From the NCBI GenBank assembly GCA_024685005.1, contig JAIKWF010000048.1:5470-69469 (forward strand): DNA of 64,000 nucleotides, in the 5' to 3' direction. A program made the translations under genes and the position numbers. The notes under the pieces are model-generated. The model saw nothing but the letters and a program-made list of their open reading frames with translations, was not told where the DNA came from and ran no database searches. Positions 1 to 64,000 of this stretch are shown here, one piece after another (position 1 is the stretch's first letter; each line of letters opens with the position of its first letter). The DNA is from Lachnospiraceae bacterium (GTDB taxonomy: Bacteria > Bacillota > Clostridia > Lachnospirales > Lachnospiraceae).

Positions 1-1233
1 AACAGGGCGTTGTTCGATCAGTTTATGCAGATCCACGAACTGGCCATCCGAAGCATTGCGGTAACGGATGAAGAGATGTTTGATGTCTTCATTGATTCCC
101 TGCTGTTCCATACCACAAAGGGGTATGTGACAGGCCGGGACTTAAAGCTGATGCATGAAGAGCTGGTGTATGCGGGGATGATGGAATATAAGCATCTGTC
201 CCAGATCTTTATGGCCCAAAACAAGCTTCTTATTGATGTGGGATATGTTTATACCATGGAGCTGTTAAGCCGCCTTTCCGAAAAAACAGGGCTGGATCCG
301 GTAAAGGTGTTTGCAATTTATCAGGCAATCCTGAAACTCAGTGATGCGATCATCGATCAAAAGGGAAGTGATCCTTACCACTACAATGTGCTTTGGCGGT
401 ATAAATGGCTTCTGGGAGATGGCTGGGAGTTTTATCAGGTGACGACGCCGCAGTTTGAGAAACTGTTACAGGATTCGGTTATTCGATACAAAAAGGCAGG
501 TTACACCTTTCGGTCCCTTTATATGAGCGCCGTGGAGTACTACTACGATATAGATGATGAAAAGGCAAAGGAGTACTATCAGCTGTATTTAACCCAGAAA
601 AGGGATTCCATGACAGACTGCGCTGCCTGCGAGATTTCCAGCGAGATCGGTTATGATCTGCACTTGGATAAGTATTCCGAGGCAAGAAAAAAAGCCGAAA
701 ATGTTATATCGGGCCGTCTGAACTGCACGGTACAGCCCTATAGCGTGTATTGCACTCTGATAGACTATGCCGTGGAAAAACAGCTGTATGGAAAGATGCT
801 GCCGGCCGGCCTTGGAGAGGAGCTTGCGGGATTTGCCGCAGATGCCAGAAAGGCCATTGTCAAAATGGGACTTTTAAAGGTGAATACCGGTCTTTTGCTG
901 CAGTATTACGCCTTGTTTGAGCCAAATAAAGCCATCAATCTGCTCAAGCAGTTCCCCGATTTTACGGAGACAGTTGTTTCCCCCCTGGCAAGATTTAAAT
1001 TTGCCCTCGGCATGATGCTGTTTATTCAGAGACTGGGAAATAAAAAGACCTACAAGATGAAGATCGATTCCAGATTTCCGTTTTATAATCCGGAAAATGT
1101 ATACGAGCCGGCTAAGATGTATGACTATTACGAGGGAATCGCCCGTCAGATCGCAGAGGATTTTTACAAGTCACAGGGAAGGGTAATTCTGAAAAAATAC
1201 TTTGAAAAAGTAAGCCTGCGGAAAGAAAACTAA
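1..1233 (+). CDS. hypothetical protein, probably 5'-truncated by the window edge
   Basis: Frame 1 is open from nt 1; the track start at 10 is only the first TTG. More than 407 aa, with no motif I recognise. The stop overlaps the end of the convergent kinase gene by 4 nt. Confidence 0.5.
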   Translation, partial: NRALFDQFMQIHELAIRSIAVTDEEMFDVFIDSLLFHTTKGYVTGRDLKLMHEELVYAGMMEYKHLSQIFMAQNKLLIDVGYVYTMELLSRLSEKTGLDPVKVFAIYQAILKLSDAIIDQKGSDPYHYNVLWRYKWLLGDGWEFYQVTTPQFEKLLQDSVIRYKKAGYTFRSLYMSAVEYYYDIDDEKAKEYYQLYLTQKRDSMTDCAACEISSEIGYDLHLDKYSEARKKAENVISGRLNCTVQPYSVYCTLIDYAVEKQLYGKMLPAGLGEELAGFAADARKAIVKMGLLKVNTGLLLQYYALFEPNKAINLLKQFPDFTETVVSPLARFKFALGMMLFIQRLGNKKTYKMKIDSRFPFYNPENVYEPAKMYDYYEGIARQIAEDFYKSQGRVILKKYFEKVSLRKEN

Positions 1234-2123
1234 AACTGTATGGTGATAGACAGCTTTCCGTTATCATAATCGGCATCCAGAGCGCAGTTCATTCGCTCGG
1301 CAAAGAGCTTTACAATGGACAACCCCAGACCGGTGGAATTGTTTCTGCCGTTTTCCACGGTGAAAAACCGGTCAAACAGTTTGTTGACATCCACGGTGGA
1401 AAGATTCTGCGCAGAGTTGGTGATCCGAAGAAGAGCATTATCTGTCAGTGTCACCTCCAGATCGCCATCGCTGTATTTTACGGCGTTGTTTAAAAGATTC
1501 GTGATGATGCGCTCCACATAGGAAGGATAAAGCGTCCGCTGCACCGGATTTTCCGTAATGTGTAAAACAGGCTCGATCCCCCGACGGGTAAAGTCGGGAT
1601 AAAAATTCATGATACAGTCCTCGAGAACATGTCCGATGTTCACGGGGACTTTTTCTTCGCGGATCTCTTCCGTGGAAAGAACGGAAAACTCAAAGAGTTC
1701 CTCCGTAAGTTTTTTCATGTGGATGGCCCGGTCTTTGATGATGGCAAGATTTTTTTCCGCTTCCTCACAAAGAGTCAGATCATCGCAAAGCTCCAGATAG
1801 CCTAAGATGGCGGTCAGGGGAGTGCGCAGGTCGTGGGCGATATTGGTGATGGCGGTTTTGACCTCCTTATCACCTCTTACGTATTTGTGATAGGCGCCTC
1901 GCAGATTGGAAAGCTGCTCATTCATGGTGATGGCCAGAGACAAAATGTCCCGATCCCGGCTCTGTACCCGAAGCGTGGTATTAGTATCCAGCATAAAGGA
2001 GCCCCGCTGGTAAAAACCGGTGCGAAGCTCCCGCAGGGATAATTTCATGGCCAGGATCTTGCAGGCCAGAAACACGTTGATCAGGATACTGATGATCAGT
2101 AGATAGTTCACAAAATAGCTCAT
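1230..2123 (-). CDS. sensor histidine kinase, intramembrane-sensing architecture
   Basis: H-box HDLRTPLTAILGYLE, N-box ITNLLNNAVKYS, G-box STGLGLSIVK. One N-terminal hydrophobic helix (YLLIISILINVFLACKILA) runs straight into the DHp domain, with no extracytoplasmic sensor domain. Confidence 0.85.
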   Translation of the reverse strand: MSYFVNYLLIISILINVFLACKILAMKLSLRELRTGFYQRGSFMLDTNTTLRVQSRDRDILSLAITMNEQLSNLRGAYHKYVRGDKEVKTAITNIAHDLRTPLTAILGYLELCDDLTLCEEAEKNLAIIKDRAIHMKKLTEELFEFSVLSTEEIREEKVPVNIGHVLEDCIMNFYPDFTRRGIEPVLHITENPVQRTLYPSYVERIITNLLNNAVKYSDGDLEVTLTDNALLRITNSAQNLSTVDVNKLFDRFFTVENGRNNSTGLGLSIVKLFAERMNCALDADYDNGKLSITIQF

Positions 2124-2185
2124 AAAATGCCCTCGTTTTCAAATTAACGCCTGTCGGTGATACCTGTCATTATAGCATATTCAGA

Positions 2186-3466
2186 CTAATAGTGCAGGGG
2201 GCGGATGGGAGTGCAGTCATAGTAATACAGGATGGCGTCAAACCGGTCTGCAGGTACGATGCGGTAGCGGTCCGCTTTGCCGATATCATTTAAAGGGCTG
2301 TAGCCTTCTCCGATCATGCCGAAAAAGCAGGGAGAGTGCAGGAGGTGATACAGGCGGGAGGTTTCATCCGCAATACTGCCAAGATCCAGACAGTATCTTC
2401 CACCCTCGAAAAAGCGGGCCTGATAGGCCAGGGGATCATCGCTGCAATAGCTGTGATCCAGCCGCTCATATTTCTCGTCAAAGGTTCCTGCGGTGTGAAT
2501 GTTAACGATGGTGTTGTAGTACTCCGTTCCGATGCTGTAATAGCTTCCTTCAAAGAGTCTGTTGATCCGCTCTCCCATAGTAAGGTCCGTATCGCTCCCG
2601 CCCATGGAAGAGGAGCCTTTCATGGTATGACCGTTGTGGGCGGTGATAACAACCTGGGAATACCCCCGGACTTCTTCCAGCCGGGAATACTGCTGCAGAT
2701 TCAGCGCCATACAGTTGTCCCTGTGATTGCCGTATGCACCGGGATTTTTTTCAAAATTCGGTGCATCGGCGCTTTGCAGGATCACATTGGTTAGCACCGC
2801 TAACTGTTTTTCACGAAGGCTTTCTGCTGCCGAAAAACGTTTTGTCAAAGCTTCAAAGAAATCCCTGTCTTTGATAAATTCCGATCCTTCGGTATCATAG
2901 GATAAAATCCGCTCCGCTTCTTCTTTGGAAAAGAAGTCGCATCCCTTTTGGCAGAGCTGCTGCAGATAGACTACGGACTGATAAGCGCCCTGCATATCCA
3001 CGCCGTAGAACATAAGGGACTCTTCATAGGGCAGGTCGTGATTGTATTCCCGCATCCATTCCAGAAGATCCACAATCTGCTGCGTATCATAGATGGGATA
3101 ATCCATGGTGCTGATCAGATCACTCAGATCCGTTTCATTTTCGTGAATGGCATCGTTGATCCGGGCCCCCTGACCTACCGACAGCTCAAAGCTGATGGAA
3201 CGACCGCAGCCACAGTCTACCACTTTTTCAAGCACTTCTTTTTTGGCGGTCTGGAATTCACAGTTGCCGTGGGTGGCTTCTCCGATGCCGATGACGCGGA
3301 CATCTTTCGGAATGGTAAATTCCGAAAAGGATTTGCCGGCCTCTTCGATGCCGGAGATTTTCTTTTCCGGATCAAAAAAGTTTCCGAAGCGGAGAATGGA
3401 CAATGCTGCCACAAACAGCAGCACAGCTGTGAAGATCAGAGCGGTGATGTTTTTATATTGTTTCAT
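2186..3466 (-). CDS. membrane-anchored erythromycin-esterase / ChaN / TIKI-superfamily hydrolase
   Basis: IGIGEATHGNCEF motif typical of Ere-family proteins. N-terminal TM anchor ITALIFTAVLLFVAALSIL. Start placed at MKQYK (ATG 3466) rather than the track start 3523, which overlaps the upstream permease. Confidence 0.7.
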   Translation of the reverse strand: MKQYKNITALIFTAVLLFVAALSILRFGNFFDPEKKISGIEEAGKSFSEFTIPKDVRVIGIGEATHGNCEFQTAKKEVLEKVVDCGCGRSISFELSVGQGARINDAIHENETDLSDLISTMDYPIYDTQQIVDLLEWMREYNHDLPYEESLMFYGVDMQGAYQSVVYLQQLCQKGCDFFSKEEAERILSYDTEGSEFIKDRDFFEALTKRFSAAESLREKQLAVLTNVILQSADAPNFEKNPGAYGNHRDNCMALNLQQYSRLEEVRGYSQVVITAHNGHTMKGSSSMGGSDTDLTMGERINRLFEGSYYSIGTEYYNTIVNIHTAGTFDEKYERLDHSYCSDDPLAYQARFFEGGRYCLDLGSIADETSRLYHLLHSPCFFGMIGEGYSPLNDIGKADRYRIVPADRFDAILYYYDCTPIRPLHY

Positions 3467-3503
3467 GATTTTGCCTTTCTGTTTTCGGTTCTGTTTATGA
3501 TTC

Positions 3504-4238
3504 TTACAGAAGATCCCTGTCATTGAGCTTTATGGTTCCCACAAGGGAGGTAAGCAGGATGACGACAAGAGAGATCAGGATCTGGATGGGGGCGCCGGGA
3601 TTGGCAGCCTCATCCGCAAATCCGCACATGGAAAAATACTGTCCCAGAGCGGAGATGTTATAAAGGATGGCACAGGGGAGAACAGAGCTCCCCTCGGCAT
3701 ACATGATCATCAGATTGCCCATCATGACCCCGGTAAAGCAGGCCTGGAATAAAAGGGTAGCTGTGATCACAAGGGGAATCAGTTTGCGGAGCCGGAAGGA
3801 AATAAGCTGCATGGTGGATACATAATTCAGAACCGCAAAGAGAATGACTGCATTATACACAACATATTTGCCGCTAAGTCTTGCGCCTCCAAGGATACCG
3901 CCGACCATGTAAGCGCCCCACATGATAACAGCGCTTGTCATATTTGCAAACAGATAACCGAAATAGATCTGTGTCTGCCGATAGCCGGCGATCACTTTAT
4001 TGCGGATCACACCGTCGCTGTATTCGATGTTGGTAAAAACCGGTGTGAAGATGGTGTAAAAGGCCACCATTGCCGCACTTACAAAGAACATTTTCTGATG
4101 GGGCTGTGCATTTTGCAAAAAGGGAAACAGCACCGTTTTGGAAGAAGCAAAGGTACCGATCAGTGCGATCACAAGTCCCAGCAGATAGAAAATATGAAGA
4201 AAAGAACGTTTTACATTTGCTTTATAAAGGTTGAACAT
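3504..4238 (-). CDS. ABC-2 type transporter permease
   Basis: 244 aa polytopic membrane protein (about 6 hydrophobic segments), directly downstream of a second permease and an ABC ATPase. Confidence 0.7.
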   Translation of the reverse strand: MFNLYKANVKRSFLHIFYLLGLVIALIGTFASSKTVLFPFLQNAQPHQKMFFVSAAMVAFYTIFTPVFTNIEYSDGVIRNKVIAGYRQTQIYFGYLFANMTSAVIMWGAYMVGGILGGARLSGKYVVYNAVILFAVLNYVSTMQLISFRLRKLIPLVITATLLFQACFTGVMMGNLMIMYAEGSSVLPCAILYNISALGQYFSMCGFADEAANPGAPIQILISLVVILLTSLVGTIKLNDRDLL

Positions 4239-4264
4239 GAGAGTATCCTTTCTGATTTATGTTT

Positions 4265-5032
4265 TTACTGTAATTCTTTCCGGTTAAAAAGGATCAGTCC
4301 GATCACAAGAGACAGGATGATCAGTCCGGCGCTTCCTGCCATATAATCCGTAAAGGGCCTGTGAGGGCGGAAGCTTAACTGGGTATAAGGTACGAACCGG
4401 TCAATAAAGTTGTATACTGCTAACTTTGCACCCGTAAGACGGCAATGCCCTTTTTCGGGATACAGCTTATCTAGTACGCTCAGACTCATGATCTTCATGA
4501 AGGTTGCAATGAAAAGCCCCAGGATATAAGAAGCCTTTTTACCGCCGAAGATCATGATCAGCATGGTGGTAAAAACACCGATGGATGCGCAGGCCATGGT
4601 GGTGATCAGCCAGTAATCCGCAACTTCGGGAATGGTGTAAGTCTGGTATTCTCCGGTAAGGAGCAGCCGGATCAGAAGTGCGGTGAGGCATCCCGTAAAG
4701 CTGTGGAGAACACCCTGAAAGCCCCCCATTACCGCAGCGGATAAGAAGATATCACTTCGCTTTGCGCCTGATATGATCTTGTTACGGATGCATCCGTCTG
4801 CGTATTCGCTCATGGTAAAAAGCAGCGTCCCGGCTGTTACCAGGAAAATGGCGATGGACTGGAATTGAAAGCATACCTGGTCCGCAAAAAGCCTTTCATG
4901 GTAGAAGATTTGGGAAATCGCCATGAGGAAAAGGGTTATGACCAGCGGATAAAAAACATTTACCGACAATGTTGCGAGAAAACCCCGGTCATGAGCGAGC
5001 TTTCGCATATCGGAATACAGGATTCTAAACAT
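4265..5032 (-). CDS. ABC-2 type transporter permease
   Basis: Polytopic membrane protein. Start moved to MFRILYSD (ATG 5032), which has GGGAGG about 8 nt upstream and overlaps the ATPase stop. The track start 5107 lies inside the ATPase gene. Confidence 0.7.
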   Translation of the reverse strand: MFRILYSDMRKLAHDRGFLATLSVNVFYPLVITLFLMAISQIFYHERLFADQVCFQFQSIAIFLVTAGTLLFTMSEYADGCIRNKIISGAKRSDIFLSAAVMGGFQGVLHSFTGCLTALLIRLLLTGEYQTYTIPEVADYWLITTMACASIGVFTTMLIMIFGGKKASYILGLFIATFMKIMSLSVLDKLYPEKGHCRLTGAKLAVYNFIDRFVPYTQLSFRPHRPFTDYMAGSAGLIILSLVIGLILFNRKELQ

Positions 5033-5939
5033 TCTCATTTCCTCCCAGAAGAGACAGGTAAAAGGCTTCCAGACTTTCGTCGTGTTCTTCCATGGTTCGG
5101 ATCTCACAGCCTACCTGCTCACAGATCTTGGCCATTTCCGAAAAGTTGATCTGTCCGTAAACATCTGCCTGATTGGCATCCAGAATCTTGTATTCCAGAT
5201 TTTTTTCTTCCAGAGCTTTTGCTAAAAGTTTGGTATCGCTAACTGTCATGCGGTTGGATTTGCGGCATTCTGCTTTCAGCTCATCGCTGCTCATCTGGCG
5301 TACGATGCGGCCTTTATCGATAAAACCGTAGTGGGTTGCCAGCTTGGAAAGCTCATCCAGAATATGGCTGGAGATCAGGAAGGTGATGCCTCGTTCGTGG
5401 TTCAGCTTCAGGATCAGTTCCCGGATTTCAATGATACCCTGGGGATCCAGTCCGTTGGTGGGTTCGTCCAGAATGATAAAGTCGGGATTGCCGCAAAGAG
5501 CGATGGCCAGTCCCAGGCGCTGCCGCATACCCAGGGAAAAGTTCTTGGCCCTCTTTTTTCCCGTATCGGAAAGCCCTACCAAGGCAAGGAGCTCATCCAC
5601 GCAGGAGAAATCCGGAAGGCCCAGCATCAGGCATTGCTGGATCATATTGTCTTTTGCGCTTAAGTCTTTATAGATGGCAGGAGATTCCACAACCGCTCCC
5701 ATTCTGGCTCTTGCACTTGTGATCTCGGGGGAATCGTTTTTGATCCCCATCAGTTCAAAGGAACCGGCGGTGGGTTTTTGCAGCCCGCAAAGCAGGCGGA
5801 TGGTTGTGGTCTTGCCGGCACCGTTCTTGCCGACGAAGCCGTATATAGAACCTTTGGGGATCTCCATGTTCAGTCCCGTCAGAGCCTCAAAGGTGCCGTA
5901 TTTTTTCTGCAGATCGTTACTTTTAAAAACGTATTCCAT
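5025..5939 (-). CDS. ABC transporter ATP-binding protein
   Basis: Walker A GKNGAGKTT, signature FSLGMRQRL, Walker B FIILDEPTNGLD. Start at MEYVFKSNDL (ATG 5939), with AAAGGA 7 nt upstream. Confidence 0.9.
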   Translation of the reverse strand: MEYVFKSNDLQKKYGTFEALTGLNMEIPKGSIYGFVGKNGAGKTTTIRLLCGLQKPTAGSFELMGIKNDSPEITSARARMGAVVESPAIYKDLSAKDNMIQQCLMLGLPDFSCVDELLALVGLSDTGKKRAKNFSLGMRQRLGLAIALCGNPDFIILDEPTNGLDPQGIIEIRELILKLNHERGITFLISSHILDELSKLATHYGFIDKGRIVRQMSSDELKAECRKSNRMTVSDTKLLAKALEEKNLEYKILDANQADVYGQINFSEMAKICEQVGCEIRTMEEHDESLEAFYLSLLGGNENV

Positions 5940-5998
5940 GTTGTGATCCTTTCTTTTGAAGTGCGATTGAATTGGGCGTTTTCCCTTGCCCGAGAAAA

Positions 5999-6056
5999 AA
6001 TATACCACTTCCGGGTCAAGGAAGTGGTAAAGGAATCGTCAAGATATGGTCAAGAT
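5999..6056 (-). promoter_or_regulatory. candidate response-regulator box plus extended -10 promoter for the ABC genes
   Basis: On the minus strand, a direct repeat ATCTTGAC-N3-ATCTTGAC (6056-6049 and 6045-6038, 11-bp period) abuts the RR stop codon. A third CTTGAC lies at 6020-6015. An extended -10 TGgTATATT lies at 6007-5999, about 55 nt upstream of ATG 5939. There is no good -35. Confidence 0.4.
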
Positions 6057-6757
6057 TATACGGAAAGCTTAAAACCGATGCCGTAGATGGCTTCGATATG
6101 GTCCGTGCCGTCCAGTGTTTCCAGCTTTTTACGCAGGTTGCTGACGTGTTGTTTCAGGGATCGTTCGGTACAGTCCGGGGTATTATCGCTGATCCGATCC
6201 AGGATGGTGCTGCGGCTCAGGGGCCTGTTGGGATTTTGCATCAGGATCTGCAGGATAGCGGCCTCGGTTCTGGTAAGTGATACTTCCCTGTCATTGGCGG
6301 ATACGCAAAACAGGGATGGATCCAGGGTAAAGATCCCTGCCCGGAGCAGACCGTCTGACTCTTCGGCGGCAGCATTTTGCCCGTTTTTTATGCCGGATAA
6401 GCGAAGCAGGGCAGAGATCCTTGCCATCAGCTCAGCAATGACGAAGGGCTTGGTCACATAGTCACTGGCACCGTCGTATAAGAGCTTTACTTTATTTTCC
6501 AGATCTGTTTTGGCGCTCATGACAATGGTGAGGATTCCGGAAAGGCGGGGCAGCAGCTCTTCCCCGGAAAGGCCGGGAAGCATGAGGTCCAAAAGGATCA
6601 GGTCCGGCCGCTCTTTTTCCAGGATCATCAAAGCCTCGGTGCCGGAATAGGCCCGAAGCACCCGGTAGGAAGCTTTTTGCAGCGCTTCCTGCAGCATATT
6701 TCCGATGGTCACATCATCATCGATCACCATGATGGTATACTGTTTTTCACCTGTCAT
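6056..6757 (-). CDS. OmpR-family response regulator
   Basis: Receiver domain (VIDDD, LILLDLMLPGLSG, SAKTD) plus a C-terminal winged-helix output domain (EVSLTRTEAAILQIL, IEAIYGIGFKL). Confidence 0.9.
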   Translation of the reverse strand: MTGEKQYTIMVIDDDVTIGNMLQEALQKASYRVLRAYSGTEALMILEKERPDLILLDLMLPGLSGEELLPRLSGILTIVMSAKTDLENKVKLLYDGASDYVTKPFVIAELMARISALLRLSGIKNGQNAAAEESDGLLRAGIFTLDPSLFCVSANDREVSLTRTEAAILQILMQNPNRPLSRSTILDRISDNTPDCTERSLKQHVSNLRKKLETLDGTDHIEAIYGIGFKLSV

Positions 6758-7023
6758 GAATCATACCTCGCAGTTTTCTTTGGATTTCGCCAAACAACAT
6801 CATATCATTTCAGCTCCGATTTTGATAGTTTTTTCTGCATTTCCTGTCACCCGGAGGTGCCGATATGGTATAGTAGAGCGGAATACAGATAAAAGGGAGC
6901 AGACCCATGCATAACGGAGTGGATTCCTTAAATGTGGCAGCTTCATCGGCGGTGGCATTCTGGGAGCTGTGCGGGAAGGGACGCAGAAACAGGGGCGACT
7001 GATATACAAAAGAGGAAAGCAGT

Positions 7024-7075
7024 TTCAGATGAACCGCTGGAGAAACAACTTCAGATGAACCACTGAGGAAACAGC
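7024..7075. repeat. 26-bp imperfect tandem direct repeat, two copies
   Basis: TTCAGATGAACCGCTGGAGAAACAAC followed directly by TTCAGATGAACCACTGAGGAAACAGC, in the ORF-free region upstream of the small Cys-rich ORF. Confidence 0.6.
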
Positions 7076-7114
7076 GGCAGATAACAGCAGCGGAAAAGTA
7101 AGCAGGAGATAACT

Positions 7115-7279
7115 ATGATCGATCTTATCATCGGAGCCGTTTTAGCAGTTTTGTTCATCGCGGCATGCATCACTGTTTTTCGGAATAAAAAAAAGGGCAG
7201 CCCATGTTGTGGCTGCCCCATGACAGGAAACTGTCAAAAGAAAAACGAACGATCAATCTGTGATTCCCGTGACCTTTGA
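7115..7279 (+). CDS. FeoB-associated Cys-rich small membrane protein family (54 aa)
   Basis: Not in the ORF track. RBS AGGAGA lies 6 nt upstream of the ATG. Product MIDLIIGAVLAVLFIAACITVFRNKKKGSPCCGCPMTGNCQKKNERSICDSRDL has one TM helix, a basic patch and a CCGC...C...C tail, the layout of that family. Its 3' end overlaps the convergent ECF gene by 27 nt. Confidence 0.6.
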   Translation: MIDLIIGAVLAVLFIAACITVFRNKKKGSPCCGCPMTGNCQKKNERSICDSRDL

Positions 7280-7777
7280 AAACAGGGAATGCAATCCGAA
7301 ATTCCAGCACAGGATCATGCCGAGAACGGCTCCTACCGTTGCCTGTGCGATCTCGTAAGGAAGCTTTATCATGGCATATTCGAAGGTGCTGTATACGTAG
7401 ATCTTACCCAGGGTATAACCCACAACCATGATCACGCCGCCTACGGTCACGCCAATACCGGAAGCAATCTTCGGGTGGTTTTTCAAGGTATAATGAGAGA
7501 TCAGAGAGATCACAACAGCCTGCAGTCCGTGGGTTACAAGAGAAACGAACATGGGCAGCGGGTAGAAGAGAAGATCTCCCAGGAAGGATCCGATACCGCC
7601 TACAAAAAAGGCATCCAGGGGATCCAGGATGATGGCAGCCAGACATATGACTACATCACAAAGATAAAGATGTCCGCCGGGAACGGGAACGCCGAAGGAG
7701 GACATGATGATATTTAAAGCCATAAATACGGCGGCGGAAGAAATTCGAATGGTTGCAAGTCGTTTTGTCTTTGTCAT
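7253..7777 (-). CDS. ECF transporter S component (substrate unknown)
   Basis: 174 aa, 5-6 TM small integral membrane protein with the size and pattern of ECF substrate-capture subunits. Divergent from a MocR-type regulator. Confidence 0.6.
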   Translation of the reverse strand: MTKTKRLATIRISSAAVFMALNIIMSSFGVPVPGGHLYLCDVVICLAAIILDPLDAFFVGGIGSFLGDLLFYPLPMFVSLVTHGLQAVVISLISHYTLKNHPKIASGIGVTVGGVIMVVGYTLGKIYVYSTFEYAMIKLPYEIAQATVGAVLGMILCWNFGLHSLFSKVTGITD

Positions 7778-7823
7778 TTTTCATTTGCTCCTTTACATTT
7801 GTTAGTTGAGAGTTTATCATAAA

Positions 7824-7872
7824 TCTGGATATGCGAAATAACCAGAATGGGAGAAAATGATATAACCAGATG
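7824..7872. promoter_or_regulatory. ATAACCAGA repeat set in the ECF-S / MocR divergent region (candidate MocR operator)
   Basis: ATAACCAGA occurs at 7838-7846 and 7862-7870 (24-bp period); the second copy overlaps the MocR ATG. An inverted, imperfect copy TCTGGATAT lies at 7824-7832. Confidence 0.35.
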
Positions 7873-8970
7873 AATTACAGGATTGATAAAAAAAGCCAGA
7901 CACCGGCTTATATACAGCTATATCGCTATTTTGTTTCCGATATAGAATCCGGTGTGTACCCTTACGGCAGCAAGATTCCTTCCAAACGGAATATTGCCGA
8001 GGAAACAGGGGTGAGTGTGATCACCGCAGAGCATGCGGTGGAGCTTTTAAATGAAGAAGGCTATGTGCAAAACAGACAGCGAAGCGGCGTTTTTGTGATC
8101 TATAAGGGAGAAGATTTTCTCACGGAATCCGTAAAAGAAGAGATCGTTGAAAAGGAGAATGACAGGGAAACTGAACCGGTCACACAGACCAAAGGAGAAT
8201 TTCCTTTTTCCGTTCTTGCCAAAACCATGCGGAAAGTTTTGCTTGATTACGGTGATGATATTCTGATAAAATCACCTAATCATGGGTGTGCACTTCTGAG
8301 GGAAGAGATCTGTCACTATCTGGCAAGAAGCCGGGGCATTGTGATACGGCCTTCCCAGGTGATCATCGGTTCCGGTGCGGAGTATCTTTACGGCCTCATC
8401 GCCCAGCTTTTGGGAGCGGGTCAGACCATTGCCATAGAGGATCCTTCCTATGGAAAGATCCGGGATGTTTACCGGGCCATGGATATTTCCTGTGATCTGC
8501 TAAGCCTTGGAGCCGACGGTATTCCCGCAGGGGAGCTTGCGCGTACGAGGGCAAAGGTCTTGCACGTTACGCCCTTTAACAGCTTTCCTTCCGGCGTTAC
8601 CGCAACCATTTCCAAGAAAAACGAATACATCAGGTGGGCCAAAAAACGGGATGGTATTCTCATAGAAGATAATTATGATTCGGAGCTTACCGTATCCAGA
8701 AGGATCGAACAACCTCTGTTTTCCATGGATCCGGAGGTAAAAGTGATCTACCTGAACACCTTTTCAAGGACACTGGCGCCTTCCATGAGAATCGGATACA
8801 TGATCCTGCCTCCGTCCCTGGAGGCGGCGTTTAATGAAAAGCTGGGATTTTATTCCTGTACTGTGCCCATATTTGATCAGTATGTTCTGGCAAAACTTTT
8901 GAAAAACGGAGACTTTGAGAGACACATCAATAGGATCCGGAGAAAGAGAAGAGAAAGGAAAAAACTATGA
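7870..8970 (+). CDS. MocR/GntR-family regulator (wHTH plus aminotransferase-like domain), atypical
   Basis: N-terminal GntR wHTH (KIPSKRNIAEETGVSVITAEHAVELLNEEGYV) and a fold-type-I aminotransferase-like domain (IEDPSYGK, IEDNYDSEL, LNTFSRTLAPSMRIGYMILP). Only 366 aa, and the usual SFSK lysine is Arg. Confidence 0.8.
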   Translation: MNYRIDKKSQTPAYIQLYRYFVSDIESGVYPYGSKIPSKRNIAEETGVSVITAEHAVELLNEEGYVQNRQRSGVFVIYKGEDFLTESVKEEIVEKENDRETEPVTQTKGEFPFSVLAKTMRKVLLDYGDDILIKSPNHGCALLREEICHYLARSRGIVIRPSQVIIGSGAEYLYGLIAQLLGAGQTIAIEDPSYGKIRDVYRAMDISCDLLSLGADGIPAGELARTRAKVLHVTPFNSFPSGVTATISKKNEYIRWAKKRDGILIEDNYDSELTVSRRIEQPLFSMDPEVKVIYLNTFSRTLAPSMRIGYMILPPSLEAAFNEKLGFYSCTVPIFDQYVLAKLLKNGDFERHINRIRRKRRERKKL

Positions 8971-9893
8971 CACTGAATCAGCTAAAATATGCCATTGCCA
9001 TATCCAAAGAGAATTCTTTAAATGATGCGGCAAAAAAACTGTTTATCTCGCAGCCATCCCTTACAGGTGCCATGCATGCCTTAGAGGATGAGCTGGGATT
9101 TGATATTTTTATCCGTTCCAAAACAGGTATTTCCCTGACGGTAAAGGGAGCGGAGTTTTTGGGCTATGCCAGATCCGTGGTGGAGCAGTATGACATTCTC
9201 GATACAAAATACATTTCCAAGACCAACATCAAGCGTCAGTTTAGCGTATCCATGCAGCATTACTCTTTCGCGGTAAAAGCGTTTATGGAAGTGGTAAAAA
9301 AATACGGCTACGATGATTATGAGTTTGAGGTCCATGAAACCAAGACCCATGAGATCATTGACAATGTGAAAAACCAGAAAAGTGAGATCGGTGTGCTGTA
9401 TCAGAATGATTTTAACAAAAAGGTTCTGGGCAAAGTGCTGTCGGAAGCAGGCCTTGCGTTTACCCCGCTATTCGACTGCCATATCTATGTTTACATCAGT
9501 AAGAAGAATCCCCTGGCGGCGGAAAAGCTCAAAAGCGGAGAGCCCATTTTGATGGAAGAACTGGATGAATATCCATGCCTGACCTTTGATCAGGGACAGT
9601 ATAACTCGGCGTACTATGCGGAAGAGGTGCTCAGCACCCATATGTACAAACAGACCATCCGGGTCAGTGACAGAGCCACCATGCTGAATCTGATCAAGGA
9701 AGTAAACGGATATACCCTTTGCTCCGGAATCCTGTGCGGGGATCTGAACGGTAAAGACTACTGCGGCATTAAGCTTGAAACGGATGAGACCATGACCATC
9801 GGTTACATCACAAGGAAAGATGCCATTATCAGTGAGATCGGTAAAAAATACATCGATGCACTGACCAAGTATAAGAAGATGGTGCTGGATTAA
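8967..9893 (+). CDS. LysR-family transcriptional regulator (candidate MetR/MtaR-like)
   Basis: N-terminal HTH LNDAAKKLFISQPSLTGAMHALEDELGFDIFIRSKTGISLTVKGAEFL plus a LysR substrate-binding domain. The start overlaps the MocR stop (ATGA). Sits directly upstream of the first Met-box promoter. Confidence 0.85.
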   Translation: MTLNQLKYAIAISKENSLNDAAKKLFISQPSLTGAMHALEDELGFDIFIRSKTGISLTVKGAEFLGYARSVVEQYDILDTKYISKTNIKRQFSVSMQHYSFAVKAFMEVVKKYGYDDYEFEVHETKTHEIIDNVKNQKSEIGVLYQNDFNKKVLGKVLSEAGLAFTPLFDCHIYVYISKKNPLAAEKLKSGEPILMEELDEYPCLTFDQGQYNSAYYAEEVLSTHMYKQTIRVSDRATMLNLIKEVNGYTLCSGILCGDLNGKDYCGIKLETDETMTIGYITRKDAIISEIGKKYIDALTKYKKMVLD

Positions 9894-9945
9894 ATACGGA
9901 TCAGACAGAAAGCGAAAAAAGCAAAGCTTACAAGAAGTGGCAGGT

Positions 9946-10013
9946 TATAGATTTTGGCTATAACCTGCCATAATTTTTACGCATTAGACAGTAAGCCGGG
10001 GAGATAGTATGAT
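9946..10013 (+). promoter_or_regulatory. Met-box-like palindrome plus sigma-A-type promoter P1 (mccB/mccA-like operon)
   Basis: 17-mer TATAGATTTTGGCTATA (9946-9962), inside a perfect 12-bp-arm hairpin GGCAGGTTATAG/CTATAACCTGCC. Then 22 nt, -35 TAGACA (9985-9990), a 17-nt spacer and -10 TATGAT (10008-10013). Confidence 0.6.
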
Positions 10014-10084
10014 CACTGATGTAAAGAACAACAATTGCAGCATAAAAGCAGACAAACAAAGTATGAAAGGAAGGAGGCACGAAA

Positions 10085-10216
10085 ATGATGACAGTATGCA
10101 GAATGGCGGCGGAGAACAATATGCGATGTATGACACGGATTATATTCCCGGCGATTTACACGGAACAGGCCACATCTGCAGGATGTTTGTGCCTTATTAA
10201 AATGCAGCCATTATAA
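10085..10216 (+). CDS. candidate Met/Cys-rich leader peptide (43 aa)
   Basis: AAGGAGG lies 7 nt upstream of ATG 10085. Product MMTVCRMAAENNMRCMTRIIFPAIYTEQATSAGCLCLIKMQPL has 6 Met and 4 Cys, 8 of them in the first 16 codons. The frame differs from the track ORF 10009-10200. Confidence 0.45.
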   Translation: MMTVCRMAAENNMRCMTRIIFPAIYTEQATSAGCLCLIKMQPL

Positions 10217-10245
10217 CAGTCTTTGCATTTAAAGATCCGGTAAAG

Positions 10246-10280
10246 AAGCGCGGGAAAAGTTAGCCCGGGCTTATTTTTTT
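10246..10280 (+). terminator. leader terminator / attenuator upstream of the mccB-like gene
   Basis: Arms AAGCGCGGG and CCCGGGCTT (8 of 9 pairs), a 9-nt loop, then ATTTTTTT. Lies 44 nt upstream of ATG 10324 and 30 nt downstream of the leader-ORF stop. Confidence 0.55.
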
Positions 10281-10323
10281 ATATAAATAAAACACCCAAA
10301 ATACAAAACAGGAGGAAAAAACA

Positions 10324-11490
10324 ATGGGAGATTTTAAGAATGAACTGTCTATCGATTCAGTGCTGATCCACGGCGGGATAGACGGAGACGAAACAACGGG
10401 AGCGGTAAGCGTTCCTGTGTATCAGACATCAACTTACAAACAGGACGGACTGGGAAAGGATAGAGGATGGGAGTACTCCAGAACCGGCAACCCAACAAGA
10501 GCGGCTCTGGAAAAACTCATCGCCGATCTGGAGCAGGGATCCTACGGGCTGGCATTTGCTTCTGGCCTGGCCGCCATCAATACGGTGCTTTCCCTGTTCA
10601 AAAGCGGTGATAAACTGGTGGTCTCCGACAATATTTACGGCGGGACCTTCCGGATCCTGGATAACGTATTTAACAACTTCGGAATCACCTACGAGATCGT
10701 TGATACATCAGATCTGGCAGCTGTGGAAGCAGCCATTACGGATGAAGTAAAAGCTGTTTATGTGGAAAGCCCCGCCAATCCGCTCCTTACGGTAACGGAT
10801 ATCGAAGCGGTGGCAAAGATCACGAAAAAGACAGGGAAGTTGCTGATCGTGGATAACACCTTCCTGACCCCTTATCTGCAAAGACCTTTGACACTGGGGG
10901 CGGATATCGTGATCCACAGCGGTACCAAGTATCTGGGGGGGCATTCGGACACCATCTCCGGCTTTGTGGTGGTAGATGACAAGGCCCTGGCAGACAGACT
11001 GTACTATCTGCAAAATGCCATCGGCGGCGTTCTGGCACCCTGGGACAGCTTCCTCGTGATCCGTGGGATCAAGACTCTGGGAGTCCGCATGGACCGTCAT
11101 GTGGAGAATGCGAAAAAGATCGCAGAATGGTTAGCAGCAAGCAACTATGTTTCAAAGGTATATTATCCGGGCCTGAAATCTGATCCCGGGTATGAGACAC
11201 AGAAAAAGCAGGCTGACGGACCGGGAGCAATGATCTCCTTTGTACTGGATCAAAAGTATGATCATCGTAAGTTCTTCGAATCTCTTCATCTGGTGACACT
11301 GGCAGAGAGCCTAGGAGGCGTAGAGTCTCTGGTATGCCATCCTGCATCCATGACCCATGCAGCCATTCCGAAGGATGTGCGGGAAAAAGTGGGCATTGTG
11401 GATGAACTGATCCGCCTTTCTGTAGGCATTGAGAATGCAGAGGATCTGATCAAAGACCTCGAGCAGGCAATCAAGGCATCAGCAAGGTAA
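10324..11490 (+). CDS. Cys/Met-metabolism PLP enzyme (cystathionine gamma-lyase / beta-lyase / gamma-synthase family, MccB/MetC-like)
   Basis: 388 aa. Motifs VYQTSTY, NPTRAALE and PLP-lysine HSGTKYLGGHSD. RBS AGGAGG. Confidence 0.85.
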   Translation: MGDFKNELSIDSVLIHGGIDGDETTGAVSVPVYQTSTYKQDGLGKDRGWEYSRTGNPTRAALEKLIADLEQGSYGLAFASGLAAINTVLSLFKSGDKLVVSDNIYGGTFRILDNVFNNFGITYEIVDTSDLAAVEAAITDEVKAVYVESPANPLLTVTDIEAVAKITKKTGKLLIVDNTFLTPYLQRPLTLGADIVIHSGTKYLGGHSDTISGFVVVDDKALADRLYYLQNAIGGVLAPWDSFLVIRGIKTLGVRMDRHVENAKKIAEWLAASNYVSKVYYPGLKSDPGYETQKKQADGPGAMISFVLDQKYDHRKFFESLHLVTLAESLGGVESLVCHPASMTHAAIPKDVREKVGIVDELIRLSVGIENAEDLIKDLEQAIKASAR

Positions 11491-11510
11491 GAGAGGAAAG
11501 AGAAAGGAGC

Positions 11511-12434
11511 GTGATGAGAATGGATGTATATATGGACATCCACGAGATGATCGGAAACACACCGGTGATCAAACTGAATCATGTCGAGAAAAAAAATAAG
11601 AATGTCAATATTTTTGCAAAGCTGGAGCTGATGAATCCCGCCGGCAGCGTAAAGGACAGGGTAGGTGACTACATGATCAGGGACGCAGAGGAGCGGGGAA
11701 TCTTAAAGCCCGGCGGCACCATTGTGGATGCCACGGCGGGAAATACCGGTATCGGAATTGCTCTGGCGGCACTGAATAAAGGATACAGGATCATTTTCAC
11801 CGTACCTTTAAAGTTCTCCGTGGAAAAACAAAAGATCATGAAGGCACTCGGGGCAGAGATCGTCCATACCCCGAGAGAAGAGGGAATGCTTGGCGCCGAC
11901 AGGAAGGCGGATGAGATCATAGCCTCCATACCGGGAGCCATTTCCCTCAAGCAGTTTGATAATCCGGCCAACCCAAGGGCTCACTACGAGACAACAGGTC
12001 CTGAGATCTGGCGGCAGCTTGACGGAAAGGTGCACTATTTTGTGGCAGGCGCCGGCAGCGGCGGAACTTTTTCCGGAACGGTAAAGTATCTGAAAGAACA
12101 AAACCCCGATATAAAAGGGGTACTGGCTGATCCCGTAGGTTCCATCATAGGCGGCGGCGAGCATGCGGATTACGATATCGAAGGGATTGGCAATGATTTT
12201 ATTGCTGCCACCATGGATGTAAGCCTAGTGGATACGGTGGTTAAGGTCACCGATGATGAAGCCTTTGAAGCGGTAAAAACCCTGGCTAAAACCGAGGGGA
12301 TCATCGCAGGCTCTTCCTCCGGTGCGGCTCTTGCGGCAGCGCTGAAGCTGGCAGAGCAGATCGATCACGGAAATATAGTCGTGGTGTTCCCCGACAGAGG
12401 TGATCGCTATATCAGCAAAGGTCTGCTTGACTAA
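11511..12434 (+). CDS. cysteine synthase / O-acetylserine-dependent cystathionine beta-synthase family (CysK/MccA-like)
   Basis: Motifs GNTPVIKLN, PLP-lysine NPAGSVKDR, GNTGIGIA, GAGSGGTFSG. The start is uncertain: in-frame ATGs at 11514 and 11520 sit better relative to the GGAG at 11506-11509. Confidence 0.85.
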   Translation: MMRMDVYMDIHEMIGNTPVIKLNHVEKKNKNVNIFAKLELMNPAGSVKDRVGDYMIRDAEERGILKPGGTIVDATAGNTGIGIALAALNKGYRIIFTVPLKFSVEKQKIMKALGAEIVHTPREEGMLGADRKADEIIASIPGAISLKQFDNPANPRAHYETTGPEIWRQLDGKVHYFVAGAGSGGTFSGTVKYLKEQNPDIKGVLADPVGSIIGGGEHADYDIEGIGNDFIAATMDVSLVDTVVKVTDDEAFEAVKTLAKTEGIIAGSSSGAALAAALKLAEQIDHGNIVVVFPDRGDRYISKGLLD

Positions 12435-12440
12435 TGTTAA

Positions 12441-12462
12441 AAACAGGTTTTTTCCTGTTTTT
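12441..12462 (+). terminator. rho-independent terminator after the mccA-like gene
   Basis: Arms AAACAGG and CCTGTTT with a 6-nt loop, running into a T tract. Confidence 0.55.
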
Positions 12463-12477
12463 GGGTGTTGGAAGGCT

Positions 12478-12545
12478 TATAGGCTTTGCCTATAGGCCTT
12501 CATTATTTTTTGGTATTAGACAGGACAAAAGGGTTGAAATATGAT
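12478..12545 (+). promoter_or_regulatory. Met-box-like palindrome plus promoter P2 (nitrogenase-like operon)
   Basis: TATAGGCTTTGCCTATA (12478-12494), -35 TAGACA (12517-12522), 17-nt spacer, -10 TATGAT (12540-12545). Indexing was checked against the track ORF that starts at 12486. Confidence 0.6.
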
Positions 12546-12629
12546 GAGCTGGTAGCGGTTTGCCAGGCAAATTCGCTGACGGGGGGCAGGATGTGTTCGG
12601 TCCCCAACAAAAAACAGGAGGAAAAAACA

Positions 12630-14147
12630 ATGTCAAACATTAATCTGTCTCTTCCGGCTGTAGAGATCCGGGAGGTTCGAACCAGATCAGTTACAGGTTA
12701 TGACGGGAAAGCCGGAGAACTGGTGCAGAAAGCGCACGACGGTTCTCTTCGGGACGTGGAACGTTCTTTTCAGCAATGCGCCGGCTGCTCCATTACCAAG
12801 GCAGCCTGTATGACAGTACTGATCCAGGATGCGGCGGTGATCGAACACGGACCGGTGGGATGCTCCACCTGCCTGCAGGAATATAACTTTACCTATGCGG
12901 TAAACGCCGATTTAAGAGGCGTATCAAACCCCACAAGGCGCAGGATCTTTTCCACCAATCTGCAGGAAAAGGATACGGTTTACGGCGGACTGCGGAAGCT
13001 GGAAAAAACCATCCGCAGCGTATACGAGCGTACAAAGCCAAACGCCATCTTCGTGCTTTCCACCTGTGCCGCAGCCATTATAGGCGATGATATTGAAAGC
13101 GCCTGCGAAGAAGCAGAGGATGAGCTGGGAATTCCGGTGGTATCCATTGTCTGCGAAGGCTTCCGCTCCCGGGTGTGGACCACGGGATTTGATGCGGCTT
13201 ATCACGGCATTGCCAGAAAGCTCATCGATCCGCCGAAGGAAAAACGAAAGGACCTGATCAACGTGATCAATTTCTGGGGAAGCGATCGTTTTACAGACTG
13301 GTTTGCGCCCTTCGGATGCAAACCCAAATACATCACTCCTTTTTCCACAGTGAACGATCTTCGCAGCGCTTCCGAATCGGCAGCAACCATTCAGGCCTGC
13401 TCTACTCTGGGAAGTTATCTGGCGGCTGTTTTGGAAAAAGAGTTTGACGTGCCGGAGATCGAAACGGCACCGCCCTACGGGATTGCCCAGACAGACCGGT
13501 GGTTCAGAGCACTGGGAAAGATCCTGGGAAAAGAAGAGATCGCAGAGCAGGTCATCGCCGAAAAGAAGGAAAAATACCTGGGCAGGATCGCTCAGCTGAG
13601 AGAAAAGCTGCAGGGAAAGACAGCATACGTTACCGGCGGAGCTGCCCACGGACACGCACTTTTGTCTGTGCTGGGAGAGCTGGGGATCAATGCGGTGGGA
13701 GCTTCCATTTTCCATCATGATTCGGTGTTTGATTCCGGACGGGATGAAAACGATCAGCTGATGCAGAGAGTGGGGGATTACGGCGATGTGAGAAATTACA
13801 GGGTCTGCTCCAAGCAGGAGTATGAGTTGGCTAACTCCCTGGGGAAACTTCATCCGGATATTTTGCTTTCCAGACACGGGGGCATGACACTGTGGGGAGC
13901 CAAGTACGGAATCCCGTCCCTTCTGGTGGGAGATGAACATTACAGCATGGGTTATGAGGGAATCATTGATTACGGAGAGAGAATTCTGGATACCATTGAG
14001 AATGATGAGTTTGTAAAGAATCTGCAAAAGCATGCCATCAATCCCTATACAAAGTGGTGGCTGATGCAAAGACCGGATTACTTCTTTGAGACATCGGATA
14101 AAAAAGAAAAAGGAAAGGAGGAAAGTCAAAATGCCGGCATTGAATGA
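12630..14147 (+). CDS. nitrogenase-like component 1, NifD/NifE-like alpha subunit
   Basis: Start at MSNINLSL (ATG 12630, RBS AGGAGG), not the track start 12486. Motifs CAGCS, IEHGPVGC and STCAAAIIGDDIE match the P-cluster Cys positions of NifD. IQACSTLGSY and GDEHYSMGY resemble the Cys275 and His442 regions. Confidence 0.85.
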   Translation: MSNINLSLPAVEIREVRTRSVTGYDGKAGELVQKAHDGSLRDVERSFQQCAGCSITKAACMTVLIQDAAVIEHGPVGCSTCLQEYNFTYAVNADLRGVSNPTRRRIFSTNLQEKDTVYGGLRKLEKTIRSVYERTKPNAIFVLSTCAAAIIGDDIESACEEAEDELGIPVVSIVCEGFRSRVWTTGFDAAYHGIARKLIDPPKEKRKDLINVINFWGSDRFTDWFAPFGCKPKYITPFSTVNDLRSASESAATIQACSTLGSYLAAVLEKEFDVPEIETAPPYGIAQTDRWFRALGKILGKEEIAEQVIAEKKEKYLGRIAQLREKLQGKTAYVTGGAAHGHALLSVLGELGINAVGASIFHHDSVFDSGRDENDQLMQRVGDYGDVRNYRVCSKQEYELANSLGKLHPDILLSRHGGMTLWGAKYGIPSLLVGDEHYSMGYEGIIDYGERILDTIENDEFVKNLQKHAINPYTKWWLMQRPDYFFETSDKKEKGKEESQNAGIE

Positions 14148-15477
14148 AATGATAGAACAGCCCAGGTTTTCCTGTGCCATCGGCGCACTGCAAAGCGTAG
14201 TTGCCATTCCCAGAGCGGTACCCATTCTGCATTCCGGACCGGGATGCGGGGACATGGTTTCGGGCTTTTTTGAACGAAGCAAGGGATATGCCGGAGGCGA
14301 TACCTCCCCCTGTACCAATTTTAACGAAAAAGATGTGGTATTCGGCGGATCGGAGAAGCTCAGGAAGATCATCAAAAATACATACAAGGTGCTGGATACG
14401 GATCTGCAGGTGGTTCTGACAGGCTGTACAGGCGGTATCGTAGGTGATGATATCGAAAGCGTGGTACAGGAATTTCAGGATGCGGGAAAACCCATTGTAT
14501 CTGTTGATACGCCGGGTTTTAAATGCAATAACTACGTATCCCATTCCCATGTGGTAAAGGCCATCATCGATCAGTATGTTTCCCTGTATGAGGAGGACAA
14601 TAAAACCCGCAGTGACAGGAAACTGGTCAATCTTTTTGCAAGCATTCCCTATCAGGATCCTTTCTGGAAAGGGAATCTGCGGGAGTATAAGCGCCTGCTG
14701 GAAGGCCTGGGTCTGAAGGTCAATGTATTGTTCGGACCTGACAGCGGAGGCGTTACGGAGTGGCAAACCATACCGAAGGCGAACTTTAATATTCTGGTAT
14801 CGCCCTGGTACGGTAAGCCCATTACGGATCATTTAAAGCGCCTTTACGGACAGGAAACCTATTGGTTCCATTCCGTCCCCATCGGTGCCAATGAAACGGA
14901 AAAATTCCTGGAAGGAGTTTTGGATTTTGCCGCTTTGCAAAAAGCAGACATTGACCGAAAGAAGGCGGAAGCCTTTATCAAACACGAGACTGACCGCTAC
15001 TATGAGGAGATCGATAATCTGGCCACTTTCCTTCTGGAATTTAGATACGGCCTACCCCGCTACGCCCACATCCTGCATGATGCGGGATATGTGGTGGGAA
15101 TGTCCAAGTTTCTACTGCATGAAACCGGCGTTGTACCGAAGGAAGTATTTGTAGTGGACAACACACCGGAGAAATATCGGGAACAGATTGAAAAAGATCT
15201 GGCCTCCACCAGTGACAAACGGACCATCCCCGTTTTCTTTGAAGCAGATGCGGGAGAAGCCCAGGAAACCATCAAACAGGCAGATCACAAAGGAAGAGGC
15301 ATTATTTTAGGTTCCGGCTGGGATAAGTCCCTGGCAAAGGAAAAGAATTGTGATTTTCTTTCCGTGGCAGTGCCCAGTCCCGTGCGTCTGGTACTGACAA
15401 CCAATTATGTGGGATTTTCCGGTGGACTTAGGCTGATCGAGGATATTTACCAGACAGCGCTTCATACTTACGGATGA
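14131..15477 (+). CDS. nitrogenase-like component 1, NifK/NifN-like beta subunit
   Basis: Start at MPALNEMIEQ (ATG 14131, RBS AGGAGG), overlapping the alpha-subunit stop by 17 nt. Motifs FSCAIGAL, LHSGPGCG and LTGCTGGIVGDDIE match the NifK Cys70/95/153 positions. No long N-terminal extension. Confidence 0.85.
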   Translation: MPALNEMIEQPRFSCAIGALQSVVAIPRAVPILHSGPGCGDMVSGFFERSKGYAGGDTSPCTNFNEKDVVFGGSEKLRKIIKNTYKVLDTDLQVVLTGCTGGIVGDDIESVVQEFQDAGKPIVSVDTPGFKCNNYVSHSHVVKAIIDQYVSLYEEDNKTRSDRKLVNLFASIPYQDPFWKGNLREYKRLLEGLGLKVNVLFGPDSGGVTEWQTIPKANFNILVSPWYGKPITDHLKRLYGQETYWFHSVPIGANETEKFLEGVLDFAALQKADIDRKKAEAFIKHETDRYYEEIDNLATFLLEFRYGLPRYAHILHDAGYVVGMSKFLLHETGVVPKEVFVVDNTPEKYREQIEKDLASTSDKRTIPVFFEADAGEAQETIKQADHKGRGIILGSGWDKSLAKEKNCDFLSVAVPSPVRLVLTTNYVGFSGGLRLIEDIYQTALHTYG

Positions 15478-15842
15478 TGGAGAAACACAAAGAAAGATCT
15501 GACGGGAGCACAGCCATGAGAATAGGATTTGCAAGCACGGACGGGATCAGCGTCAACGAGCACTTCGGCCATGCAAAGTATTGGGAGATTTATGAACTGA
15601 ACAAAGAGGCGGAGTTTGTGGAAACCAGAATGGTACGGGCAGGATGCAGCTGCCACGATCCCGGCGTGTTTGATGAAATGCTTTCCCTTCTATCTGATTG
15701 CAGTGCCCTTGTGGTATCCCGGATCGGAGAAGGGGCAGCAGCTTATGTTACGGGAAAAGGAAAGAGAGTGTTTGAAGCAGCCGGATATATCGAACAGCTG
15801 GCAGAGATCTTGTATGAAAAGTTAGCGGAGGAGAACAATTGA
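15474..15842 (+). CDS. NifX/NafY/NifB-C-terminal-domain-like cofactor-binding protein
   Basis: MRIGFASTDGISVNEHFGHAKYWEIYEL is the signature N-terminus of the dinitrogenase FeMo-cofactor-binding family. ATGA overlap with the beta-subunit stop. An alternative start is ATG 15516. Confidence 0.75.
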   Translation: MMEKHKERSDGSTAMRIGFASTDGISVNEHFGHAKYWEIYELNKEAEFVETRMVRAGCSCHDPGVFDEMLSLLSDCSALVVSRIGEGAAAYVTGKGKRVFEAAGYIEQLAEILYEKLAEENN

Positions 15843-16714
15843 GTATTTCACCACAGGAACTGAGACAGCGCCATCCCTGTTTTGCGCTGGGAGAAAAAAC
15901 AAACAGCGGCAGGATTCATTTGCCGGTGAGCTTCGGATGCAACATCGGCTGCAATTTTTGCATACGGGATCTGAATGAAACGGAAAACAGACCCGGAGTT
16001 GCCGGTGACATCCTTACGCCAAAAGAAGCCCTGGAGGCCGTAGGCCGGGCGGTGGAAGCCATGCCTCAGATACAGGTGGCCGGCGTGGCCGGACCGGGAG
16101 ATACCCTGGCAAGTCCCCATGCGCTGGAGACGTTTCGCCTGATTAAGGAAAGGTATCCGAAGCTGATCAAGTGCATGAGTACCAACGGACTGATGCTTTC
16201 AAAGCTGGCAGATCAGGTGATAGAAGCGGGCATTGATACGCTTACCGTAACGGTAAATGCAGTGGACGAAGAGATCCTTGCACAGATCAACAGCTTTGTG
16301 ATCTGGGAAGGGAAAAAATACGAAGGGATACAGGCGGCAAAGATCCTCATCGAAAATCAGCTTTCAGGCATTGAAAAGGTTGTTAAGGGAGGCGTTACGG
16401 TAAAGGTCAATACCGTACTGATCCCCCAACTGAATCAGGAGCATATCGGGAAGATCGCCAAAACCGTGGCAGAGCGGGGGGCGTCGATCTATAACATCAT
16501 CCCTCTGATCCCACAGCATAAGCTGAAAAACATGAGAGAACCTTCCTGCGAAGAACTTTACAGCGCAAGGGCGGAGGCAGAGAAGTATATCAGGGTATTC
16601 CGGCATTGTCAAAGGTGCCGGGCCGATGCGGCAGGCATCCCGGGCGGAAGGGATATTTCCAAACAGATCTATCTGAAAGAGATCCGGGCGGAGAACACCT
16701 TTTCACATGGATGA
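15839..16714 (+). CDS. radical SAM protein, minimal NifB-like
   Basis: 291 aa. HPCF then CNIGCNFC (CX3CX2C), followed by NETENRPGV and GVAGPGD as in NifB. TTG start overlaps the preceding stop by 4 nt. No fused NifX domain. Confidence 0.8.
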   Translation: MSISPQELRQRHPCFALGEKTNSGRIHLPVSFGCNIGCNFCIRDLNETENRPGVAGDILTPKEALEAVGRAVEAMPQIQVAGVAGPGDTLASPHALETFRLIKERYPKLIKCMSTNGLMLSKLADQVIEAGIDTLTVTVNAVDEEILAQINSFVIWEGKKYEGIQAAKILIENQLSGIEKVVKGGVTVKVNTVLIPQLNQEHIGKIAKTVAERGASIYNIIPLIPQHKLKNMREPSCEELYSARAEAEKYIRVFRHCQRCRADAAGIPGGRDISKQIYLKEIRAENTFSHG

Positions 16715-16743
16715 TCATTGATAAAAAAGAAAGATACAAGTAG

Positions 16744-17610
<867 letters not shown>

Positions 17611-17616
17611 TGTCGC

Positions 17617-17684
17617 CATAGGCAAAACCTATAACCGATGATAAACAATAGGAATTAGACAGCGTGGGTTTCATGCCTTAAGAT
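17617..17684 (+). promoter_or_regulatory. Met-box-like palindrome plus promoter P3 (AhpD-like / yezD / metNIQ unit)
   Basis: CATAGGCAAAACCTATA (17617-17633), starting 7 nt after the NifH-like stop. -35 TAGACA (17656-17661), 17-nt spacer, -10 TAAGAT (17679-17684). Confidence 0.55.
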
Positions 17685-17722
17685 AAGACCCATCAGAAGG
17701 AAAAAAAAGGAGGAAACAAAAA

Positions 17723-18277
17723 ATGGCAAGAGTAAAATTATTGGAACTGGAAGAAACAACCGGAGCGGAGAAAGAACGCTACGAAGAACTGGCCGGCAGA
17801 AATGCAGTCACAAATATGAAACGGGGACTTTTAAATGATGCGGCCACATATGATGCATACATGGCATGGTACACTTCGTGGAAACGCCTGGTGGAAGTCA
17901 TCGGTGAAAAAGATGCGGTCCTTTACGCACATGCAATTTCAACCACCAATTCCTGCCAGCTGTGCTCACTGTTTTTCATCAGCGACGTAAAAGGTCTGGG
18001 ACTTGACCCGGCAAACCTTCAGTACGATGAAAAAGAAACAGCACTGACAGATCTGGGAAGAGCAATCGTTAAGAATCCCACAGCTGTATCCGACGAGCTT
18101 TTCGATACGCTGAAGAAATTCTGGAATGATCAGGAGATCGTGGTGATCGTAGGATTCGCAGGTCAGATGATCGCAACCAACAACTTCAACTCTGTATTGA
18201 AGATTGACGTGGACCAGAGACTTCTTCCCATCATTGATGAGTTTAAGCCGGCTACATGGAGAGAGAATATCAAGTAA
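17723..18277 (+). CDS. carboxymuconolactone decarboxylase / AhpD-like family protein with CxxC
   Basis: 184 aa, all-helical. HAISTTNSCQLCSLFF carries the AhpD-type CxxC motif. Strong RBS AAGGAGG. Confidence 0.7.
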   Translation: MARVKLLELEETTGAEKERYEELAGRNAVTNMKRGLLNDAATYDAYMAWYTSWKRLVEVIGEKDAVLYAHAISTTNSCQLCSLFFISDVKGLGLDPANLQYDEKETALTDLGRAIVKNPTAVSDELFDTLKKFWNDQEIVVIVGFAGQMIATNNFNSVLKIDVDQRLLPIIDEFKPATWRENIK

Positions 18278-18298
18278 GAAAAAGTAGCACCGGGAGTG

Positions 18299-18457
18299 AT
18301 GAAAATGGAAGAGAATAAAAGCGGACAAAGCCTGAGTAAGGAGCAACTGGCAACGCTGAATTCACTCCTTCAGGGCATGAAATACGGAATGATCACCATC
18401 ATCGTTCAGGATGGAAAGATCATTCAGATCGATAAAACCGAAAAACACAGGCTGTAA
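18299..18457 (+). CDS. yezD: YezD (DUF2292) family small protein (52 aa)
   Basis: Not in the ORF track. GGGAG RBS. The C-terminal GMITIIVQDGKIIQIDKTEKHRL matches the characteristic YezD core. Confidence 0.7.
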   Translation: MKMEENKSGQSLSKEQLATLNSLLQGMKYGMITIIVQDGKIIQIDKTEKHRL

Positions 18458-18489
18458 TAAGCATCACTGATAATAAGGTCAGCTGACCG

Positions 18490-18556
18490 GAAAACCGGAG
18501 GCTGCGGAGAGCGGAATCATTTGCCGCATTTCTGCAGTCCCCGGTTTTTCTGTTTT
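18490..18556 (+). terminator. long hairpin plus T tract between yezD and metN (internal terminator or attenuator)
   Basis: GAAAACCGGAGGCTGCGG ... CTGCAGTCCCCGGTTTTTC followed by TGTTTT. Only about 22 nt remain before the metN ATG, which leaves no room for a separate promoter. Confidence 0.5.
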
Positions 18557-18578
18557 ACATATAGAAGGTGAAAGAAAC

Positions 18579-19634
18579 ATGATCAAATTGGAAAATCTGG
18601 AAAAAACCTATCATACGGATGCAGGGGATGTCCACGCCCTTTCAAATGTATCCCTTACGATCCCGAAGGGGAGTGTTTACGGGATCGTGGGAGCCAGCGG
18701 CGCGGGGAAAAGTACCCTGATCAGAAGCATCAATCTTTTGGAAAAACCGGACGCAGGAAAGGTGTTTATAGACGGAGAGAATATCACACTTTTATCCGGA
18801 AAAAGTCTGGAACAAAAGAGACAAAAGATCGGAATGATCTTCCAGCATTTTAACCTGCTCAAATCCAAAACGGTATATGAAAATATTGCGTTTCCTCTGA
18901 AATACCGCAAGGAAAAACCAAAAGAAATCGAAAAGCGGGTAGACGCACTTTTAAAGCTGGTAGATCTGGAAGATAAGAAGGGTTCTTACCCTTCCCAGCT
19001 GTCCGGGGGCCAGAAGCAACGGGTTGCCATCGCAAGAGCTCTTGCCAATGATCCGAATATTCTTCTTTGTGATGAAGCAACATCCGCTCTGGACCCTCAA
19101 ACGACAGCTTCCATTCTGACTCTTTTGCGGAATCTGAATGAGAAACTGGGGATCACGGTGGTTTTGATCACGCACCAGATGTCGGTAGTAAAAGAAATCT
19201 GCGACAGGGTGGCTGTGGTGGAAGCCGGACAGATTGTGGAAGAGGCCCAGACTTATGAATTGTTTGCCAATCCGCAGAAAGAGATCACAAAACGCTTTGT
19301 GGATACGGTCTTTCATAATGATGACGTGGAAAGACTTTTGGAACAGGATGATCTGCAAAAGAGGCTTAGCCGGGGAGAAGAGATCTGGCATCTGGTATTT
19401 CGGGGAGAAGGCGCAAATCATGCCTACATTGCAGAGCTGATCCGCAAATTTTACCTTGACATCAGCGTGATCTACGGCTCCATTGAGATCATACAAAATA
19501 AACCCATCGGAAACCTTTATGTTTCCATCGGCGGCAATGACGGGTGCCTGCGGGGGGCACTGGGATATCTGAGAAGGGAAGGGATCAGCACCGAGCCCCT
19601 TCTTCTGAAAGAAACGGAGGAGGCCATCGGATGA
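18579..19634 (+). CDS. metN: methionine ABC transporter ATP-binding protein
   Basis: Walker [10 protein letters not shown], signature [15 protein letters not shown], Walker [12 protein letters not shown], and a C-terminal NIL-type domain. Confidence 0.9.
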
Positions 19635-20311
19635 AAGAATTATTGATACGCTATTTACCCAATGTATTTGAGCTGCAGGACTATTTCCTGCAATCCATAA
19701 AGGAAACCGCCATCATGGTGCTGATCACCGGTGCCATCGGCCTGAGTCTTGGAGTGATCACCGGCATCATACTGGTGGTGACAGACAAAGGCGGGCTGTA
19801 TGAAAACAGTACGGTTCACAGTCTTCTAGGCAGGGTGATCAACGTGGTAAGGTCCATTCCCTTTGTGATCCTCATAGCTTTGATGGTAACCTTTACCAGA
19901 TTCCTGGTGGGGACCGCCATCGGCGTAAAGGGTGCCATCGTTCCCATGGTGGTGGGAGTGATCCCGCTGGCATCAAGACTGACGGAGCAGGCACTTTTGG
20001 AAACGGACCCCGGTGTTCTGGAGGCGGGAAGATCCATGGGAATTTCCAGAGGATATCTGATCCGCCATGTGATGATACCGGAAGCGCTGCCGGGACTGAT
20101 CCGGGCAGTTGTCACCTGCTTTATCAGCCTCATCGGCCTGACGGCTATGGCAGGCAGCGTGGGAGGCGGCGGCATCGGAAGCTTCGCCATCAGGTACGGT
20201 TATAACCGGTACATGGAAGATGTAACCATTGTATGTGTGCTCTTTTTGCTCATTCTGGTCAGTATCATTCAAAGCCTGGGCAACAGGGCTGCAGATAGAT
20301 TAACACATTAA
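19631..20311 (+). CDS. metI: methionine ABC transporter permease
   Basis: Start at MKELLIRY (ATG 19631, ATGA overlap with metN). MetI-type BPD permease with GSVGGGGIGSFAIRYGY near the C-terminus. Confidence 0.9.
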   Translation: MKELLIRYLPNVFELQDYFLQSIKETAIMVLITGAIGLSLGVITGIILVVTDKGGLYENSTVHSLLGRVINVVRSIPFVILIALMVTFTRFLVGTAIGVKGAIVPMVVGVIPLASRLTEQALLETDPGVLEAGRSMGISRGYLIRHVMIPEALPGLIRAVVTCFISLIGLTAMAGSVGGGGIGSFAIRYGYNRYMEDVTIVCVLFLLILVSIIQSLGNRAADRLTH

Positions 20312-20344
20312 GTTTTTTGTTTTACAAAAGGAGGAGTAACTATT

Positions 20345-21343
20345 ATGAAAAAGATCGTATTTAACAAAAAGGCAGCTGCCATCATAGCTGCGGCAGCACT
20401 ATTGGTAACCGGATGCGGACAGAGCGCATCTACCGGCGGAGGCGACAGCAAGGAGGCAGCAGAGCCGGAAGCAGTGGAAACACAGGATGTTGAAGCGAGC
20501 GAAGAAACTTCGGAAGCAGATGCACAGGATACGCAGGATGCCGGAGAAGACGCAGAGGCTGAATCTGCAGAGGAAAAACAGGGGATCAAATCAGAGGACG
20601 GTCAGCCCATCATCGTAAAGATCGGTACAACCTCCGACGAGAACCGGATCTGGGATGCACTGAATGAAGAACTGGCAGAAAGAGGAGATGATATCAAGGT
20701 AGAATGGGTAAACGTACAGCAGACCAATCAGGTCCTTGCAGACGGTGAAGTGGATCTGAACTCTTTTCAGCATTATGCATACTTTGATGCCAACACCGCG
20801 GATCTGGGACTGGATCTGACGGCCATCGGAGAAACCCTGATCGTACCCTTAAACCTGTTTTCCGAAAAACATGCATCCTTAGATGAGATCCCCGAGGGCG
20901 GTTCCATTGCCATCCCTGAGGATGCCACCAATCAGGGAAGAGCTTTGCATGTACTGGAAAATGCGGGTCTGATCAAGCTGGCTGAGGGCGTAGGCGTAAA
21001 CGGAACGGTTTCCGATATAGCGGAGAATCCCAAGAATATCAAGATCGTTGAAATGGAAGGACCTGAGCTTCCCAGAACTCTGGCAGATGTGGATGCGGCC
21101 ATCATCAACTGCGGATATGCTACCGATTACGGTCTGGATCCCGTAAACGATCCCATCTATAAAGACGAGATTGACTTTACGGATCCTGCGCAGCATCCCT
21201 TCATCAACATCATTGCAGCCCGCACCGAAGACAAGGACAACGAAGTATATCTCGAGGTAGTGGATGCGTACAGAACAGAGCGTGTGGCAAAGGCTATTTT
21301 GGAAGTTTACAACAACGCGGCAATCCCCGCATTTGAGTATTAG
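20345..21343 (+). CDS. metQ: MetQ/NlpA-family substrate-binding lipoprotein
   Basis: Lipobox LLVTGCGQ, an acidic Glu/Asp/Ala-rich linker, then the NlpA-type domain (NSFQHYAYF, INCGYA). Confidence 0.85.
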   Translation: MKKIVFNKKAAAIIAAAALLVTGCGQSASTGGGDSKEAAEPEAVETQDVEASEETSEADAQDTQDAGEDAEAESAEEKQGIKSEDGQPIIVKIGTTSDENRIWDALNEELAERGDDIKVEWVNVQQTNQVLADGEVDLNSFQHYAYFDANTADLGLDLTAIGETLIVPLNLFSEKHASLDEIPEGGSIAIPEDATNQGRALHVLENAGLIKLAEGVGVNGTVSDIAENPKNIKIVEMEGPELPRTLADVDAAIINCGYATDYGLDPVNDPIYKDEIDFTDPAQHPFINIIAARTEDKDNEVYLEVVDAYRTERVAKAILEVYNNAAIPAFEY

Positions 21344-21386
21344 TAGTTAGCGGTTGCTAACAAAAATTCGGAAGGAAGCACAGAGG

Positions 21387-22535
21387 ATGACAGAGATTAC
21401 AGAGCAGCAAAAAGAGGAAATGATCGCCCTGCGGCGCTGGTTTCATGCCCATCCGGAGATCTGCTTTGAGGAGCATGAAACAGCCGCAAAGATCAGAGAA
21501 GAGCTGGACAAACTGGATATACCCTGGCAGAGCGTGGGAACCGGAACGGTGGCTGTCATAGAAGGGAAAAAGGAAGGAGCAGTGATTGGCCTTCGGGCCG
21601 ATATAGATGCGCTTCGGATCACCGAGAAAAACGAGGTTTCCTACCGATCACAAAACGAAGGCGCGATGCACGCCTGCGGACATGATGCTCATACGGCAGC
21701 CCTTTTGGGGGCTGCCCGTATTTTAAAAGAGCAGCAGGATCAGCTGGAAGGTACGGTGAAGCTGATCTTCCAGCCCGCTGAAGAGATCGGAAGGGGGGCA
21801 CAGACCATAGTGGATTCCGGGCTGATCGATGATGTGAACTTCTTTTTTGGGATCCATGTAAGAAGCCTTGAAGAAGTGGGGCTTATGGAAATATCAAAAG
21901 GAGCTGTCATGGGAGGCGCCAATTCACTGAAGATTTTTCTGCAGGGGAAAAGTGCACACGGTGGAAGACCGCATCTTGGAATCGATACCATTACATGCGG
22001 CGCCCAGATCGTACAGGGATTGCAGAATGTGGTATCCAGAGAAATATCCGCCCATGAATCCGCAGTGATCTCGGTGGGAATGTTTCACGGCGGAACGGCC
22101 GAGAATATTGTGGCAGGAGAGACCACCATCAAGGGAACCATCAGAGTCCTCTCCGACACTGTCAGAGAGCAGATCGCAGATGCGGCGGTGCGGCTTGTGA
22201 AGGGAATTGCGGCTGCTAACCGGGTTTCTGTGAAAGTGGAAAGTGAATTTGAAACACCCATTCTGAAAAATTCGGAGCTGCTGTATGATACCGTAAAGCA
22301 AGCGGGCATTCAGGTAGCAGGGGCCGAAAAGATCATACCGGCCCAGCCGGATCTGGGAACGGAGGATTTTTCCGCATACAGTCAGATCGCCCCATCCTTC
22401 TTCGTATTTGTGGGTGCCGGCGGATCCTATCCCCATCATCATGAACGGTTCGATCTGGACGAAAATGTGCTGCCCATAGCAGCAGCAATGCATGTGGCAT
22501 TTGTATCGCAGTGCAGTAAAATAAAGGCTTCTTAA
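21387..22535 (+). CDS. M20-family amidohydrolase (N-acyl-amino-acid deacylase / hippurate hydrolase type)
   Basis: HAHPEICFEEHET, MHACGHDAHTA and GGTAENIV motifs. Start set at ATG 21387; the track TTG 21354 is possible. Confidence 0.8.
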   Translation: MTEITEQQKEEMIALRRWFHAHPEICFEEHETAAKIREELDKLDIPWQSVGTGTVAVIEGKKEGAVIGLRADIDALRITEKNEVSYRSQNEGAMHACGHDAHTAALLGAARILKEQQDQLEGTVKLIFQPAEEIGRGAQTIVDSGLIDDVNFFFGIHVRSLEEVGLMEISKGAVMGGANSLKIFLQGKSAHGGRPHLGIDTITCGAQIVQGLQNVVSREISAHESAVISVGMFHGGTAENIVAGETTIKGTIRVLSDTVREQIADAAVRLVKGIAAANRVSVKVESEFETPILKNSELLYDTVKQAGIQVAGAEKIIPAQPDLGTEDFSAYSQIAPSFFVFVGAGGSYPHHHERFDLDENVLPIAAAMHVAFVSQCSKIKAS

Positions 22536-22546
22536 AGACAGGCTGT

Positions 22547-22614
22547 TATAGGTTTTACCTATAGCAGCCTATAATTCTTATGTATTTGTCAGGGAACCCA
22601 TCCTGTTTTATAGT
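22547..22614 (+). promoter_or_regulatory. Met-box-like palindrome plus promoter P4 (second metQ)
   Basis: TATAGGTTTTACCTATA (22547-22563), -35 TTGTCA (22586-22591), 17-nt spacer, -10 TATAGT (22609-22614). Indexing was checked against the track ORF that starts at 22580. Confidence 0.6.
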
Positions 22615-22681
22615 GAATTACGACAAAACAAGAGGACCTGAAAACAAAAAGCTTAAGGTCAAGCTAAAGGAGGAGAACATT

Positions 22682-23614
22682 ATGAAAAAGAAAATCGTAT
22701 CACTGATCATCACAGCAGCATTGGCAGTCAGCGCAGCAGGATGCGGAAACACTGCAAAAACCGAAGCACCTGAGACGGAGGCACCTGCAGCAGAAGCTGA
22801 AGCAGAAGTATCCGATGTAACGCCTGATGAAGAAGCTGACGCTTCTGAAGATTCTTCCGAAGAATCCGCACAGGCACCTGCAGAGGAAGTCACCATTAAG
22901 GTTGGCGCAAACATTACACCCCATGCTGAGATCCTTGAGGTAGTAAAGCCCATCCTGGCAGAGCAGGGTATCAACCTTGAGATCGTACAGATCGAAGATT
23001 CCATCACACCCAACACCGGCGTTATTGAAGGAAGCCTGGATGCAAACTACTTCCAGCATGTACCTTATCTGGAGCAGTTCAACGAAGAGAACGGATCGGA
23101 TCTGGTATCCATCGGTGCCATCCACTATGAGCCCTTCGGCATATATGCAGGAAAGACTTCCGATCTGTCCCAGCTTCCCGACGGAGCAACGGTTGCAGTA
23201 CCCAATAATGTGACCAACGAAGCAAGAGCACTGCTGCTTTTAGCACAGGAAGGACTGCTTACCCTGAAAGAGGATGCGGGCATTGAGGCGACCATCGCAG
23301 ACATAGTTGAGAATCCCAAGAACATTCAGTTCAAGGAGCTGGCGCCCGAGCAGCTTGTGGCAGCACTTCCCGATGTTGATGTAGCAGTTATCAACGGAAA
23401 CTACGCAATTGAAGGCGGCCTTCATGTAAGCGGTGCGCTGGCAGTTGAAGCAAATGACGGACTGGCAGCAACCACCTACGGCAATATCATTGCAACCACT
23501 CCCGATAAGGCAGAAGATCCTGCTTTGAAGGCACTGGTAGAGGCACTTCAGGGAAGCGAAGTAAAAGAGTTTATCGAAGGTAAGTATGATGGTGCGGTAG
23601 TACCTCTGAACTAA
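22682..23614 (+). CDS. metQ: MetQ/NlpA-family substrate-binding lipoprotein, second copy
   Basis: Start at MKKKIVSL (ATG 22682, RBS AAGGAGGAG). Lipobox AVSAAGCGN, an acidic linker, then the NlpA domain (ANYFQHVPY, INGNYA). Confidence 0.85.
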   Translation: MKKKIVSLIITAALAVSAAGCGNTAKTEAPETEAPAAEAEAEVSDVTPDEEADASEDSSEESAQAPAEEVTIKVGANITPHAEILEVVKPILAEQGINLEIVQIEDSITPNTGVIEGSLDANYFQHVPYLEQFNEENGSDLVSIGAIHYEPFGIYAGKTSDLSQLPDGATVAVPNNVTNEARALLLLAQEGLLTLKEDAGIEATIADIVENPKNIQFKELAPEQLVAALPDVDVAVINGNYAIEGGLHVSGALAVEANDGLAATTYGNIIATTPDKAEDPALKALVEALQGSEVKEFIEGKYDGAVVPLN

Positions 23615-23624
23615 TATAAAACAG

Positions 23625-23663
23625 GAATATGGTGGGGCTTATACAGACCGCCATATTCTTTTT
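23625..23663 (+). terminator. rho-independent terminator after the second metQ
   Basis: Arms GAATATGGTGG and CCGCCATATTC followed by TTTTT. Confidence 0.6.
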
Positions 23664-23770
23664 AAGACATAGGCGACCGAGCAAGAACGGTCACATATCC
23701 AAATAGAAAAAAGTTTGCATAAACTAACAATAACAACACCCCAAAAACAGTTAGAAAACAGGATTGAACT

Positions 23771-24802
23771 ATGGCAGAAGAAAAAACAAAAGTATATGAG
23801 CTTTCTCATGTAACAAAAATCTATGAAAACGAAGGAAAGAAATTTACTGCTTTAAAAGATGTTTCCCTTTCGGTATATGAAGGAGAAATCTTCGGGATCA
23901 TCGGAATGAGCGGCGCCGGCAAATCCACGCTGGTGCGAACCTTAAACCGCCTGGAAGAGATCAATGAAGGAACAGTAAGTTTTTACAATGATATCATCGG
24001 AGATCTGAAGCAAAAGGATCTTCGAAAGATCAGACAGTCCATTGCCATGATCTTCCAAAGCTTTAATCTCTTAAACCAGAAAACGGTGCTGGAAAACGTG
24101 GCCCTTCCTTTAAAGATCGCGGGAGTGAGCCGTGCAAAGCGCAGGGAAAAGGCATTGGAGATGCTGCAGGTGGTAGGACTGGAAGATAAGAAGGATTCCT
24201 ATCCTGCAAGACTTTCCGGCGGACAAAAGCAGCGGGTAGCCATTGCAAGAGCACTGGCAGCAGATCCCAAAGTTCTTCTTTGCGACGAAGCTACATCGGC
24301 GCTGGACCCCAAGATCACCGAGGAGATCCTGGAACTGCTGCAGACCATCAATAAAACCCGGAATCTGACGGTGATCATCATCACCCACGAGATGTCAGTG
24401 GTGGAAAAGATCTGCGACAGAGTAGCCATTATCGATAACGGCGTTGTGGCGGAAGTGGGAGAGGTTTCGGAGGTATTTACCAATCCGAAATCCGATGCGG
24501 CAAAGCGACTGGTACTGCCGGGGCAGGATGAAAAAAATATCAATCCCTATGACTGCTCCAATCAGGGGGCAAAAGTCGTACGGATCGTATTTGACGGCTT
24601 CTCCGCAAAGGAACCGGTGATCTCGACGCTGGTGGAAGATACGGGGCTGAAGGTCAATATCTTAAGTGCCAACACCAAGAGCGTCGGCGGCAAGGGCTAC
24701 GGTCAGATGATCGTGGAGTTGCCGAAAGGGGAAAAAGAGCAGGAAACCGTTCTTGATTTCTTTGAACAAAGAGGAATACAGATATTGGAGGTGAGTGCAT
24801 AA
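23771..24802 (+). CDS. metN: methionine ABC transporter ATP-binding protein, second copy
   Basis: Walker [36 protein letters not shown], and a C-terminal NIL domain. Confidence 0.9.
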   Translation: MAEEKTKVYELSHVTKIYENEGKKFTALKDVSLSVYEGEIFGIIGMSGAGKSTLVRTLNRLEEINEGTVSFYNDIIGDLKQKDLRKIRQSIAMIFQSFNLLNQKTVLENVALPLKIAGVSRAKRREKALEMLQVVGLEDKKDSYPARLSGGQKQRVAIARALAADPKVLLCDEATSALDPKITEEILELLQTINKTRNLTVIIITHEMSVVEKICDRVAIIDNGVVAEVGEVSEVFTNPKSDAAKRLVLPGQDEKNINPYDCSNQGAKVVRIVFDGFSAKEPVISTLVEDTGLKVNILSANTKSVGGKGYGQMIVELPKGEKEQETVLDFFEQRGIQILEVSA

Positions 24803-25455
24803 TGGATGCTTATATCAAAGAAGCCATCATAAAAGGAATATGGGAAACAATTCAGATGACTACCTTCAGTGCACTCTTTGCATATGTAGTGGGACTACCC
24901 TTAGGGGTGATCCTGTATGTTACCGCCAAGGATCATCTGTTTGAAAACAAAGCTGTCAATGCGGTAGTAGGATTTGTGATCAACATCGGAAGATCTCTTC
25001 CCTTTTTGATCCTGCTGGTTCTTCTGATTCCCTTCACCAGGCTGGTAGTGGGATCCTCCATCGGAACCACCGCATCCATCGTACCCCTTACCGTGGGTGC
25101 CATTCCCATTGTGGCGCGAATGGTGGAGTCATCCTTAAATGAAGTACCCTCCGGGATCATAGAGGCTGCAAGGTCCATGGGAGCAGGACCGCTTTTTATC
25201 ATCTTTCATTTTATCCTGCCGGAGGCCACCCCTTCCCTTTTATTGGGAGGTGCCATCAACGTGGCAACCGTTTTGGGATATTCCGCCATGGCAGGTGTGA
25301 TCGGTGGCGGAGGACTGGGAGCCATCGCCCTGCAATACGGTTATTACCGGTATGAAAAACAGGTACTCTGGGTAACCGTAGCCCTTCTTGTGATCATGGT
25401 AATGCTGATCCAGGAAGCAGGAGTGGGACTGTCTAAGAAAGTACGCAGAGCCTGA
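24802..25455 (+). CDS. metI: methionine ABC transporter permease, second copy
   Basis: MetI-type permease (AGVIGGGGLGAIALQYGY). The start overlaps the metN stop. Confidence 0.9.
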   Translation: MDAYIKEAIIKGIWETIQMTTFSALFAYVVGLPLGVILYVTAKDHLFENKAVNAVVGFVINIGRSLPFLILLVLLIPFTRLVVGSSIGTTASIVPLTVGAIPIVARMVESSLNEVPSGIIEAARSMGAGPLFIIFHFILPEATPSLLLGGAINVATVLGYSAMAGVIGGGGLGAIALQYGYYRYEKQVLWVTVALLVIMVMLIQEAGVGLSKKVRRA

Positions 25456-25568
25456 AATACAGACAAGGAGAGAACCCGGAATAGTGTAACGGATTAAAGC
25501 GGGAATATAAACGTAAAGGGAAAAACGCCGGAGAATCGCCGGTGCGTAAATATAAAGGAGGAAAAACC

Positions 25569-26732
25569 ATGATCGGATTTACATATTACAATCCTGCCAG
25601 GATCGTTTTCGGACAGGGCAGCGAACTGAAACTGAAAGAATTATTGGAAGCGTATAAAGTAACCTCTCTTTTGCTGGTTTACAGCGGAGATTTCATAAAG
25701 ACACTGGGAATCTATGATGTGATCAAGGATGCCACAACCCAGCTGGGAATCCGTTTTTCCGAGAACGGAACTGTTGTACCGAATCCCACCATTGACCTGG
25801 TAAGGCAGCTGACGGAGCAGGGGAAAAAAGATGCAGTAGACTTTGTCCTTGCAGTGGGCGGCGGCAGCTCCATCGATACTGCCAAGGCTGTGGCTCTGGG
25901 AATTCCCTACGAGGGAGATCCCTGGGACTTTTTTGAAAAGGGAATATCGCCAAAGGAAGTCCTCCCTGTAGGCGTTATTGCAACCACCGCATCCAGCGGT
26001 TCGGAGACTTCCAACTGCGCCATCCTTTCCAGCGGCGAGTGGAAGCTTGGATTTGAAGATGATCGGATCATTCCGAAATTTGCCATTATGAATCCGGAAT
26101 ACACAAAAGGTCTACCTCCCTATCAGACTTTCGTGGGAATCGCGGATGTGCTTTCCCACCTTCTGGAGCGGTATTTTTCAGATGAAAAGTTTTCGGATAC
26201 CACCGATTATCTCATCGAAGGAGCCATCAAAGCATTGCTTGTCAATGCCGACAGGCTCCTGGAGGATCCGACAAATGTAAATGCCAGAGGAGAGATCCAG
26301 TGGCTGGCCAGCGTGGCTCACAACAACTTTCTGGATGCGGGAAGATCCGCAGACTGGGGATCACACCGCATCGAGCATGAGCTTTCTGCCCAGTACAATA
26401 TCACTCACGGTGAGGGTATGGCAGTGGTGACCAGAGCCTGGACTAAATATATGGCCGGGAAAAAGCCCTGGAGACTTGCACTCCTTGCATCCAGAGTGTT
26501 CGGAGCAGATGCCTATGATTACTCCGAAACCCAGAGAGCTTATATCCTTTCCGATAAGCTGACGGACTTTTTCAAAAAGCTGGGATTAAAGACAACATTG
26601 ACAGAGCTCGGCATCGATGAAAAAGACTTTGAGGTGATGGCATCCCGCGCCACCAGAAACGGCACGGTGGGACATTATCAGCCCCTTGATAAAGAAGCCA
26701 TTATTGATATTCTGAAGCTTGCACTGAACTAG
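25569..26732 (+). CDS. iron-containing (group III) alcohol dehydrogenase
   Basis: Start at MIGFTYYNP (from track frame arithmetic; RBS AAGGAGG). Motifs AVGGGSSIDTAKA and HRIEHELS...HGEGMA match Fe-ADH / butanol-dehydrogenase-type proteins. I see no terminator between metI and this gene. Confidence 0.8.
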   Translation: MIGFTYYNPARIVFGQGSELKLKELLEAYKVTSLLLVYSGDFIKTLGIYDVIKDATTQLGIRFSENGTVVPNPTIDLVRQLTEQGKKDAVDFVLAVGGGSSIDTAKAVALGIPYEGDPWDFFEKGISPKEVLPVGVIATTASSGSETSNCAILSSGEWKLGFEDDRIIPKFAIMNPEYTKGLPPYQTFVGIADVLSHLLERYFSDEKFSDTTDYLIEGAIKALLVNADRLLEDPTNVNARGEIQWLASVAHNNFLDAGRSADWGSHRIEHELSAQYNITHGEGMAVVTRAWTKYMAGKKPWRLALLASRVFGADAYDYSETQRAYILSDKLTDFFKKLGLKTTLTELGIDEKDFEVMASRATRNGTVGHYQPLDKEAIIDILKLALN

Positions 26733-26784
26733 AATATGTTAAATGATCAGCAATACGAAATAGTTAGCAATAGGTTACTAATTT

Positions 26785-26829
26785 ATGACTTTACGGAATT
26801 CTTATGATCCCGTAAAGTCATATTTTTTT
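26785..26829 (+). terminator. terminator after the alcohol dehydrogenase
   Basis: Arms ATGACTTTACGG and CCGTAAAGTCAT followed by ATTTTTTT. The right arm overlaps the 3' end of the convergent permease gene. Confidence 0.6.
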
Positions 26830-27611
26830 ACGCCCAGCATCCAGAATTTGTAGCTCAGATAGAAAAACAATAATCCGATCAAAGGTGAGAGCCAGGACAA
26901 CAGCGGAACGTTAGCAGGCTCTAACAATACAAGAGATGGATAGTAGGCCACAAAGGCGATGGGAATGATAAAGGTAAAGACCACCCGGAATATACCGCTG
27001 AAAATGCTGGCGGGATATTTTGCAAAATCCTTAAACCGGAACATGATGACCATAACATAGCCGGAGCCGGTGATCCAAAAGCAGGTAGCGGCAGCCGCGT
27101 TCATAATGGCGATCATAAAAAGGGATGCGGTGATCAAAAACAGGATCAGTTTCAGGATGGTCAAAACCGTAACCGGGATCCCGATATGATACCAGGCATA
27201 GCAAAGGGTACCGACGCCGAAGGCAAGCTGTCCCAAGCCCTTTACATCGAAGACCTCCGACATGAAATAGAAAAATACATTCACCGGCCGGAAGCAGTAT
27301 TTGATGAAATCACCGCTCTGCACCATAAAACGCAGATTCCAGTTATTGTCAAAAAAGCATTGTACCGGTGTTAAGGCCACCAGGGAAAAGCCGTATAAAA
27401 ACAGCATATGGTAATAGTCCCAGCCGTTGATGGAAGGGAAGTTTTTAAACAGGATCAGAAAGGTGACAAATCCCGCCAGATTGGTCATGATCATGCCGAA
27501 GGTGGAGATGATAAAATCCGCCCGGTAACTCATTTTTGATTTCAGATCCTGGATCAGGATCTTTTTATAGATGTCCGCATAAAAGCGAAAGCCGCGTTTT
27601 TTCTGTTCCAT
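26802..27611 (-). CDS. ABC-2 family transporter permease
   Basis: 269 aa polytopic membrane protein, last gene of a three-gene ATPase-permease-permease unit. Confidence 0.65.
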   Translation of the reverse strand: MEQKKRGFRFYADIYKKILIQDLKSKMSYRADFIISTFGMIMTNLAGFVTFLILFKNFPSINGWDYYHMLFLYGFSLVALTPVQCFFDNNWNLRFMVQSGDFIKYCFRPVNVFFYFMSEVFDVKGLGQLAFGVGTLCYAWYHIGIPVTVLTILKLILFLITASLFMIAIMNAAAATCFWITGSGYVMVIMFRFKDFAKYPASIFSGIFRVVFTFIIPIAFVAYYPSLVLLEPANVPLLSWLSPLIGLLFFYLSYKFWMLGVKKYDFTGS

Positions 27612-27614
27612 ATC

Positions 27615-28424
27615 TCAACCTCCGTTTACAGTGATTTTCTTTACGGAACTGTTCCAAAACAGGTTGCCGGCGATGATCAGCAGAAGGATCCAGACAAGCT
27701 GCAGACTATAAAGGGGAAGAAGTCCCTGCAGGGTATCCGTTCCGCTTTTTTCCAAAAGGATCCGAAGAGGAATATCGTAAATGGCCCGAAAGGGAAGATA
27801 TTCCACGATCCTGCGAAAGGTTTCCGGGAAAAAAGCCACCGGGATGGAAGCGCCGGAAAGCAGCAGAACGATGGTCTCTTTTACGATATTGATCCCCCAG
27901 GTAGACTCCGTATACAGGCATACCGTAGCAACCAGCATCTCGATATTAAAGTTGATGATCAGGGCAAAAATGGTAGCCAGTGCAAACCATAACAGGTTCA
28001 GTCCCATGTGGATCGCGCCCTTGGTTACGATCATTACCACGATAAAAGTGGGAATGAAGGTCAACAGAAAAGAGACTACGTGACTTCCGGAGTAACTCCA
28101 GAAGGTATAAGTCCGAAATCGCATGGGCTTTAACAGATCCAGTATGATCTTGCCGGACTGGATGGAGCGGCTCATATCCCAGACCACAAACATCTCCAGA
28201 AAGTTAAACAGCGCCGTTGCCAGGATCAGATAGATCATGGTATCCGTAAAGGTCATTCCCCCTACCCGGTCGGTTCCGGCGGAAGCATAGATGGCCTTCC
28301 ACAGATAATAAACAAGCACAAGATAGATCAGATTGGCAAAGAGGGTTACAAAGGTGCCAAGTCTGAACTGCAAGGATTCCATAATGCCAGCCTTTGTCAG
28401 GGCCAGTAGTTTTTTCGGATTCAT
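27615..28424 (-). CDS. ABC-2 family transporter permease
   Basis: 269 aa polytopic membrane protein. The start overlaps the ATPase stop. Confidence 0.65.
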   Translation of the reverse strand: MNPKKLLALTKAGIMESLQFRLGTFVTLFANLIYLVLVYYLWKAIYASAGTDRVGGMTFTDTMIYLILATALFNFLEMFVVWDMSRSIQSGKIILDLLKPMRFRTYTFWSYSGSHVVSFLLTFIPTFIVVMIVTKGAIHMGLNLLWFALATIFALIINFNIEMLVATVCLYTESTWGINIVKETIVLLLSGASIPVAFFPETFRRIVEYLPFRAIYDIPLRILLEKSGTDTLQGLLPLYSLQLVWILLLIIAGNLFWNSSVKKITVNGG

Positions 28425-29362
28425 ACGGCTTCCCCCTCGTAGATCTTCTTGATCACTTCTTCGGTGGTGATCTCTTCCAGACGGATGTCTTTGATCTTTT
28501 GCTCCTTTTGCTTTTTCATGATCACATCCATAACGTCGGTTTTACTTTCGTCGATGAGCATTTCTTCCCAGGTGTCATCCGAAAGCCGGAGCTTCAGCGT
28601 CCGATAGGAGCCGAAGTAATTTTTCAGATGATCGATGTCGTTATCGTAGATTTTTTGCCCTTTATCAATGATGACGATCCGCCGGCAGAGGGCGTCCACA
28701 TCCCCCATATCATGGGTGGTCAGGATAACAGTGGTGTTTTTCTCCTGATTCAGTCCCCGGATCAGACAGCGGATCTTATCCTTCATGGAAACATCCAGCC
28801 CGATGGTGGGCTCATCCAGAAAAACGATGGCGGGATTGTGCAAAAACGCCGCCAGGATATCGCTTAAGGTACGCTGCCCCAAAGACATCTGCCGTACGGG
28901 CTTGTTTAAGATGGGGTCGATATCCACCAAAGACCGGTACAGCTCCAGCATCTGCTCATATTCCTTTTGGGGAACCATGTACAGATCCCGCAGGAGCTTA
29001 AAGGACTCCACCAAAGGCAGGGACCACCACAGCTGGCTCCTTTGACCGAAGACAACGCCGATGTTTTCACAGTTTTCGGTGCGGTTTTCGTAAGGCACGT
29101 TTCCGTTTACCAGGATCTTTCCGGAGGTGGGCTCCAAAACCCCCGTCATCATCTTGATGGTTGTGGATTTTCCGGCACCGTTGGGACCCAGATAACCGAT
29201 GATCTCGCCTTTTTCCACCGTAAGAGATACATCCTTCACCGCGCTGACGGTTTTGTAATCTCTGGAAAAAAGATCCCGGATACTGCCTTTGAGGCCTTCA
29301 TGACGGTTTAAAACCTTAAAATCTTTGCACACGTTTTCCATAACAAGGGCTTCATTTCCCAT
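28421..29362 (-). CDS. ABC transporter ATP-binding protein
   Basis: Start at MGNEALVMENV (ATG 29362, AAGGAGA 6 nt upstream). Walker A GPNGAGKST, signature MSLGQRTL, Walker B VFLDEPTIGLD. Confidence 0.85.
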   Translation of the reverse strand: MGNEALVMENVCKDFKVLNRHEGLKGSIRDLFSRDYKTVSAVKDVSLTVEKGEIIGYLGPNGAGKSTTIKMMTGVLEPTSGKILVNGNVPYENRTENCENIGVVFGQRSQLWWSLPLVESFKLLRDLYMVPQKEYEQMLELYRSLVDIDPILNKPVRQMSLGQRTLSDILAAFLHNPAIVFLDEPTIGLDVSMKDKIRCLIRGLNQEKNTTVILTTHDMGDVDALCRRIVIIDKGQKIYDNDIDHLKNYFGSYRTLKLRLSDDTWEEMLIDESKTDVMDVIMKKQKEQKIKDIRLEEITTEEVIKKIYEGEAV

Positions 29363-29475
29363 AGCGCATCTCCTTTGTGGTTTTGCAGTATTTTCTGCAA
29401 TTTTTTCTTGCATTTCTCAGGTTTTTATCATTATATGGTATTAGAACGTGGAATAAAACCGGCTTTTTTGCGAAA

Positions 29476-29517
29476 TTTTATAACAATATTACAAGTTTAT
29501 GAAAAATTGTTATAAAA
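29476..29517. promoter_or_regulatory. 12-bp perfect inverted repeat in the ABC / AraC divergent region
   Basis: TTTTATAACAAT (29476-29487) and ATTGTTATAAAA (29506-29517), separated by 18 nt. Confidence 0.4.
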
Positions 29518-29542
29518 AACTCGGATAGAAAGGAAGATTGTT

Positions 29543-30472
29543 ATGAATCGGGATGTGATGGGACTGATCGTGAAAAATGATGACGGGTCGGAGATCGTAA
29601 ACTATGATGATCCCGCTTTTCCATCCTATATTTACGACGGGTGGGTAGCACCCAAAGTGACCTGGGAAAAGGTACCCCATTATCATGAAGATATCGAGAT
29701 CCTGACGGTAAAGGAAGGGAAGATGGCTTACAGCGTAAATGGCAAAACCCTTCTGCTAAATGCCGGGGATACCATCGTGGTCAATTCCAATCAGATCCAT
29801 TACAGCATGAGCGTGGATGATACCGTGGCCAAATACGTGATCTTTGTGGTGCATCCGGCCATTCTCTGTTCCTCGGTGGCGGTGGATCTGCAGGCTGTGC
29901 GGCCCATTACGGAGAACGGGGATCTTCCTTATTTCCGGTTTCGCTATATCAATCAATATACGGAAGAATTGTACAGGCTTATGATGGAATTGCCTGATAT
30001 TCGAAATGACGCGTTTGAAGTCACCAAGCGTTTTTTCCTGATCTGGGATATCATAAGAAAGCAGGCGGCGGCCTACGGTAAGAGAGAAGAAGTAGCTGCG
30101 GATCCCGGAATGCAGTCCTTTAAGACCATGATGCATTTCATATCCACATCCTACAAAGGCAGGATCACATTAGACGAGATCGCAGGCAGCGCCAATATCA
30201 GCAGGTCCCTTTGCAACACCCTTTTTCACCGGTATGTTGGAGAATCTCCCATCAGCTATCTGTCCCATATGCGGGTCAGAAAAACAGCAGAGTATTTACG
30301 CAGCGACAGGCTTTCCCTGCGTCAGATCGCGGATCTGACAGGATTTACCGGCGTCAGCTATCTGTCCGAGACCTTTAAAAAATACTTCGGCTGCAGCCCG
30401 AGAGAGTACAAAAAACAATGGAAGAATAACGAAAACAACGGATACGAAGATACGGCTCCCGTAAAAAAGTAA
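29543..30472 (+). CDS. AraC-family transcriptional regulator (cupin plus HTH)
   Basis: N-terminal cupin-like sensor, and a C-terminal double HTH (LDEIAGSANISRSLCNTLF, LRQIADLTGFTGVSYLSETFKKYFGCSPREY). Confidence 0.85.
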   Translation: MNRDVMGLIVKNDDGSEIVNYDDPAFPSYIYDGWVAPKVTWEKVPHYHEDIEILTVKEGKMAYSVNGKTLLLNAGDTIVVNSNQIHYSMSVDDTVAKYVIFVVHPAILCSSVAVDLQAVRPITENGDLPYFRFRYINQYTEELYRLMMELPDIRNDAFEVTKRFFLIWDIIRKQAAAYGKREEVAADPGMQSFKTMMHFISTSYKGRITLDEIAGSANISRSLCNTLFHRYVGESPISYLSHMRVRKTAEYLRSDRLSLRQIADLTGFTGVSYLSETFKKYFGCSPREYKKQWKNNENNGYEDTAPVKK

Positions 30473-30485
30473 GCATCAGCTAACT

Positions 30486-32009
30486 TCAGCTATCTTCAGG
30501 CTGCGGTTTTTCCGGGCGGATCCCGAAATCCTCTGCTGTCAGTCGGAGCAGATCCTCCGTAGTGGGGGCATACAAGGAGATGACTCTGGAAGCCTGGCGC
30601 ATAATGGCATTTTCAAGCAGGTTCCGGATGTCACGGGCGTTGGCGAAATTCACCGGCGCATTTGCCATCCGTCTTTCCAGGTAGGAACGGATCCGATCCT
30701 TGTCTTCCGAAGCAAGCTCATAGTCCTGCTTTTTGCACATAAATTCCAGAATCTCAAACTGCTCTCCGGGAGAGTAATCTTTGAAGTTCAAAAACCGGTT
30801 AAAGCGGGAACGAAGTCCCGGGTTGGAAGAGAGAAACTCGTCCATTTCATCGGGATAGCCGGCTACGATCACCACCAGCTCGCTGCGATAATCCTCCATG
30901 GCCTTCAGCAGAGTGGACACGGCTTCCTGACCGTAATCGTTTTCGCCGCAGCCCACAGTCAGAGCATAGGCTTCGTCAATAAACAAAACGCCGCCTCTGG
31001 CTTCCTCCACCACTTCTTTTACGCGGATGGCGGTCTGTCCCACATATCCTTTTACCAGGCCGGATCTGTCACATTCCACCAGATGTCCCCGCTCCAAAAA
31101 GCCGAGAGCGTGGTAGATCTTTGCCACGATCCTTGCCACCGTTGTCTTGCCGGTTCCGGGATTGCCCAGGAATACCATGTGCCTGCTGGTGTCCGGATTT
31201 TTCAGGCCTTTTTTCTGCCGCATTCTTTGTACCCGCAGCAGATTGATCAGGCTTTGGACTTCATTTTTTACAGGCTCCAAGCCGATGAGCTCCATCAGTT
31301 CATCCACACATTCATTCAATGAAGGGGCATCTTCTTCGGGAGCAGGCTCTTTTTTCTTTTCTTTTTCCACAGACTCCACCATGGATGAGACGCTGGCGGG
31401 CTTGGGCTCGGGAGGGTAAGCTCCCGCCACGGGGGCTGAGGTAATAACGCCCATGCGGATATATTCTTCCAGCTCTTTAATGGGAAACTTCTTTTTATCT
31501 CCGCTGTAAAGAAGACCGAAATGATCGAGATAATCCTTCAGTCCGTTGATATAGGAATTGAAATATAAAGCTGTCTGATCCGAAGGATCGTTCTTATGGA
31601 GCAGCAAAAATTCTTGCCCAAACAGCGTCATAACATCCAATAGGATCTGGGAACACTGGTGCTCATAGGGCGTTTGAAGCTCCGGCCGCTTGTCCACATT
31701 CACAGCGATCTTCAGGGGCTCCGGGATCTCCAGTCTGTATTTATGAGGGATCTGCTCTCTTTTTTTCAGGTTATGCAGATCGCCTACCACGGAATCCACC
31801 ATCAGTACTTTCCGGATATACATGACCTCTGCGGTTTCAATGAGGCCGTCCGCATCAGCCAGGTAAACGGCAAAAAGAAGCAGCTCGTACCGGAATCGTT
31901 CCGAAAGAGGCATGCCAAGACCCAAAGAACCGCGTCTTGTATAATTATCCAGATAATTACAGACCTCATCTGCCTGCTCTAAGATCTGTTCAAATCGAAA
32001 TGCATTCAT
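30486..32009 (-). CDS. AAA+ ATPase of the CbxX/CfxQ/SpoVK type with a TerB-like N-terminal region
   Basis: Walker A GNPGTGKTT, Walker B VLFIDEAYAL, and LVVIVAGYPDEM typical of CbxX/SpoVK. The N-terminal 200 aa contain an ADADGLIETAEV segment reminiscent of TerB-type domains. Confidence 0.75.
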   Translation of the reverse strand: MNAFRFEQILEQADEVCNYLDNYTRRGSLGLGMPLSERFRYELLLFAVYLADADGLIETAEVMYIRKVLMVDSVVGDLHNLKKREQIPHKYRLEIPEPLKIAVNVDKRPELQTPYEHQCSQILLDVMTLFGQEFLLLHKNDPSDQTALYFNSYINGLKDYLDHFGLLYSGDKKKFPIKELEEYIRMGVITSAPVAGAYPPEPKPASVSSMVESVEKEKKKEPAPEEDAPSLNECVDELMELIGLEPVKNEVQSLINLLRVQRMRQKKGLKNPDTSRHMVFLGNPGTGKTTVARIVAKIYHALGFLERGHLVECDRSGLVKGYVGQTAIRVKEVVEEARGGVLFIDEAYALTVGCGENDYGQEAVSTLLKAMEDYRSELVVIVAGYPDEMDEFLSSNPGLRSRFNRFLNFKDYSPGEQFEILEFMCKKQDYELASEDKDRIRSYLERRMANAPVNFANARDIRNLLENAIMRQASRVISLYAPTTEDLLRLTAEDFGIRPEKPQPEDS

Positions 32010-32102
32010 AGTGATATCGCTCCTGTTTTTTCGCTTACTTTATATAGTATACCACCCTGCAGCAAAGTATGCATCTGCTAACTTTAAAATCAGTCTCTGC
32101 GT

Positions 32103-32170
32103 TATAGGATGAGGCTATAACAGCACATTGGCAGGAACGATTATACAGACAGCGGATCCGGTGCTATGAT
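32103..32170 (+). promoter_or_regulatory. Met-box-like palindrome plus promoter P5 (metY)
   Basis: TATAGGATGAGGCTATA (32103-32119), -35 TATACA (32142-32147), 17-nt spacer, -10 TATGAT (32165-32170). No plus-strand gene lies upstream, so it cannot be a terminator. Confidence 0.55.
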
Positions 32171-32220
32171 GATCTCAACAAAAGAAAAACGAACAAAAAA
32201 ACAGACAGGAGGCTACAAAA

Positions 32221-33504
32221 ATGAGCGATTACAGATTTGAAACATTACAGTTACACGTTGGACAGGAACAGGCTGACTCAGCATCCGATGCAAGAGCGGT
32301 TCCCATTTACCAGACAACCTCTTATGTATTCCATGACAGCCAGGATGCATCCGATCGTTTCAGCCTGAAGGCAGGCGGAAATGTATACGGCAGAATCACC
32401 AACTCCACCCAGGAAGTTCTGGAAAAAAGACTGGCAGCCCTGGAAGGCGGATCCGCAGCACTTGCAGTTGCATCCGGTGCATCAGCCATTGATTATACCA
32501 TTGAAGCCCTGGCAGCAGGCGGCGGACATGTAGTAGCACAGAAGACCATCTACGGCGGAAGCTACAACCTTCTGGCAAATACCCTTCCCCTTTACGGAAT
32601 TGAAACCACCTTCGTAAATGCCCATGATCTGGCAGAAGTGGAAGGAGCCATCAAAGAGAATACAAGAGTGGTTTATCTGGAGACTCTGGGAAATCCCAAC
32701 AGTGATATTCCCGATATTGATGCCATCTCCGAGATCGCACACAAGCACAATATCCCGGTAGTGGTAGACAACACCTTCGGAACTCCGTTCCTGATCAGAC
32801 CCATTGAGCACGGTGCAGACATCGTAGTACACTCCGCAACCAAGTTTATCGGCGGTCACGGAACCACCCTGGGCGGTATCATCGTAGAGTCCGGAAAGTT
32901 TGATTTCAAGGCAAGCGGCAAGTATCCCAATATCACGGAGCCCAACCCCAGTTATCACGGACTTTCCTTCTATGATGCACTGGGTCCCGCAGCTTTTGTG
33001 ACCTACATCCGTACCATCCTGCTTCGTGACAAGGGAGCAGCCATTTCACCCTTCAACGCATTCCTTCTTCTTCAGGGCGTGGAGACCCTTTCCCTGAGAC
33101 TGGAAAGACATGCGGAGAATACTAAGAAAGTAGTAGAGTTTTTGTCAAAGCATCCCCAGGTTGAAAGGGTAAATCATCCTTCCCTGCCGGATCATCCGGA
33201 TCATGCGCTGTATCAGAAGTATTTCCCCAACGGCGGAGCTTCCATTTTCACCTTTGATATCAAGGGCGGTCAGGAAGAAGCATGGAAATTCATTGACAAT
33301 CTGGAGATCTTCTCCCTGCTGGCCAATGTGGCAGATGTGAAGAGCCTTGTGATCCATCCCTTCTCCACCACCCATTCCCAGCTTCCGGAAGAGGAACTGG
33401 CAGCTACCGGTATCCGCAAGAATACCATCCGTCTTTCCATCGGAACGGAGCATGCCGATGATATCATCGCCGATCTGGAAAAGGGCTTTGCGGCAGCGAA
33501 ATAA
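32221..33504 (+). CDS. metY: O-acetylhomoserine sulfhydrylase (aminocarboxypropyltransferase)
   Basis: 427 aa. Motifs [19 protein letters not shown]-lysine [12 protein letters not shown], and C-terminal IRLSIGTEH. Confidence 0.85.
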
Positions 33505-33561
33505 AAAAGCGAAAAACGAAAAACACCGATTGCGAAAAGCATTGTATACACTCCTTGTTGA

Positions 33562-33595
33562 AAGAAACTGTTCCGAAGGGTACAGTTTCTTTTTG
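33562..33595 (+). terminator. rho-independent terminator after metY
   Basis: Arms AAGAAACTGT and ACAGTTTCTT around a 10-nt loop, followed by TTTT. Confidence 0.6.
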
Positions 33596-33672
33596 CGCAT
33601 ATGTGATTGAAAAGAGCGGAAAGAGGGCGTATGATAGGTAAGCAAAAGAGATAAAAAAAGGGGGCGGAGAAA

Positions 33673-34143
33673 GTGGAGATCAGAAAAGCAACGGAAAAAG
33701 ACATTGACGGGATCATAAGACTTCTTTCCCGTGTACTGGGTGTGCACGCAACGATCCGGCCGGATATCTTTATTCCCGGAACCACAAAGTACGGACCGGA
33801 TGAGTTATGTAAACTGATTGAAGACCCGGATACCCCTATTTACGTGGCAGTGGATGAAACGGGAGAAATGGCGGGGTATGTTTTTTGCGCCCTCAAAAAG
33901 CAGCCGGATGCGCCGACGCTGGTACCCTACAGCTATCTGTACATCGATGATCTGTGCGTGGAGGAAAAAGCGCAGGGATCGGGCGTGGCAGAAGCGCTGT
34001 TTCGGTTTGCCGCGGACCGCGCAAAAGAGCTTGGCTGCTATGAAGTTACCCTGAACGTATGGGAAGGAAACGACAGAGCAAGGCACTTCTATGAGAAAAT
34101 GGGCCTTAAGCCCCAGAAAACCTATATGGAAATGATCCTGTAA
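33673..34143 (+). CDS. GNAT-family N-acetyltransferase
   Basis: 156 aa. The QGSGVAEALF acetyl-CoA-binding segment and the HFYEKMG tail are typical of GNAT proteins. GTG start. Confidence 0.75.
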   Translation: MEIRKATEKDIDGIIRLLSRVLGVHATIRPDIFIPGTTKYGPDELCKLIEDPDTPIYVAVDETGEMAGYVFCALKKQPDAPTLVPYSYLYIDDLCVEEKAQGSGVAEALFRFAADRAKELGCYEVTLNVWEGNDRARHFYEKMGLKPQKTYMEMIL

Positions 34144-34166
34144 AGAGCCCTCCGGGGCTCTTTTTT
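34144..34166 (+). terminator. rho-independent terminator after the GNAT gene
   Basis: Arms AGAGCCC and GGGCTCT with loop TCCG, followed by TTTTT. Confidence 0.7.
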
Positions 34167-34180
34167 GAGCCCCGGGGATT

Positions 34181-34253
34181 CTTGGGGACGGGGTTTGTGG
34201 CTCATTTTTGCAGCCCAAAACGACCCCTTGGGGACGGGGTTTGTGGCTCATTT
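34181..34253. repeat. 27-bp perfect direct repeat, two copies 46 bp apart
   Basis: CTTGGGGACGGGGTTTGTGGCTCATTT at 34181-34207 and again at 34227-34253. Confidence 0.75.
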
Positions 34254-34306
34254 GCCGGCGGCCACCTGCGTGGCACCGCCGCACACCTGCATGGAGGAGC
34301 GATTTG

Positions 34307-34336
34307 TTTACACAGATCGGCCCAATATGGTATAAT
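34307..34336 (+). promoter_or_regulatory. candidate promoter of the flavodiiron gene
   Basis: -35 TTTACA (34307-34312), 18-nt spacer, extended -10 TGgTATAAT (34328-34336). Confidence 0.5.
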
Positions 34337-34378
34337 TGTCAATGTGCGTCAGAGAAAAAAGAGTAAAGGAGAAAGGGA

Positions 34379-35551
34379 ATGTACGAACCGAATGTGACAG
34401 ATGAGATCATCAACGTAGGCGTGGATGACAAAGAGATCAAAATATTTGAGAACCAATATGAACTGCCGGATGGAATGGCTTACAATTCCTATCTGATCCT
34501 GGATGAAAAAATCTGTGTTATGGACAGTGTGGATGCGGATGTGGCTGAGCAGTGGCTTGCAAATCTGGAGCAGTATCTTGCAGGTAAAACACCTGACTAT
34601 ATCGTGGTACAGCACATGGAACCGGATCATTCCGGATCCTTAGAGATCTTTGCACAAAAGTATCCCGGAGCGAAGATCATCACCGGCGTGGCAGCGCTGC
34701 CCATGATACGTCAGTTTTTCGGAGAAGAGCTTACAGCGCGGGTTGAGACGGTAAAAGAGGGCGACAGCCTTTCACTTGGTAAGCATCAGCTCAACTTTAT
34801 CGCTGCACCCATGGTACATTGGCCGGAAGTGATCGTGACTTATGAAGCAACCAGCAAGACCCTGTTTTCCGCAGACAGTTTCGGCAAGTTCGGCTACAAG
34901 GGCGCTGAGGCAGATGACTGGGCCTGCGAAGCAAGAAGATATTATTTCAACATTGTGGGTAAATACGGCGCTTCCGTGCAAACCCTATTAAAGAAGCTGG
35001 AGGGAAAACCCCTTGATCATATCTGTCCCCTTCACGGACCGGTACTGCCGGAAAATGAGCCTCTGGATTTTTACCTGAAAAAATACCAGACATGGTCAGC
35101 ATATGAACCTGAGGATGACGGCGTAGCCATCGTATATGCCTCCATTCATGATACGGGAACAAAGCAGGCCGCCCTGAAGCTGGCTGAGATTTTCGAGGCA
35201 AAAGGGATCAAAACCGGCGTAACGGATCTGGCCCATGATGACATCCATGAAGGCGTAGAAGATGCATTCCGCTATAACAGGCTGGTGCTTTGCGCATCCT
35301 CCTATGACGGAGATGTTTTCCCACCCATGCAGCAGTTTCTGAACATCTTAAAGATCAAAGCCTATCAGAAGCGAAAAGTCGCACTGGTGGAAAACGGAAG
35401 CTGGGCGCCCACTGCAGCCAGAGTGATGCGGCAGTATGTGGACGGGTTTAAAAACTGCGAGGTGGCAGAGCCTGTAGTGACCATAAAGAGTACCATGAAG
35501 CCGGAAGACGCGAAAAAACTGGAAGAGTTGGCAGAAAACCTGCTGCAGTAG
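34379..35551 (+). CDS. flavodiiron protein (FprA-type: metallo-beta-lactamase-like plus flavodoxin-like domain)
   Basis: The di-iron motif VQHMEPDHSGS sits in the N-terminal beta-lactamase-like fold. The C-terminal half is flavodoxin-like (VAIVYASIHDTGT). 390 aa. Confidence 0.75.
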   Translation: MYEPNVTDEIINVGVDDKEIKIFENQYELPDGMAYNSYLILDEKICVMDSVDADVAEQWLANLEQYLAGKTPDYIVVQHMEPDHSGSLEIFAQKYPGAKIITGVAALPMIRQFFGEELTARVETVKEGDSLSLGKHQLNFIAAPMVHWPEVIVTYEATSKTLFSADSFGKFGYKGAEADDWACEARRYYFNIVGKYGASVQTLLKKLEGKPLDHICPLHGPVLPENEPLDFYLKKYQTWSAYEPEDDGVAIVYASIHDTGTKQAALKLAEIFEAKGIKTGVTDLAHDDIHEGVEDAFRYNRLVLCASSYDGDVFPPMQQFLNILKIKAYQKRKVALVENGSWAPTAARVMRQYVDGFKNCEVAEPVVTIKSTMKPEDAKKLEELAENLLQ

Positions 35552-35563
35552 GGGGATGAATAT

Positions 35564-37759
35564 TTGAGGAAACAGAAGAAAAAAGCAGGCAGGATCATAA
35601 ATGCGGTCACAGGCAGTCTTTTGTGCCTGAGTCTGGCAGCATCCGTATTTTTACCGGCCCTTGGCGGGGAATATAAGGAAGGCGAGCAGGAGCAAAAAGG
35701 TATGCTGGAGCAGTGCTCGGATTTAAGCTATACGGAGAGCATAGAAAATGTGCCCAATCCCTACAAAGGCTTTTACAGATCCACCAACATTGATTTTAAG
35801 CGGAATGGGAAAACGGAATATGAAAAACCGAACTATTCCAAATATGATTTTACCCTGCATCATCTGCGTTTTTCCCTGACGGATTTTTGCAAGGGAAAAA
35901 ATGGAGAACAGGATTATCCCTTAGATGATGAGATGCTTGCCTGCCTTGGCAGGATTCTGGATGATCTTCGCAGCAGCCACATGACGGCGGTGGTGCGTTT
36001 TTCTTATGATGAGGATCAGGGCGGCAGGGTGAAAAATGTGAAAAAAGACGGGAAAACCCTGAAACGCTCCGTCTACGAACCGGAGACCATTCAGATGATC
36101 ATGACCCATCAGGAAGCATTGGGGAAAGTTCTCAGTAACTACCCTGATGTGATCGCAGCTGTAGAATGCGGTATGTTCGGACCCTGGGGAGAGATGCACA
36201 GCAGTCCCAACTTCGGTCATGAGCGGGAAGAGTTTAAAAATAACCGGAAGGCAGGATTGGAATTTGAGAGAAACAACTACAATCCCGTGATCCGGAAATG
36301 GCTGGAAGTATTGCCGAAGGATATTTGCGTTACGGTTCGTCAGGCAGATCATTTCTGCGGATTCGTTGGGATCGAGGAAAAAGACCTTGCAACCTATGAG
36401 GCAAAGGAAGGAGACCTTGCCTACAGACTGGGACTTTACAATGACGGCTATCTGGGTTCGGATTCGGATCTGGGAACCTTTGAAGCTGAAAACAGGACTA
36501 TCGTTACCGGGTGGCTGAAAAAGCAGGCCCTTCATACGCTTTACGGCGGAGAACTGGTGGCAAAGGACTCCGCAGAAAGCTGCAAAGTGGTGGATAACAC
36601 CGCCGCATATATCGCAAAGGAAGCCTACGACACCCACACAAGCTACTTAAACAGTGGCTGGCATAAGGAAACGGTAGAAGCCATGAAGAGTGAGGTCTAC
36701 CGGGAAGACGGCTCGATCTACGATGGTAAATCCGGCTATACTTATGTGGAAAACCATTTGGGTTACCGCTTTTTGGTAAAAGACGTGAGAATGATGAAGG
36801 AGGGTGCTGCGGGCGCAGGGTTTGCCCTTTCGGCGGATATGGAAAACCTGGGCTTTGGCAATCTGATCAAAGAAAAACAGGCGATCCTGATCTTCAAGGG
36901 AGCGGACAAAACCGTGACGCTGCCGCTAAGCAGTGCAGATACCACTGCGCAGGTGCGGACGGAAAAAGCAGACCCCAGACAGTGGAACAGCCGGGAGATC
37001 ACAGGATTTAAGGCTGTATTCAGGCTGCCCAAAGACCTTTCCTTAGGAACGTATCGGGTGTATCTGCGTCTGGCATCCGATGTAACATCAACCGGAGAAA
37101 ACGGATATCCCATTCGTTTCGTCAACGCTGACAAAGAGGATACCCGGATCTGGGATGAGGACCTTGGAGCCAATCTTTTAGGCAGCTTTGAGGTGGTTCC
37201 TGCCATTCAAAAGGATCCGCTGAAACTTTCGTTATCCGAGATTGATAAAACTCCCGCCAGGATCGATGCCAGAACCGGACAGGTGCTGGAAGCGGCAGGG
37301 GAAGAAGAGCAGAGAAAAGAGTCCGGCCTGGAAGCGCTTTCCGACGGAGTCTTTACCTATAAGGTGCTGCAGGCGGCCGATGAAAACGGCAAACAGGGTA
37401 AGCTGATGCTTACCGGGGTGGTGAAATCCAAAAAGAAGATCACCATAAAAGATACGGCCAAGATCAGCGGCATCACATACCGGATCATACGGATCGGGGA
37501 AAAGGCATTTTCCGGAGATAAAAAACTGACCACAGTCATCATCGGAAGAAACGTGACGATCATTGATAAGAATGCGTTTTTCAATACCCCGAGATTAAAG
37601 AAAGTGACAATACGATCAAAGAAGCTGAAACAGATCGGAAAGAAAGCTTTTTACCGGAAAAAAGGGAAACAGATCACATTCACGGTTCCCGTGGGAAAGA
37701 AGAAAGCCTACGAAAAATACATAAAAAAAGCAAAAACGAATCGTTATGTGATAAAATAA
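35564..37759 (+). CDS. secreted DUF4874/DUF4832-like glycosidase-fold protein with C-terminal BspA-type leucine-rich repeats
   Basis: Signal peptide. PNPYKGFY near the N-terminus. The C-terminal repeats (IGEKAFSGDKKLTTVIIGRNVTIIDKNAFFNTPRLKKVTI) are typical of BspA-like LRRs. TTG start. Confidence 0.55.
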   Translation: MRKQKKKAGRIINAVTGSLLCLSLAASVFLPALGGEYKEGEQEQKGMLEQCSDLSYTESIENVPNPYKGFYRSTNIDFKRNGKTEYEKPNYSKYDFTLHHLRFSLTDFCKGKNGEQDYPLDDEMLACLGRILDDLRSSHMTAVVRFSYDEDQGGRVKNVKKDGKTLKRSVYEPETIQMIMTHQEALGKVLSNYPDVIAAVECGMFGPWGEMHSSPNFGHEREEFKNNRKAGLEFERNNYNPVIRKWLEVLPKDICVTVRQADHFCGFVGIEEKDLATYEAKEGDLAYRLGLYNDGYLGSDSDLGTFEAENRTIVTGWLKKQALHTLYGGELVAKDSAESCKVVDNTAAYIAKEAYDTHTSYLNSGWHKETVEAMKSEVYREDGSIYDGKSGYTYVENHLGYRFLVKDVRMMKEGAAGAGFALSADMENLGFGNLIKEKQAILIFKGADKTVTLPLSSADTTAQVRTEKADPRQWNSREITGFKAVFRLPKDLSLGTYRVYLRLASDVTSTGENGYPIRFVNADKEDTRIWDEDLGANLLGSFEVVPAIQKDPLKLSLSEIDKTPARIDARTGQVLEAAGEEEQRKESGLEALSDGVFTYKVLQAADENGKQGKLMLTGVVKSKKKITIKDTAKISGITYRIIRIGEKAFSGDKKLTTVIIGRNVTIIDKNAFFNTPRLKKVTIRSKKLKQIGKKAFYRKKGKQITFTVPVGKKKAYEKYIKKAKTNRYVIK

Positions 37760-37795
37760 TAAAAATGATCGGTTTTGAAAGGAAGGAAAAAAGCG

Positions 37796-38671
37796 ATGTC
37801 GGACAATATGAATGACGGATTGGATTTCCTCAATGACACACTTGATTTTCTCAACAACAGTTTTGGAGCCGGCCCGGCAAGTTCGGATTCGGGAGACGGA
37901 AAGCCTGTGTCCAAGAATAACAAGGTTCTGGTAGTAGGGGCAAAGGAAAGCTTTCTGATCCGTGTCATAGTCAAGAAGATCCAGGATGCGGGGATTCCCT
38001 GTGAGTTTGCGCCCTGGGAAGTGAATGATATTTATTCCAGATGGAAGGATACGGGACTGGTTACCGCTTACATGGATGACGGCCTTCGTCCCGGGGATGA
38101 TGCGGTTCGATTCCTGACTGACAAGCTGGCTGAAGAAGATAAGAAGCTGATCCTTGTGGGCGAGAAGAACGATGTATCCATTATGGAGAAAAACTTCCCT
38201 GTGGATCTGATCTATCAGACCTTTATCCGGCCCATTGATAACGATAAGTTTATCGCTACGGTGAGGGAGTTCTTTGACGAGGCAAGAAGCGGAAGCTTTA
38301 AGAAAACAATTCTTGTAGTAGATGATGATCCCAACTATCTGAACCTTGTAAGAGAATGGCTCCGAGGGAAATATAAGGTAGCGATGGCTAACTCCGGAAT
38401 GCAGGCCATCAAATGGCTGGGGCTGAACAACGCGGACCTGATCCTTTTGGATTATGAGATGCCCGTTACCAGCGGAGCCATGGTGCTTGAGATGCTCAGG
38501 AACGATGAAGAGACCAGAAATATTCCGGTTATATTCCTGACGGGTAAAAATGATAAAAACAGCGTGATCGCTGTTATGCAGTTGAAGCCTGACGGATACT
38601 TTTTGAAGACCATCGAGCGAAAAGAGCTTTTGGATAAGCTGGACGAGTTCTTTGTATTGCACAGAAGCTGA
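37796..38671 (+). CDS. orphan response regulator: degenerate receiver-like domain plus canonical receiver, no output domain
   Basis: Start moved to MSDNMNDG (ATG 37796, AAGGAAGG upstream). The C-terminal REC is ILVVDDDPNYL...LILLDYEMP...FLTGKND. The N-terminal half (KVLVVGAKESF...) has a REC-like pattern but lacks the acidic pocket. Confidence 0.7.
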   Translation: MSDNMNDGLDFLNDTLDFLNNSFGAGPASSDSGDGKPVSKNNKVLVVGAKESFLIRVIVKKIQDAGIPCEFAPWEVNDIYSRWKDTGLVTAYMDDGLRPGDDAVRFLTDKLAEEDKKLILVGEKNDVSIMEKNFPVDLIYQTFIRPIDNDKFIATVREFFDEARSGSFKKTILVVDDDPNYLNLVREWLRGKYKVAMANSGMQAIKWLGLNNADLILLDYEMPVTSGAMVLEMLRNDEETRNIPVIFLTGKNDKNSVIAVMQLKPDGYFLKTIERKELLDKLDEFFVLHRS

Positions 38672-38747
38672 AGTTGCCGTAAAAAGTCCTTTCGGGGGAG
38701 AGGGCAACTAGATCCCGGGAAGGCCGGGACCGGATGGGAGGAAATTT

Positions 38748-41063
38748 ATGAAACACGATCGGTGGGGGATGTATGCTTTAGGCTGCATCTGTTTAGTGAT
38801 GCCCTTTTTTCTGACTGCCTGCGCCGGAAAGGAGGAGCCCGCAACGCAGCAGGAGACGTCTGAGGAACCTGAAACTCAGGAAGTTTCGGAAACGGAGAAC
38901 GACCCGGAGGAGGAGAATAGCCCGGAAGAAGAAAGCAGTCAGGAGGAAACCGGCGAAAGCGAATCCGCAGCTTCTTCTGAAAACCTTCTTGCCAACGGAG
39001 ACCTGTCCCAGGGATTGGATCCCTGGATGTATTTTTGTCAGGACGGAGAATGCGATCTTTCCGTGGATTCCCAGGGACGTCTGGATGTAGATATCAAAAA
39101 TATCGGCACCGTGGAGCATGGTGTGCAGGTATATCATGATGGCTTTTCATTAGAGGAAGGCTGCGAATACAAAATTTCTTTTGACGCCGAAGCGACCATC
39201 AAGCGCCCTTTGGAAATGCGCTTTCAGCTTAACGGCGGCGATTATCATGCCTATTTCTTGGAGTATCCCGTCATAGAAGAACAATCCAATCACTATGAAT
39301 ATACATTTACCATGGAAGAAGCTACGGACCCCGCGCCCCGCTTCTGTTTCAATATGGGACTGGTAAACGATACGGACAAAAATGCCGGCGAGCATCATGT
39401 TTATCTGGATAACCTTACGCTGCAGCTTTTGGATGACAGCGGCAAAGTGGAAGGAAGCGGTCAGGCAAGTCTGCCGGATATCACAGTGGATCAGATCGGT
39501 TACTTCCCGGGTGGAAAAAAGACAGCAGTCATTATGGGCAGCGGTCTTGGCAGTACCGCAAAACTCATAGACGAAGCCACGGGACAGAGCGTTTTGGAAG
39601 CGGCTGTAGGACAGGGAACGGATGATCCTGATGCAGGAGAAAAAACGGAGGTTTTTGATTTTTCATCCATCACCAAAGAAGGAACCTATCATGTAGAAGC
39701 GGGAGATGCAGTCTCCCCTGCATTTACCATCGGAAAAGATGTGTATGATCAGGCGTTTACGGCAAGTATCAAGATGCTGTATTACCAGCGGTGCGGAGAG
39801 GAGCTTCCATCGGAATATGCGGGAAATTTTGCCCACCCTGCCTGCCATACCCAGAAAGCAGTGCTGTATGAAGATAACGGAAAATCACTGGATGTTTCCG
39901 GCGGATGGCATGATGCGGGAGATTACGGAAGATATCCTGTGGCAGCGGCCAAAGCTGTGGCGGATCTTTTGTTAGCATATGAGAACTATCCGGAAGTATT
40001 TGACGATGCTGTGGGAATTCCCGAAAGCGGCAACGGCGTGCCGGATATTCTGGATGAGGCAAAATTTGAGCTGGAATGGCTTTTAAAGATGCAGGCTGAA
40101 AACGGCGGCGTTTATCATAAAGTGACCTGCCGGAATTTCCCGGGAGAGATCATGCCCCAGGAAGAAACGGATCAGCTTGTGATCATGCCGGTATCCACCA
40201 CCGCCACGGCAGACTTTGCGGCAGTGATGTGCATGGCATCGAGAGTTTATGAGAAAACAGATGCATCATTTGCAAAGAAGGCAATGGATGCGGCAAAGAA
40301 AGCCATCGCTTACCTGGACAAGACACCCCGGGATACCAAGGGATACAAGAATCCTTCGGATGTGGCCACAGGTGAGTATGAAGATACCTGCGATGTGGAT
40401 GAACGCTTCTGGGCTTATGCGGAGGCCTTCAAGACAACAGGAGATAAGGCCTATGAGGAGGCTTTGAAAAAAGAGCTGCCTGACAACGGATACAGCCTGG
40501 GCTGGCAGGGCGTTGCAGGATACGGCGGCTATGCTTATCTGAGCGCAAAAAATACAGACAGTGCCACAAAAGAAGCCGTTTTGCAGGGGGCAAAAAAAGC
40601 AGCCGACGGGATCTGCACAAATACCGCAAAAAGCGCTTTTGGATCCTCTATTTCCGGGGAATATCCCTGGGGCAGCAATCTGACAATTGCCAATAACGGA
40701 ATGTATCTGCTTTTGATGAAGGACTACACCGGTCAGAATGATGATACGGCAGCGTCCCAGCTCCATTACCTCTTTGGCAATAACGCTACGCGCTACAGCT
40801 ATTTGACCGGTTTTGGAACCCTTTATGCGGATCACCCCCATCACAGACCGTCCCAGGCCATGGGAAAGACGGTTCCCGGAATGGTAGTGGGAGGACCCAA
40901 CAGTCATTTGGATGACCCTTACGTACAAAATGTATTACAGGGCACAGCACCTGCAAAATGCTATGCCGATAATTCCCAAAGCTATTCCACCAACGAAATC
41001 ACCATTTACTGGAATTCACCGCTGATCTACCTGCTGGCAGGAGAGCTGTCGCAGGCAAAATAA
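38748..41063 (+). CDS. glycoside hydrolase family 9 endoglucanase lipoprotein with N-terminal carbohydrate-binding and Ig-like modules
   Basis: Lipobox FFLTACAG and an acidic linker. GH9 signatures DVSGGWHDAGDYGRY, HHRPS and SYSTNEITIYWNSPLIYLLA. Confidence 0.85.
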   Translation: MKHDRWGMYALGCICLVMPFFLTACAGKEEPATQQETSEEPETQEVSETENDPEEENSPEEESSQEETGESESAASSENLLANGDLSQGLDPWMYFCQDGECDLSVDSQGRLDVDIKNIGTVEHGVQVYHDGFSLEEGCEYKISFDAEATIKRPLEMRFQLNGGDYHAYFLEYPVIEEQSNHYEYTFTMEEATDPAPRFCFNMGLVNDTDKNAGEHHVYLDNLTLQLLDDSGKVEGSGQASLPDITVDQIGYFPGGKKTAVIMGSGLGSTAKLIDEATGQSVLEAAVGQGTDDPDAGEKTEVFDFSSITKEGTYHVEAGDAVSPAFTIGKDVYDQAFTASIKMLYYQRCGEELPSEYAGNFAHPACHTQKAVLYEDNGKSLDVSGGWHDAGDYGRYPVAAAKAVADLLLAYENYPEVFDDAVGIPESGNGVPDILDEAKFELEWLLKMQAENGGVYHKVTCRNFPGEIMPQEETDQLVIMPVSTTATADFAAVMCMASRVYEKTDASFAKKAMDAAKKAIAYLDKTPRDTKGYKNPSDVATGEYEDTCDVDERFWAYAEAFKTTGDKAYEEALKKELPDNGYSLGWQGVAGYGGYAYLSAKNTDSATKEAVLQGAKKAADGICTNTAKSAFGSSISGEYPWGSNLTIANNGMYLLLMKDYTGQNDDTAASQLHYLFGNNATRYSYLTGFGTLYADHPHHRPSQAMGKTVPGMVVGGPNSHLDDPYVQNVLQGTAPAKCYADNSQSYSTNEITIYWNSPLIYLLAGELSQAK

Positions 41064-41106
41064 TACAAGTGTAAAATGCACAAAAAAATGCAGGAGGCCA
41101 GGAAAT

Positions 41107-42474
41107 ATGCATGATATAGCACTGAGTAAAAAAACCTTTAAACTGGAACAGGACCCTTATATCTATCAGCTGCAGGACATCAGAGATCCGGAGCTGTTCC
41201 GGGAAATGTTCCCCTACACAGAAGTACCGAAGATCGCATTCAACTACAGAAGAGTGCCGGAGAATATGCCGGAGGATATTTTTATCACGGATACTTCATT
41301 TCGGGACGGCCAGCAGTCAAGAGCACCTTATACCACAGAACAGATGGTGCACATTTACAAGCTGCTGCATAAGTTAGGCGGCCCTAACGGAATGATCCGC
41401 CAGACCGAGTTTTTTGTTTACTCCGAAAAAGACAGAAAAGCCCTGGAAAAGTGCATGGAACTGGGATATAAGTTTCCGGAGATCACTACCTGGATCAGAG
41501 CCAACAAGAAGGACTTTGAACTGGTAAGATCCATTGGGATCAAGGAAACGGGAATCCTGGTATCCTGCTCCGATTATCATATTTTCCATAAGATGGGCCT
41601 GAGCAGAAAACAGGCATTGGATAAATACCTTGGCATCGTTTCCGAATGCATCGAAGCGGGCCTGCGTCCCAGATGCCATTTTGAAGATATCACAAGAGCG
41701 GATTTCTACGGATTTGTGGTACCCTTTGCCAATGCATTGATGGACCTTTCCAAGGAGAGCGGCGTACCTGTAAAGATCCGCGCCTGCGATACCATGGGAT
41801 ACGGCGTGCCTTACCCCGGCGCAGCCATGCCCCGAAGCGTATCCGGTATCATCTACGGATTGCAGCATTATTCAGATGTGCCTTCGGAAATGATCGAGTG
41901 GCACGGACACAATGATTTTTATAAAGGCGTAGTGAATGCAACCACAGCCTGGATGTACGGTGCAAGTGCCGTAAACTGCTCACTTTTGGGTATCGGCGAG
42001 CGGACAGGAAATGTGCCTGTGGAAGCTATGATCTTTGAATATGCATCCCTGCGGGGTCACTTTAACGGAATGGAGCCTTCGGTGATCACCGAGATCGCAG
42101 AATACATTCAGAATGAAACGGGCTACGAGATCCCGCCCATGACACCCTTTGTGGGAGCCAATTTTAACCTTACAAGAGCAGGGATCCATGCTGACGGCAT
42201 GATGAAAAATCCTGAGATCTACAACATCTTTGATACGGAAACCATCTTAAACAGACCGCCCAAGGTATCCGTGACCAATACCTCCGGCCTTGCGGGAGTA
42301 ACCTTCTGGGTGAACGGATACAGAAAGAGCAAAGGCCTTTCGGAGCTGCCCAAAACTGATCCCGTGATCAAAGAGATCTACGACTGGGTTTGCAAAGAGT
42401 ATGATGAGGGACGCATCACCATGATCAGCGATGAAGAGCTTCGCAGCGCTTACAAGCGATTCGGAGGCAGGTGA
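41107..42474 (+). CDS. HMGL-like family enzyme (isopropylmalate / homocitrate / Re-citrate synthase type)
   Basis: ITDTSFRDGQQS at the N-terminus and HGHNDFYKGVVNA are typical of the DRE-TIM aldol-type condensing enzymes. The 455-aa size fits the clostridial Re-citrate-synthase-like group. Confidence 0.7.
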   Translation: MHDIALSKKTFKLEQDPYIYQLQDIRDPELFREMFPYTEVPKIAFNYRRVPENMPEDIFITDTSFRDGQQSRAPYTTEQMVHIYKLLHKLGGPNGMIRQTEFFVYSEKDRKALEKCMELGYKFPEITTWIRANKKDFELVRSIGIKETGILVSCSDYHIFHKMGLSRKQALDKYLGIVSECIEAGLRPRCHFEDITRADFYGFVVPFANALMDLSKESGVPVKIRACDTMGYGVPYPGAAMPRSVSGIIYGLQHYSDVPSEMIEWHGHNDFYKGVVNATTAWMYGASAVNCSLLGIGERTGNVPVEAMIFEYASLRGHFNGMEPSVITEIAEYIQNETGYEIPPMTPFVGANFNLTRAGIHADGMMKNPEIYNIFDTETILNRPPKVSVTNTSGLAGVTFWVNGYRKSKGLSELPKTDPVIKEIYDWVCKEYDEGRITMISDEELRSAYKRFGGR

Positions 42475-42757
42475 CCCCGGGGGACGGAGTCACAGGGTCA
42501 AAACCCGCCTTTACGATCGCGGCTTCGTATCCGGATCAGTGTTTTCAAAGATCAAATGCTGAATCGGATATGTGAAGCACTGAATCGAAGCACGTAACCG
42601 AGGTTTACACAAATTACTGTCTTAGAATGTGCACAATGTGCCATTCGTCGTCCGAAATGAACATTTCGTCCGGTTTTTCCCACTTTTTTGAAAGAGTATA
42701 GTAATATGCTCATAAAGCAGTATGTGGTGACTGTAAGGAAAAAGAGAGGGAAACAAA

Positions 42758-43903
42758 ATGGCTGCAAATTTCAGGATTAGTATTAAGCTGCTAAAAGAAT
42801 TACTGTCTAAACTTGAAGAGATTGAAAGAAGCTTAAGAAAGAACAGAGAAACACTTGCTAATGTAAGAAACGGGATCAGTGTGGGAAGCGGAACCCATGA
42901 GATTAAGGCGCTCTTAGCAGAGGAAATTGAGCGGATCGATAAGCAGGCGGAAGCGGTTCATCAGCTGAAAGAGACTCTGGAAGACGTGATCCGTTTGTAT
43001 GAGATGGCGGAAGCGACAATTTCCGGTAACTATATTGAGAAACTGCTTGTGAACGTGGATAAAGCTGTGGACAATATCACTGATCTGTCAAAGGAAAATC
43101 AGGATATTCTCCGGGAGTGGATAGAATCCAACAGAGAAAAAAATGCAAGCGTAGTGGACCGGATCGAGGATGAGGAAACCAGAAAAGGTTTTTCCGATGA
43201 CTATCGTGATACGCTGCAAAAGCATTATGATGATGTTCCTCCTGAATATCGGAATACCAGAGATTTGTATGATAAATATTCCAAAGATGTTAAAGTCGCA
43301 GACTTTAATGCACCGGGGTCGAAGCATAACAGCGGAAAACTATATTTGGATTCCTCTGCCGATATGAGTAATAAGAGAGGAAACGGAACCACCTACTATC
43401 ATGAATTCGGTCATTTTGTCGTGTATAAGGAAGGTTGGGTAAAAGGTAGTGAAACATGCGGAGAATTTAAGGATTTTGAGGAATCTTTAAAAAAGGAAGT
43501 TAATGAATATATTGATGGATATGAGAAAAAATATCGGGAGGAAGGTCAGAACTTAGGAAAAACCGGAGATGATCTGGATGATTATATAACTAAACAGACT
43601 AAGAAGGCCATCAAAGAGGATATCAATGGCAAGAATGATGAGTATCATCATGTTAATGATGGGTTATCCGATATTATCGACGGTGTTTCCAATGATAAAT
43701 ATCAGGCATCCTATGGTCATGACCCTGATAAAAAAACCGGCAAGAGTTATTGGGATACAAATCCCTCCAGAGTATCCAATGAAGCCTTTGCCGAAATTTT
43801 TGCCGCCGAGATGACGGGGGATACTACGGAAATTGAAAAAATGAAGGAGATTTTCCCGGAGACCTACAAGCTTTATTCGGATATGGTAAAGGATGCAAAA
43901 TAA
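42758..43903 (+). CDS. putative secreted effector: helical N-terminal domain fused to an anthrax-lethal-factor-like (ATLF) zinc metallopeptidase domain
   Basis: HEFGH at 43400-43414 (residues 215-219), and a downstream SYGH...NEAFAEIFAAE (Glu342/Glu346) resembling the SYGRTNEAEFFAEAF segment of lethal factor. The N-terminal 130 aa are a coiled-coil / WXG- or LXG-like helical region. Visibly A/T-rich. Confidence 0.6.
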   Translation: MAANFRISIKLLKELLSKLEEIERSLRKNRETLANVRNGISVGSGTHEIKALLAEEIERIDKQAEAVHQLKETLEDVIRLYEMAEATISGNYIEKLLVNVDKAVDNITDLSKENQDILREWIESNREKNASVVDRIEDEETRKGFSDDYRDTLQKHYDDVPPEYRNTRDLYDKYSKDVKVADFNAPGSKHNSGKLYLDSSADMSNKRGNGTTYYHEFGHFVVYKEGWVKGSETCGEFKDFEESLKKEVNEYIDGYEKKYREEGQNLGKTGDDLDDYITKQTKKAIKEDINGKNDEYHHVNDGLSDIIDGVSNDKYQASYGHDPDKKTGKSYWDTNPSRVSNEAFAEIFAAEMTGDTTEIEKMKEIFPETYKLYSDMVKDAK

Positions 43904-43913
43904 AGGGGACAAA

Positions 43914-44627
43914 ATGAAGAAAAACGGGATAATAGTGATGATGGTGCTGCTGTTGACAGGCTGCGGTCAGGGCCATTTGAATCAGGAGATTAACAACCGG
44001 GAGGAAGTTGTGATGACGGAGGATAAGCAGATGGAGGAAGAGATGCAAAATACCCCACAGGAGCAGAATACCGCTCAAAAGCAGAACGCCGCAGAGGAGC
44101 TTAACAGCCTGCTGCAGGACGTGGAAACCCTTGAGGGTAAAACCCTGATGTGGGACGGTGAGAAGGCAGCTATCGTAGAGGATCCAAATACCTCCGAAGG
44201 TGAAAGCTGTATTCAGGACTATGAAGCGGAAGGTCTGATCTCTTTTAGCTATCCGGAGGATTATCAGCAGGTGGAAAAAGACGAACAAAATCCGGACCAT
44301 TGTCATTTTTCCGGATCGGATACGGAGATCCTGACAAAGCAGATCGATTATGAAGAAGAAGTAGAACGATTTGATGCGGACGAAAATTTTCGTGCTTGCG
44401 ATAAGCTGTGGATCAGGGAAGACAGAAAATCGCGCTTTAAAAACCACAAAACCTATATTGGCGTCAGAGAGTTTGACGGAGTGAAAAAAGCGGGATTTGT
44501 GTTTTTGTTTGAAAGCGCCAGCACGGATCGCAGTTATAAGATCGAAGTATATGGCCTGGGAGATGTGCTGGAAGTCAGACTGGTGGCATATGGCGTGGTA
44601 AACACTTTTTCTGTGTTGACAGATTAA
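43914..44627 (+). CDS. lipoprotein of unknown function (candidate cognate immunity or partner protein)
   Basis: Start at MKKNGIIVMM (ATG 43914, AAAGGGGA upstream). Lipobox LLLTGCGQ. Begins 11 nt after the effector stop. Confidence 0.55.
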   Translation: MKKNGIIVMMVLLLTGCGQGHLNQEINNREEVVMTEDKQMEEEMQNTPQEQNTAQKQNAAEELNSLLQDVETLEGKTLMWDGEKAAIVEDPNTSEGESCIQDYEAEGLISFSYPEDYQQVEKDEQNPDHCHFSGSDTEILTKQIDYEEEVERFDADENFRACDKLWIREDRKSRFKNHKTYIGVREFDGVKKAGFVFLFESASTDRSYKIEVYGLGDVLEVRLVAYGVVNTFSVLTD

Positions 44628-44657
44628 AAAAACAGAAAACGACAAAATGAAAAAAGT

Positions 44658-44695
44658 CCGGGAGATGCAAAAAAGCTCTCCCGGTTTTCTGTTTT
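44658..44695 (+). terminator. rho-independent terminator after the lipoprotein gene
   Basis: Arms CCGGGAGA and TCTCCCGG followed by TTTTCTGTTTT. Confidence 0.65.
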
Positions 44696-44756
44696 GAAAA
44701 TACGTTCACATGAAAATACGTCCATAGTTTACCCTTTTGCAGAAATGTGATACAAT
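44695..44756 (+). promoter_or_regulatory. 16-bp tandem repeat plus candidate iorA promoter
   Basis: TGAAAATACGTTCACA followed directly by TGAAAATACGTCCATA (44695-44726), then -35 TTTACC (44728-44733), a 17-nt spacer and extended -10 TGaTACAAT (44748-44756). Confidence 0.45.
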
Positions 44757-44817
44757 TAGAAAAGTTGCATCACAGCATACAGATATATTTTTCGAAGCAG
44801 GATAGGAGAACGGAAAC

Positions 44818-46608
44818 ATGAAGGAATTAATGCTTGGTAATAAGGCATTTGCCCGCGGCTTATATGAAGCGGGCTGTTGTTTTGTCTCCAGTTATCCCGG
44901 TACGCCCAGTACCGAGGTGACAGAAGAGGCAGCAAAGTACGATGAGATCTACTGTGAGTGGGCTCCCAACGAGAAGGTTGCCATGGAAGCGGCATTCGGA
45001 GCATCTTTGGCAGGTGTGCGCAGCTACTGCGGCATGAAGCACGTGGGACTGAATGTGGCAGCGGACCCTCTGTACACCATGTCTTATACCGGTGTTAACG
45101 GCGGCGTGATCATCTGCGTAGCGGATGATGCGGGAATGCACTCATCCCAGAATGAGCAGGATTCCAGACATCATGCCATTGCTTCCAAGGTCCCTATGTT
45201 AGAGCCCTCCGATTCGGCGGAAGCGCTGGAATTTGTCAAGACCGGCTATGAACTCAGCGAGCAGTTTGATACCCCGGTGATCATTAAAATGTGTACCAGA
45301 GTATCCCATTCCCAGTCAGTGGTGGAAGTATCAGACCGTGTGGTTCCCGCTAAAAAGGGCTACGAAAAAAATATTCCCAAAAACGTTATGATGCCGGGAA
45401 ATGCCATAAAGCGTCATCCCTTTGTGGAGGAGCGTACCGAAAAGCTTCGCCAGTGGTCTGAGAACGCATCCGTAAACCGCATTGAATGGGCAAAGGACAG
45501 CGCCAGAAACGCTGACGGCAAAACGGTAGGTATCATTACCTGCTCCACCACATATCAATATGTAAAAGAAGCCTTTGGAGAGGCAGTATCCGTTTGCAAG
45601 ATCGGTATGGTAAATCCCCTTCCCAAGGATCTGATCCTGGATTTTGCAAAAAAATGCGATATCCTCATCGTAGCGGAAGAACTGGATCCCATCATTGAGA
45701 ATCATTGCAAGGCATTGGGGCTTAATGTACACGGAAAAGATATTTTGCCCATCTGCGGTGAGTTTTCACAGAACCTCATTGCAAAGGCCCTTTCTCCTTT
45801 TGTATACGGAAAAGAAAGCGACCCTGTAGAGATTGTAAAAGTAGAAGATCAGATCCCCATGCGTCCGCCTGTTATGTGTGCAGGATGCCCTCACAGAGGT
45901 CTGTTCTATACCCTGAGCAAAAATAAATGCACGGTACTTGGCGACATCGGCTGCTATACCTTAGGCGCAGTAGCACCTCTTTCCGCTATGGATATGACCC
46001 TTTGCATGGGCGCATCCATCAGTGCCATCCATGGATTTAACATTGCCGGAGAAGGCGAGCATGAAAACAAGACCGTTGCGGTGATCGGTGATTCCACCTT
46101 TATGCATTCCGGTATGACGGGACTGGCCAACATCGCCTATAACCAGTCTGATTCCACGGTGATCATTCTGGATAACTCCATCACCGGTATGACGGGACAT
46201 CAGCAAAACCCCACCACAGGCTATAACATCAAGGGAGATCCCGCAGGAAAGATCGACCTTGAAGCCCTTTGCAGATCCATGGGCTTTCATCGCGTACGTG
46301 TGGTTGATCCTTATGATCTGAAGGCAACGGATGCGGCCGTAAAAGAAGAACTGGCGGCAAAAGAGCCCTCTGTGATCATTTCCAGAAGACCCTGCGCTTT
46401 GCTGAAATATGTAAAACACAATCCTCCCCTTTGCGTGGATAAGGAAAAATGCGTAGGCTGCAAGTCCTGCATGAAGCTGGGCTGCCCTGCCATCTCCATG
46501 AAAGACGGAAAGGCCCATATCGACGAGACCCTTTGCGTGGGCTGCGGGATCTGTTCCCAGCTTTGCCCCACCGGAGCCTTTGCAGGATGTAAAAAGGAGG
46601 AGGCATAA
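44818..46608 (+). CDS. iorA: indolepyruvate:ferredoxin oxidoreductase, alpha subunit
   Basis: 596 aa. TPP-binding GDSTFMHSG, and two C-terminal ferredoxin motifs (CVGCKSCMKLGCP and CVGCGICSQLCP). Confidence 0.85.
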   Translation: MKELMLGNKAFARGLYEAGCCFVSSYPGTPSTEVTEEAAKYDEIYCEWAPNEKVAMEAAFGASLAGVRSYCGMKHVGLNVAADPLYTMSYTGVNGGVIICVADDAGMHSSQNEQDSRHHAIASKVPMLEPSDSAEALEFVKTGYELSEQFDTPVIIKMCTRVSHSQSVVEVSDRVVPAKKGYEKNIPKNVMMPGNAIKRHPFVEERTEKLRQWSENASVNRIEWAKDSARNADGKTVGIITCSTTYQYVKEAFGEAVSVCKIGMVNPLPKDLILDFAKKCDILIVAEELDPIIENHCKALGLNVHGKDILPICGEFSQNLIAKALSPFVYGKESDPVEIVKVEDQIPMRPPVMCAGCPHRGLFYTLSKNKCTVLGDIGCYTLGAVAPLSAMDMTLCMGASISAIHGFNIAGEGEHENKTVAVIGDSTFMHSGMTGLANIAYNQSDSTVIILDNSITGMTGHQQNPTTGYNIKGDPAGKIDLEALCRSMGFHRVRVVDPYDLKATDAAVKEELAAKEPSVIISRRPCALLKYVKHNPPLCVDKEKCVGCKSCMKLGCPAISMKDGKAHIDETLCVGCGICSQLCPTGAFAGCKKEEA

Positions 46609-46609
46609 G

Positions 46610-47182
46610 ATGGAAACGAAGAATGTAATGATCGTAGGCGTTGGCGGCCAGGGTTCACTTTTGGCCAGCAAACTGTTAGGACGCCTGCTTTTGGATGAAG
46701 GATATGACGTAAAGGTATCTGAAGTACACGGCATGTCGCAAAGGGGCGGCAGCGTTGTGACTTATGTACGATACGGTGAGAGAGTATATTCACCGGTGAT
46801 CGATGAAGGAGAAGCGGATTATATCGTTTCCTTTGAACTGCTTGAGGCGGCAAGATGGCTGCCCTATCTGAAAAAAGGCGGTCAGATCGTAACGAATATC
46901 CAGCAGATCGATCCCATGCCGGTGATCACGGGAGCAATGGAGTATCCGAAGGATCTTGTGGAAAAAATGAAACAGACAGGCGTAAAAGTAGATGCGGTGG
47001 ATTGCCTGGCCCTTGCCAATGAGGCAGGTTCTTCCAAGGCAGTGAACATTGTGCTGATGGGTCGTCTTTCTCATTATTTCGACATGCCGAAGGAAGCGTG
47101 GCAAAAGGCCATGGAAGCCATCGTTCCGCCCAAATTCCTGGAGATGAATAAGAAGGCATTTGCCCTTGGAGAGAACGCCTGA
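46610..47182 (+). CDS. iorB: indolepyruvate:ferredoxin oxidoreductase, beta subunit
   Basis: Start at METKNVMIVGVGGQGS (ATG 46610, RBS AAGGAGGAGG). About 190 aa, a gamma-type POR domain. Confidence 0.85.
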   Translation: METKNVMIVGVGGQGSLLASKLLGRLLLDEGYDVKVSEVHGMSQRGGSVVTYVRYGERVYSPVIDEGEADYIVSFELLEAARWLPYLKKGGQIVTNIQQIDPMPVITGAMEYPKDLVEKMKQTGVKVDAVDCLALANEAGSSKAVNIVLMGRLSHYFDMPKEAWQKAMEAIVPPKFLEMNKKAFALGENA

Positions 47183-47210
47183 GGGCGGCGGTCGGAAAAC
47201 GGAGGAAACA

Positions 47211-48512
47211 ATGGAGCATTATTATCAGAAAGAGATTGAGTGCGCATCCAGAGAGCAGATCCTGGAGATCCAGAACCAAAAGCTGAAAGAGCAGGTTCAG
47301 CACGTATGGGACAACGTTCCCTATTACAGAAAGAAAATGGAAAAGGCAGGGGTATCCCCTTCGGATATCAACTCGGTAGAAGATTTGCATAAGCTGCCTT
47401 TTTTGAGTAAAAAAGACTTAAGAGACGCGTATCCCTACGGCCTTTGCGGAGTGCCCGCAAAGGACTGCGTCAGGATCCATTCCACCTCCGGTACCACCGG
47501 AAAAAGAGTGGTAGCCTTCTATACCCAGGGAGACATCGATCTGTGGGAGGACTGCTGCGCAAGAGCCATTATGGCAGCGGGGGGAACCGCAGATGACGTG
47601 GTACAGGTATCCTACGGATACGGACTTTTTACGGGAGGCGCGGGACTGCACGGCGGCAGCCACAAAGTGGGAAGTCTTACCATCCCCATTTCATCAGGAA
47701 ATACAGAGCGTCAGATCATGTTTATCAGAGATCTTTCCGCCACCATCATCTGTTGTACGCCATCCTATGCGGCATACCTTGCGGAAAGCATGAAGGAGAT
47801 GGGATTAAAGCCGGAGGATATTCCGCTAAAGGCAGGCATCTTCGGAGCCGAAGCATGGAGCGAAGAGATGCGAAAGGATATCGAAAATACCCTTGGCATC
47901 AAAGCCTTTGACATTTACGGTCTGACGGAGCTTTCCGGTCCCGGTGTTGCATTTGAATGCTGTGAGCAAAACGGCATGCATATCAACGAGGATCACTTTA
48001 TTGCAGAGATCATCGATCCGGACACGGAAGAGGTGCTCCCGGAAGGATCCCAGGGAGAGCTGGTATTTACAGCCATCGACAAAAAGGCCTTCCCCATGAT
48101 CCGGTACCGTACAAGGGATATCTGCAAGCTTTCCAGAGAAAAATGCAGCTGCGGAAGAACCTTTGTAAAAATGGCAAAACCCATGGGAAGAAGTGATGAT
48201 ATGCTGATCATCCGCGGCGTCAATGTCTTCCCGTCCCAGATCGAAACCGTGCTTTTGGAGCATGGCTATCAGGCAAATTACCAGATTATAGTCGGCCGTG
48301 TGAACAATACGGATACGCTGGACGTTCATGTGGAGATGACACCTGAGATGTTTACGGATAATGTGATGGATATCACAAAGGCGCAGAACGAGCTTGTGGC
48401 CGGACTGAAATCCATGCTTGGCATCAAGGCAAAGGTTACCCTTGTGGCACCCAAGAGTATTACAAGAAGTGAGGGCAAAGCGGTTCGCGTGATCGATAAC
48501 AGAAAGATCTGA
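47211..48512 (+). CDS. paaK: phenylacetate-CoA ligase family protein
   Basis: Start at MEHYYQKE (ATG 47211, RBS GGAGGA). Motifs HSTSGTTGK, YGLTE and IIRGVNVFPSQIE are typical of PaaK-type adenylate-forming enzymes. Confidence 0.85.
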   Translation: MEHYYQKEIECASREQILEIQNQKLKEQVQHVWDNVPYYRKKMEKAGVSPSDINSVEDLHKLPFLSKKDLRDAYPYGLCGVPAKDCVRIHSTSGTTGKRVVAFYTQGDIDLWEDCCARAIMAAGGTADDVVQVSYGYGLFTGGAGLHGGSHKVGSLTIPISSGNTERQIMFIRDLSATIICCTPSYAAYLAESMKEMGLKPEDIPLKAGIFGAEAWSEEMRKDIENTLGIKAFDIYGLTELSGPGVAFECCEQNGMHINEDHFIAEIIDPDTEEVLPEGSQGELVFTAIDKKAFPMIRYRTRDICKLSREKCSCGRTFVKMAKPMGRSDDMLIIRGVNVFPSQIETVLLEHGYQANYQIIVGRVNNTDTLDVHVEMTPEMFTDNVMDITKAQNELVAGLKSMLGIKAKVTLVAPKSITRSEGKAVRVIDNRKI

Positions 48513-48544
48513 ATACAGAAAAAATGAAATAGGAGGGTTGCACT

Positions 48545-48982
48545 ATGAGCGTGAAGCAGGTTTCTGTTTTTATGGAAAACAAACCCGGAAAAATGTGCGA
48601 AATGACAGATGTTTTAGCCGAGAACAACATCAATATGCGAGGGTTGTCACTGGCAGAAACAGAAGGATTCGGCATTGTGAGGATCATCGTGGACGATGTT
48701 TATGAGACCACTACGATCTTAAAGGATGCCGGCTACATCAATAAGCTGACAAGCGTTGTGATCGCAGAGCTTCCGGATGTACCCGGAGGATTGAATCAGA
48801 TCCTGAAGGTGTTTGCATCGGAAAAGATCAATCTGGAATACATGTATGCCCTTTCTTCGGAGGGCAGCAGCTTTGACAAGGCCTACATGGTCTTTCGGGT
48901 AAGCGATCATAAGGCAGCGGAGGCTGCTCTTACAAGAGCGGGAATAAGAGTTGTTACACAGGAGGACATTTCCTCCCTGTGA
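48545..48982 (+). CDS. ACT domain-containing protein
   Basis: 145 aa with two ACT-like halves (VSVFMENKPGKM and IAELPDVPGGL). This is the usual fourth gene of iorAB-paaK clusters. Confidence 0.75.
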   Translation: MSVKQVSVFMENKPGKMCEMTDVLAENNINMRGLSLAETEGFGIVRIIVDDVYETTTILKDAGYINKLTSVVIAELPDVPGGLNQILKVFASEKINLEYMYALSSEGSSFDKAYMVFRVSDHKAAEAALTRAGIRVVTQEDISSL

Positions 48983-49125
48983 CGGGAAAAAAGCGTGGGA
49001 AACCATGCTTTTTTCTATATGGGTAGATAAAAAAGGGTTGTGTATGACGTGGATATTGCGGGTTGCCGGAAAATCAGCCGGCCGAACTGTTTCGCGATGG
49101 CGCAAAAAGATGTGGGGAATGAAAA

Positions 49126-52100
49126 ATGAACAGAGCATATCAAAGGGAAGACAGGGAAAAGCTTAGGACAAAAAGCAGGCAGGGGGCCGTCGCCAGGCGC
49201 CTTCTTGCGGGCGTGATGATCCTGAGCGTTTTGCTTTTATTAAGGCAGAATACATACGCTGAGGAAACCGCCAAAGAGAGGATCCTGGGAAAAGGAGCAG
49301 ACTTTGCTTCCATTCTGTATGATTCAAGTAACGGTTTGCCGACTTCCGAAGCAAATGCCATTGCACAGACAGGGGACGGCTTCATCTGGCTTGGAGGATA
49401 CAGCGGCCTGGTGCGCTACGACGGAACATCCTTCGATCATTTTGACGCCAGCAGCGGCATATCCTCCGTATTCAGCCTGTATGTGGATGATTCGGACAGA
49501 CTTTGGATCGGTACCAATGAAAACGGCGTGGCCCTTTATGATCATGGCAATATCAAGGTGTTCGGAAGAGCGAAAGAAGAACGTTCTTATTCCATCCGCG
49601 CCATCTGTCAGGATGAAAACGGCAACATCATCGTAGGAACCACCCAGGGCCTTTGCTATGTGGGAAAAGATTTGGAGCTCCACGCCATCAATGATCCCCA
49701 GATCGATCAGGAGTATATCACGGCGCTGATCCGGGATGAAGAAGGCAGGATCGTGGGCCTTACCATGGATGGTGCGGTTTTTAAGATGCAGGATCTTCAC
49801 ATCAACACTTATTATGACCCCGGGAATTTTGGAGCGGACCCTGTCAATACCATCTATGCAAGGACTGATAAAAAAGGGGAATTCTGGGTAGGAACTACAG
49901 AATCCGAGATCATGAGCGTCCAGCTTTCAAAACAGGTGATCATTAAGGAAACCCGGTCGGCAGGAGATCTGAAAAATATTAAAGGCCTGCATCAGGTAGG
50001 AAATTATCTGTGGATCATCGCCACCAACGGCATCGGTTATTATGATGAACAAAAAGAGTGCCGGGTATTTGATGACCTGCCCCTGGATAGCTCCATCGGA
50101 CAGATCATGGAAGATCACGAAGGAAACCTGTGGTTTACATCCACCAGACAAGGCGTTCTGAAGCTGGTGCCTGACCGTTTTACGGATGTTTCCAAACATG
50201 CGGGACTGGAGCATATGGTGGTAAATTCCACGGCTCTTGCAAAGGATATTTTATATCTTGCCACCGATAAAGGACTCATCGCATTAGAAGGGGACGAGCG
50301 TGAACCCTGCGAAAATGCCCTGACAAAAGCCATGTCCGGCGTCAGGATCAGATGTATCTACAAAGATGCAGCCGGCAACCTCTGGCTCTGCACCCATGGA
50401 GACACGGGGCTTGTGGAGTACACCACGGATTCACAGGTGATCATCTACAACAAAGAGTGCGGACTTGATGCGGAAAAAGTAAGAGACGTGATCCAGCTTT
50501 CCGACGGCAGGATGGCAGCGGCAACGGGAGACGGACTTTATATTCTGGAAAACGGAGAAGTTACGGAGCATTACTCCCATTCATCCGGCATCAGCAATAC
50601 GGAGATCCTGTGCGTGACTCAGGCCCAAGACGGCAGGATCCTCATGGGAAGCGACGGCGACGGGATCTATGTACTGGACAAGAAAAAAATATCCCGGATC
50701 TCCTTTGACGACGGCCTTACCAGCGGCGTAGTCATGCGGATCAAATATGATCCGGAAAGAAAACTGTACTGGATCATCACCTCCAATTCCATCGAATATA
50801 TGAAGGGGAATCAGATCACCCAGGTTCAGCAGTTCCCTTATTCCAACAACCTGGATATTTTCTTTGATGAAAACGGAGGCGCATGGGTCCTTTCTTCCAA
50901 CGGTATCTATGTGACAAAGGCAGATGAGCTGGTCAACAATGAAAAGATCGAATACATCTTCTACAATTCCAAGAGTGGTCTGCCCTATGTTACTACCAGC
51001 AACTCCAGAAGTTATCTTTCCGAAGACGGAGAACTGTACATTTCCGGTACCACCGGCGTGTGCATGGTCAATATCAATTCAGACAACGGAAATAACGAGA
51101 ATGTAAAACTGGCGGTACCCAGCGTGGTCATCGATGATGAAGAAATGCCTGTGACAGAGGGCAAAACGGTGTCCATCCCCGCAGGATGCAAAAAACTTCT
51201 CATCAATTGCTATGCCATTACCTACGGTCTGTCCAATCCCAGAGTACGGTTTTATCTGGAAGGCTTTGAAAAAACGCCGGTCAACATGACTAAACAGGAT
51301 CTGGTGCCGGTGGCTTATACCAATCTGGACGGAGGCGATTACACCTTCCACCTGGAAGTCATTGACGATAAAACGGGAAAGACCGCCAAGAGTCTGGAGA
51401 TTCCCATTCACAAAGAAACATCTCCCTATGAAAGCATCTGGTTCTGGATCATATTGCTGTTCTCGGGAGTTGGCATTATCGGCCTTGTGATCTGGGGATA
51501 CTTCAGAAAACGAACCCGGATTCTGGAAGAAGAGCATGAAGAAGATCAAAGATTCATCGACCAGATCATGCATACTTTTGCCAAGTGCGTGGATATGAGA
51601 GATTCCCAGAACAGAGGGCATTCCTTCCGTGTTGCACACTATACAAAGCTGTTGGCGAAAAAGCTTTCCTTTACCAGGGGCTATACCGATGATCAGATAC
51701 ATGAATTCTACAACATTGCCCTTTTGCATGATATCGGAAAACTCTCTATACCGGATGCCATCTTAAATAAACCGGCGCGGCTGAATGACGAAGAGTACGT
51801 GATCATGAAAACCCATGCTGCAAAGGGTGAAGAGATCCTCAAAGGCGTCGGCATTGTGCCCGACCTGGCAGTGGGAGCCGGATGCCATCATGAAAGGATC
51901 GACGGAAGAGGCTATCCCCACGGACTGAAGGATGATGAAATCCCGGAGGTTGCAAGGATCATCGCGGTGGCAGACACCTTTGATGCAATGTATTCCACCA
52001 GACCTTACAGAAAACAGATGCTGCTGGAAGATGTGCTTGCGGAGATTCAGAAGATCAAAGGATCCCAGCTGGATCCCGAGGTGGTGGATGCGCTGATGGC

Positions 52101-52269
52101 ACTTTCCGAAGACGGCGAACTGGACCGGGCCAAAGTAGATAAAGCAGTGGAAGAGATCCCTGCTCTGCTTATGATGCCGACAGGTGATGAGTATTTGAAA
52201 GAAAAAGAAGAACTTGCCAAAAAGAACGAAGCCTTCCAGGACAGTCTGGGATTAAACAAAAAGGAGTAA
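49126..52269 (+). CDS. HD-GYP phosphodiesterase with periplasmic two-component-regulator-propeller / Y_Y_Y sensor region
   Basis: Signal/TM segment, then about 700 aa of repeated beta-propeller blades (LWIGT, LWFTS, LWLCT, YWIITSN) and a TM helix (IWFWIILLFSGVGIIGLVIWGYF). The HD-GYP domain follows (HDIGKLSIP, HHERIDGRGYPHGL). Confidence 0.8.
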   Translation: MNRAYQREDREKLRTKSRQGAVARRLLAGVMILSVLLLLRQNTYAEETAKERILGKGADFASILYDSSNGLPTSEANAIAQTGDGFIWLGGYSGLVRYDGTSFDHFDASSGISSVFSLYVDDSDRLWIGTNENGVALYDHGNIKVFGRAKEERSYSIRAICQDENGNIIVGTTQGLCYVGKDLELHAINDPQIDQEYITALIRDEEGRIVGLTMDGAVFKMQDLHINTYYDPGNFGADPVNTIYARTDKKGEFWVGTTESEIMSVQLSKQVIIKETRSAGDLKNIKGLHQVGNYLWIIATNGIGYYDEQKECRVFDDLPLDSSIGQIMEDHEGNLWFTSTRQGVLKLVPDRFTDVSKHAGLEHMVVNSTALAKDILYLATDKGLIALEGDEREPCENALTKAMSGVRIRCIYKDAAGNLWLCTHGDTGLVEYTTDSQVIIYNKECGLDAEKVRDVIQLSDGRMAAATGDGLYILENGEVTEHYSHSSGISNTEILCVTQAQDGRILMGSDGDGIYVLDKKKISRISFDDGLTSGVVMRIKYDPERKLYWIITSNSIEYMKGNQITQVQQFPYSNNLDIFFDENGGAWVLSSNGIYVTKADELVNNEKIEYIFYNSKSGLPYVTTSNSRSYLSEDGELYISGTTGVCMVNINSDNGNNENVKLAVPSVVIDDEEMPVTEGKTVSIPAGCKKLLINCYAITYGLSNPRVRFYLEGFEKTPVNMTKQDLVPVAYTNLDGGDYTFHLEVIDDKTGKTAKSLEIPIHKETSPYESIWFWIILLFSGVGIIGLVIWGYFRKRTRILEEEHEEDQRFIDQIMHTFAKCVDMRDSQNRGHSFRVAHYTKLLAKKLSFTRGYTDDQIHEFYNIALLHDIGKLSIPDAILNKPARLNDEEYVIMKTHAAKGEEILKGVGIVPDLAVGAGCHHERIDGRGYPHGLKDDEIPEVARIIAVADTFDAMYSTRPYRKQMLLEDVLAEIQKIKGSQLDPEVVDALMALSEDGELDRAKVDKAVEEIPALLMMPTGDEYLKEKEELAKKNEAFQDSLGLNKKE

Positions 52270-52272
52270 GCC

Positions 52273-53739
52273 ATGGCTAACAAAGGGAGGAGTTACAGAA
52301 GAGGAAGCCTGTCAAAGGTGAATCTGAAGAAGGAAGCTTTAAGCCCCATGATCCTGATGATGATCGTGCTCTTGTTTTGCGGCTTTTTGACTTACATCAT
52401 ACCGGCAGGCGAATTTGCCACGGTTACGAAGATAAAGGAAGAGTCAGAAAAAGGAGAGGAGCAGGAATATTCCGTTATCGATCCGGACAGCTTTACCTAT
52501 CTGGAGCGCAAGCCCGTAGGCGCGTTGGATCTTCTGATGTCGCTGTCCCAGGGAATGCAGAGAGGAGCAGACGTCATCTTCTACCTGCTGATCGTGGGCG
52601 GTATGTTTGCCATCCTCAACGGAACCAACGCACTGAATGTGGGAATGGCCAATCTTCTGGTGCGGCTGAAAAAAAGGACCTGGCTGCTGATACCGCTTTT
52701 GATGATCCTATTTGGATGCGGCGCGGCATTTTGCGGCAACTTCGAAGAGTTTCTGGTATTTGTGCCTCTGGTACTGGCCTGCTGCATCACGGCAGGGTAT
52801 GATTCCCTGACAGCTGTGGGGATCATTTTCTGCGCGGCAACAGCCGGCTACGGCGGTGCCGTCACCAATGCCTTCAGTGTGGGAAAAGCCCAGGAGATCG
52901 CAGGTCTGCCTATGTTTTCCGGCATGGACCTTCGGCTGGCTCTTTTTTCCGTACTGCTTACAGTGGCGATTCTTTATATCTGCTTTTATGCTGCCATGAT
53001 CAAAAAGAATCCCCGTCTTTCCGGCGCATTTGCCTATGACAGGGCCTTTAATCAGGATAAACGGCTGAACCTGGCCAAAATCCCGAAGCTGGGGAAAAGA
53101 CAGATTGCTGTGCTTTTGATCTTTGTGGCGGGCATGGCATTTTCCGTATGGGGGATCATAGAAAAAGGATTTTACATTGATGAGCTGTCCGGTATTTTCC
53201 TTGCAGTGGGGATCATCGGCGGACTTGTGGGAGGCCTGAGCTTTAATAAGATCTGTAAATGCTTTGAAAAGGGATGCAAAGACATGCTGCTTCCCGGAAT
53301 ATTGATCGGACTTGCAAATTCCGCGGTTCTGATCTTAGAGAATGCCGACGTAATGGCGAGCATTTTGCATTATCTGATGCGGATCACGGAAAAGTTTCCG
53401 GATGTGCTTTGCGCCTGCGGCATGTTCCTTGCCCATGAGGTATTCAACATCTTCGTGCCTTCCGCATCGGCCCAGGCAAACATTACCATGCCTCTTATGG
53501 TATCCCTTGCGGATAAAATGCAGATCACGAGACAGACGGCGGTTCTGGCTTACCAGCTGGGAGATGCCTTTACCAATATTCTGGTACCTACAGGAGGAGA
53601 GATCCTGGCGGCCCTTGCCATCTGCCGGGTGCCCTACGGAAAGTGGGTAAAATTCCTGCTCCCGCTTTTTATCATCTGGTATGTGGTGGCAATGATGTTT
53701 TTGATGTTTGCAACAAAAACGGGATTCGGGCCAATGTGA
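52273..53739 (+). CDS. YfcC / DcuC-like anaerobic carrier family membrane transporter
   Basis: 488 aa polytopic membrane protein whose layout resembles the YfcC (C4-dicarboxylate-anaerobic-carrier-like) family. Assigned by overall pattern only. Confidence 0.55.
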   Translation: MANKGRSYRRGSLSKVNLKKEALSPMILMMIVLLFCGFLTYIIPAGEFATVTKIKEESEKGEEQEYSVIDPDSFTYLERKPVGALDLLMSLSQGMQRGADVIFYLLIVGGMFAILNGTNALNVGMANLLVRLKKRTWLLIPLLMILFGCGAAFCGNFEEFLVFVPLVLACCITAGYDSLTAVGIIFCAATAGYGGAVTNAFSVGKAQEIAGLPMFSGMDLRLALFSVLLTVAILYICFYAAMIKKNPRLSGAFAYDRAFNQDKRLNLAKIPKLGKRQIAVLLIFVAGMAFSVWGIIEKGFYIDELSGIFLAVGIIGGLVGGLSFNKICKCFEKGCKDMLLPGILIGLANSAVLILENADVMASILHYLMRITEKFPDVLCACGMFLAHEVFNIFVPSASAQANITMPLMVSLADKMQITRQTAVLAYQLGDAFTNILVPTGGEILAALAICRVPYGKWVKFLLPLFIIWYVVAMMFLMFATKTGFGPM

Positions 53740-53911
53740 GAATGACGATGCGCGTCGGAAGTCGGGATGTACTTAAAGTATTGAGTCTGGACGGGTAAGG
53801 GACGTAAGAAGGAGCATAGAAGGACAAAGAGTGCAAAGATAAGAGGGCAGTGTTGTCGCCGGAAAGCCAAAGATAAGTGACAAAGAAGCCGCAGAGAAAG
53901 AATAAGAAGAC

Positions 53912-53947
53912 ACAAAAAAGCCGCACGCGGGACTCCGCGTGCGGCTT
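53912..53947 (-). terminator. rho-independent terminator of degV
   Basis: Arms AAGCCGCACGCGG and CCGCGTGCGGCTT (53919-53947). On the minus strand they are followed by TTTTTTGTG. Confidence 0.7.
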
Positions 53948-53968
53948 AATGTGATACAAGATCACAGA

Positions 53969-54841
53969 TCAGTATCTGGAATCACCAATGAAGCTTACAA
54001 CCACGAGGCTGGCGCCGGTGTGGGTTCCGATCATGGGACCGACATTGCTCATTAGGAAGTTCTGATAGCCAAGGCGCTCACGGATCTGCTCTTTTACAAA
54101 TTCAGCATCCTCCGGAACATTTCCGTGGCAGATCATAACCATTTCATCATTCAGGGCAAAATCCTTTGCTTTATGGGTCTCCATGGTATCAACCAGATAG
54201 GAGAGGGATTTTTTCCGGCCACGAAGCTTCTGGGGAACCACCAGCTTACCTTCGGGATCCACGATGAGGAAAGGCTTTACACCTGCCAGGGTACCGACAA
54301 TGGCGCTGGTTTTGGATACGCGGCCGCCACGCCACAGATCGAAGAGATTGTCCACCGTGAAGGAAAGCAGGAAATGCTGGGTATTCTCTCTCAGCCAATC
54401 AGCGGTTTCCTTCAGGGATTTGCCTTCCTTGCGAAGACGAACGGCGTGCCATACCATAAGTCCCTGACCGAGGGAGCCGGTAAGGGAATCCACAACTTCA
54501 ATGGTCTTGTCATTGTGGCTTGCCAGAAATTCGCTGACGCCCAGCTTTACGCTTTGTACGGTTCCGGAAAGTCCGGAGGAAAGACCGATATACAGAAATT
54601 CATCAGCATCATCCACATGCTCGGAGAAAAACTCCTTTGCCTGATCCGGATTGATCTGGGAAGTGGAAGGCTTGGCACCTTCGGAGAGCATTTTGTAAAA
54701 CTTCGCCGCCGGCAGGTCAAGATCTTTTCCGGCGATGATTTTTCCGTCCAGGATCGTGCTGAGGAAGAGGCAGTCTACGTCGTTTTCCGCAAGCCAGTCC
54801 CTGGGAAGATCGGATCCGTTATCAGTGATGATTTTGAACAT
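53969..54841 (-). CDS. DegV-family fatty-acid-binding protein
   Basis: 290 aa. Motifs MFKIITDNGSDLP, STSQINP, LSSGLSGT and GTHTG are typical of DegV. Confidence 0.85.
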   Translation of the reverse strand: MFKIITDNGSDLPRDWLAENDVDCLFLSTILDGKIIAGKDLDLPAAKFYKMLSEGAKPSTSQINPDQAKEFFSEHVDDADEFLYIGLSSGLSGTVQSVKLGVSEFLASHNDKTIEVVDSLTGSLGQGLMVWHAVRLRKEGKSLKETADWLRENTQHFLLSFTVDNLFDLWRGGRVSKTSAIVGTLAGVKPFLIVDPEGKLVVPQKLRGRKKSLSYLVDTMETHKAKDFALNDEMVMICHGNVPEDAEFVKEQIRERLGYQNFLMSNVGPMIGTHTGASLVVVSFIGDSRY

Positions 54842-54997
54842 GATTTTTCTCCTTTGTAACGTTTACTAATTATAGTAGAAATTGAACACATATGATGTAG
54901 TAATCAAAACTATGTAAATGATAGCAAATTTCTTTCAGCCTGTCTACTGAAAAATGCAAAAAAATCCGCTGCGGCGCTTTTGGATCCTCCTTTTTGC

Positions 54998-55026
54998 TTG
55001 CTACCGTACCGGTATTGTGCTACACT
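54998..55026 (+). promoter_or_regulatory. candidate promoter of the MFS gene
   Basis: -35 TTGCTA (54998-55003), 17-nt spacer, -10 TACACT preceded by TGc (55018-55026). Confidence 0.35.
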
Positions 55027-55075
55027 ATATTTTGTTTGAATTTAGTTTTTATATAGGTAAGGAGAGGTAACAGAA

Positions 55076-56413
55076 ATGAGTCAAAGTCAAACAAAAACAG
55101 GCGGCTGGCGGGAAAATAAGTGGATCCGTGCCGCAATCCCCGCACTTTTGCTGCACTGCAGTATCGGTACCGTATACTGCTGGTCTATTTTCTCACAGGA
55201 GATCGCAGATTATATCGGCTATACCAAAGGAGCCACCGAGTGGGCATTTTCCTTTGCGATTTTCTTCCTTGGAATGTCTGCTGCATTCCTGGGCAACATT
55301 GTGGAGAAGGATATCCACAAATCTTCCCTGATCGCAACCATCTGCTTTGCGACAGGTATGTTCCTGACAGGATTTTTCATCAAATACGGCGGAGCACATC
55401 AACACAGCCCCCTTGCACTGATCGGAATCTATATCAGCTATGGATTTATCATGGGCGTGGGCCTGGGTACCGGATATCTTTCCCCGGTTAAGACCCTGAT
55501 GCTCTGGTTCCAGGATCGTAAAGGTCTTGCAACCGGTCTTGCGGTAGCAGGATTCGGTGCTGCCAAGGCAATCGCCAGCCCCATCATGCAGAGCATGCTT
55601 GAGAACCTGGGCGAAGGCGGAATCTACAAGATGTTCATGATCCTTGCAGGCGTATACTTTGTTATGATGTTCGTAGGACACCTGCTTCTGGCAAAACCCG
55701 CTGACTGGCATGAGCCTCAGAACAGCGCTGACAAGCCGAAGATCATGGATGTACTCAAGACCAAACCCATTACCAACTATGTAGGTATCTGGGTAATGTT
55801 CTACATCAACATCACCTGCGGTCTTGCCCTGATTTCTCAGGAAAAAATGATCGTAAAATGTATCGGACTGGCAGCTTCCGTAGGCGTGATCTCCACCATT
55901 TCCGCTATCTTCAATGCAGGCGGACGTCTTGGGTTCTCCGCATGGGCTGATACCATGAAGGATCGTAACACCATTTACAAACTGATCTTTATTCTTTCCA
56001 TTGCATTTACCGCACTGGTTATGATCACCGGAGGTATCAAGAACGGCGAAGGAAACAGCCTTCTGGTATTCCTGGTACTTGCACTGATCTTCCTTGTAAA
56101 TGCAGGATACGGCGGTGGATTCTCCAATGTACCCACCCTGCTTTCCGATCACTACGGAATGGGAAGTATCTCCGCTATCCACGGAATCACCCTTTCCGCA
56201 TGGGCATTTGCCGGACTGACCGGTAATCAGGTAGCTACTTACATCGTAAACCATACAGGCGAGTTCATCGAGCATGGTACGGATGCAGCAGGAAAAGCCA
56301 TCATGATCAATCCCGTAGGATATCAGAACGTGCTGTACTTCACCATTGCACTGTACATCGTGGCACTGGTACTTTGCCTTGTGCTGGTAAAACCTACCAG
56401 TAAAGAAAAATAA
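55076..56413 (+). CDS. MFS transporter (oxalate/formate-antiporter-like subfamily)
   Basis: 445 aa, 12 predicted TM segments. The N-terminal pattern (LLHCSIGTVYCWSIF) matches OFA-type MFS proteins. Confidence 0.7.
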   Translation: MSQSQTKTGGWRENKWIRAAIPALLLHCSIGTVYCWSIFSQEIADYIGYTKGATEWAFSFAIFFLGMSAAFLGNIVEKDIHKSSLIATICFATGMFLTGFFIKYGGAHQHSPLALIGIYISYGFIMGVGLGTGYLSPVKTLMLWFQDRKGLATGLAVAGFGAAKAIASPIMQSMLENLGEGGIYKMFMILAGVYFVMMFVGHLLLAKPADWHEPQNSADKPKIMDVLKTKPITNYVGIWVMFYINITCGLALISQEKMIVKCIGLAASVGVISTISAIFNAGGRLGFSAWADTMKDRNTIYKLIFILSIAFTALVMITGGIKNGEGNSLLVFLVLALIFLVNAGYGGGFSNVPTLLSDHYGMGSISAIHGITLSAWAFAGLTGNQVATYIVNHTGEFIEHGTDAAGKAIMINPVGYQNVLYFTIALYIVALVLCLVLVKPTSKEK

Positions 56414-56479
56414 AATCAATCAGACAGCGATTTAAATAACGGAAACAGTAAACAGAGTATAAGAACTGAAAGTGCGGGC

Positions 56480-58132
56480 ATGAAGACTGGATCAAAATTC
56501 GGAAAAAGCGTCGCAATTGCATATTGGTTCCTGATTGCACTGCTGATTCTGTTTCTGGGTTATATTGCCGTAAAAGAGGGCGTGGAAGAACACTTCTACA
56601 GAGCGGATGACAGGCTTGGCGTTTACACTGAGCCTGAATCCGAGATCGTAGTGGATCCTTCCGCGCCCATTGGCGTTAAAAAGCAGTATTTTCTCTATCC
56701 TCAAAAGGGAGATACGGAAAATGCCCACCTGTGCTTTTATGTGGTACACAGCTATGCGCAGGTCTATGTGGGCAACGAACTGATCTATAGTATGAAAGCC
56801 TCTGAAAAGAACCGGTTCCTCCACAGCCCCGGCTGTAAATGGGTGATGGTACCCCTAAGGAGAGAGGATGCGGGCAAGAAGATCACAGTGGTGGTCATGC
56901 CGGTGTATAAAGCCGTTCTGGACCGTGGGAATACCTTCTATATCGGTTCGCAAATGGAAGTGTATACCAACAGACTGAAGGTTGATCTTCCTCAGATCCT
57001 CGTCGGCCTTTTCACCATCGTCATCGGACTGGTGCTTTCCGCCGTCACCCTCAAAAGATATTGGGAAAACAGAGCAGATACCGCAAACGGCTATCTGGGG
57101 ATGTTTACCTTCCTGGCGGGCCTTTGGAAGCTGACAGACTGCAGCTTTATATCCCTTGCACTGGGAGATCATACCATGGCGCTGTCGGCCATTTCTTTGT
57201 CGGCACTGTCCTGTTGCCTGTTTCCTTTTATGAATTATATGAGAAAACAGATCAGGAGCCGGAAGTTCCATATCCTGGAGTTCTTTACGGTACTTGCCGT
57301 CATTGCGGAATACATCTGCTTTATTTTGCAGATCTTCCGGGTATTGGAGCTGCGCCAAAGTCTTCATATTACCCATGTGGCAATCGTTTCCGGGCTGATC
57401 CCCGTAATACTGATCAGCATTACGGCTTTGATCTATGAAAAGAAGAATACCAAAATACAGATGACGGCCTTTTTCCTGCTCCTTTGTACCATCGGAGCTG
57501 TGGCTGATATGATCGTATATTATATCAGCGGTAATTCCACCAAGATCCTCTTCGTGGCTGTTGCATTTTTAAGCTACATTATATTTGTGATCATTCATAA
57601 TAATATAGAGCTCAATCGCAGGGCCAACAGAGACCTGTTTACCGGCTTTTACAACAGGAGCTGTTGTAATGAGCTGCTGTCCGATGAAGCAAAGATCACA
57701 GTCCCCAGCGCCTTTGTGATGATGGATCTGAATGACCTGAAAGCATTGAATGATTCAGCAGGCCATGAAATGGGAGATCGCATGATCATGGCATTTACCG
57801 ACATCGTTAAGGCAGAAGCCCTTCCCGGAGCTTTTTTGGGACGCTACGGCGGCGATGAATTCATCATGTTCATCAATGACATCAGTAAAAAAGACGTGGA
57901 AACCATGATGCACAGGATCCGGATCGGCGTTCAGATGCACAATGCGGCAGGGATGCAGCCGGAGATCAGTTTCTCTTACGGATGTGCTTATTCCGAGGAC
58001 ATGGACAAACCCGGTATTATGGAGATGTTCAAAAAGGCAGACGAAAAGATGTATATCGAAAAGAAAAAGTATCATGAAGCCCATGATACGCCGGAAACCC
58101 ATAAAACGCAGGATACGAAAAACATAGAGTAG
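56480..58132 (+). CDS. membrane-bound diguanylate cyclase (GGDEF)
   Basis: N-terminal extracellular domain plus 7 TM segments. C-terminal GGDEF domain with RYGGDEF and DLNDLKALND. Confidence 0.85.
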   Translation: MKTGSKFGKSVAIAYWFLIALLILFLGYIAVKEGVEEHFYRADDRLGVYTEPESEIVVDPSAPIGVKKQYFLYPQKGDTENAHLCFYVVHSYAQVYVGNELIYSMKASEKNRFLHSPGCKWVMVPLRREDAGKKITVVVMPVYKAVLDRGNTFYIGSQMEVYTNRLKVDLPQILVGLFTIVIGLVLSAVTLKRYWENRADTANGYLGMFTFLAGLWKLTDCSFISLALGDHTMALSAISLSALSCCLFPFMNYMRKQIRSRKFHILEFFTVLAVIAEYICFILQIFRVLELRQSLHITHVAIVSGLIPVILISITALIYEKKNTKIQMTAFFLLLCTIGAVADMIVYYISGNSTKILFVAVAFLSYIIFVIIHNNIELNRRANRDLFTGFYNRSCCNELLSDEAKITVPSAFVMMDLNDLKALNDSAGHEMGDRMIMAFTDIVKAEALPGAFLGRYGGDEFIMFINDISKKDVETMMHRIRIGVQMHNAAGMQPEISFSYGCAYSEDMDKPGIMEMFKKADEKMYIEKKKYHEAHDTPETHKTQDTKNIE

Positions 58133-58155
58133 AAGCCTGGGATATTCAAGAAAAA

Positions 58156-58227
58156 CAGGGTATATAAGAAACATAGAATGGGTAAGAAATACAGGGCATA
58201 TAAGAAACGTAGAATAGGCAAGAGAAT
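58156..58227. repeat. 36-bp imperfect tandem repeat, two copies
   Basis: CAGGGTATATAAGAAACATAGAATGGGTAAGAAATA followed by CAGGGCATATAAGAAACGTAGAATAGGCAAGAGAAT, between the GGDEF stop and its terminator. Confidence 0.6.
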
Positions 58228-58247
58228 AGTTTACATAACATTAAAAG

Positions 58248-58274
58248 AACGGTCCGACGCAGGACCGTTTTTTG
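58248..58274 (+). terminator. rho-independent terminator after the GGDEF gene
   Basis: Arms ACGGTCC and GGACCGT followed by TTTTTGTG. Confidence 0.65.
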
Positions 58275-58322
58275 TGCTCTGGTTTACGCTCGTAAGATAG
58301 AAAAGGAAAAGAAGAATATTAA

Positions 58323-58376
58323 TGTTAACCTGCTGCGAAAAAGAAGGTTGACAATAGCGCGAAAAGGTAGTATCCT
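58323..58376 (+). promoter_or_regulatory. bioY promoter overlapped by a candidate BirA operator
   Basis: -35 TTGACA (58348-58353), 17-nt spacer, -10 TATCCT (58371-58376). The inverted repeat TGTTAAC (58323-58329) / GTTGACA (58347-58353), with a 17-nt spacer, resembles the Firmicute BirA box TGTTAAC-N15/16-GTTAACA. Confidence 0.5.
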
Positions 58377-58450
58377 AACATCCGGATCAAAGTTAAAAGA
58401 GAATTTTAATATAATTAGTAATGAATAAGGCTGAGAAGGAGAGGACACTC

Positions 58451-59008
58451 ATGGAAAAGGCAAAAACTGAATCAAAAGTTAACGTGAAAGACTATTGTTA
58501 TATCGCGGTTTTCACCGCGATCATAGCTGTTATGGCACAGATCTCCATACCGCTTCCCGGGGGAGTGCCCCTTACATTACAAACACTTGCGGTACCCTTG
58601 GCAGGAATCGTTCTGGGGGCGAAAAGAGGGACGATATCCACTCTTTTGTATGTTTTGTTGGCAATATTCGGCGCACCGGTTCTGGCGAACATGACGGGAG
58701 GCATCGGCTGCGTCTTTGGAATTACCGGAGGATTTATCCTTTCCTTCCCTATTATGGCATTTGTATCAGGGCTGGTTTCGGAAAAAGGAGTAAAGAGCCC
58801 TGTGTATTGGCTGGGATTATTGGGGGGCGTTCTGATCAACTATCTGATCGGTACGTTATGGTTCGTATTTGCTGCAGAGTCCACCTTTATGGCTGCGATT
58901 ACGGCTTGTGTCTTGCCTTTTATACCGACAGCAATACTGAAGCTGGTTCTTTCGGGCGTGATTGGTGACGCCCTTAAAAAGACCATGCGCAGAGCAGGAC
59001 TGTTGTGA
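58451..59008 (+). CDS. bioY: biotin ECF transporter S component
   Basis: Start at MEKAKTES (ATG 58451, AAGGAGAGG upstream). ISIPLPGGVPLTLQTLAVPLAGIVLG is the BioY signature region. Confidence 0.85.
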   Translation: MEKAKTESKVNVKDYCYIAVFTAIIAVMAQISIPLPGGVPLTLQTLAVPLAGIVLGAKRGTISTLLYVLLAIFGAPVLANMTGGIGCVFGITGGFILSFPIMAFVSGLVSEKGVKSPVYWLGLLGGVLINYLIGTLWFVFAAESTFMAAITACVLPFIPTAILKLVLSGVIGDALKKTMRRAGLL

Positions 59009-59466
59009 TGAAGCAGATCGAAAAGCAGATCGAAAAGCAGATCGAAAAGAAGATCATAAAGCTAAGGCCCCATCATCTGCTGTGCACCCAGGGATACAGC
59101 GGAAAAGGATACTCGGATGATTTCGTTGTGACGATGGATAAGGTCACGGAAAAGTTGAGAAACGACAGAAATGCGCAGGTAGAGATAGTTTTCTCTACGG
59201 ATAATTTATGCAAAAACTGCCCGTCCAAGGTGGCAGAGGGGATCTGTGAAAGCGATGAAAAGGTGATTCGGTTTGATAATGGCGTTATAAAGGCTCTGGA
59301 TCTGAAGGAAGGCGTTTATTCTTATCAGGAGCTCATAGCAAGGCTTGATCAATACCTTATATCGGGGGATGAGGATGAACGCCTGCAGGAAATATGCGGA
59401 GATTGTGAATGGTATCCCGTCAGTGCCTGCTGGAAGAACATAAAATGCAGGAAATATGTCTTTTAA
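59005..59466 (+). CDS. DUF1284-like Cys-rich protein
   Basis: LRPHHLLCTQGYSGKGYS near the N-terminus, with later CKNCPSK and CGDCEWYP cysteine pairs. The start (GTG 59005 or ATG 59008) overlaps the bioY stop. The N-terminal (KQIE)x3 is encoded by a 12-bp tandem repeat. Confidence 0.6.
   Translation: MMKQIEKQIEKQIEKKIIKLRPHHLLCTQGYSGKGYSDDFVVTMDKVTEKLRNDRNAQVEIVFSTDNLCKNCPSKVAEGICESDEKVIRFDNGVIKALDLKEGVYSYQELIARLDQYLISGDEDERLQEICGDCEWYPVSACWKNIKCRKYVF
59011..59058 (+). repeat. 12-bp in-frame tandem repeat (three perfect copies plus one degenerate)
   Basis: AAGCAGATCGAA x3, then AAGAAGATCATA. Confidence 0.8.
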
Positions 59467-59568
59467 ACCGGAGCGTAGCGGAAAATATGCCTGCGAATCA
59501 CAATGAATCAGGTTAAAACTAAGCAGATTGTGATCAAATCGGCAAAAATATTATATAAGTAGAAGAGA

Positions 59569-59596
59569 ATCAGAGCACAATATTTTGTGCTCTGAT
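59569..59596 (+). terminator. hairpin after the DUF1284 gene (weak terminator)
   Basis: Arms ATCAGAGCACAA and TTGTGCTCTGAT with loop TATT. There is no clean T tract. Confidence 0.4.
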
Positions 59597-59597
59597 A

Positions 59598-59625
59598 TTG
59601 CATTAACAACAATATATGTTATAAT
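59598..59625 (+). promoter_or_regulatory. near-consensus sigma-A promoter with no adjacent ORF
   Basis: -35 TTGCAT (59598-59603), 16-nt spacer, extended -10 TGtTATAAT (59617-59625). The next plus-strand ORF starts about 300 nt downstream. Confidence 0.5.
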
Positions 59626-59921
59626 ATGAAAAGAAACAGAGCAAAAACATATAACCCGTATTCAAGCAGAGAGAAAAAATAAATCAAGAATTAATTAAAT
59701 GATCTGGACTGATTCGGGAAATGTATTACATCAGTTTTTGATCATCGGAAGCATGGTTTGCGATAATAATATTATGTAACCCTAGGACGGTGAGAGAATT
59801 TTTGAAATCCGGAGATAAAAATCGATCCAACAGACAAAAATGTAGTGTATGATATTCAAAAAACGGCAAAAATTAAAAGAAAACATATGATATCGAATAA
59901 CACATCGGAGGGAATGAGGAA

Positions 59922-60119
59922 TTGAAAACCGAAAAGAAAAATAACATATCGAATTGTGATACCTGTTCCAACTATATCTATGATGAGGATTATGAATGTT
60001 ACACATGTCAGGAAAATCTGGATGAAGATGAAATGGCCAGATTTTTAGCAGATCAGTTCCGGGACTGCCCCTATTATTCATATGACAATGAGTATCTGGT
60101 AGTCCGGCATCAGATGTGA
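59922..60119 (+). CDS. small Cys-rich zinc-ribbon-like protein (65 aa)
   Basis: TTG start with GGAGG 10 nt upstream. Contains CDTC...CYTC pairs. Followed by a clean terminator at 60144-60165, which supports expression. Confidence 0.55.
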   Translation: MKTEKKNNISNCDTCSNYIYDEDYECYTCQENLDEDEMARFLADQFRDCPYYSYDNEYLVVRHQM

Positions 60120-60143
60120 AAAGCGAAGAGAAACCCTGCAAAA

Positions 60144-60165
60144 CGCCCCAAAAGGGGCGCTTTTT
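60144..60165 (+). terminator. rho-independent terminator after the zinc-ribbon ORF
   Basis: Arms CGCCCC and GGGGCG with loop AAAA, followed by CTTTTT. Confidence 0.7.
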
Positions 60166-60426
60166 CGTCGGTTTTGCAAGAAAATCCGTCAAAGTTTTCC
60201 ACAAATCGCGAAAAAATGCAGGATTCACATGTTATTTAACGACTTTGGTCAATAGCTGTCGTTTTCAATGAAAAGGCATTATATCTCGCACGATACGTAA
60301 CAGCAGAAATAAAACAGGCGTGTCTGAAAACAGGAGATACGTAACGGGCAATTGTAACGCGTGCAATCAATAACGGCACAATAAATAACATACGATATAA
60401 CAGGTGTTTTGTTTCGTCTAACTAAT

Positions 60427-60454
60427 GAAATGATGTGCGATATCATTTCTTTTT
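60427..60454 (+). terminator. orphan rho-independent terminator in an ORF-free region
   Basis: Arms GAAATGAT and ATCATTTC with a 7-nt loop, followed by TTTTT. No credible ORF ends upstream of it. Confidence 0.45.
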
Positions 60455-60590
60455 CGTCTGGGATTCCCGGATCGGTATTTGGTATGCTGATTTATAATCA
60501 ATAATTTTTTGTGAGAGTTGGAATGTAGAATTGAACCGGAAAATTTTGACATGTGCAGTACAGGATAATAAGAAGATGTGGATTTTTTTG

Positions 60591-60619
60591 TTGACAAACA
60601 GGGCGCCAGGCTTTAATAT
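60591..60619 (+). promoter_or_regulatory. rpsT promoter
   Basis: -35 TTGACA (60591-60596), 17-nt spacer, -10 TAATAT (60614-60619), about 100 nt upstream of the GTG start. Confidence 0.6.
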
Positions 60620-60719
60620 ATCTATCGTATGACTGCGTCGGGATCGTCCGTGTCCGAGATCCGGCGGTATGAAAAAAGCTTGAGTCCATATCGAAGGACG
60701 TAATTTAGGAGGTGTAATC

Positions 60720-60983
60720 GTGGCAAATATTAAATCAGCTAAGAAGAGAATCCTTGTAACTCGCACCAAGACCGAGCGTAACAAGGCAATCCGTTCCGGC
60801 GTTAAGACCGAGATTAAGAAGGTTTATGAAGCGATCGAGAACGGAGATAAGCAGGCAGCTTCCGAGGCTCTGAAGAGCGCTACCAAGAAGATGTCCATGG
60901 CAGGTTCTAAGGGTGTATACCACAAGAACACTGTATCTCGTAAGATTTCCCGTATGGCAGCAGCCGTTAATCAGATGGCATAA
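60720..60983 (+). CDS. rpsT: 30S ribosomal protein S20
   Basis: MANIKSAKKRILVTRTKTERNKAIRS... is the conserved S20 N-terminus. GTG start with AGGAGG 7 nt upstream. Confidence 0.95.
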   Translation: MANIKSAKKRILVTRTKTERNKAIRSGVKTEIKKVYEAIENGDKQAASEALKSATKKMSMAGSKGVYHKNTVSRKISRMAAAVNQMA

Positions 60984-61046
60984 GTAAGATGGAAAACAGC
61001 GAAGAGTCATCACTTCGCAGATTTCCGGCTATAGGGTAAAAAAGTG

Positions 61047-61079
61047 ATCCCGTTGCAAAACTTGCAGCGGGATTTTTTT
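61047..61079 (+). terminator. rho-independent terminator after rpsT
   Basis: Arms ATCCCGTTGCAA and TTGCAGCGGGAT (one G-U pair), followed by TTTTTTT. Confidence 0.75.
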
Positions 61080-61107
61080 CTTGAGAAAAGGATGCAAAAC
61101 TGATACA

Positions 61108-61557
61108 ATGGGCATTGTTATGCAAAACATGAATTTTGACGATCATTGGGAGCCTATGGAGAAGAAAGATTCCGGAAAAAAGAATAGCAAAGTCAGAGCG
61201 TTTTTCCTTCTGCAGATCGGACTTTTGATCTTTTCATTCGGAGGGATCTGCTCGAAAATGGCCGGAAAACAGGAGTTTTTATCCTTGGGATTCATCCTGT
61301 TTATGGGACTTTTGGTGGCAGTGCTGGGAACCTATGCCCTGATCTGGCAGCAGGTACTGAAAGAATTACCACTGATCGTAGCCTACGGCTGTAAAGGGAT
61401 CATCGTATTTTACGGGCTCCTTTGGGGCGCGCTGTTTTTCGGAGAGCAGATCAAACCCAATATGATCATCGGCGCTGTTATTGTTCTGATCGGCATTATC
61501 TTTTTTGTAAAAGGAGATGCCGAGGAGGAAAGCAGGGAGGAGGAAAGCCATGAGTGA
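61108..61557 (+). CDS. small DMT/EamA-like membrane protein (ArnE/ArnF-like pair, first member)
   Basis: Four hydrophobic helices after a polar N-terminus. The start is uncertain (ATG 61108, 61120 or 61156). The track TTG 61081 lies inside the rpsT terminator T tract. Confidence 0.55.
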   Translation: MGIVMQNMNFDDHWEPMEKKDSGKKNSKVRAFFLLQIGLLIFSFGGICSKMAGKQEFLSLGFILFMGLLVAVLGTYALIWQQVLKELPLIVAYGCKGIIVFYGLLWGALFFGEQIKPNMIIGAVIVLIGIIFFVKGDAEEESREEESHE

Positions 61558-61897
61558 AGTCTTCCTGTACAGCCTGATCTACGTGGGATCTGTATTTATC
61601 GGCTCCGTTTCACAGATCCTTTTGAAAAAAAGCGCTGCTGTCAAACATGATAATGCCATATTAGAATATTTAAATCCCAAGGTGATCATAGCTTACGGTA
61701 TGTTTTTTATGTCCATGCTGATCACAATGTATGCATTAAAGGTAGTTCCCCTTTCCCTTGGGAATCTGCTGGAAGGATTCGGCTACATCTTTGTGCCGGT
61801 TCTGGGAATTATCTTTTTAAAGGAAAAAATGACAAAAAACAGGCTGATCGGATCTGCGCTGATCATCATCGGCATAGCAGTCTATGCGGTGGGATAA
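61550..61897 (+). CDS. small DMT/EamA-like membrane protein (second member of the pair)
   Basis: Start at MSEVFLYSL (ATG 61550, AGGAGGAAAG upstream), overlapping the preceding stop. 115 aa, four TM helices. Confidence 0.6.
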   Translation: MSEVFLYSLIYVGSVFIGSVSQILLKKSAAVKHDNAILEYLNPKVIIAYGMFFMSMLITMYALKVVPLSLGNLLEGFGYIFVPVLGIIFLKEKMTKNRLIGSALIIIGIAVYAVG

Positions 61898-62055
61898 CAG
61901 ATCATAGAAGAGGACGAAAATCACGAATAAAACAATAAATCACAGAATAATCGGTAAATGGTTAACAATAAAAATATTATGTAAAATATTTATGTAAACC
62001 AAAAGTGATAAAAAACGACGCATAAGAAGAATAGAAAACAAAGACAAGGAGCAAT

Positions 62056-63870
62056 ATGACAGGAACAGATCAGAGCAATATCAGAAATTTTTGTATCATA
62101 GCCCATATCGACCATGGAAAATCCACGCTGGCCGACAGGATCATTGAAAAGACCGGTCTTTTAACAGAGCGCGAAATGCAGGCACAGGTCCTTGACAATA
62201 TGGATCTGGAGCGGGAAAGAGGCATTACCATCAAAGCCCAGACCGTGCGGATCATCTACAAAGCACAGGACGGCAAAGAGTATGTCCTTAACCTCATTGA
62301 CACCCCGGGACATGTGGACTTCAATTATGAGGTGAGCCGTGCGCTGGCGGCCTGCGACGGCGCAATTTTGGTTGTGGATGCGGCCCAGGGAATCGAAGCA
62401 CAGACTTTGGCAAACGTATATCTTGCCCTTGACCATGATCTGGATGTTTTTCCCGTGATCAACAAGATCGATCTGCCCAGTGCAGAGCCCCAGAGGGTAA
62501 AAGACGAAATAGAAGATGTCATCGGACTGGAAGCCCAGGATGCTCCGCTGATCTCCGCAAAGGTCGGAATCGGTATCGAGGAAGTGCTGGAACAGATCGT
62601 AAAGAAAATTCCCGCACCCTCGGGTGATCCTGAAAAGCCGCTGAAAGCTCTGATTTTTGACTCGCTGTACGATTCCTATAAAGGCGTGATCATATTCTGC
62701 CGCATCGTGGACGGTGCAGTGGAAAAAGGAACAAAGATCAAAATGATGGCAACAGGAGCTACGGCGGAAGTAGTGGAAGTGGGATACTTCGGTGCAGGCC
62801 AGTTTATCCCCTGCGACCGGCTGTCCGCAGGCATGGTAGGATATATCACCGCATCCATTAAAAACGTTCGGGATACGGCGGTGGGGGATACCGTAACAGA
62901 TGCGGAAAACCCCTGCGATGAGCCCCTGCCCGGCTATAAGAAAGTCCAGTCCATGGTATACTGCGGTGTATATCCCGCAGACGGTGCCAAATACCCGGAG
63001 CTTCGGGATGCTTTGGAGAAATTGCAGCTGAACGATGCATCCCTGCACTACGAACCGGAAACCTCCATCGCATTGGGATTCGGATTCCGATGCGGATTTT
63101 TGGGACTTTTGCATCTGGACGTGATCCAGGAGAGGCTGGAGAGAGAATACAACCTGGATCTGGTGACCACAGCTCCCGGCGTAGTATATAAGGTGTTTAA
63201 AACCAACGGCGAAGTTATTGAGCTGACCAATCCCAGCAACCTGCCTGATCCCTCCGAGATCGAACATATGGAAGAGCCTATCGTATCGGCTGAGATCATG
63301 GTGACCACCGAGTTTATCGGCCCTATTATGGAGCTTTGCCAGCAAAGAAGAGGAATTTATCATGGCATGGAGTACATGGAGGAGACCAGAGCACTTCTGA
63401 AGTATGACCTGCCGTTAAATGAGATCATCTACGACTTTTTCGATGCCTTAAAGTCCCGTTCCAGAGGGTATGCATCCTTTGACTACGAGCTGAAAGGCTA
63501 TGTACCTTCCGAGCTTGTGAAGCTGGATATTCTGATCAACAAAGAAGAAGTGGATGCACTGTCCTTTATCGTGCACAAAGACGGAGCCTACGAGCGTGGC
63601 AGAAAAATGTGCGAAAAGCTCAAAGACGAGATCCCGAGACACCTGTTCGAGATCCCCATTCAGGCGGCTGTAGGCGGCAAAGTCATTGCCAGAGAAACAG
63701 TCCGTGCCATGCGTAAAGACGTGCTGGCCAAGTGCTACGGCGGTGATATCACCCGTAAGAAAAAGCTTCTGGAAAAACAGAAAGAAGGAAAGAAGCGCAT
63801 GCGGCAGATCGGAAACGTGGAGATCCCGCAAAAAGCCTTTATGAGCGTATTGAAGCTGGATAACCAGTAA
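62056..63870 (+). CDS. lepA: translation elongation factor 4
   Basis: [33 protein letters not shown] and the LepA-specific C-terminal domain. 604 aa. Confidence 0.95.
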
Positions 63871-63883
63871 GGAAGATGATGTA

Positions 63884-64000
63884 ATGGAGAGAAAGAACTT
63901 AAGTCTGTATATTCATATACCTTTTTGTGTGAAAAAATGCGACTACTGCGATTTTCTTTCTTTTCCCGCAACAGACGAGATCAGAGCAGCCTATGTGGAG
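63884..64000 (+). CDS. hemW: radical SAM heme chaperone HemW-like protein, 3'-truncated by the window edge
   Basis: MERKNLSLYIHIPFCVKKCDYCDF carries the CX3CX2C motif in the HemW/HemN-like context, directly downstream of lepA as in many Firmicutes. Confidence 0.75.
   Translation, partial: MERKNLSLYIHIPFCVKKCDYCDFLSFPATDEIRAAYVE

What the first reader, a model, noticed from the sequence alone, without database searches (positions are those of the whole stretch)
10020..10323. Met/Cys-rich leader peptide followed by a terminator: possible ribosome-mediated attenuation of the mccB/mccA-like operon
Seen in the sequence:
- Promoter P1 leaves an untranslated leader of about 300 nt.
- The leader contains an ORF (10085-10216) with a near-perfect RBS (AAGGAGG, 7-nt spacing).
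- Its product is MMTVCRMAAENNMRCMTRIIFPAIYTEQATSAGCLCLIKMQPL, in which 10 of 43 residues are Met or Cys and 8 of those fall in the first 16 codons.
- Thirty nt after its stop lies a hairpin (AAGCGCGGG / CCCGGGCTT) followed by ATTTTTTT, just before the structural gene.
- A segment inside the ORF (TTCCCGGCGATTT, about 10143-10155) is largely complementary to the left arm of that hairpin and could act as an anti-terminator.
- I could not find S-box, T-box or other known riboswitch cores here.

Inference: translation stalling at Met/Cys codons when charged tRNAs are scarce would favour read-through. That would be a second control layer on top of the Met-box activator. Leader-peptide attenuation keyed to sulfur amino acids is rarely documented in Firmicutes.
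Basis: partly seen in the sequence, partly recalled or inferred. Interest (0 to 1): 0.7.

Follow-up and report, generated by a model that had tools for sequence, protein, structure and literature searches.

The report
Cysteine-codon leader peptide attenuator upstream of mccB
The short gene and hairpin in front of this sulfur amino-acid operon belong to an apparently undescribed family of ribosome-sensed transcription "brakes" in rumen Lachnospiraceae; relatives carry runs of 2-6 cysteine codons, while this copy is an atypical, cysteine-poor and methionine-enriched member.

Summary
A Shine-Dalgarno site (GAAGGAGG) lies 7 nt before a 43-codon ORF (10085-10216). A terminator (10246-10272 plus T7) starts 29 nt after its stop. 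The ORF segment 10145-10164 pairs with 10236-10256, which takes in the terminator's 5' arm.

The deciding evidence is comparative. Seventeen leaders from relatives, all upstream of mccB genes 78-90% identical, have the same layout. Each has an SD, a 24-46 codon ORF with 2-6 tandem Cys codons, a terminator 23-59 nt after the stop, and an antiterminator strand shortly after the Cys run. A profile built from nine of them finds only this leader in the window (E = 9e-5). No Rfam family matches.

This is therefore a classical leader-peptide transcription attenuator, keyed in the family to cysteinyl-tRNA. It controls mccB-mccA beneath a LysR-box promoter.

The window copy is the outlier. It has single Cys codons (C5, C15), Met where the others have their second Cys, and the weakest terminator. 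Whether it senses Cys, Met, both, or is decaying remains open.

The mechanism is textbook. A terminator-based Cys attenuator in Firmicutes was not found in the literature I could search. I rate it a new member of a known kind, of moderate interest.

The parts
9937..9971 (+). Context: 14-bp palindrome that holds a TATAG-N7-CTATA box (9946-9962). It looks like a LysR-type (Met-box-like) operator and may also terminate the upstream LysR gene.
   Evidence: six boxes in the window against 0.78 expected. The box is conserved in L141, L146 and L001.
9985..10013 (+). Promoter-like site, (T)TAGACA-17-TATGAT. The transcript would start near 10020.
   Evidence: The same ATTAGACAG...GTATnAT is conserved in L141, L146 and L001.
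10070..10077 (+). Shine-Dalgarno sequence GAAGGAGG of the leader ORF, 7 nt before the ATG.
   Evidence: SD-like sequences precede the sORF in the relatives.
10085..10216 (+). Leader-peptide ORF of 43 codons. Candidate sensing codons are C5 (10097-10099), M7 (10103-10105), M13 (10121-10123), C15 (10127-10129) and M16 (10130-10132). A second Cys pair, C34/C36, lies at 10184-10192.
   Evidence: A profile built from nine relatives hits 10072-10221 only, E = 8.9e-5.
10097..10126 (+). Possible protector strand (region 1). In the free RNA it pairs with 10136-10179, holding the anti-terminator strand.
   Evidence: -19.3 kcal/mol, but no better than shuffles (p = 0.41). This part is tentative.
10145..10164 (+). 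Anti-terminator 5' strand (region 2), inside the ORF at codons 21-27. It includes the conserved TTCCCGGCG.
   Evidence: Homologous (T)TCCCGGC motifs occur in L141, L143 and L146.
10236..10256 (+). Anti-terminator 3' strand (region 3). It overlaps the terminator 5' arm (10246-10254).
   Evidence: -23.0 kcal/mol, z = -3.1. In one search the anti-terminator is the MFE of 10143-10280.
10246..10280 (+). Intrinsic terminator: AAGCGCGGG, a 9-nt loop, CCCGGGCTT, then ATTTTTTT.
   Evidence: -12.0 kcal/mol. An equivalent terminator is present in all 17 relatives.
10324..12434 (+). Regulated genes: an mccB-like cystathionine gamma-lyase/synthase family enzyme (10324-11490) and an mccA/cysK-like PLP enzyme (11511-12434).
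   Evidence: A hairpin with a T-run and a second box plus promoter after 12434 bound the unit.

Best explanation
The element is a ribosome-mediated (leader-peptide) transcription attenuator of the mccB-mccA operon. It sits downstream of a LysR-box promoter.

Proposed mechanism:
1. Transcription starts near 10020, and a ribosome loads at the strong SD and translates the 43-codon leader ORF.
2. If the ribosome runs through, ORF segment 10145-10164 is occupied or unwound by the ribosome, or is held afterwards by upstream RNA (10097-10126). The hairpin 10246-10272 plus T7 then forms and ends the transcript before mccB.
3. If charged tRNA is short, the ribosome stalls within codons 5-16 (Cys5, Met7, Met13, Cys15, Met16). 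Its leading edge stops just short of 10145.
4. Segment 10145-10164 then pairs with 10236-10256 as that strand emerges. This sequesters the terminator's 5' arm, and RNA polymerase reads into mccB-mccA.

What is shown and what is inferred:
- Shown by computation: the parts, their homology to a family, and the alternative pairings.
- Inferred: translation of the ORF, stalling, and the response to amino-acid supply.
- In the family the sensed amino acid is almost certainly cysteine (2-6 tandem Cys codons).
- In this window the run is reduced to one Cys flanked by Met codons. The copy may sense Cys weakly, or Cys plus Met.
For: Family architecture:
- Eighteen leaders (the window plus 17) share SD, an sORF of 24-46 aa, a terminator 23-59 nt after the stop (23-32 nt in 13), then mccB.
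- Across all 149 fetched loci, both strands, the only sORFs with at least 3 tandem Cys codons followed by a terminator are the 13 distinct ones directly upstream of mccB.

Homology of the window copy:
- C15 sits in the invariant Cys column of the peptide alignment.
- The nucleotide alignment shares the Cys-run position, TCCCGGC and GAUGU.
- An nhmmer profile built without the window hits only 10072-10221, E = 8.9e-5.

Anti-terminator:
- The best partner of the terminator 5' arm lies 4-20 nt after the Cys run in 16 of 18 leaders.
- The extended duplexes are -18 to -32 kcal/mol in 17 of 18 leaders (window -23.0, z = -3.1).
- Cognate arm and partner match better than non-cognate ones; 0 of 20,000 permutations did as well.
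- Three unrelated arm sequences (CCGGGAGC, GCGAGGAAUGA, GCGGAACC) each have a matching partner.

Switch logic:
- In nascent transcripts lacking the 3' arm, with a ribosome at the first Cys, the arm pairs into the ORF in 18 of 18 leaders.
- In the window the free leader forms the terminator (8 of 8 pairs). RNA from just after a ribosome stalled at C15 does not (0 of 8).

Other support:
- The genes belong to Cys/Met transsulfuration.
- No known RNA family matches.
Against: - The window copy has no tandem regulatory codons. It is the only one of 15 aligned peptides with Met instead of Cys at the second run position.
- Its short core duplex (-9.3 kcal/mol) is no better than shuffles (p = 0.40).
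- Its protector pairing is not significant (p = 0.41).
- Its terminator is the weakest in the family, -12 against -12.4 to -25.5 kcal/mol.
- In the relatives, equilibrium folding keeps the terminator in every modelled ribosome state. Anti-termination there has to be kinetic.
- The sequences are related to one another, so the counts and permutation tests overstate independence.
- A sister lineage (L001/L013/L061) has deleted the sORF altogether, which shows the element is dispensable.
- There is no expression, ribosome-profiling or reporter evidence.
Confidence: 0.65

Rival explanations
1. The window copy is a decaying relic of the family attenuator. The ORF, terminator and anti-terminator survive, but loss of the Cys run means it no longer reports cysteine supply. 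It would act as a fixed partial terminator, or respond only to general translation rate, with the LysR-type regulator doing the real regulation.
For: - It is the only member without tandem Cys.
- It has the weakest terminator.
- Its core duplex and protector pairing are no better than shuffles.
- The related lineage L001/L013/L061, with the same box and promoter, has deleted the sORF.
- Another relative, L147, has no leader at all.
Against: - The ORF is intact, is the same length as L146's (43 codons), and keeps a near-consensus SD.
- The extended anti-terminator is strong and significant.
- The free/stalled switch is cleaner in the window than in any relative.
- Cys-to-Met needs two or three base changes per codon, and the result is the most Met+Cys-rich small ORF in 64 kb. 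That is not what random decay would be expected to produce.
Confidence: 0.2
2. The switch is driven by an unrecognised metabolite- or protein-binding leader RNA and does not depend on translation. The ORF would then be incidental to the RNA structure.
For: - The anti-terminator/terminator pair alone would suit a riboswitch-like or protein-controlled attenuator.
- Some conserved nucleotides (CGAUGU near the stop, CAUUCCAU before the terminator in L140, L141, L143 and L146) have no assigned role.
Against: - No Rfam family matches the window or the 18 relatives' loci.
- There is no conserved aptamer-like domain. Between sub-groups the leaders share little sequence apart from the Cys codon run, the ORF frame and the pairing logic.
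- Runs of up to six in-frame Cys codons after an SD and ATG are not explained by an RNA-only model.
Confidence: 0.07
3. The small ORF encodes a functional Cys-rich peptide, such as a metal- or redox-active peptide or a RiPP precursor. The hairpin would simply be its terminator.
For: - One homologue (L140, 41 aa) was called as a gene in a public annotation.
- A C-terminal Cys-x-Cys or Arg-Cys motif recurs.
Against: - Peptide identity to the window is only 9-24%, and only the Cys columns are conserved.
- Length varies from 24 to 46 aa.
- There is no Pfam or NCBIfam match.
- No maturase or transporter is nearby.
- The ORF always lies between a promoter and mccB, with pairing to the terminator.
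Confidence: 0.03

Closest known systems
Classical leader-peptide attenuators of enterobacterial amino-acid operons (trpL, hisL, thrL, pheL, ilv leaders)
   Same: - An SD-preceded short ORF carries codons for the pathway's end product.
- An intrinsic terminator stands before the first structural gene.
- An anti-terminator shares a strand with the terminator.
- Ribosome position selects the fold.
- A mixed-codon leader has a precedent in thrL (Thr plus Ile), which I recall from general knowledge.
   Different: - The phylum is Firmicutes (Lachnospiraceae), the amino acid is Cys, and there is no sequence relationship.
- The ORF is longer (24-46 codons) and runs through the anti-terminator 5' strand, ending about 25-30 nt before the terminator.
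- A significant 1:2 protector helix is seen in only some members.
- The window copy has no tandem codons.
Polycysteine leaderless sORFs of mycobacteria (Canestrari et al., bioRxiv 10.1101/834739); Cys leader ORFs predicted in Actinobacteria (Seliverstov et al. 2005, PMC1262725)
   Same: Runs of Cys codons in a short upstream ORF report cysteine supply to downstream Cys-related operons.
   Different: - Those are leaderless (no SD).
- They act on translation by unmasking the downstream SD and have no intrinsic terminator.
- Here there is an SD, a terminator with a T-run, and an anti-terminator.
uORFC-8-2 motif upstream of cysS in Rhodobacterales (Brewer et al. 2021, PMC8632094)
   Same: A predicted ribosome-mediated attenuator with two tandem Cys codons and an intrinsic terminator.
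   Different: - It occurs in Alphaproteobacteria.
- It controls the tRNA synthetase gene, not transsulfuration genes.
- Its sequence and structure are unrelated, and it is likewise only predicted.
Cys-specific T-box (with S-box antisense) control of ubiG-mccBA in Clostridium acetobutylicum, and CymR repression of mccAB in Bacillus subtilis (recalled from memory, not checked here)
   Same: The target genes are the same. The T-box also reads tRNA-Cys charging and acts by premature termination.
   Different: - A T-box binds uncharged tRNA directly.
- No T-box or S-box is detectable here.
- Here the ribosome is the sensor.
Histidine leader peptide upstream of hisS/hisZ paralogues in Bacilli (Naville & Gautheret 2010, PMC2965389)
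   Same: A 'regular' amino-acid leader peptide that replaces a T-box in Firmicutes.
   Different: The amino acid, the genes and the lineage all differ.

Membership tests
Leader-peptide (ribosome-mediated) transcription attenuator | A short ORF with a translation start signal in the 5' leader | tested here: met
   GAAGGAGG lies 7 nt before the ATG at 10085, giving a 43-codon ORF. The feature is conserved in 17 relatives.
Leader-peptide (ribosome-mediated) transcription attenuator | Clustered (usually tandem) codons for the regulating amino acid | tested here: inconclusive
   The relatives have 2-6 tandem Cys codons. The window has single C5 and C15 plus M7, M13 and M16 within codons 5-16, with no tandem pair.
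Leader-peptide (ribosome-mediated) transcription attenuator | An intrinsic terminator between the leader ORF and the first structural gene | tested here: met
   10246-10272 (-12.0 kcal/mol) followed by ATTTTTTT, 51 nt before mccB.
Leader-peptide (ribosome-mediated) transcription attenuator | An anti-terminator that is mutually exclusive with the terminator | tested here: met
   10144-10165 pairs with 10235-10256 at -23.0 kcal/mol, z = -3.1. It is the MFE of 10143-10280. Helix-level co-variation holds across the family.
Leader-peptide (ribosome-mediated) transcription attenuator | Geometry: a ribosome stalled at the sensing codons leaves the anti-terminator strand free, and a ribosome that passes them does not | tested here: met
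   With C15 in the A site (10127-10129), a footprint of about +13 nt ends near 10140-10142, and the strand starts at 10145. The strand lies inside the ORF, so a translating ribosome must cross it.
Leader-peptide (ribosome-mediated) transcription attenuator | Downstream genes act in the metabolism of the sensed amino acid | tested here: met
   A cystathionine gamma-lyase/synthase family enzyme and a cysK/cystathionine beta-synthase-like enzyme.
Leader-peptide (ribosome-mediated) transcription attenuator | Read-through responds to charged-tRNA supply and requires translation of the leader | not testable with these tools
   This needs reporter fusions, Term-seq or ribosome profiling.
T-box leader | Conserved T-box sequence, specifier loop and stem I architecture | tested here: not met
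   No Rfam T-box hit at the gathering score or at E<=10. None in the relatives.
SAM (S-box and other) riboswitches | A conserved aptamer recognised by Rfam covariance models | tested here: not met
Mycobacterial polycysteine leaderless sORF attenuators | A leaderless start, with the Cys tract pairing to the downstream SD (translational control, no terminator) | tested here: not met
   Here there is an SD-led ORF and an intrinsic terminator. The mccB SD (about 10311-10316) lies 30 nt beyond the T-run and is not part of the pairing.

The most novel reading that the evidence does not exclude
The family would be the first terminator-based, cysteine-codon leader-peptide attenuator in Firmicutes. In this window the Cys run has been partly replaced by Met codons (M13-R-C15-M16, C5-R-M7). 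The copy would then sense methionyl-tRNA as well as cysteinyl-tRNA, which I believe would be the first leader peptide keyed to methionine. It would integrate both sulfur amino acids for a transsulfuration operon, on top of a Met-box/LysR promoter.
Probability: 0.2. Interest if true: 0.7.

Novelty: new member of a known kind. Interest (0 to 1): 0.55.

Why it matters
- Sulfur amino-acid genes in Firmicutes are thought to be run by S-box and T-box RNAs and by CymR, MtaR or CmbR-type proteins. A ribosome-sensed Cys attenuator adds a further, unannotated layer in abundant rumen Lachnospiraceae.
- The family shows T-box-like logic being replaced by a leader peptide on the same target genes.
- It gives annotators a simple signature: SD, a small ORF with a Cys run, then a terminator in front of mccB.
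- It offers a natural series (6, 5, 4, 3, 2, 1 and 0 Cys codons, including a deletion) for studying how attenuators gain, tune and lose sensitivity.
- If the Met codons are functional, it would be a rare case of dual amino-acid sensing outside enterobacteria.

Tried and rejected
- **Known RNA families.** Rfam scans of the window at gathering score and at permissive E-values, and of 18 relatives' loci, gave nothing relevant. The Thr_leader hit at E = 3.4 is only the terminator hairpin.
- **Closer relatives.** The exact MccB protein is not on record. The best homologues are only 89-90% identical, so selection on the window ORF could not be measured with strain-level relatives.
- **Census of leader peptides.** A profile search of the leader-peptide alignment against 5.8 billion proteins found only 2 hits. 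Such ORFs are rarely called as genes, so no census was possible that way.
- **Other attenuators in the window.** A scan for further Cys-run sORFs with terminators found none. The ORF at 7115-7279 looks like a small membrane protein rather than a leader; this was not tested.
- **Thermodynamic switch.** Equilibrium folding with ribosome masks as proof of the switch failed for the relatives, because the terminator always wins. Only nascent-transcript folding supports the switch.
- **General 1:2 protector helix.** It is significant in only 6 of 18 leaders.
- **Alternative reading frame.** The overlapping frame 10009-10200 is not Cys-rich.
- **Functional peptide.** The sORF has no family hit.
- **More distant mccB homologues.** Loci at about 49-56% identity, including many human-gut loci, show no such leader.
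- **Prior description.** Six literature searches found no report in Firmicutes.

Full report
**What is in the window**

Position 9985-10013 carries a promoter-like site, TAGACA-17-TATGAT. It lies just downstream of a 14-bp palindrome (9937-9971) that holds a TATAG-N7-CTATA box.

The leader then contains:
- GAAGGAGG at 10070-10077;
- seven nucleotides later, an ATG that opens a 43-codon ORF (10085-10216, MMTVCRMAAENNMRCMTRIIFPAIYTEQATSAGCLCLIKMQPL);
- 29 nt after the stop, the hairpin AAGCGCGGG-N9-CCCGGGCTT (10246-10272, -12.0 kcal/mol) followed by ATTTTTTT;
- 51 nt further on, the start of a cystathionine gamma-lyase/synthase family gene (10324-11490), followed by a cysK/mccA-like gene (11511-12434).

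The peptide has 6 Met and 4 Cys. Seven of these (not eight) fall in the first 16 residues. It is the most Met+Cys-rich of the 225 ATG-ORFs of 30-60 aa in the window.

No Rfam 15 family reaches threshold in the window. A permissive scan of 9850-10400 gives only noise.

**Relatives decide the question**

I fetched loci that encode close MccB homologues from three sources: genome contigs, metagenome contigs, and contigs carrying the best database homologues. The window's own species is not represented. The best MccB identity is 90%, and the exact protein is not on record.

Seventeen leaders upstream of mccB genes that are 78-90% identical show the same architecture as the window:
- an SD-like sequence;
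- a 24-46 codon ORF;
- an intrinsic terminator (-12 to -25 kcal/mol) that starts 23-59 nt after the stop codon (23-32 nt in 13 of 18);
- then mccB.

Their peptides carry blatant runs of Cys codons. Examples:
- MFNQSMSNRICCCCCCRDNNSILRMFCKNTYEEA (L008)
- MSNIVRTTKYMCCCCCAVYDIRTYNMAGVLTCRCCSQL (L009)
- MFMRTQKTVMNIGCCCRGNSPAIHMESVRSCRCLPLLCCGYKI (L146)
- MFKQTGYTNTYTACCCLGHFPAAHMDTVQSCRCMRLTKLRP (L141)
- MYNMTTLTKMNMACCSQSISETRMEKVRSCPCMRIKRYHET (L140)
- MKTMCCRMLYQRAMDCCCLNMIRCR (L014)

As a chance control I scanned all 149 fetched loci on both strands. The only small ORFs with at least three tandem Cys codons followed by a terminator are the 13 distinct ones directly upstream of mccB.

**The window copy is a homologue, but an odd one**

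In the peptide alignment the window's C15 lies in the single invariant Cys column. The next column is Cys in all 14 other peptides and Met in the window.

At the nucleotide level the window shares three features with the family:
- the position of the Cys run;
- the motif TTCCCGGCG (compare TTTCCCGGCA, ATCCCGGCG and TCTCCGGCA);
- GAUGU near the end of the ORF.

An nhmmer profile built from nine relatives without the window finds only 10072-10221 in the 64-kb window, E = 8.9e-5.

So the window element belongs to the family. It is also the only member without tandem Cys, and it has the weakest terminator.

Met codons are enriched just before the Cys run across the family, at 20 of 170 codons against about 2.5% in the window's proteins. 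Part of this enrichment is inherited, through the conserved AAAAUGAAUAUG. It is suggestive of Met sensing but does not prove it.

**Alternative pairings**

- In 16 of 18 leaders the best partner of the terminator's 5' arm lies inside the ORF, 4-20 nt after the Cys run.
- When the search includes the nucleotides just upstream of the arm, the duplexes are -18 to -32 kcal/mol in 17 of 18 leaders. Most are significant against shuffles.
- In the window, 10144-10165 pairs with 10235-10256 at -23.0 kcal/mol (z = -3.1).
- Arm sequences differ between sub-groups (CCGGGAGC, GCGAGGAAUGA, GCGGAACC, GCCCGGAGC), and the ORF partner changes with them. Cognate pairs beat non-cognate ones in 20,000 of 20,000 permutations. 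Relatedness among the sequences inflates this figure.
- In nascent transcripts that lack the 3' arm, with a ribosome at the first Cys codon, the MFE pairs the arm into the ORF in 18 of 18 leaders.

For the window:
- The free leader folds with the terminator formed and 10145-10153 held by upstream RNA.
- RNA from 10143 onward folds into the anti-terminator even when the 3' arm is present (-37.7 kcal/mol). This is what is left when a ribosome sits on codons up to 16.
- The 10143-10258 fold has z = -3.1.

Caveats:
- In the relatives the terminator wins at equilibrium in every modelled state. The switch there must be kinetic. I recall that this is also true of the E. coli trp attenuator.
- A significant 1:2 protector helix is seen in only six leaders, and not in the window.

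**Mechanism proposed**

1. Transcription starts near 10020 and a ribosome initiates at 10085.
2. With ample charged tRNA, the ribosome crosses codons 21-27, which are the anti-terminator 5' strand, and reaches the stop 29 nt before the terminator. The 5' arm is left to pair with the 3' arm, and transcription ends at the T-run.
3. With scarce cysteinyl-tRNA (and perhaps methionyl-tRNA), the ribosome stalls within codons 5-16. Its leading edge stops just before 10145.
4. The anti-terminator then forms as 10236-10256 emerges, and polymerase continues into mccB-mccA.

The parts and pairings are shown by computation. Translation, stalling and the physiological response are inferred.

The regulated unit appears to be mccB-mccA only. 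A hairpin with a T-run follows mccA, and a second box plus promoter module begins at 12471.

**Comparison with what is known**

- The mechanism is the textbook leader-peptide attenuator.
- Cys-codon sORFs are known in mycobacteria, but they are leaderless and act on translation without a terminator.
- Cys leader ORFs without terminators were predicted in Actinobacteria.
- A tandem-Cys uORF with a terminator was predicted upstream of cysS in Rhodobacterales.
- In Firmicutes, a His leader peptide was reported as the first 'regular' example.
- Six full-text searches found no Cys or Met leader-peptide attenuator in Firmicutes, Clostridia or Lachnospiraceae.
- Rfam 15 has no model that hits these leaders.

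I therefore file it as a new member of a known kind. The window copy is a degenerate or re-tuned variant.

**Rival readings**

- *A decaying relic with no amino-acid specificity.* In favour: the lost Cys run, the weak terminator, and a sister lineage (L001/L013/L061) that deleted the sORF. Against: the intact ORF, the strong SD, the significant anti-terminator and the marked Met enrichment.
- *A translation-independent RNA or protein switch.* No aptamer-like conservation is present, and in-frame Cys runs argue against it.
- *A functional Cys-rich peptide.* Peptide conservation is poor and there are no partner genes.

**Verdict**

- It is plausible but unproven for the window's Met/Cys mix.
- Interest is moderate (0.55).

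Noticed in passing
window 9946-9962, 12478-12494, 17617-17633, 22547-22563, 32103-32119 (and 55013-55029): The box TATAG-N7-CTATA occurs six times on the + strand at up to 1 mismatch, against 0.78 expected. The first three boxes are each followed about 25-40 nt later by a TAGACA-17-TAtgAT promoter-like site. This looks like the regulon of the LysR-type regulator encoded at 8967-9893. From memory, the box resembles the streptococcal MET box.
   Followed up: partly
window 12486-17610: A nitrogenase-like gene cluster lies between mccA and the Met-transport genes, under its own box and promoter. It comprises two PF00148 component-1 genes, a Nitro_FeMo-Co small protein, a radical SAM gene and a NifH-like gene. 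It could be a sulfur-salvage reductase. From memory, it recalls the methylthio-alkane reductase of Rhodospirillum.
   Followed up: no
window 17723-18277; L140 2861-3415: A 184-aa protein with no Pfam match is 88% identical to the gene that directly follows mccA in L140. Genes of the same length follow mccA in L141, L146 and L147. In the window the nitrogenase-like cluster separates this gene from mccA.
   Followed up: partly
window 18579-22535: metN (ABC plus NIL domain), metI and metQ-like transporter genes and an M20 peptidase lie on the same strand. In L144 and L149 metN and metI follow mccA directly.
   Followed up: no
L008, L009, L010, L014, L043, L143, L144, L147, L149 (about 30-120 nt upstream of the sORF or of mccB): Lineages without the TATAG box instead have a conserved promoter embedded in an inverted repeat, ACCTATTGACATnGTAGGTAA. 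An Rrf2-family (CymR-like) regulator gene is divergently adjacent in L144 and L147. The repeat is a likely repressor operator, so the attenuator is combined with different DNA-binding regulators in different lineages.
   Followed up: no
L001 about 1000-1184, L013, L061: These relatives keep the TATAG box, the TTAGACA promoter and the terminator-like hairpin. A deletion has removed the SD, the whole leader ORF and the anti-terminator 5' strand.
   Followed up: partly
Leader ORFs of most relatives; window 10182-10187: The nucleotides CGAUGU (Arg-Cys, always the CGA codon) are conserved 0-6 codons before the sORF stop. Often the ORF ends ...Arg-Cys-stop. The window has GGAUGU. No role has been assigned.
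   Followed up: no
L140 about 300-533; L006 about 2790-2994: Some relatives have 200 nt or more between the attenuator's terminator and mccB, with repeated TTGCATAATG-like segments in L140. A further regulatory element may lie there, but there is no Rfam hit.
   Followed up: no
window 7115-7279: A 54-aa ORF has a hydrophobic N-terminus and a CCGC motif (MIDLIIGAVLAVLFIAACITVFRNKKKGSPCCGCPMTGNCQKK...). It looks like a small Cys-rich membrane protein, not a leader peptide.
   Followed up: no
window 7870-8970 and 8967-9893: A MocR/PdxR-like regulator gene overlaps the start of the LysR-type regulator gene by 4 nt (ATGA).
   Followed up: no
L146 389-553 (- strand): A Clostridiales-1 RNA (RF01699, 128.9 bits) lies about 1.5 kb upstream of the leader in this relative.
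   Followed up: no

Follow-up and report, generated by a model that had tools for sequence, protein, structure and literature searches.

Carbide-containing iron-sulfur clusters are normally built by a long assembly line. The nitrogenase-like operon described here, from a Lachnospiraceae bacterium, raises the question of how its enzyme would obtain such a cluster with only two maturation genes, and what the enzyme would reduce. The operon, nflD-K-X-B-H, spans positions 12630-17610 of the 64,000-nucleotide stretch of DNA that we analyzed (hereafter the window). The first-pass annotation had described a separate NifX-like gene upstream of a gene for a 291-aa NifB-like radical SAM protein, the pair being embedded between K-like and H-like genes. 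Our gene calls and profile matches confirmed this arrangement (Table 1): the two open reading frames (orfs) occupy 15474-15842 (+, 122 aa) and 15839-16714 (+, 291 aa, with a TTG start), in agreement with that description, and nflX and nflB lie between nflK and nflH. The true start of nflX is probably the ATG at 15516 rather than 15474, because a GGGAG motif lies 8 nt upstream and the relatives begin at the equivalent MR(V/I)GFAS. The nflX stop codon and the TTG start of nflB overlap (TTGA), and GGAGGAG precedes the nflB start. The AhpD/CMD-like gene downstream of nflH was found beside the operon in 0 of 43 related loci.

Table 1. Features of the nfl operon and its surroundings, numbered from the first nucleotide of the window.
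Feature	Position	Strand	Match or remark
LysR-family regulator	8967..9893	+	PF00126 + PF03466; candidate regulator of the sulfur regulon
Palindrome 1	9945..9963	.	Upstream of the mccB-like gene and of a promoter-like site, TAGACA-17-TATGAT
MccB-like Cys/Met-metabolism PLP enzyme (cystathionine lyase/synthase type)	10324..11490	+	PF01053, 510.7 bits
CysK/MccA-like PLP enzyme	11511..12434	+	PF00291, 254.5 bits
Palindrome 2 and promoter-like module	12477..12495	.	Directly upstream of nflD; also a terminator-like hairpin form
nflD, Group IV-A nitrogenase-like alpha subunit, 505 aa, ATG 12630	12630..14147	+	PF00148, 304 bits
nflK, beta subunit, 448 aa, ATG 14131	14131..15477	+	PF00148, 218 bits
nflX, putative NifX/NafY-type cluster carrier, 108 aa (orf open from 15474)	15516..15842	+	PF02579, 66.1 bits
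nflB, radical SAM maturase, NifB-like but truncated, 291 aa, TTG start	15839..16714	+	TIGR01290, 274 bits
nflH, NifH-like ATP-dependent reductase	16756..17610	+	PF00142, 419 bits
Palindrome 3 (1 mismatch)	17617..17634	.	Between nflH and the downstream genes leading to the first metNIQ set
AhpD/CMD-like CxxC protein	17723..18277	+	Weak NCBIfam matches only; no Pfam match
MetN-MetI-MetQ type ABC importer	18579..21343	+	PF00005 + PF09383, PF00528, PF03180
M20 amidohydrolase	21354..22535	+	PF01546 + PF07687
Palindrome 4 and promoter-like module	22546..22564	.	Upstream of the second MetQ-MetN-MetI set and Fe-alcohol dehydrogenase
Second MetQ-MetN-MetI set and Fe-alcohol dehydrogenase	22580-26732		
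Palindrome 5	32102..32120	.	Upstream of the MetY-like gene
MetY-like, O-acetylhomoserine sulfhydrylase-type gene	32221-33504		

The absence of NifE/NifN paralogues, noted earlier for the window, was confirmed and extends to the whole assembly (2.94 Mb), in which searches for nifEN, nifV, and additional nifB copies found none at 97.26% completeness. A whole-assembly search with PF00148 returned two matches, nflD and nflK, and no other gene of the NifD/K/E/N family. Likewise, the nifB model matched only nflX and nflB across the assembly, with no second NifB, and no nifV match exceeded the cut-off (best 139 bits vs 462.9).

NflB matches PF04055 (Radical_SAM) with 65.9 bits and the NCBIfam nifB model TIGR01290 with 274.1 bits over positions 10-295 of 441, which is under the cut-off of 343.65 even when the NflX score is added (274 + 49). 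It aligns over 269 residues with the crystallised minimal NifB 7JMA/7BI7 (291 bits, E 7e-86) and matches PDB 6Y1X with 261 bits. The list of strictly conserved K-cluster ligands was taken from the available text of PMC8179604, with the Methanothermobacter NifB (MthNifB, PDB 7JMA/7BI7) as the reference. By this list, NflB C14, H27, C112, C257, and C260 correspond to the K1/K2 ligands C18, H31, C115, C260, and C263 of MthNifB, and 120 of 120 close homologues keep all five. The radical-SAM CX3CX2C motif is also kept (C34/C38/C41, equivalent to MthNifB C38/C42/C45; invariant in 120/120 homologues), and E49 corresponds to MthNifB E53, the position being E or D in 119 of the 120. Hence, the NifB-like protein retains its K-cluster ligands on alignment, and the NifB hallmarks claimed in the first-pass annotation stand as far as the radical-SAM and K-cluster ligands are concerned; its NETENRPGV motif, however, is not the canonical NifB loop. 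The flexible-loop Cys52 of MthNifB is absent from NflB (Thr48), and any loop cysteine occurs in only 1 of 120 homologues. This loss could alter the chemistry of NflB because, in the available text of PMC8179604, replacements of C52 and E53 in the loop of an archaeal NifB abolished NifB-co synthesis. We rejected the stronger view that the missing cysteine leaves NflB unable to make NifB-co, since experimentally validated MarB proteins also lack it: the loop position is Ser in Rhodospirillum rubrum MarB, and the split MarB of Ruminiclostridium hungatei reads KTENRPGV, resembling the ETENRPGV of NflB (both MarB loops were translated by eye from Table S1 of PMC13753814).

The NifX-like orf scores above the gathering threshold of PF02579 (Nitro_FeMo-Co; 66.1 bits, cut-off 26.3) and aligns to positions 320-433 of the 441 in the NCBIfam nifB model, its NifX-domain part (48.7 bits), while NflX misses the threshold of the nifX equivalog TIGR02663 (40 bits vs 112). 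Alignment of NflX with 28 homologues revealed 13 invariant columns, including H16, F17, and C62. Docking of NflX with NflB gave a score of 0.41 (best control, 0.00), with contact agreement between runs of at least 41% and partner pLDDT of at least 75. By the tool's own calibration this support is weak: of 157 solved complexes, 116 attained the docking mark, as did 2 of 215 mismatched pairs, but at scores of 0.60 or below it was attained by only 18 of the 157 and by both of the passing mismatched pairs.

The best PDB match of NflD is the R. rubrum MarD (9FMG_A, 407 bits, vs 122 bits for the best true NifD), and that of NflK is the R. rubrum MarK (9D9U_C/9FMG, 378 bits, vs 76 bits for NifK); NflH exceeds the threshold of the nifH equivalog TIGR01287 (459.5 bits vs 394.35). 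NflDK contains six P-cluster cysteines as well as a Cys/His cofactor pair. NflK C15, C39, and C99, read from the sequence, correspond to NfaK C13/C37/C97 in the available portion of a 2026 review (PMC13474568). On NflD, the P-cluster residues C53, C78, and C146, together with C257, H416, R415, H362/H363, W183, and F187, are invariant in 120 of 120 homologues. Cys257 and His416 correspond to the Cys/His pair by which the [Fe8S9C] cluster is anchored in the R. rubrum methylthio-alkane reductase (MAR), the structure of which contains a P-cluster and [Fe8S9C] on Cys270/His429, the central carbide not being directly resolved (PMC12552129). Relative to MarBHDK (9FMG, 9D9U), Trp195, Phe199, His375, and the P-cluster cysteines are conserved along with Cys270 and His429, whereas MarD His194 and Gln74 are replaced by Val and Met in the NflD clade. 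The retention of Cys275- and His442-like ligands proposed earlier therefore holds for the pair as such, but the histidine sits in a MarD-type loop, where its aligned counterpart is MarD His429; it does not occupy the position of NifD His442.

By sequence, NflD is a member of the nitrogenase-like (NFL) Group IV-A, or 'Nfa'. It is 75% identical to an Acetivibrio thermocellus protein (P0145) classed in Group IV-A; the N-terminus of this protein equals, as compared by eye, the translated Hth_A NflD CDS in Table S1 of PMC13753814, and the group label rests on that table with this one labelled anchor. In a quick IQ-TREE analysis without bootstraps, the NflD clade (6 rows) was recovered with an SH-aLRT of 100 and a stem of 0.42, and a MarD-like representative (P0244; 616 bits to 9FMG_A), 42% identical to NflD, fell outside this fully supported clade. 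A MAR (Group IV-C) identity was rejected on this placement and on published negative screens of Group IV-A systems. In those screens, 13 of 43 Group IV-A systems were examined in R. rubrum, and all gave <10 umol/L/OD with MT-EtOH and EMS, and with DMS all gave <10 umol/L/OD except that of Clostridium magnum (methane); Table S1 includes the A. thermocellus system among its constructs, and the screen carries the caveat that Group I NflH is possibly incompatible with the R. rubrum host (PMC13753814).

The genomic surroundings point to the operon being one unit of a predicted LysR-type Cys/Met sulfur regulon. A palindrome, TTATAG-N7-CTATAA (T-N11-A type), gives 9 strand-matches in the window (5 sites) against an expected 0.46, and 3 of the 5 sites share an aligned promoter-like module. 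Only exact and palindromic copies of this operator are meaningful, nearly all of them on the source contig; a one-mismatch search of the whole genome gave 19 matches vs 24 for a reversed-pattern control. In related loci, several matches to the palindrome were discarded as coding-sequence coincidences because they lie within the 3' end of nflK, which is conserved. In the closest relatives (L033, L034, and L053), a homologue of the LysR regulator, 77% identical, resides near the operon. An Rfam search of the whole window at gathering thresholds returned zero matches; thus, an S-box or T-box riboswitch does not explain the regulation. No PII, glnA, or amtB was seen among the annotated genes at 8.9-33.5 kb. 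We then compared 34 related loci with at least 5.2 kb after the nflD start: the order D-K-X-B is found in 28, Cys/Met or ABC-importer neighbours in 31, and nflX in 31, an adjacent nflX missing from 3 and an adjacent nflB from 6. Group IV-A genes are said to be accompanied by gene clusters for corrinoid methyltransferases (PMC10418091), but this genome, 97% complete, has no match to the URO-D family, so such a link does not apply here. Among the public sequencing runs listed for this DNA, all were gut-metagenome DNA and none was RNA.

A NifEN-free layout with a split NflX and a truncated NifB is not new; it is the field's working model, and genetic experiments have shown it for MAR. The R. rubrum MAR does not require NifEN (PMC13753814, mBio 2026), marHDK without marB or nifB is inactive, and the split NflX and truncated MarB of R. 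hungatei and Fibrobacter succinogenes are active in R. rubrum from which nifB has been deleted, the need for the maturases in DK activity without NifB having been demonstrated only in the systems of R. hungatei and of Propionispora (PMC13753814). The R. hungatei and F. succinogenes systems resemble the present one in having a separate NifX-like gene beside a ~290-aa radical-SAM-only NifB homologue, a TENRPGV loop without the canonical cysteine, a Group IV DK partner, and no accompanying NifEN; they differ in that their maturases were tested with Group IV-C (MAR), whereas the present system is of Group IV-A, has the order D-K-X-B-H, and is known from sequence. Maturation of the R. rubrum MAR also depends on MarB/NifB and not on NifEN, but its MarB is fused to a NifX-like part, and Group IV-A systems showed no relevant MAR activity in the screen. 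The Hth_A system of Acetivibrio (Hungateiclostridium) thermocellus shares, besides the NflD similarity, the split NflX/NflB, the loop Thr, and a Group I (NifH-like) NflH, and the NflB that accompanies a near-identical Acetivibrio protein is 64% identical to ours; in contrast, Acetivibrio-type loci carry a MetY-like gene and an NMT1-type ABC importer between nflB and nflH. The minimal archaeal NifB proteins (Methanothermobacter thermautotrophicus, 7JMA/7BI7; Methanothrix thermoacetophila, 6Y1X) are likewise ~290-aa radical-SAM-only proteins with all strict ligands, but they carry the loop Cys52 and serve Mo-nitrogenase through NifEN, whereas NflB has Thr48, a conserved C-terminal TFSHG tail, and a NifEN-less genome.

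By analogy with these systems, nflX and nflB probably form the dedicated cofactor-maturation pair of a self-contained nflD-K-X-B-H operon that encodes a sulfur-releasing enzyme and dispenses with the NifEN step. NflB would work as radical SAM enzymes of the NifB type do: it would carry one SAM cluster as well as the two [4Fe-4S] substrate sites K1 and K2, fuse the two cubanes, and insert a SAM-derived carbide and a ninth sulfide to yield an [Fe8S9C] cluster of the L-cluster/NifB-co type, as in its relatives. NflX, a separate but translationally coupled NifX domain, may receive or shield this cluster, which would then enter apo-NflDK directly and be held by NflD Cys257 and His416. In this proposal, no NifEN step would be needed because neither a heterometal nor homocitrate is added. 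NflH would pass electrons, driven by ATP, through a P-type cluster on the six conserved cysteines. The earlier suggestion that the D/K-like enzyme receives a NifB-co-type cluster without NifEN is well supported by homology, given the K-cluster ligands, the NifEN-less genome, and the NflD Cys/His pair. Since the operon appears to belong to a LysR-type Cys/Met regulon, the enzyme most likely releases assimilable sulfur reductively from an organosulfur compound, a substrate class suggested by its relatives, rather than fixing N2.

Other readings of the two maturation genes were weighed against this route. It is improbable that NflB makes a simpler or different product (a fused [Fe8S8] K-type or carbide-free cluster) or that NflDK holds only cubane-type clusters, in which case the idea of a complex metallocluster would be wrong for the Group IV-A clade. 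Such a reading would accord with Thr48 at the C52 position and the near-absence of loop cysteines among the homologues, with the effect of C52/E53 replacement reported in the available text on the archaeal NifB, with the NflB score below the nifB equivalog cut-off, and with the available portion of the 2026 review, according to which no Group IV-A enzyme has been purified (PMC13474568). However, MarB proteins lacking the loop cysteine still mature an active MAR, and NifB can stand in for them, a sign that their products are equivalent; among NflB homologues, none of the strictly conserved ligands of the K-clusters and the SAM cluster varies, and NflD keeps the two-residue Cys/His anchorage that, as the authors of the MAR structure argue, needs a carbide-centred cluster. 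We also consider it rather unlikely that NflX is a non-obligatory carrier, serving in accessory storage or protection of the cluster or in a NafY-like action on NflDK, with direct transfer from NflB to NflDK being possible. The loci that lack an adjacent nflX, the archaeal NifB proteins that function without a NifX domain, and the weak docking support are in line with this idea, but where nflX is present among the related loci it invariably lies between K and B, it is translationally coupled to nflB through the TTGA overlap, NifX is fused to NifB or MarB in other lineages, and one cysteine is among the 13 invariant columns.

A further alternative concerns the reaction rather than the cofactor, NflX and NflB being cofactor makers in either case: the operon could encode an alternative nitrogenase (Nfa) that reduces N2 or another nitrogen compound to ammonia, a role that has been reported for the Group IV-A systems of Endomicrobium proavitum and Heliophilum fasciatum. 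The available portion of the review (PMC13474568) describes NfaBHDK of these two organisms as Group IV-A systems with a NifB homologue, no NifEN, and a predicted L-like cluster, and reports N2-dependent growth and 15N2 uptake for E. proavitum; NflD C50, C53, C60, C78, C81, C146, and C257 have the same numbering as in the E. proavitum NfaD given there. Moreover, NflD lies in a clade labelled Group IV-A, and NflH exceeds the nifH equivalog cut-off. Given that distant Group IV-A members are reported, in the available literature, to support weak N2-dependent growth, the term 'non-diazotroph' used in the first-pass annotation is not established. We nonetheless regard a nitrogenase role as quite improbable. 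The promoter/operator module is common to the operon and Cys/Met genes, not nitrogen genes, and most related loci have Cys/Met or ABC-importer neighbours; according to the available text, NfaBHDK has ties to nitrogen limitation (in E. proavitum it comes with PII genes), whereas the present operon combines Cys/Met genes with a split NflX/NflB and shows none of the three nitrogen genes nearby. The H. fasciatum system also differs from the operon here in its fused NifB with the canonical loop Cys, its Group II NflH, and, as judged by eye, a clearly more divergent NflD N-terminus, and the review itself, in its available portion, doubts that N2 fixation is the primary function.

Within the preferred reading of a sulfur-releasing enzyme, it is a serious possibility, if one somewhat short of even, that the clostridial/treponemal Group IV-A branch represents a third kind of L-cluster enzyme, neither N2-fixing Nfa nor MAR, which would release sulfur from another substrate, perhaps one that enters through the linked transporters of the MetNIQ or NMT1 type. 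In this branch, NflD Met61/Val182 (Gln74/His194 in MarD) occurs together with a Group I reductase resembling NifH, an NflB that has the TFSHG tail but no loop cysteine, and a separate NflX. If so, its two-protein route to the cofactor would be the smallest known, and the negative MAR screens would reflect the choice of substrate or incompatibility of the Group I reductase with the host.

Because the NifEN-free principle has already been put forward and tested for MAR, the locus contributes no new principle but a clean example from nature: the genome of a gut anaerobe that has no other nitrogenase-family gene able to help. A set of five genes, with one radical SAM enzyme and one small putative carrier, is attractive for studying and transplanting nitrogenase-type chemistry. 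The nifH-like genes of Group IV-A pass nifH marker thresholds, so their hosts can be miscounted as nitrogen fixers in surveys. Collectively, the locus bears on which compounds are reduced by Group IV-A enzymes in spirochaetes and in Clostridia of the gut and rumen.

The first-pass annotation had placed a NifX-like gene and, downstream of it, a 291-aa NifB-like gene between a K-like and an H-like gene; both are present, and the profile matches agree. The two genes, nflX and nflB, sit between a nitrogenase component-1 K-like gene (nflK) and a NifH-like gene (nflH), and a D-like gene (nflD) upstream of nflK completes an nflD-K-X-B-H operon. In its own ORF, NflX carries a PF02579 Nitro_FeMo-Co (NifX/NafY) domain (66.1 bits, cut-off 26.3) and also aligns to positions 320-433 of the 441-position NCBIfam nifB model, its C-terminal NifX part. 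NflB is a radical SAM protein by its PF04055 match and covers positions 10-295 of the nifB model, scoring 274.1 bits, under the equivalog cut-off of 343.65. The true start of nflX is most likely an internal ATG, which has GGGAG 8 nt upstream and encodes the same MR(V/I)GFAS at which relatives start. The start codon of nflB and the stop codon of nflX share the bases TTGA, with GGAGGAG ahead of the start, which suggests that the two genes are translationally coupled. The starts of nflD and nflK likely fall downstream of the points where the longest ORFs open. The nflH product scores above the curated cut-off of the nifH equivalog (459.5 versus 394.35 bits), though the genome lacks a nitrogenase; genes of this type would count as nifH in marker-gene surveys.

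Features of the nfl region, with positions in the window unless a contig is named
Feature	Position	Strand	Remark
LysR-family gene	8967-9893		opens the region
Palindrome 1	9945-9963		upstream of mccB/cysK-like pair
Palindrome 2	12477-12495		upstream of nflD
nflD-K-X-B-H operon	12630-17610		
nflD start	12630		ATG, likely
nflK start	14131		ATG, likely
nflX ORF	15474-15842	+	122 aa if read from 15474
nflX start	15516		ATG, most likely
nflB ORF	15839-16714	+	291 aa, TTG start
TFSHG tail of NflB	16690-16714		
nflH	16756-17610		NifH-like gene
Palindrome 3	17617-17634		just downstream of nflH, ahead of AhpD-like gene and first metNIQ set
CxxC protein gene	17723-18277		directly after nflH
Palindrome 4	22546-22564		upstream of second metQNI set with Fe-alcohol dehydrogenase
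Second MetQ-MetN-MetI importer and alcohol dehydrogenase	22580-26732		
Palindrome 5	32102-32120		upstream of metY-like gene
Second NifX-family gene (locus L009)	G000:C16:921-1307	-	neighbours unrelated: MGMT-like, GNAT

The closest solved relatives of NflB are minimal, NifX-less archaeal NifB proteins (PDB 7JMA/7BI7, 291 bits; 6Y1X, 261 bits), and for this reason we regard its length as a known NifB architecture. Ligand roles were taken from the account of Methanothermobacter NifB (MthNifB; 7JMA/7BI7) in PMC8179604 and mapped through the NflB-MthNifB alignment. The K-cluster ligands C18, H31, C115, C260 and C263 correspond to C14, H27, C112, C257 and C260 of NflB, all present, and the radical SAM cluster cysteines C38, C42 and C45 to C34, C38 and C41; every mapped ligand cysteine and the histidine are invariant in 120 of 120 close homologues (61-100% identical, 288-313 aa). 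In the flexible loop, MthNifB C52 and E53 become Thr48 and E49. At position 49, 119 of the 120 homologues carry E or D; position 48 is mostly T, V, Y or I, and any loop cysteine occurs in a single homologue. The loop cysteine is described as important in an archaeal NifB (PMC8179604). The experimentally validated MarB of R. rubrum methylthio-alkane reductase (MAR) has Ser at this place, and the validated split MarB of R. hungatei reads KTENRPGV where NflB reads ETENRPGV (Table S1 of PMC13753814, translated by eye). Since validated MarB proteins also lack the cysteine, its absence is no argument against function, and ETENRPGV is the motif as NflB and MarB carry it rather than the canonical version of NifB. 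Of the NifB hallmarks listed in the first-pass annotation, NETENRPGV thus falls as a canonical NifB motif. A TFSHG tail, outside the region aligned with archaeal NifB, is conserved at the C-terminus of NflB homologues; across 36 aligned sequences its F288, S289, H290 and G291 do not vary.

In NflX, 13 columns are invariant among 28 homologues, HF at 16-17 and Cys62 being among them. Predicted docking of NflX with NflB scored 0.41 (best control 0.00), which the tool grades as weak support; in calibration, 116 of 157 solved complexes passed the mark, as did 2 of 215 mismatches, but only 18 of the 157 complexes, and both passing mismatches, did so with scores of 0.60 or under. The docking runs share at least 41% of contacts, with partner pLDDT of at least 75. 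That other lineages have NflX and NflB as one fused protein is a stronger argument for their joint action than docking.

Among solved structures, the enzyme served by these proteins is closest to MAR: NflD and NflK scored 407 and 378 bits against R. rubrum MarD and MarK (PDB 9FMG/9D9U), versus 122 and 76 bits for the best true NifD and NifK. Residues were mapped on the basis that the numbering of chain 9FMG_A matches that in PMC12552129. The MarD cofactor ligands given there, Cys270 and His429, align with Cys257 and His416 of NflD, and MarD Trp195, Phe199 and His375 are retained, whereas His194 and Gln74 are replaced by Val182 and Met61. The Cys/His pair is invariant among 120 NflD homologues, and so are C53, C78 and C146 of the P-cluster together with Arg415, His362/363, Trp183 and Phe187; Met61 is found in 113 and Val182 in 108. 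The proposed retention of Cys275- and His442-like ligands thus holds for the Cys/His pair, but the histidine is a MarD-type loop histidine at a different position and not the equivalent of His442.

The assembly holding the window (2.94 Mb, 134 contigs, 97.26% complete) was searched for other nitrogenase genes. A six-frame PF00148 search matched nflD and nflK and no other protein, extending to the whole assembly the earlier statement that NifE and NifN are missing from the window. The nifB model matched only nflB and nflX, nflH was the sole strong Fer4_NifH match, and no nifV exceeded its cut-off (best 139 bits versus 462.9). Because no NifEN, second NifB or nifV was found in the assembly, the nfl system is truly self-contained, as far as an assembly of 97% completeness can show. 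Another contig carries a second stand-alone protein of the Nitro_FeMo-Co (PF02579, NifX) family, 128 aa long and with a tail rich in His and Cys.

For comparison we took 43 related loci of 67-85% identity; they come from named genomes that include Lachnospiraceae, Acetivibrio and rumen Treponema. Gene order was counted in the 34 whose sequence runs on for at least 5.2 kb past the start of nflD, where only ORFs matching window proteins are seen: the order D-K-X-B occurs in 28, H follows directly in 17, other matched genes precede H in 10, and Cys/Met or ABC-importer neighbours are found in 31. Six loci lack an adjacent nflB, and NifB-like genes lie elsewhere in all five of those genomes searched. 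Acetivibrio-type loci (L013-L015, L036-L038, L040 and L045) have a MetY-like PLP enzyme and an NMT1/SsuA-type ABC importer between nflX/nflB and nflH, with nflB encoded elsewhere in L015 and L036. Rumen Treponema and Spirochaetaceae loci (L018-L031, L044 and L050) carry a D-K-X-B(-H) operon; as their NflD is 68-69% identical to that of the window, lateral transfer of the same operon among gut and rumen anaerobes is suggested. One 5.2-kb contig binned as Burkholderiaceae (L042) has a D-K-X-B set with an NflD 72% identical to the window's; the contig was probably misbinned, and the set would then be no proteobacterial copy.

The palindrome TTATAG-N7-CTATA(A) occurs at five window sites (9 strand-matches versus 0.46 expected), and a genome-wide search found exact copies only on the window's contig. 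At three of the five sites it is followed by TAGACA-17-TATGAT-like hexamers as a conserved module, which precedes Cys/Met, nfl and met-transport genes. The palindrome is probably the operator of the LysR-family regulator encoded in the region; because its outer stems vary yet remain complementary, the hairpins also look like terminators, and both are candidate readings. The same promoter/operator module stands ahead of the second MetQ-MetN-MetI importer and the iron-containing alcohol dehydrogenase encoded after it. The CxxC protein after nflH has weak AhpD/CMD-like family matches; because none of the 43 related loci carries it beside the operon, we consider it lineage-specific.

NflD shares 83% identity with a protein of Eubacterium oxidoreducens and 75% with Acetivibrio thermocellus P0145, whose N-terminus is that of the translated 'Hth_A' NflD, an entry labelled NflD Group A and NflH group I (Table S1, PMC13753814). 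Both species can be cultivated. Among 1.84 billion representatives searched, that of its own clade was 68% identical and every other clade reached at most 42%. In a quick IQ-TREE of 66 rows, NflD fell in a six-member clade with P0145 (SH-aLRT 100, stem 0.42), which MarD-like rows adjoin but stay outside, and its cysteine numbers (50, 53, 60, 78, 81, 146 and 257) are identical to those given for E. proavitum NfaD in PMC13474568. On these identities, the Hth_A label, the tree position and the shared numbering, we assign the nfl system to Group IV-A ('Nfa'). Membership of the MAR clade, IV-C, was ruled out by the tree and by the 42% identity to P0244, a MarD-like representative (616 bits to 9FMG_A). 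The published screen counts against a MAR-like role: 13 of 43 Group IV-A systems were tested, and none showed relevant activity save methane from DMS for C. magnum (PMC13753814). These negatives are not decisive, because NifH-like Group I reductases were shown to do poorly in the screening host (PMC13753814). For MarDK of Clostridium sp. DL-VIII the reductase had been exchanged for a host-compatible one.

The proposal that the enzyme receives a NifB-co-derived cluster with no NifEN scaffold matches the published MAR model, with the ligands conserved and the support coming from homology. According to PMC13753814, some systems have a truncated MarB with an adjacent, separate nflX, and two such systems, from R. 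hungatei and F. succinogenes, show activity in an R. rubrum background that lacks nifB; marHDK gave no activity without marB or nifB, MarB is replaceable by NifB, and R. rubrum MAR needs neither NifEN nor its homologues. MarDK is reported to hold a P-cluster and an [Fe8S9C] cluster (PMC12552129). For Group IV-A, PMC13474568 describes NifB motifs in NfaB, predicts that the Cys/His pair holds an L-like cluster, calls the cofactors unknown, and treats N2 fixation as an unsettled role for the systems of E. proavitum and H. fasciatum. Provision of a NifB-co-type cluster without NifEN is thus a sound interpretation and the model the field now holds, with observation and interpretation already in print for close relatives, and the residual interest lies in the substrate of the Group IV-A branch.
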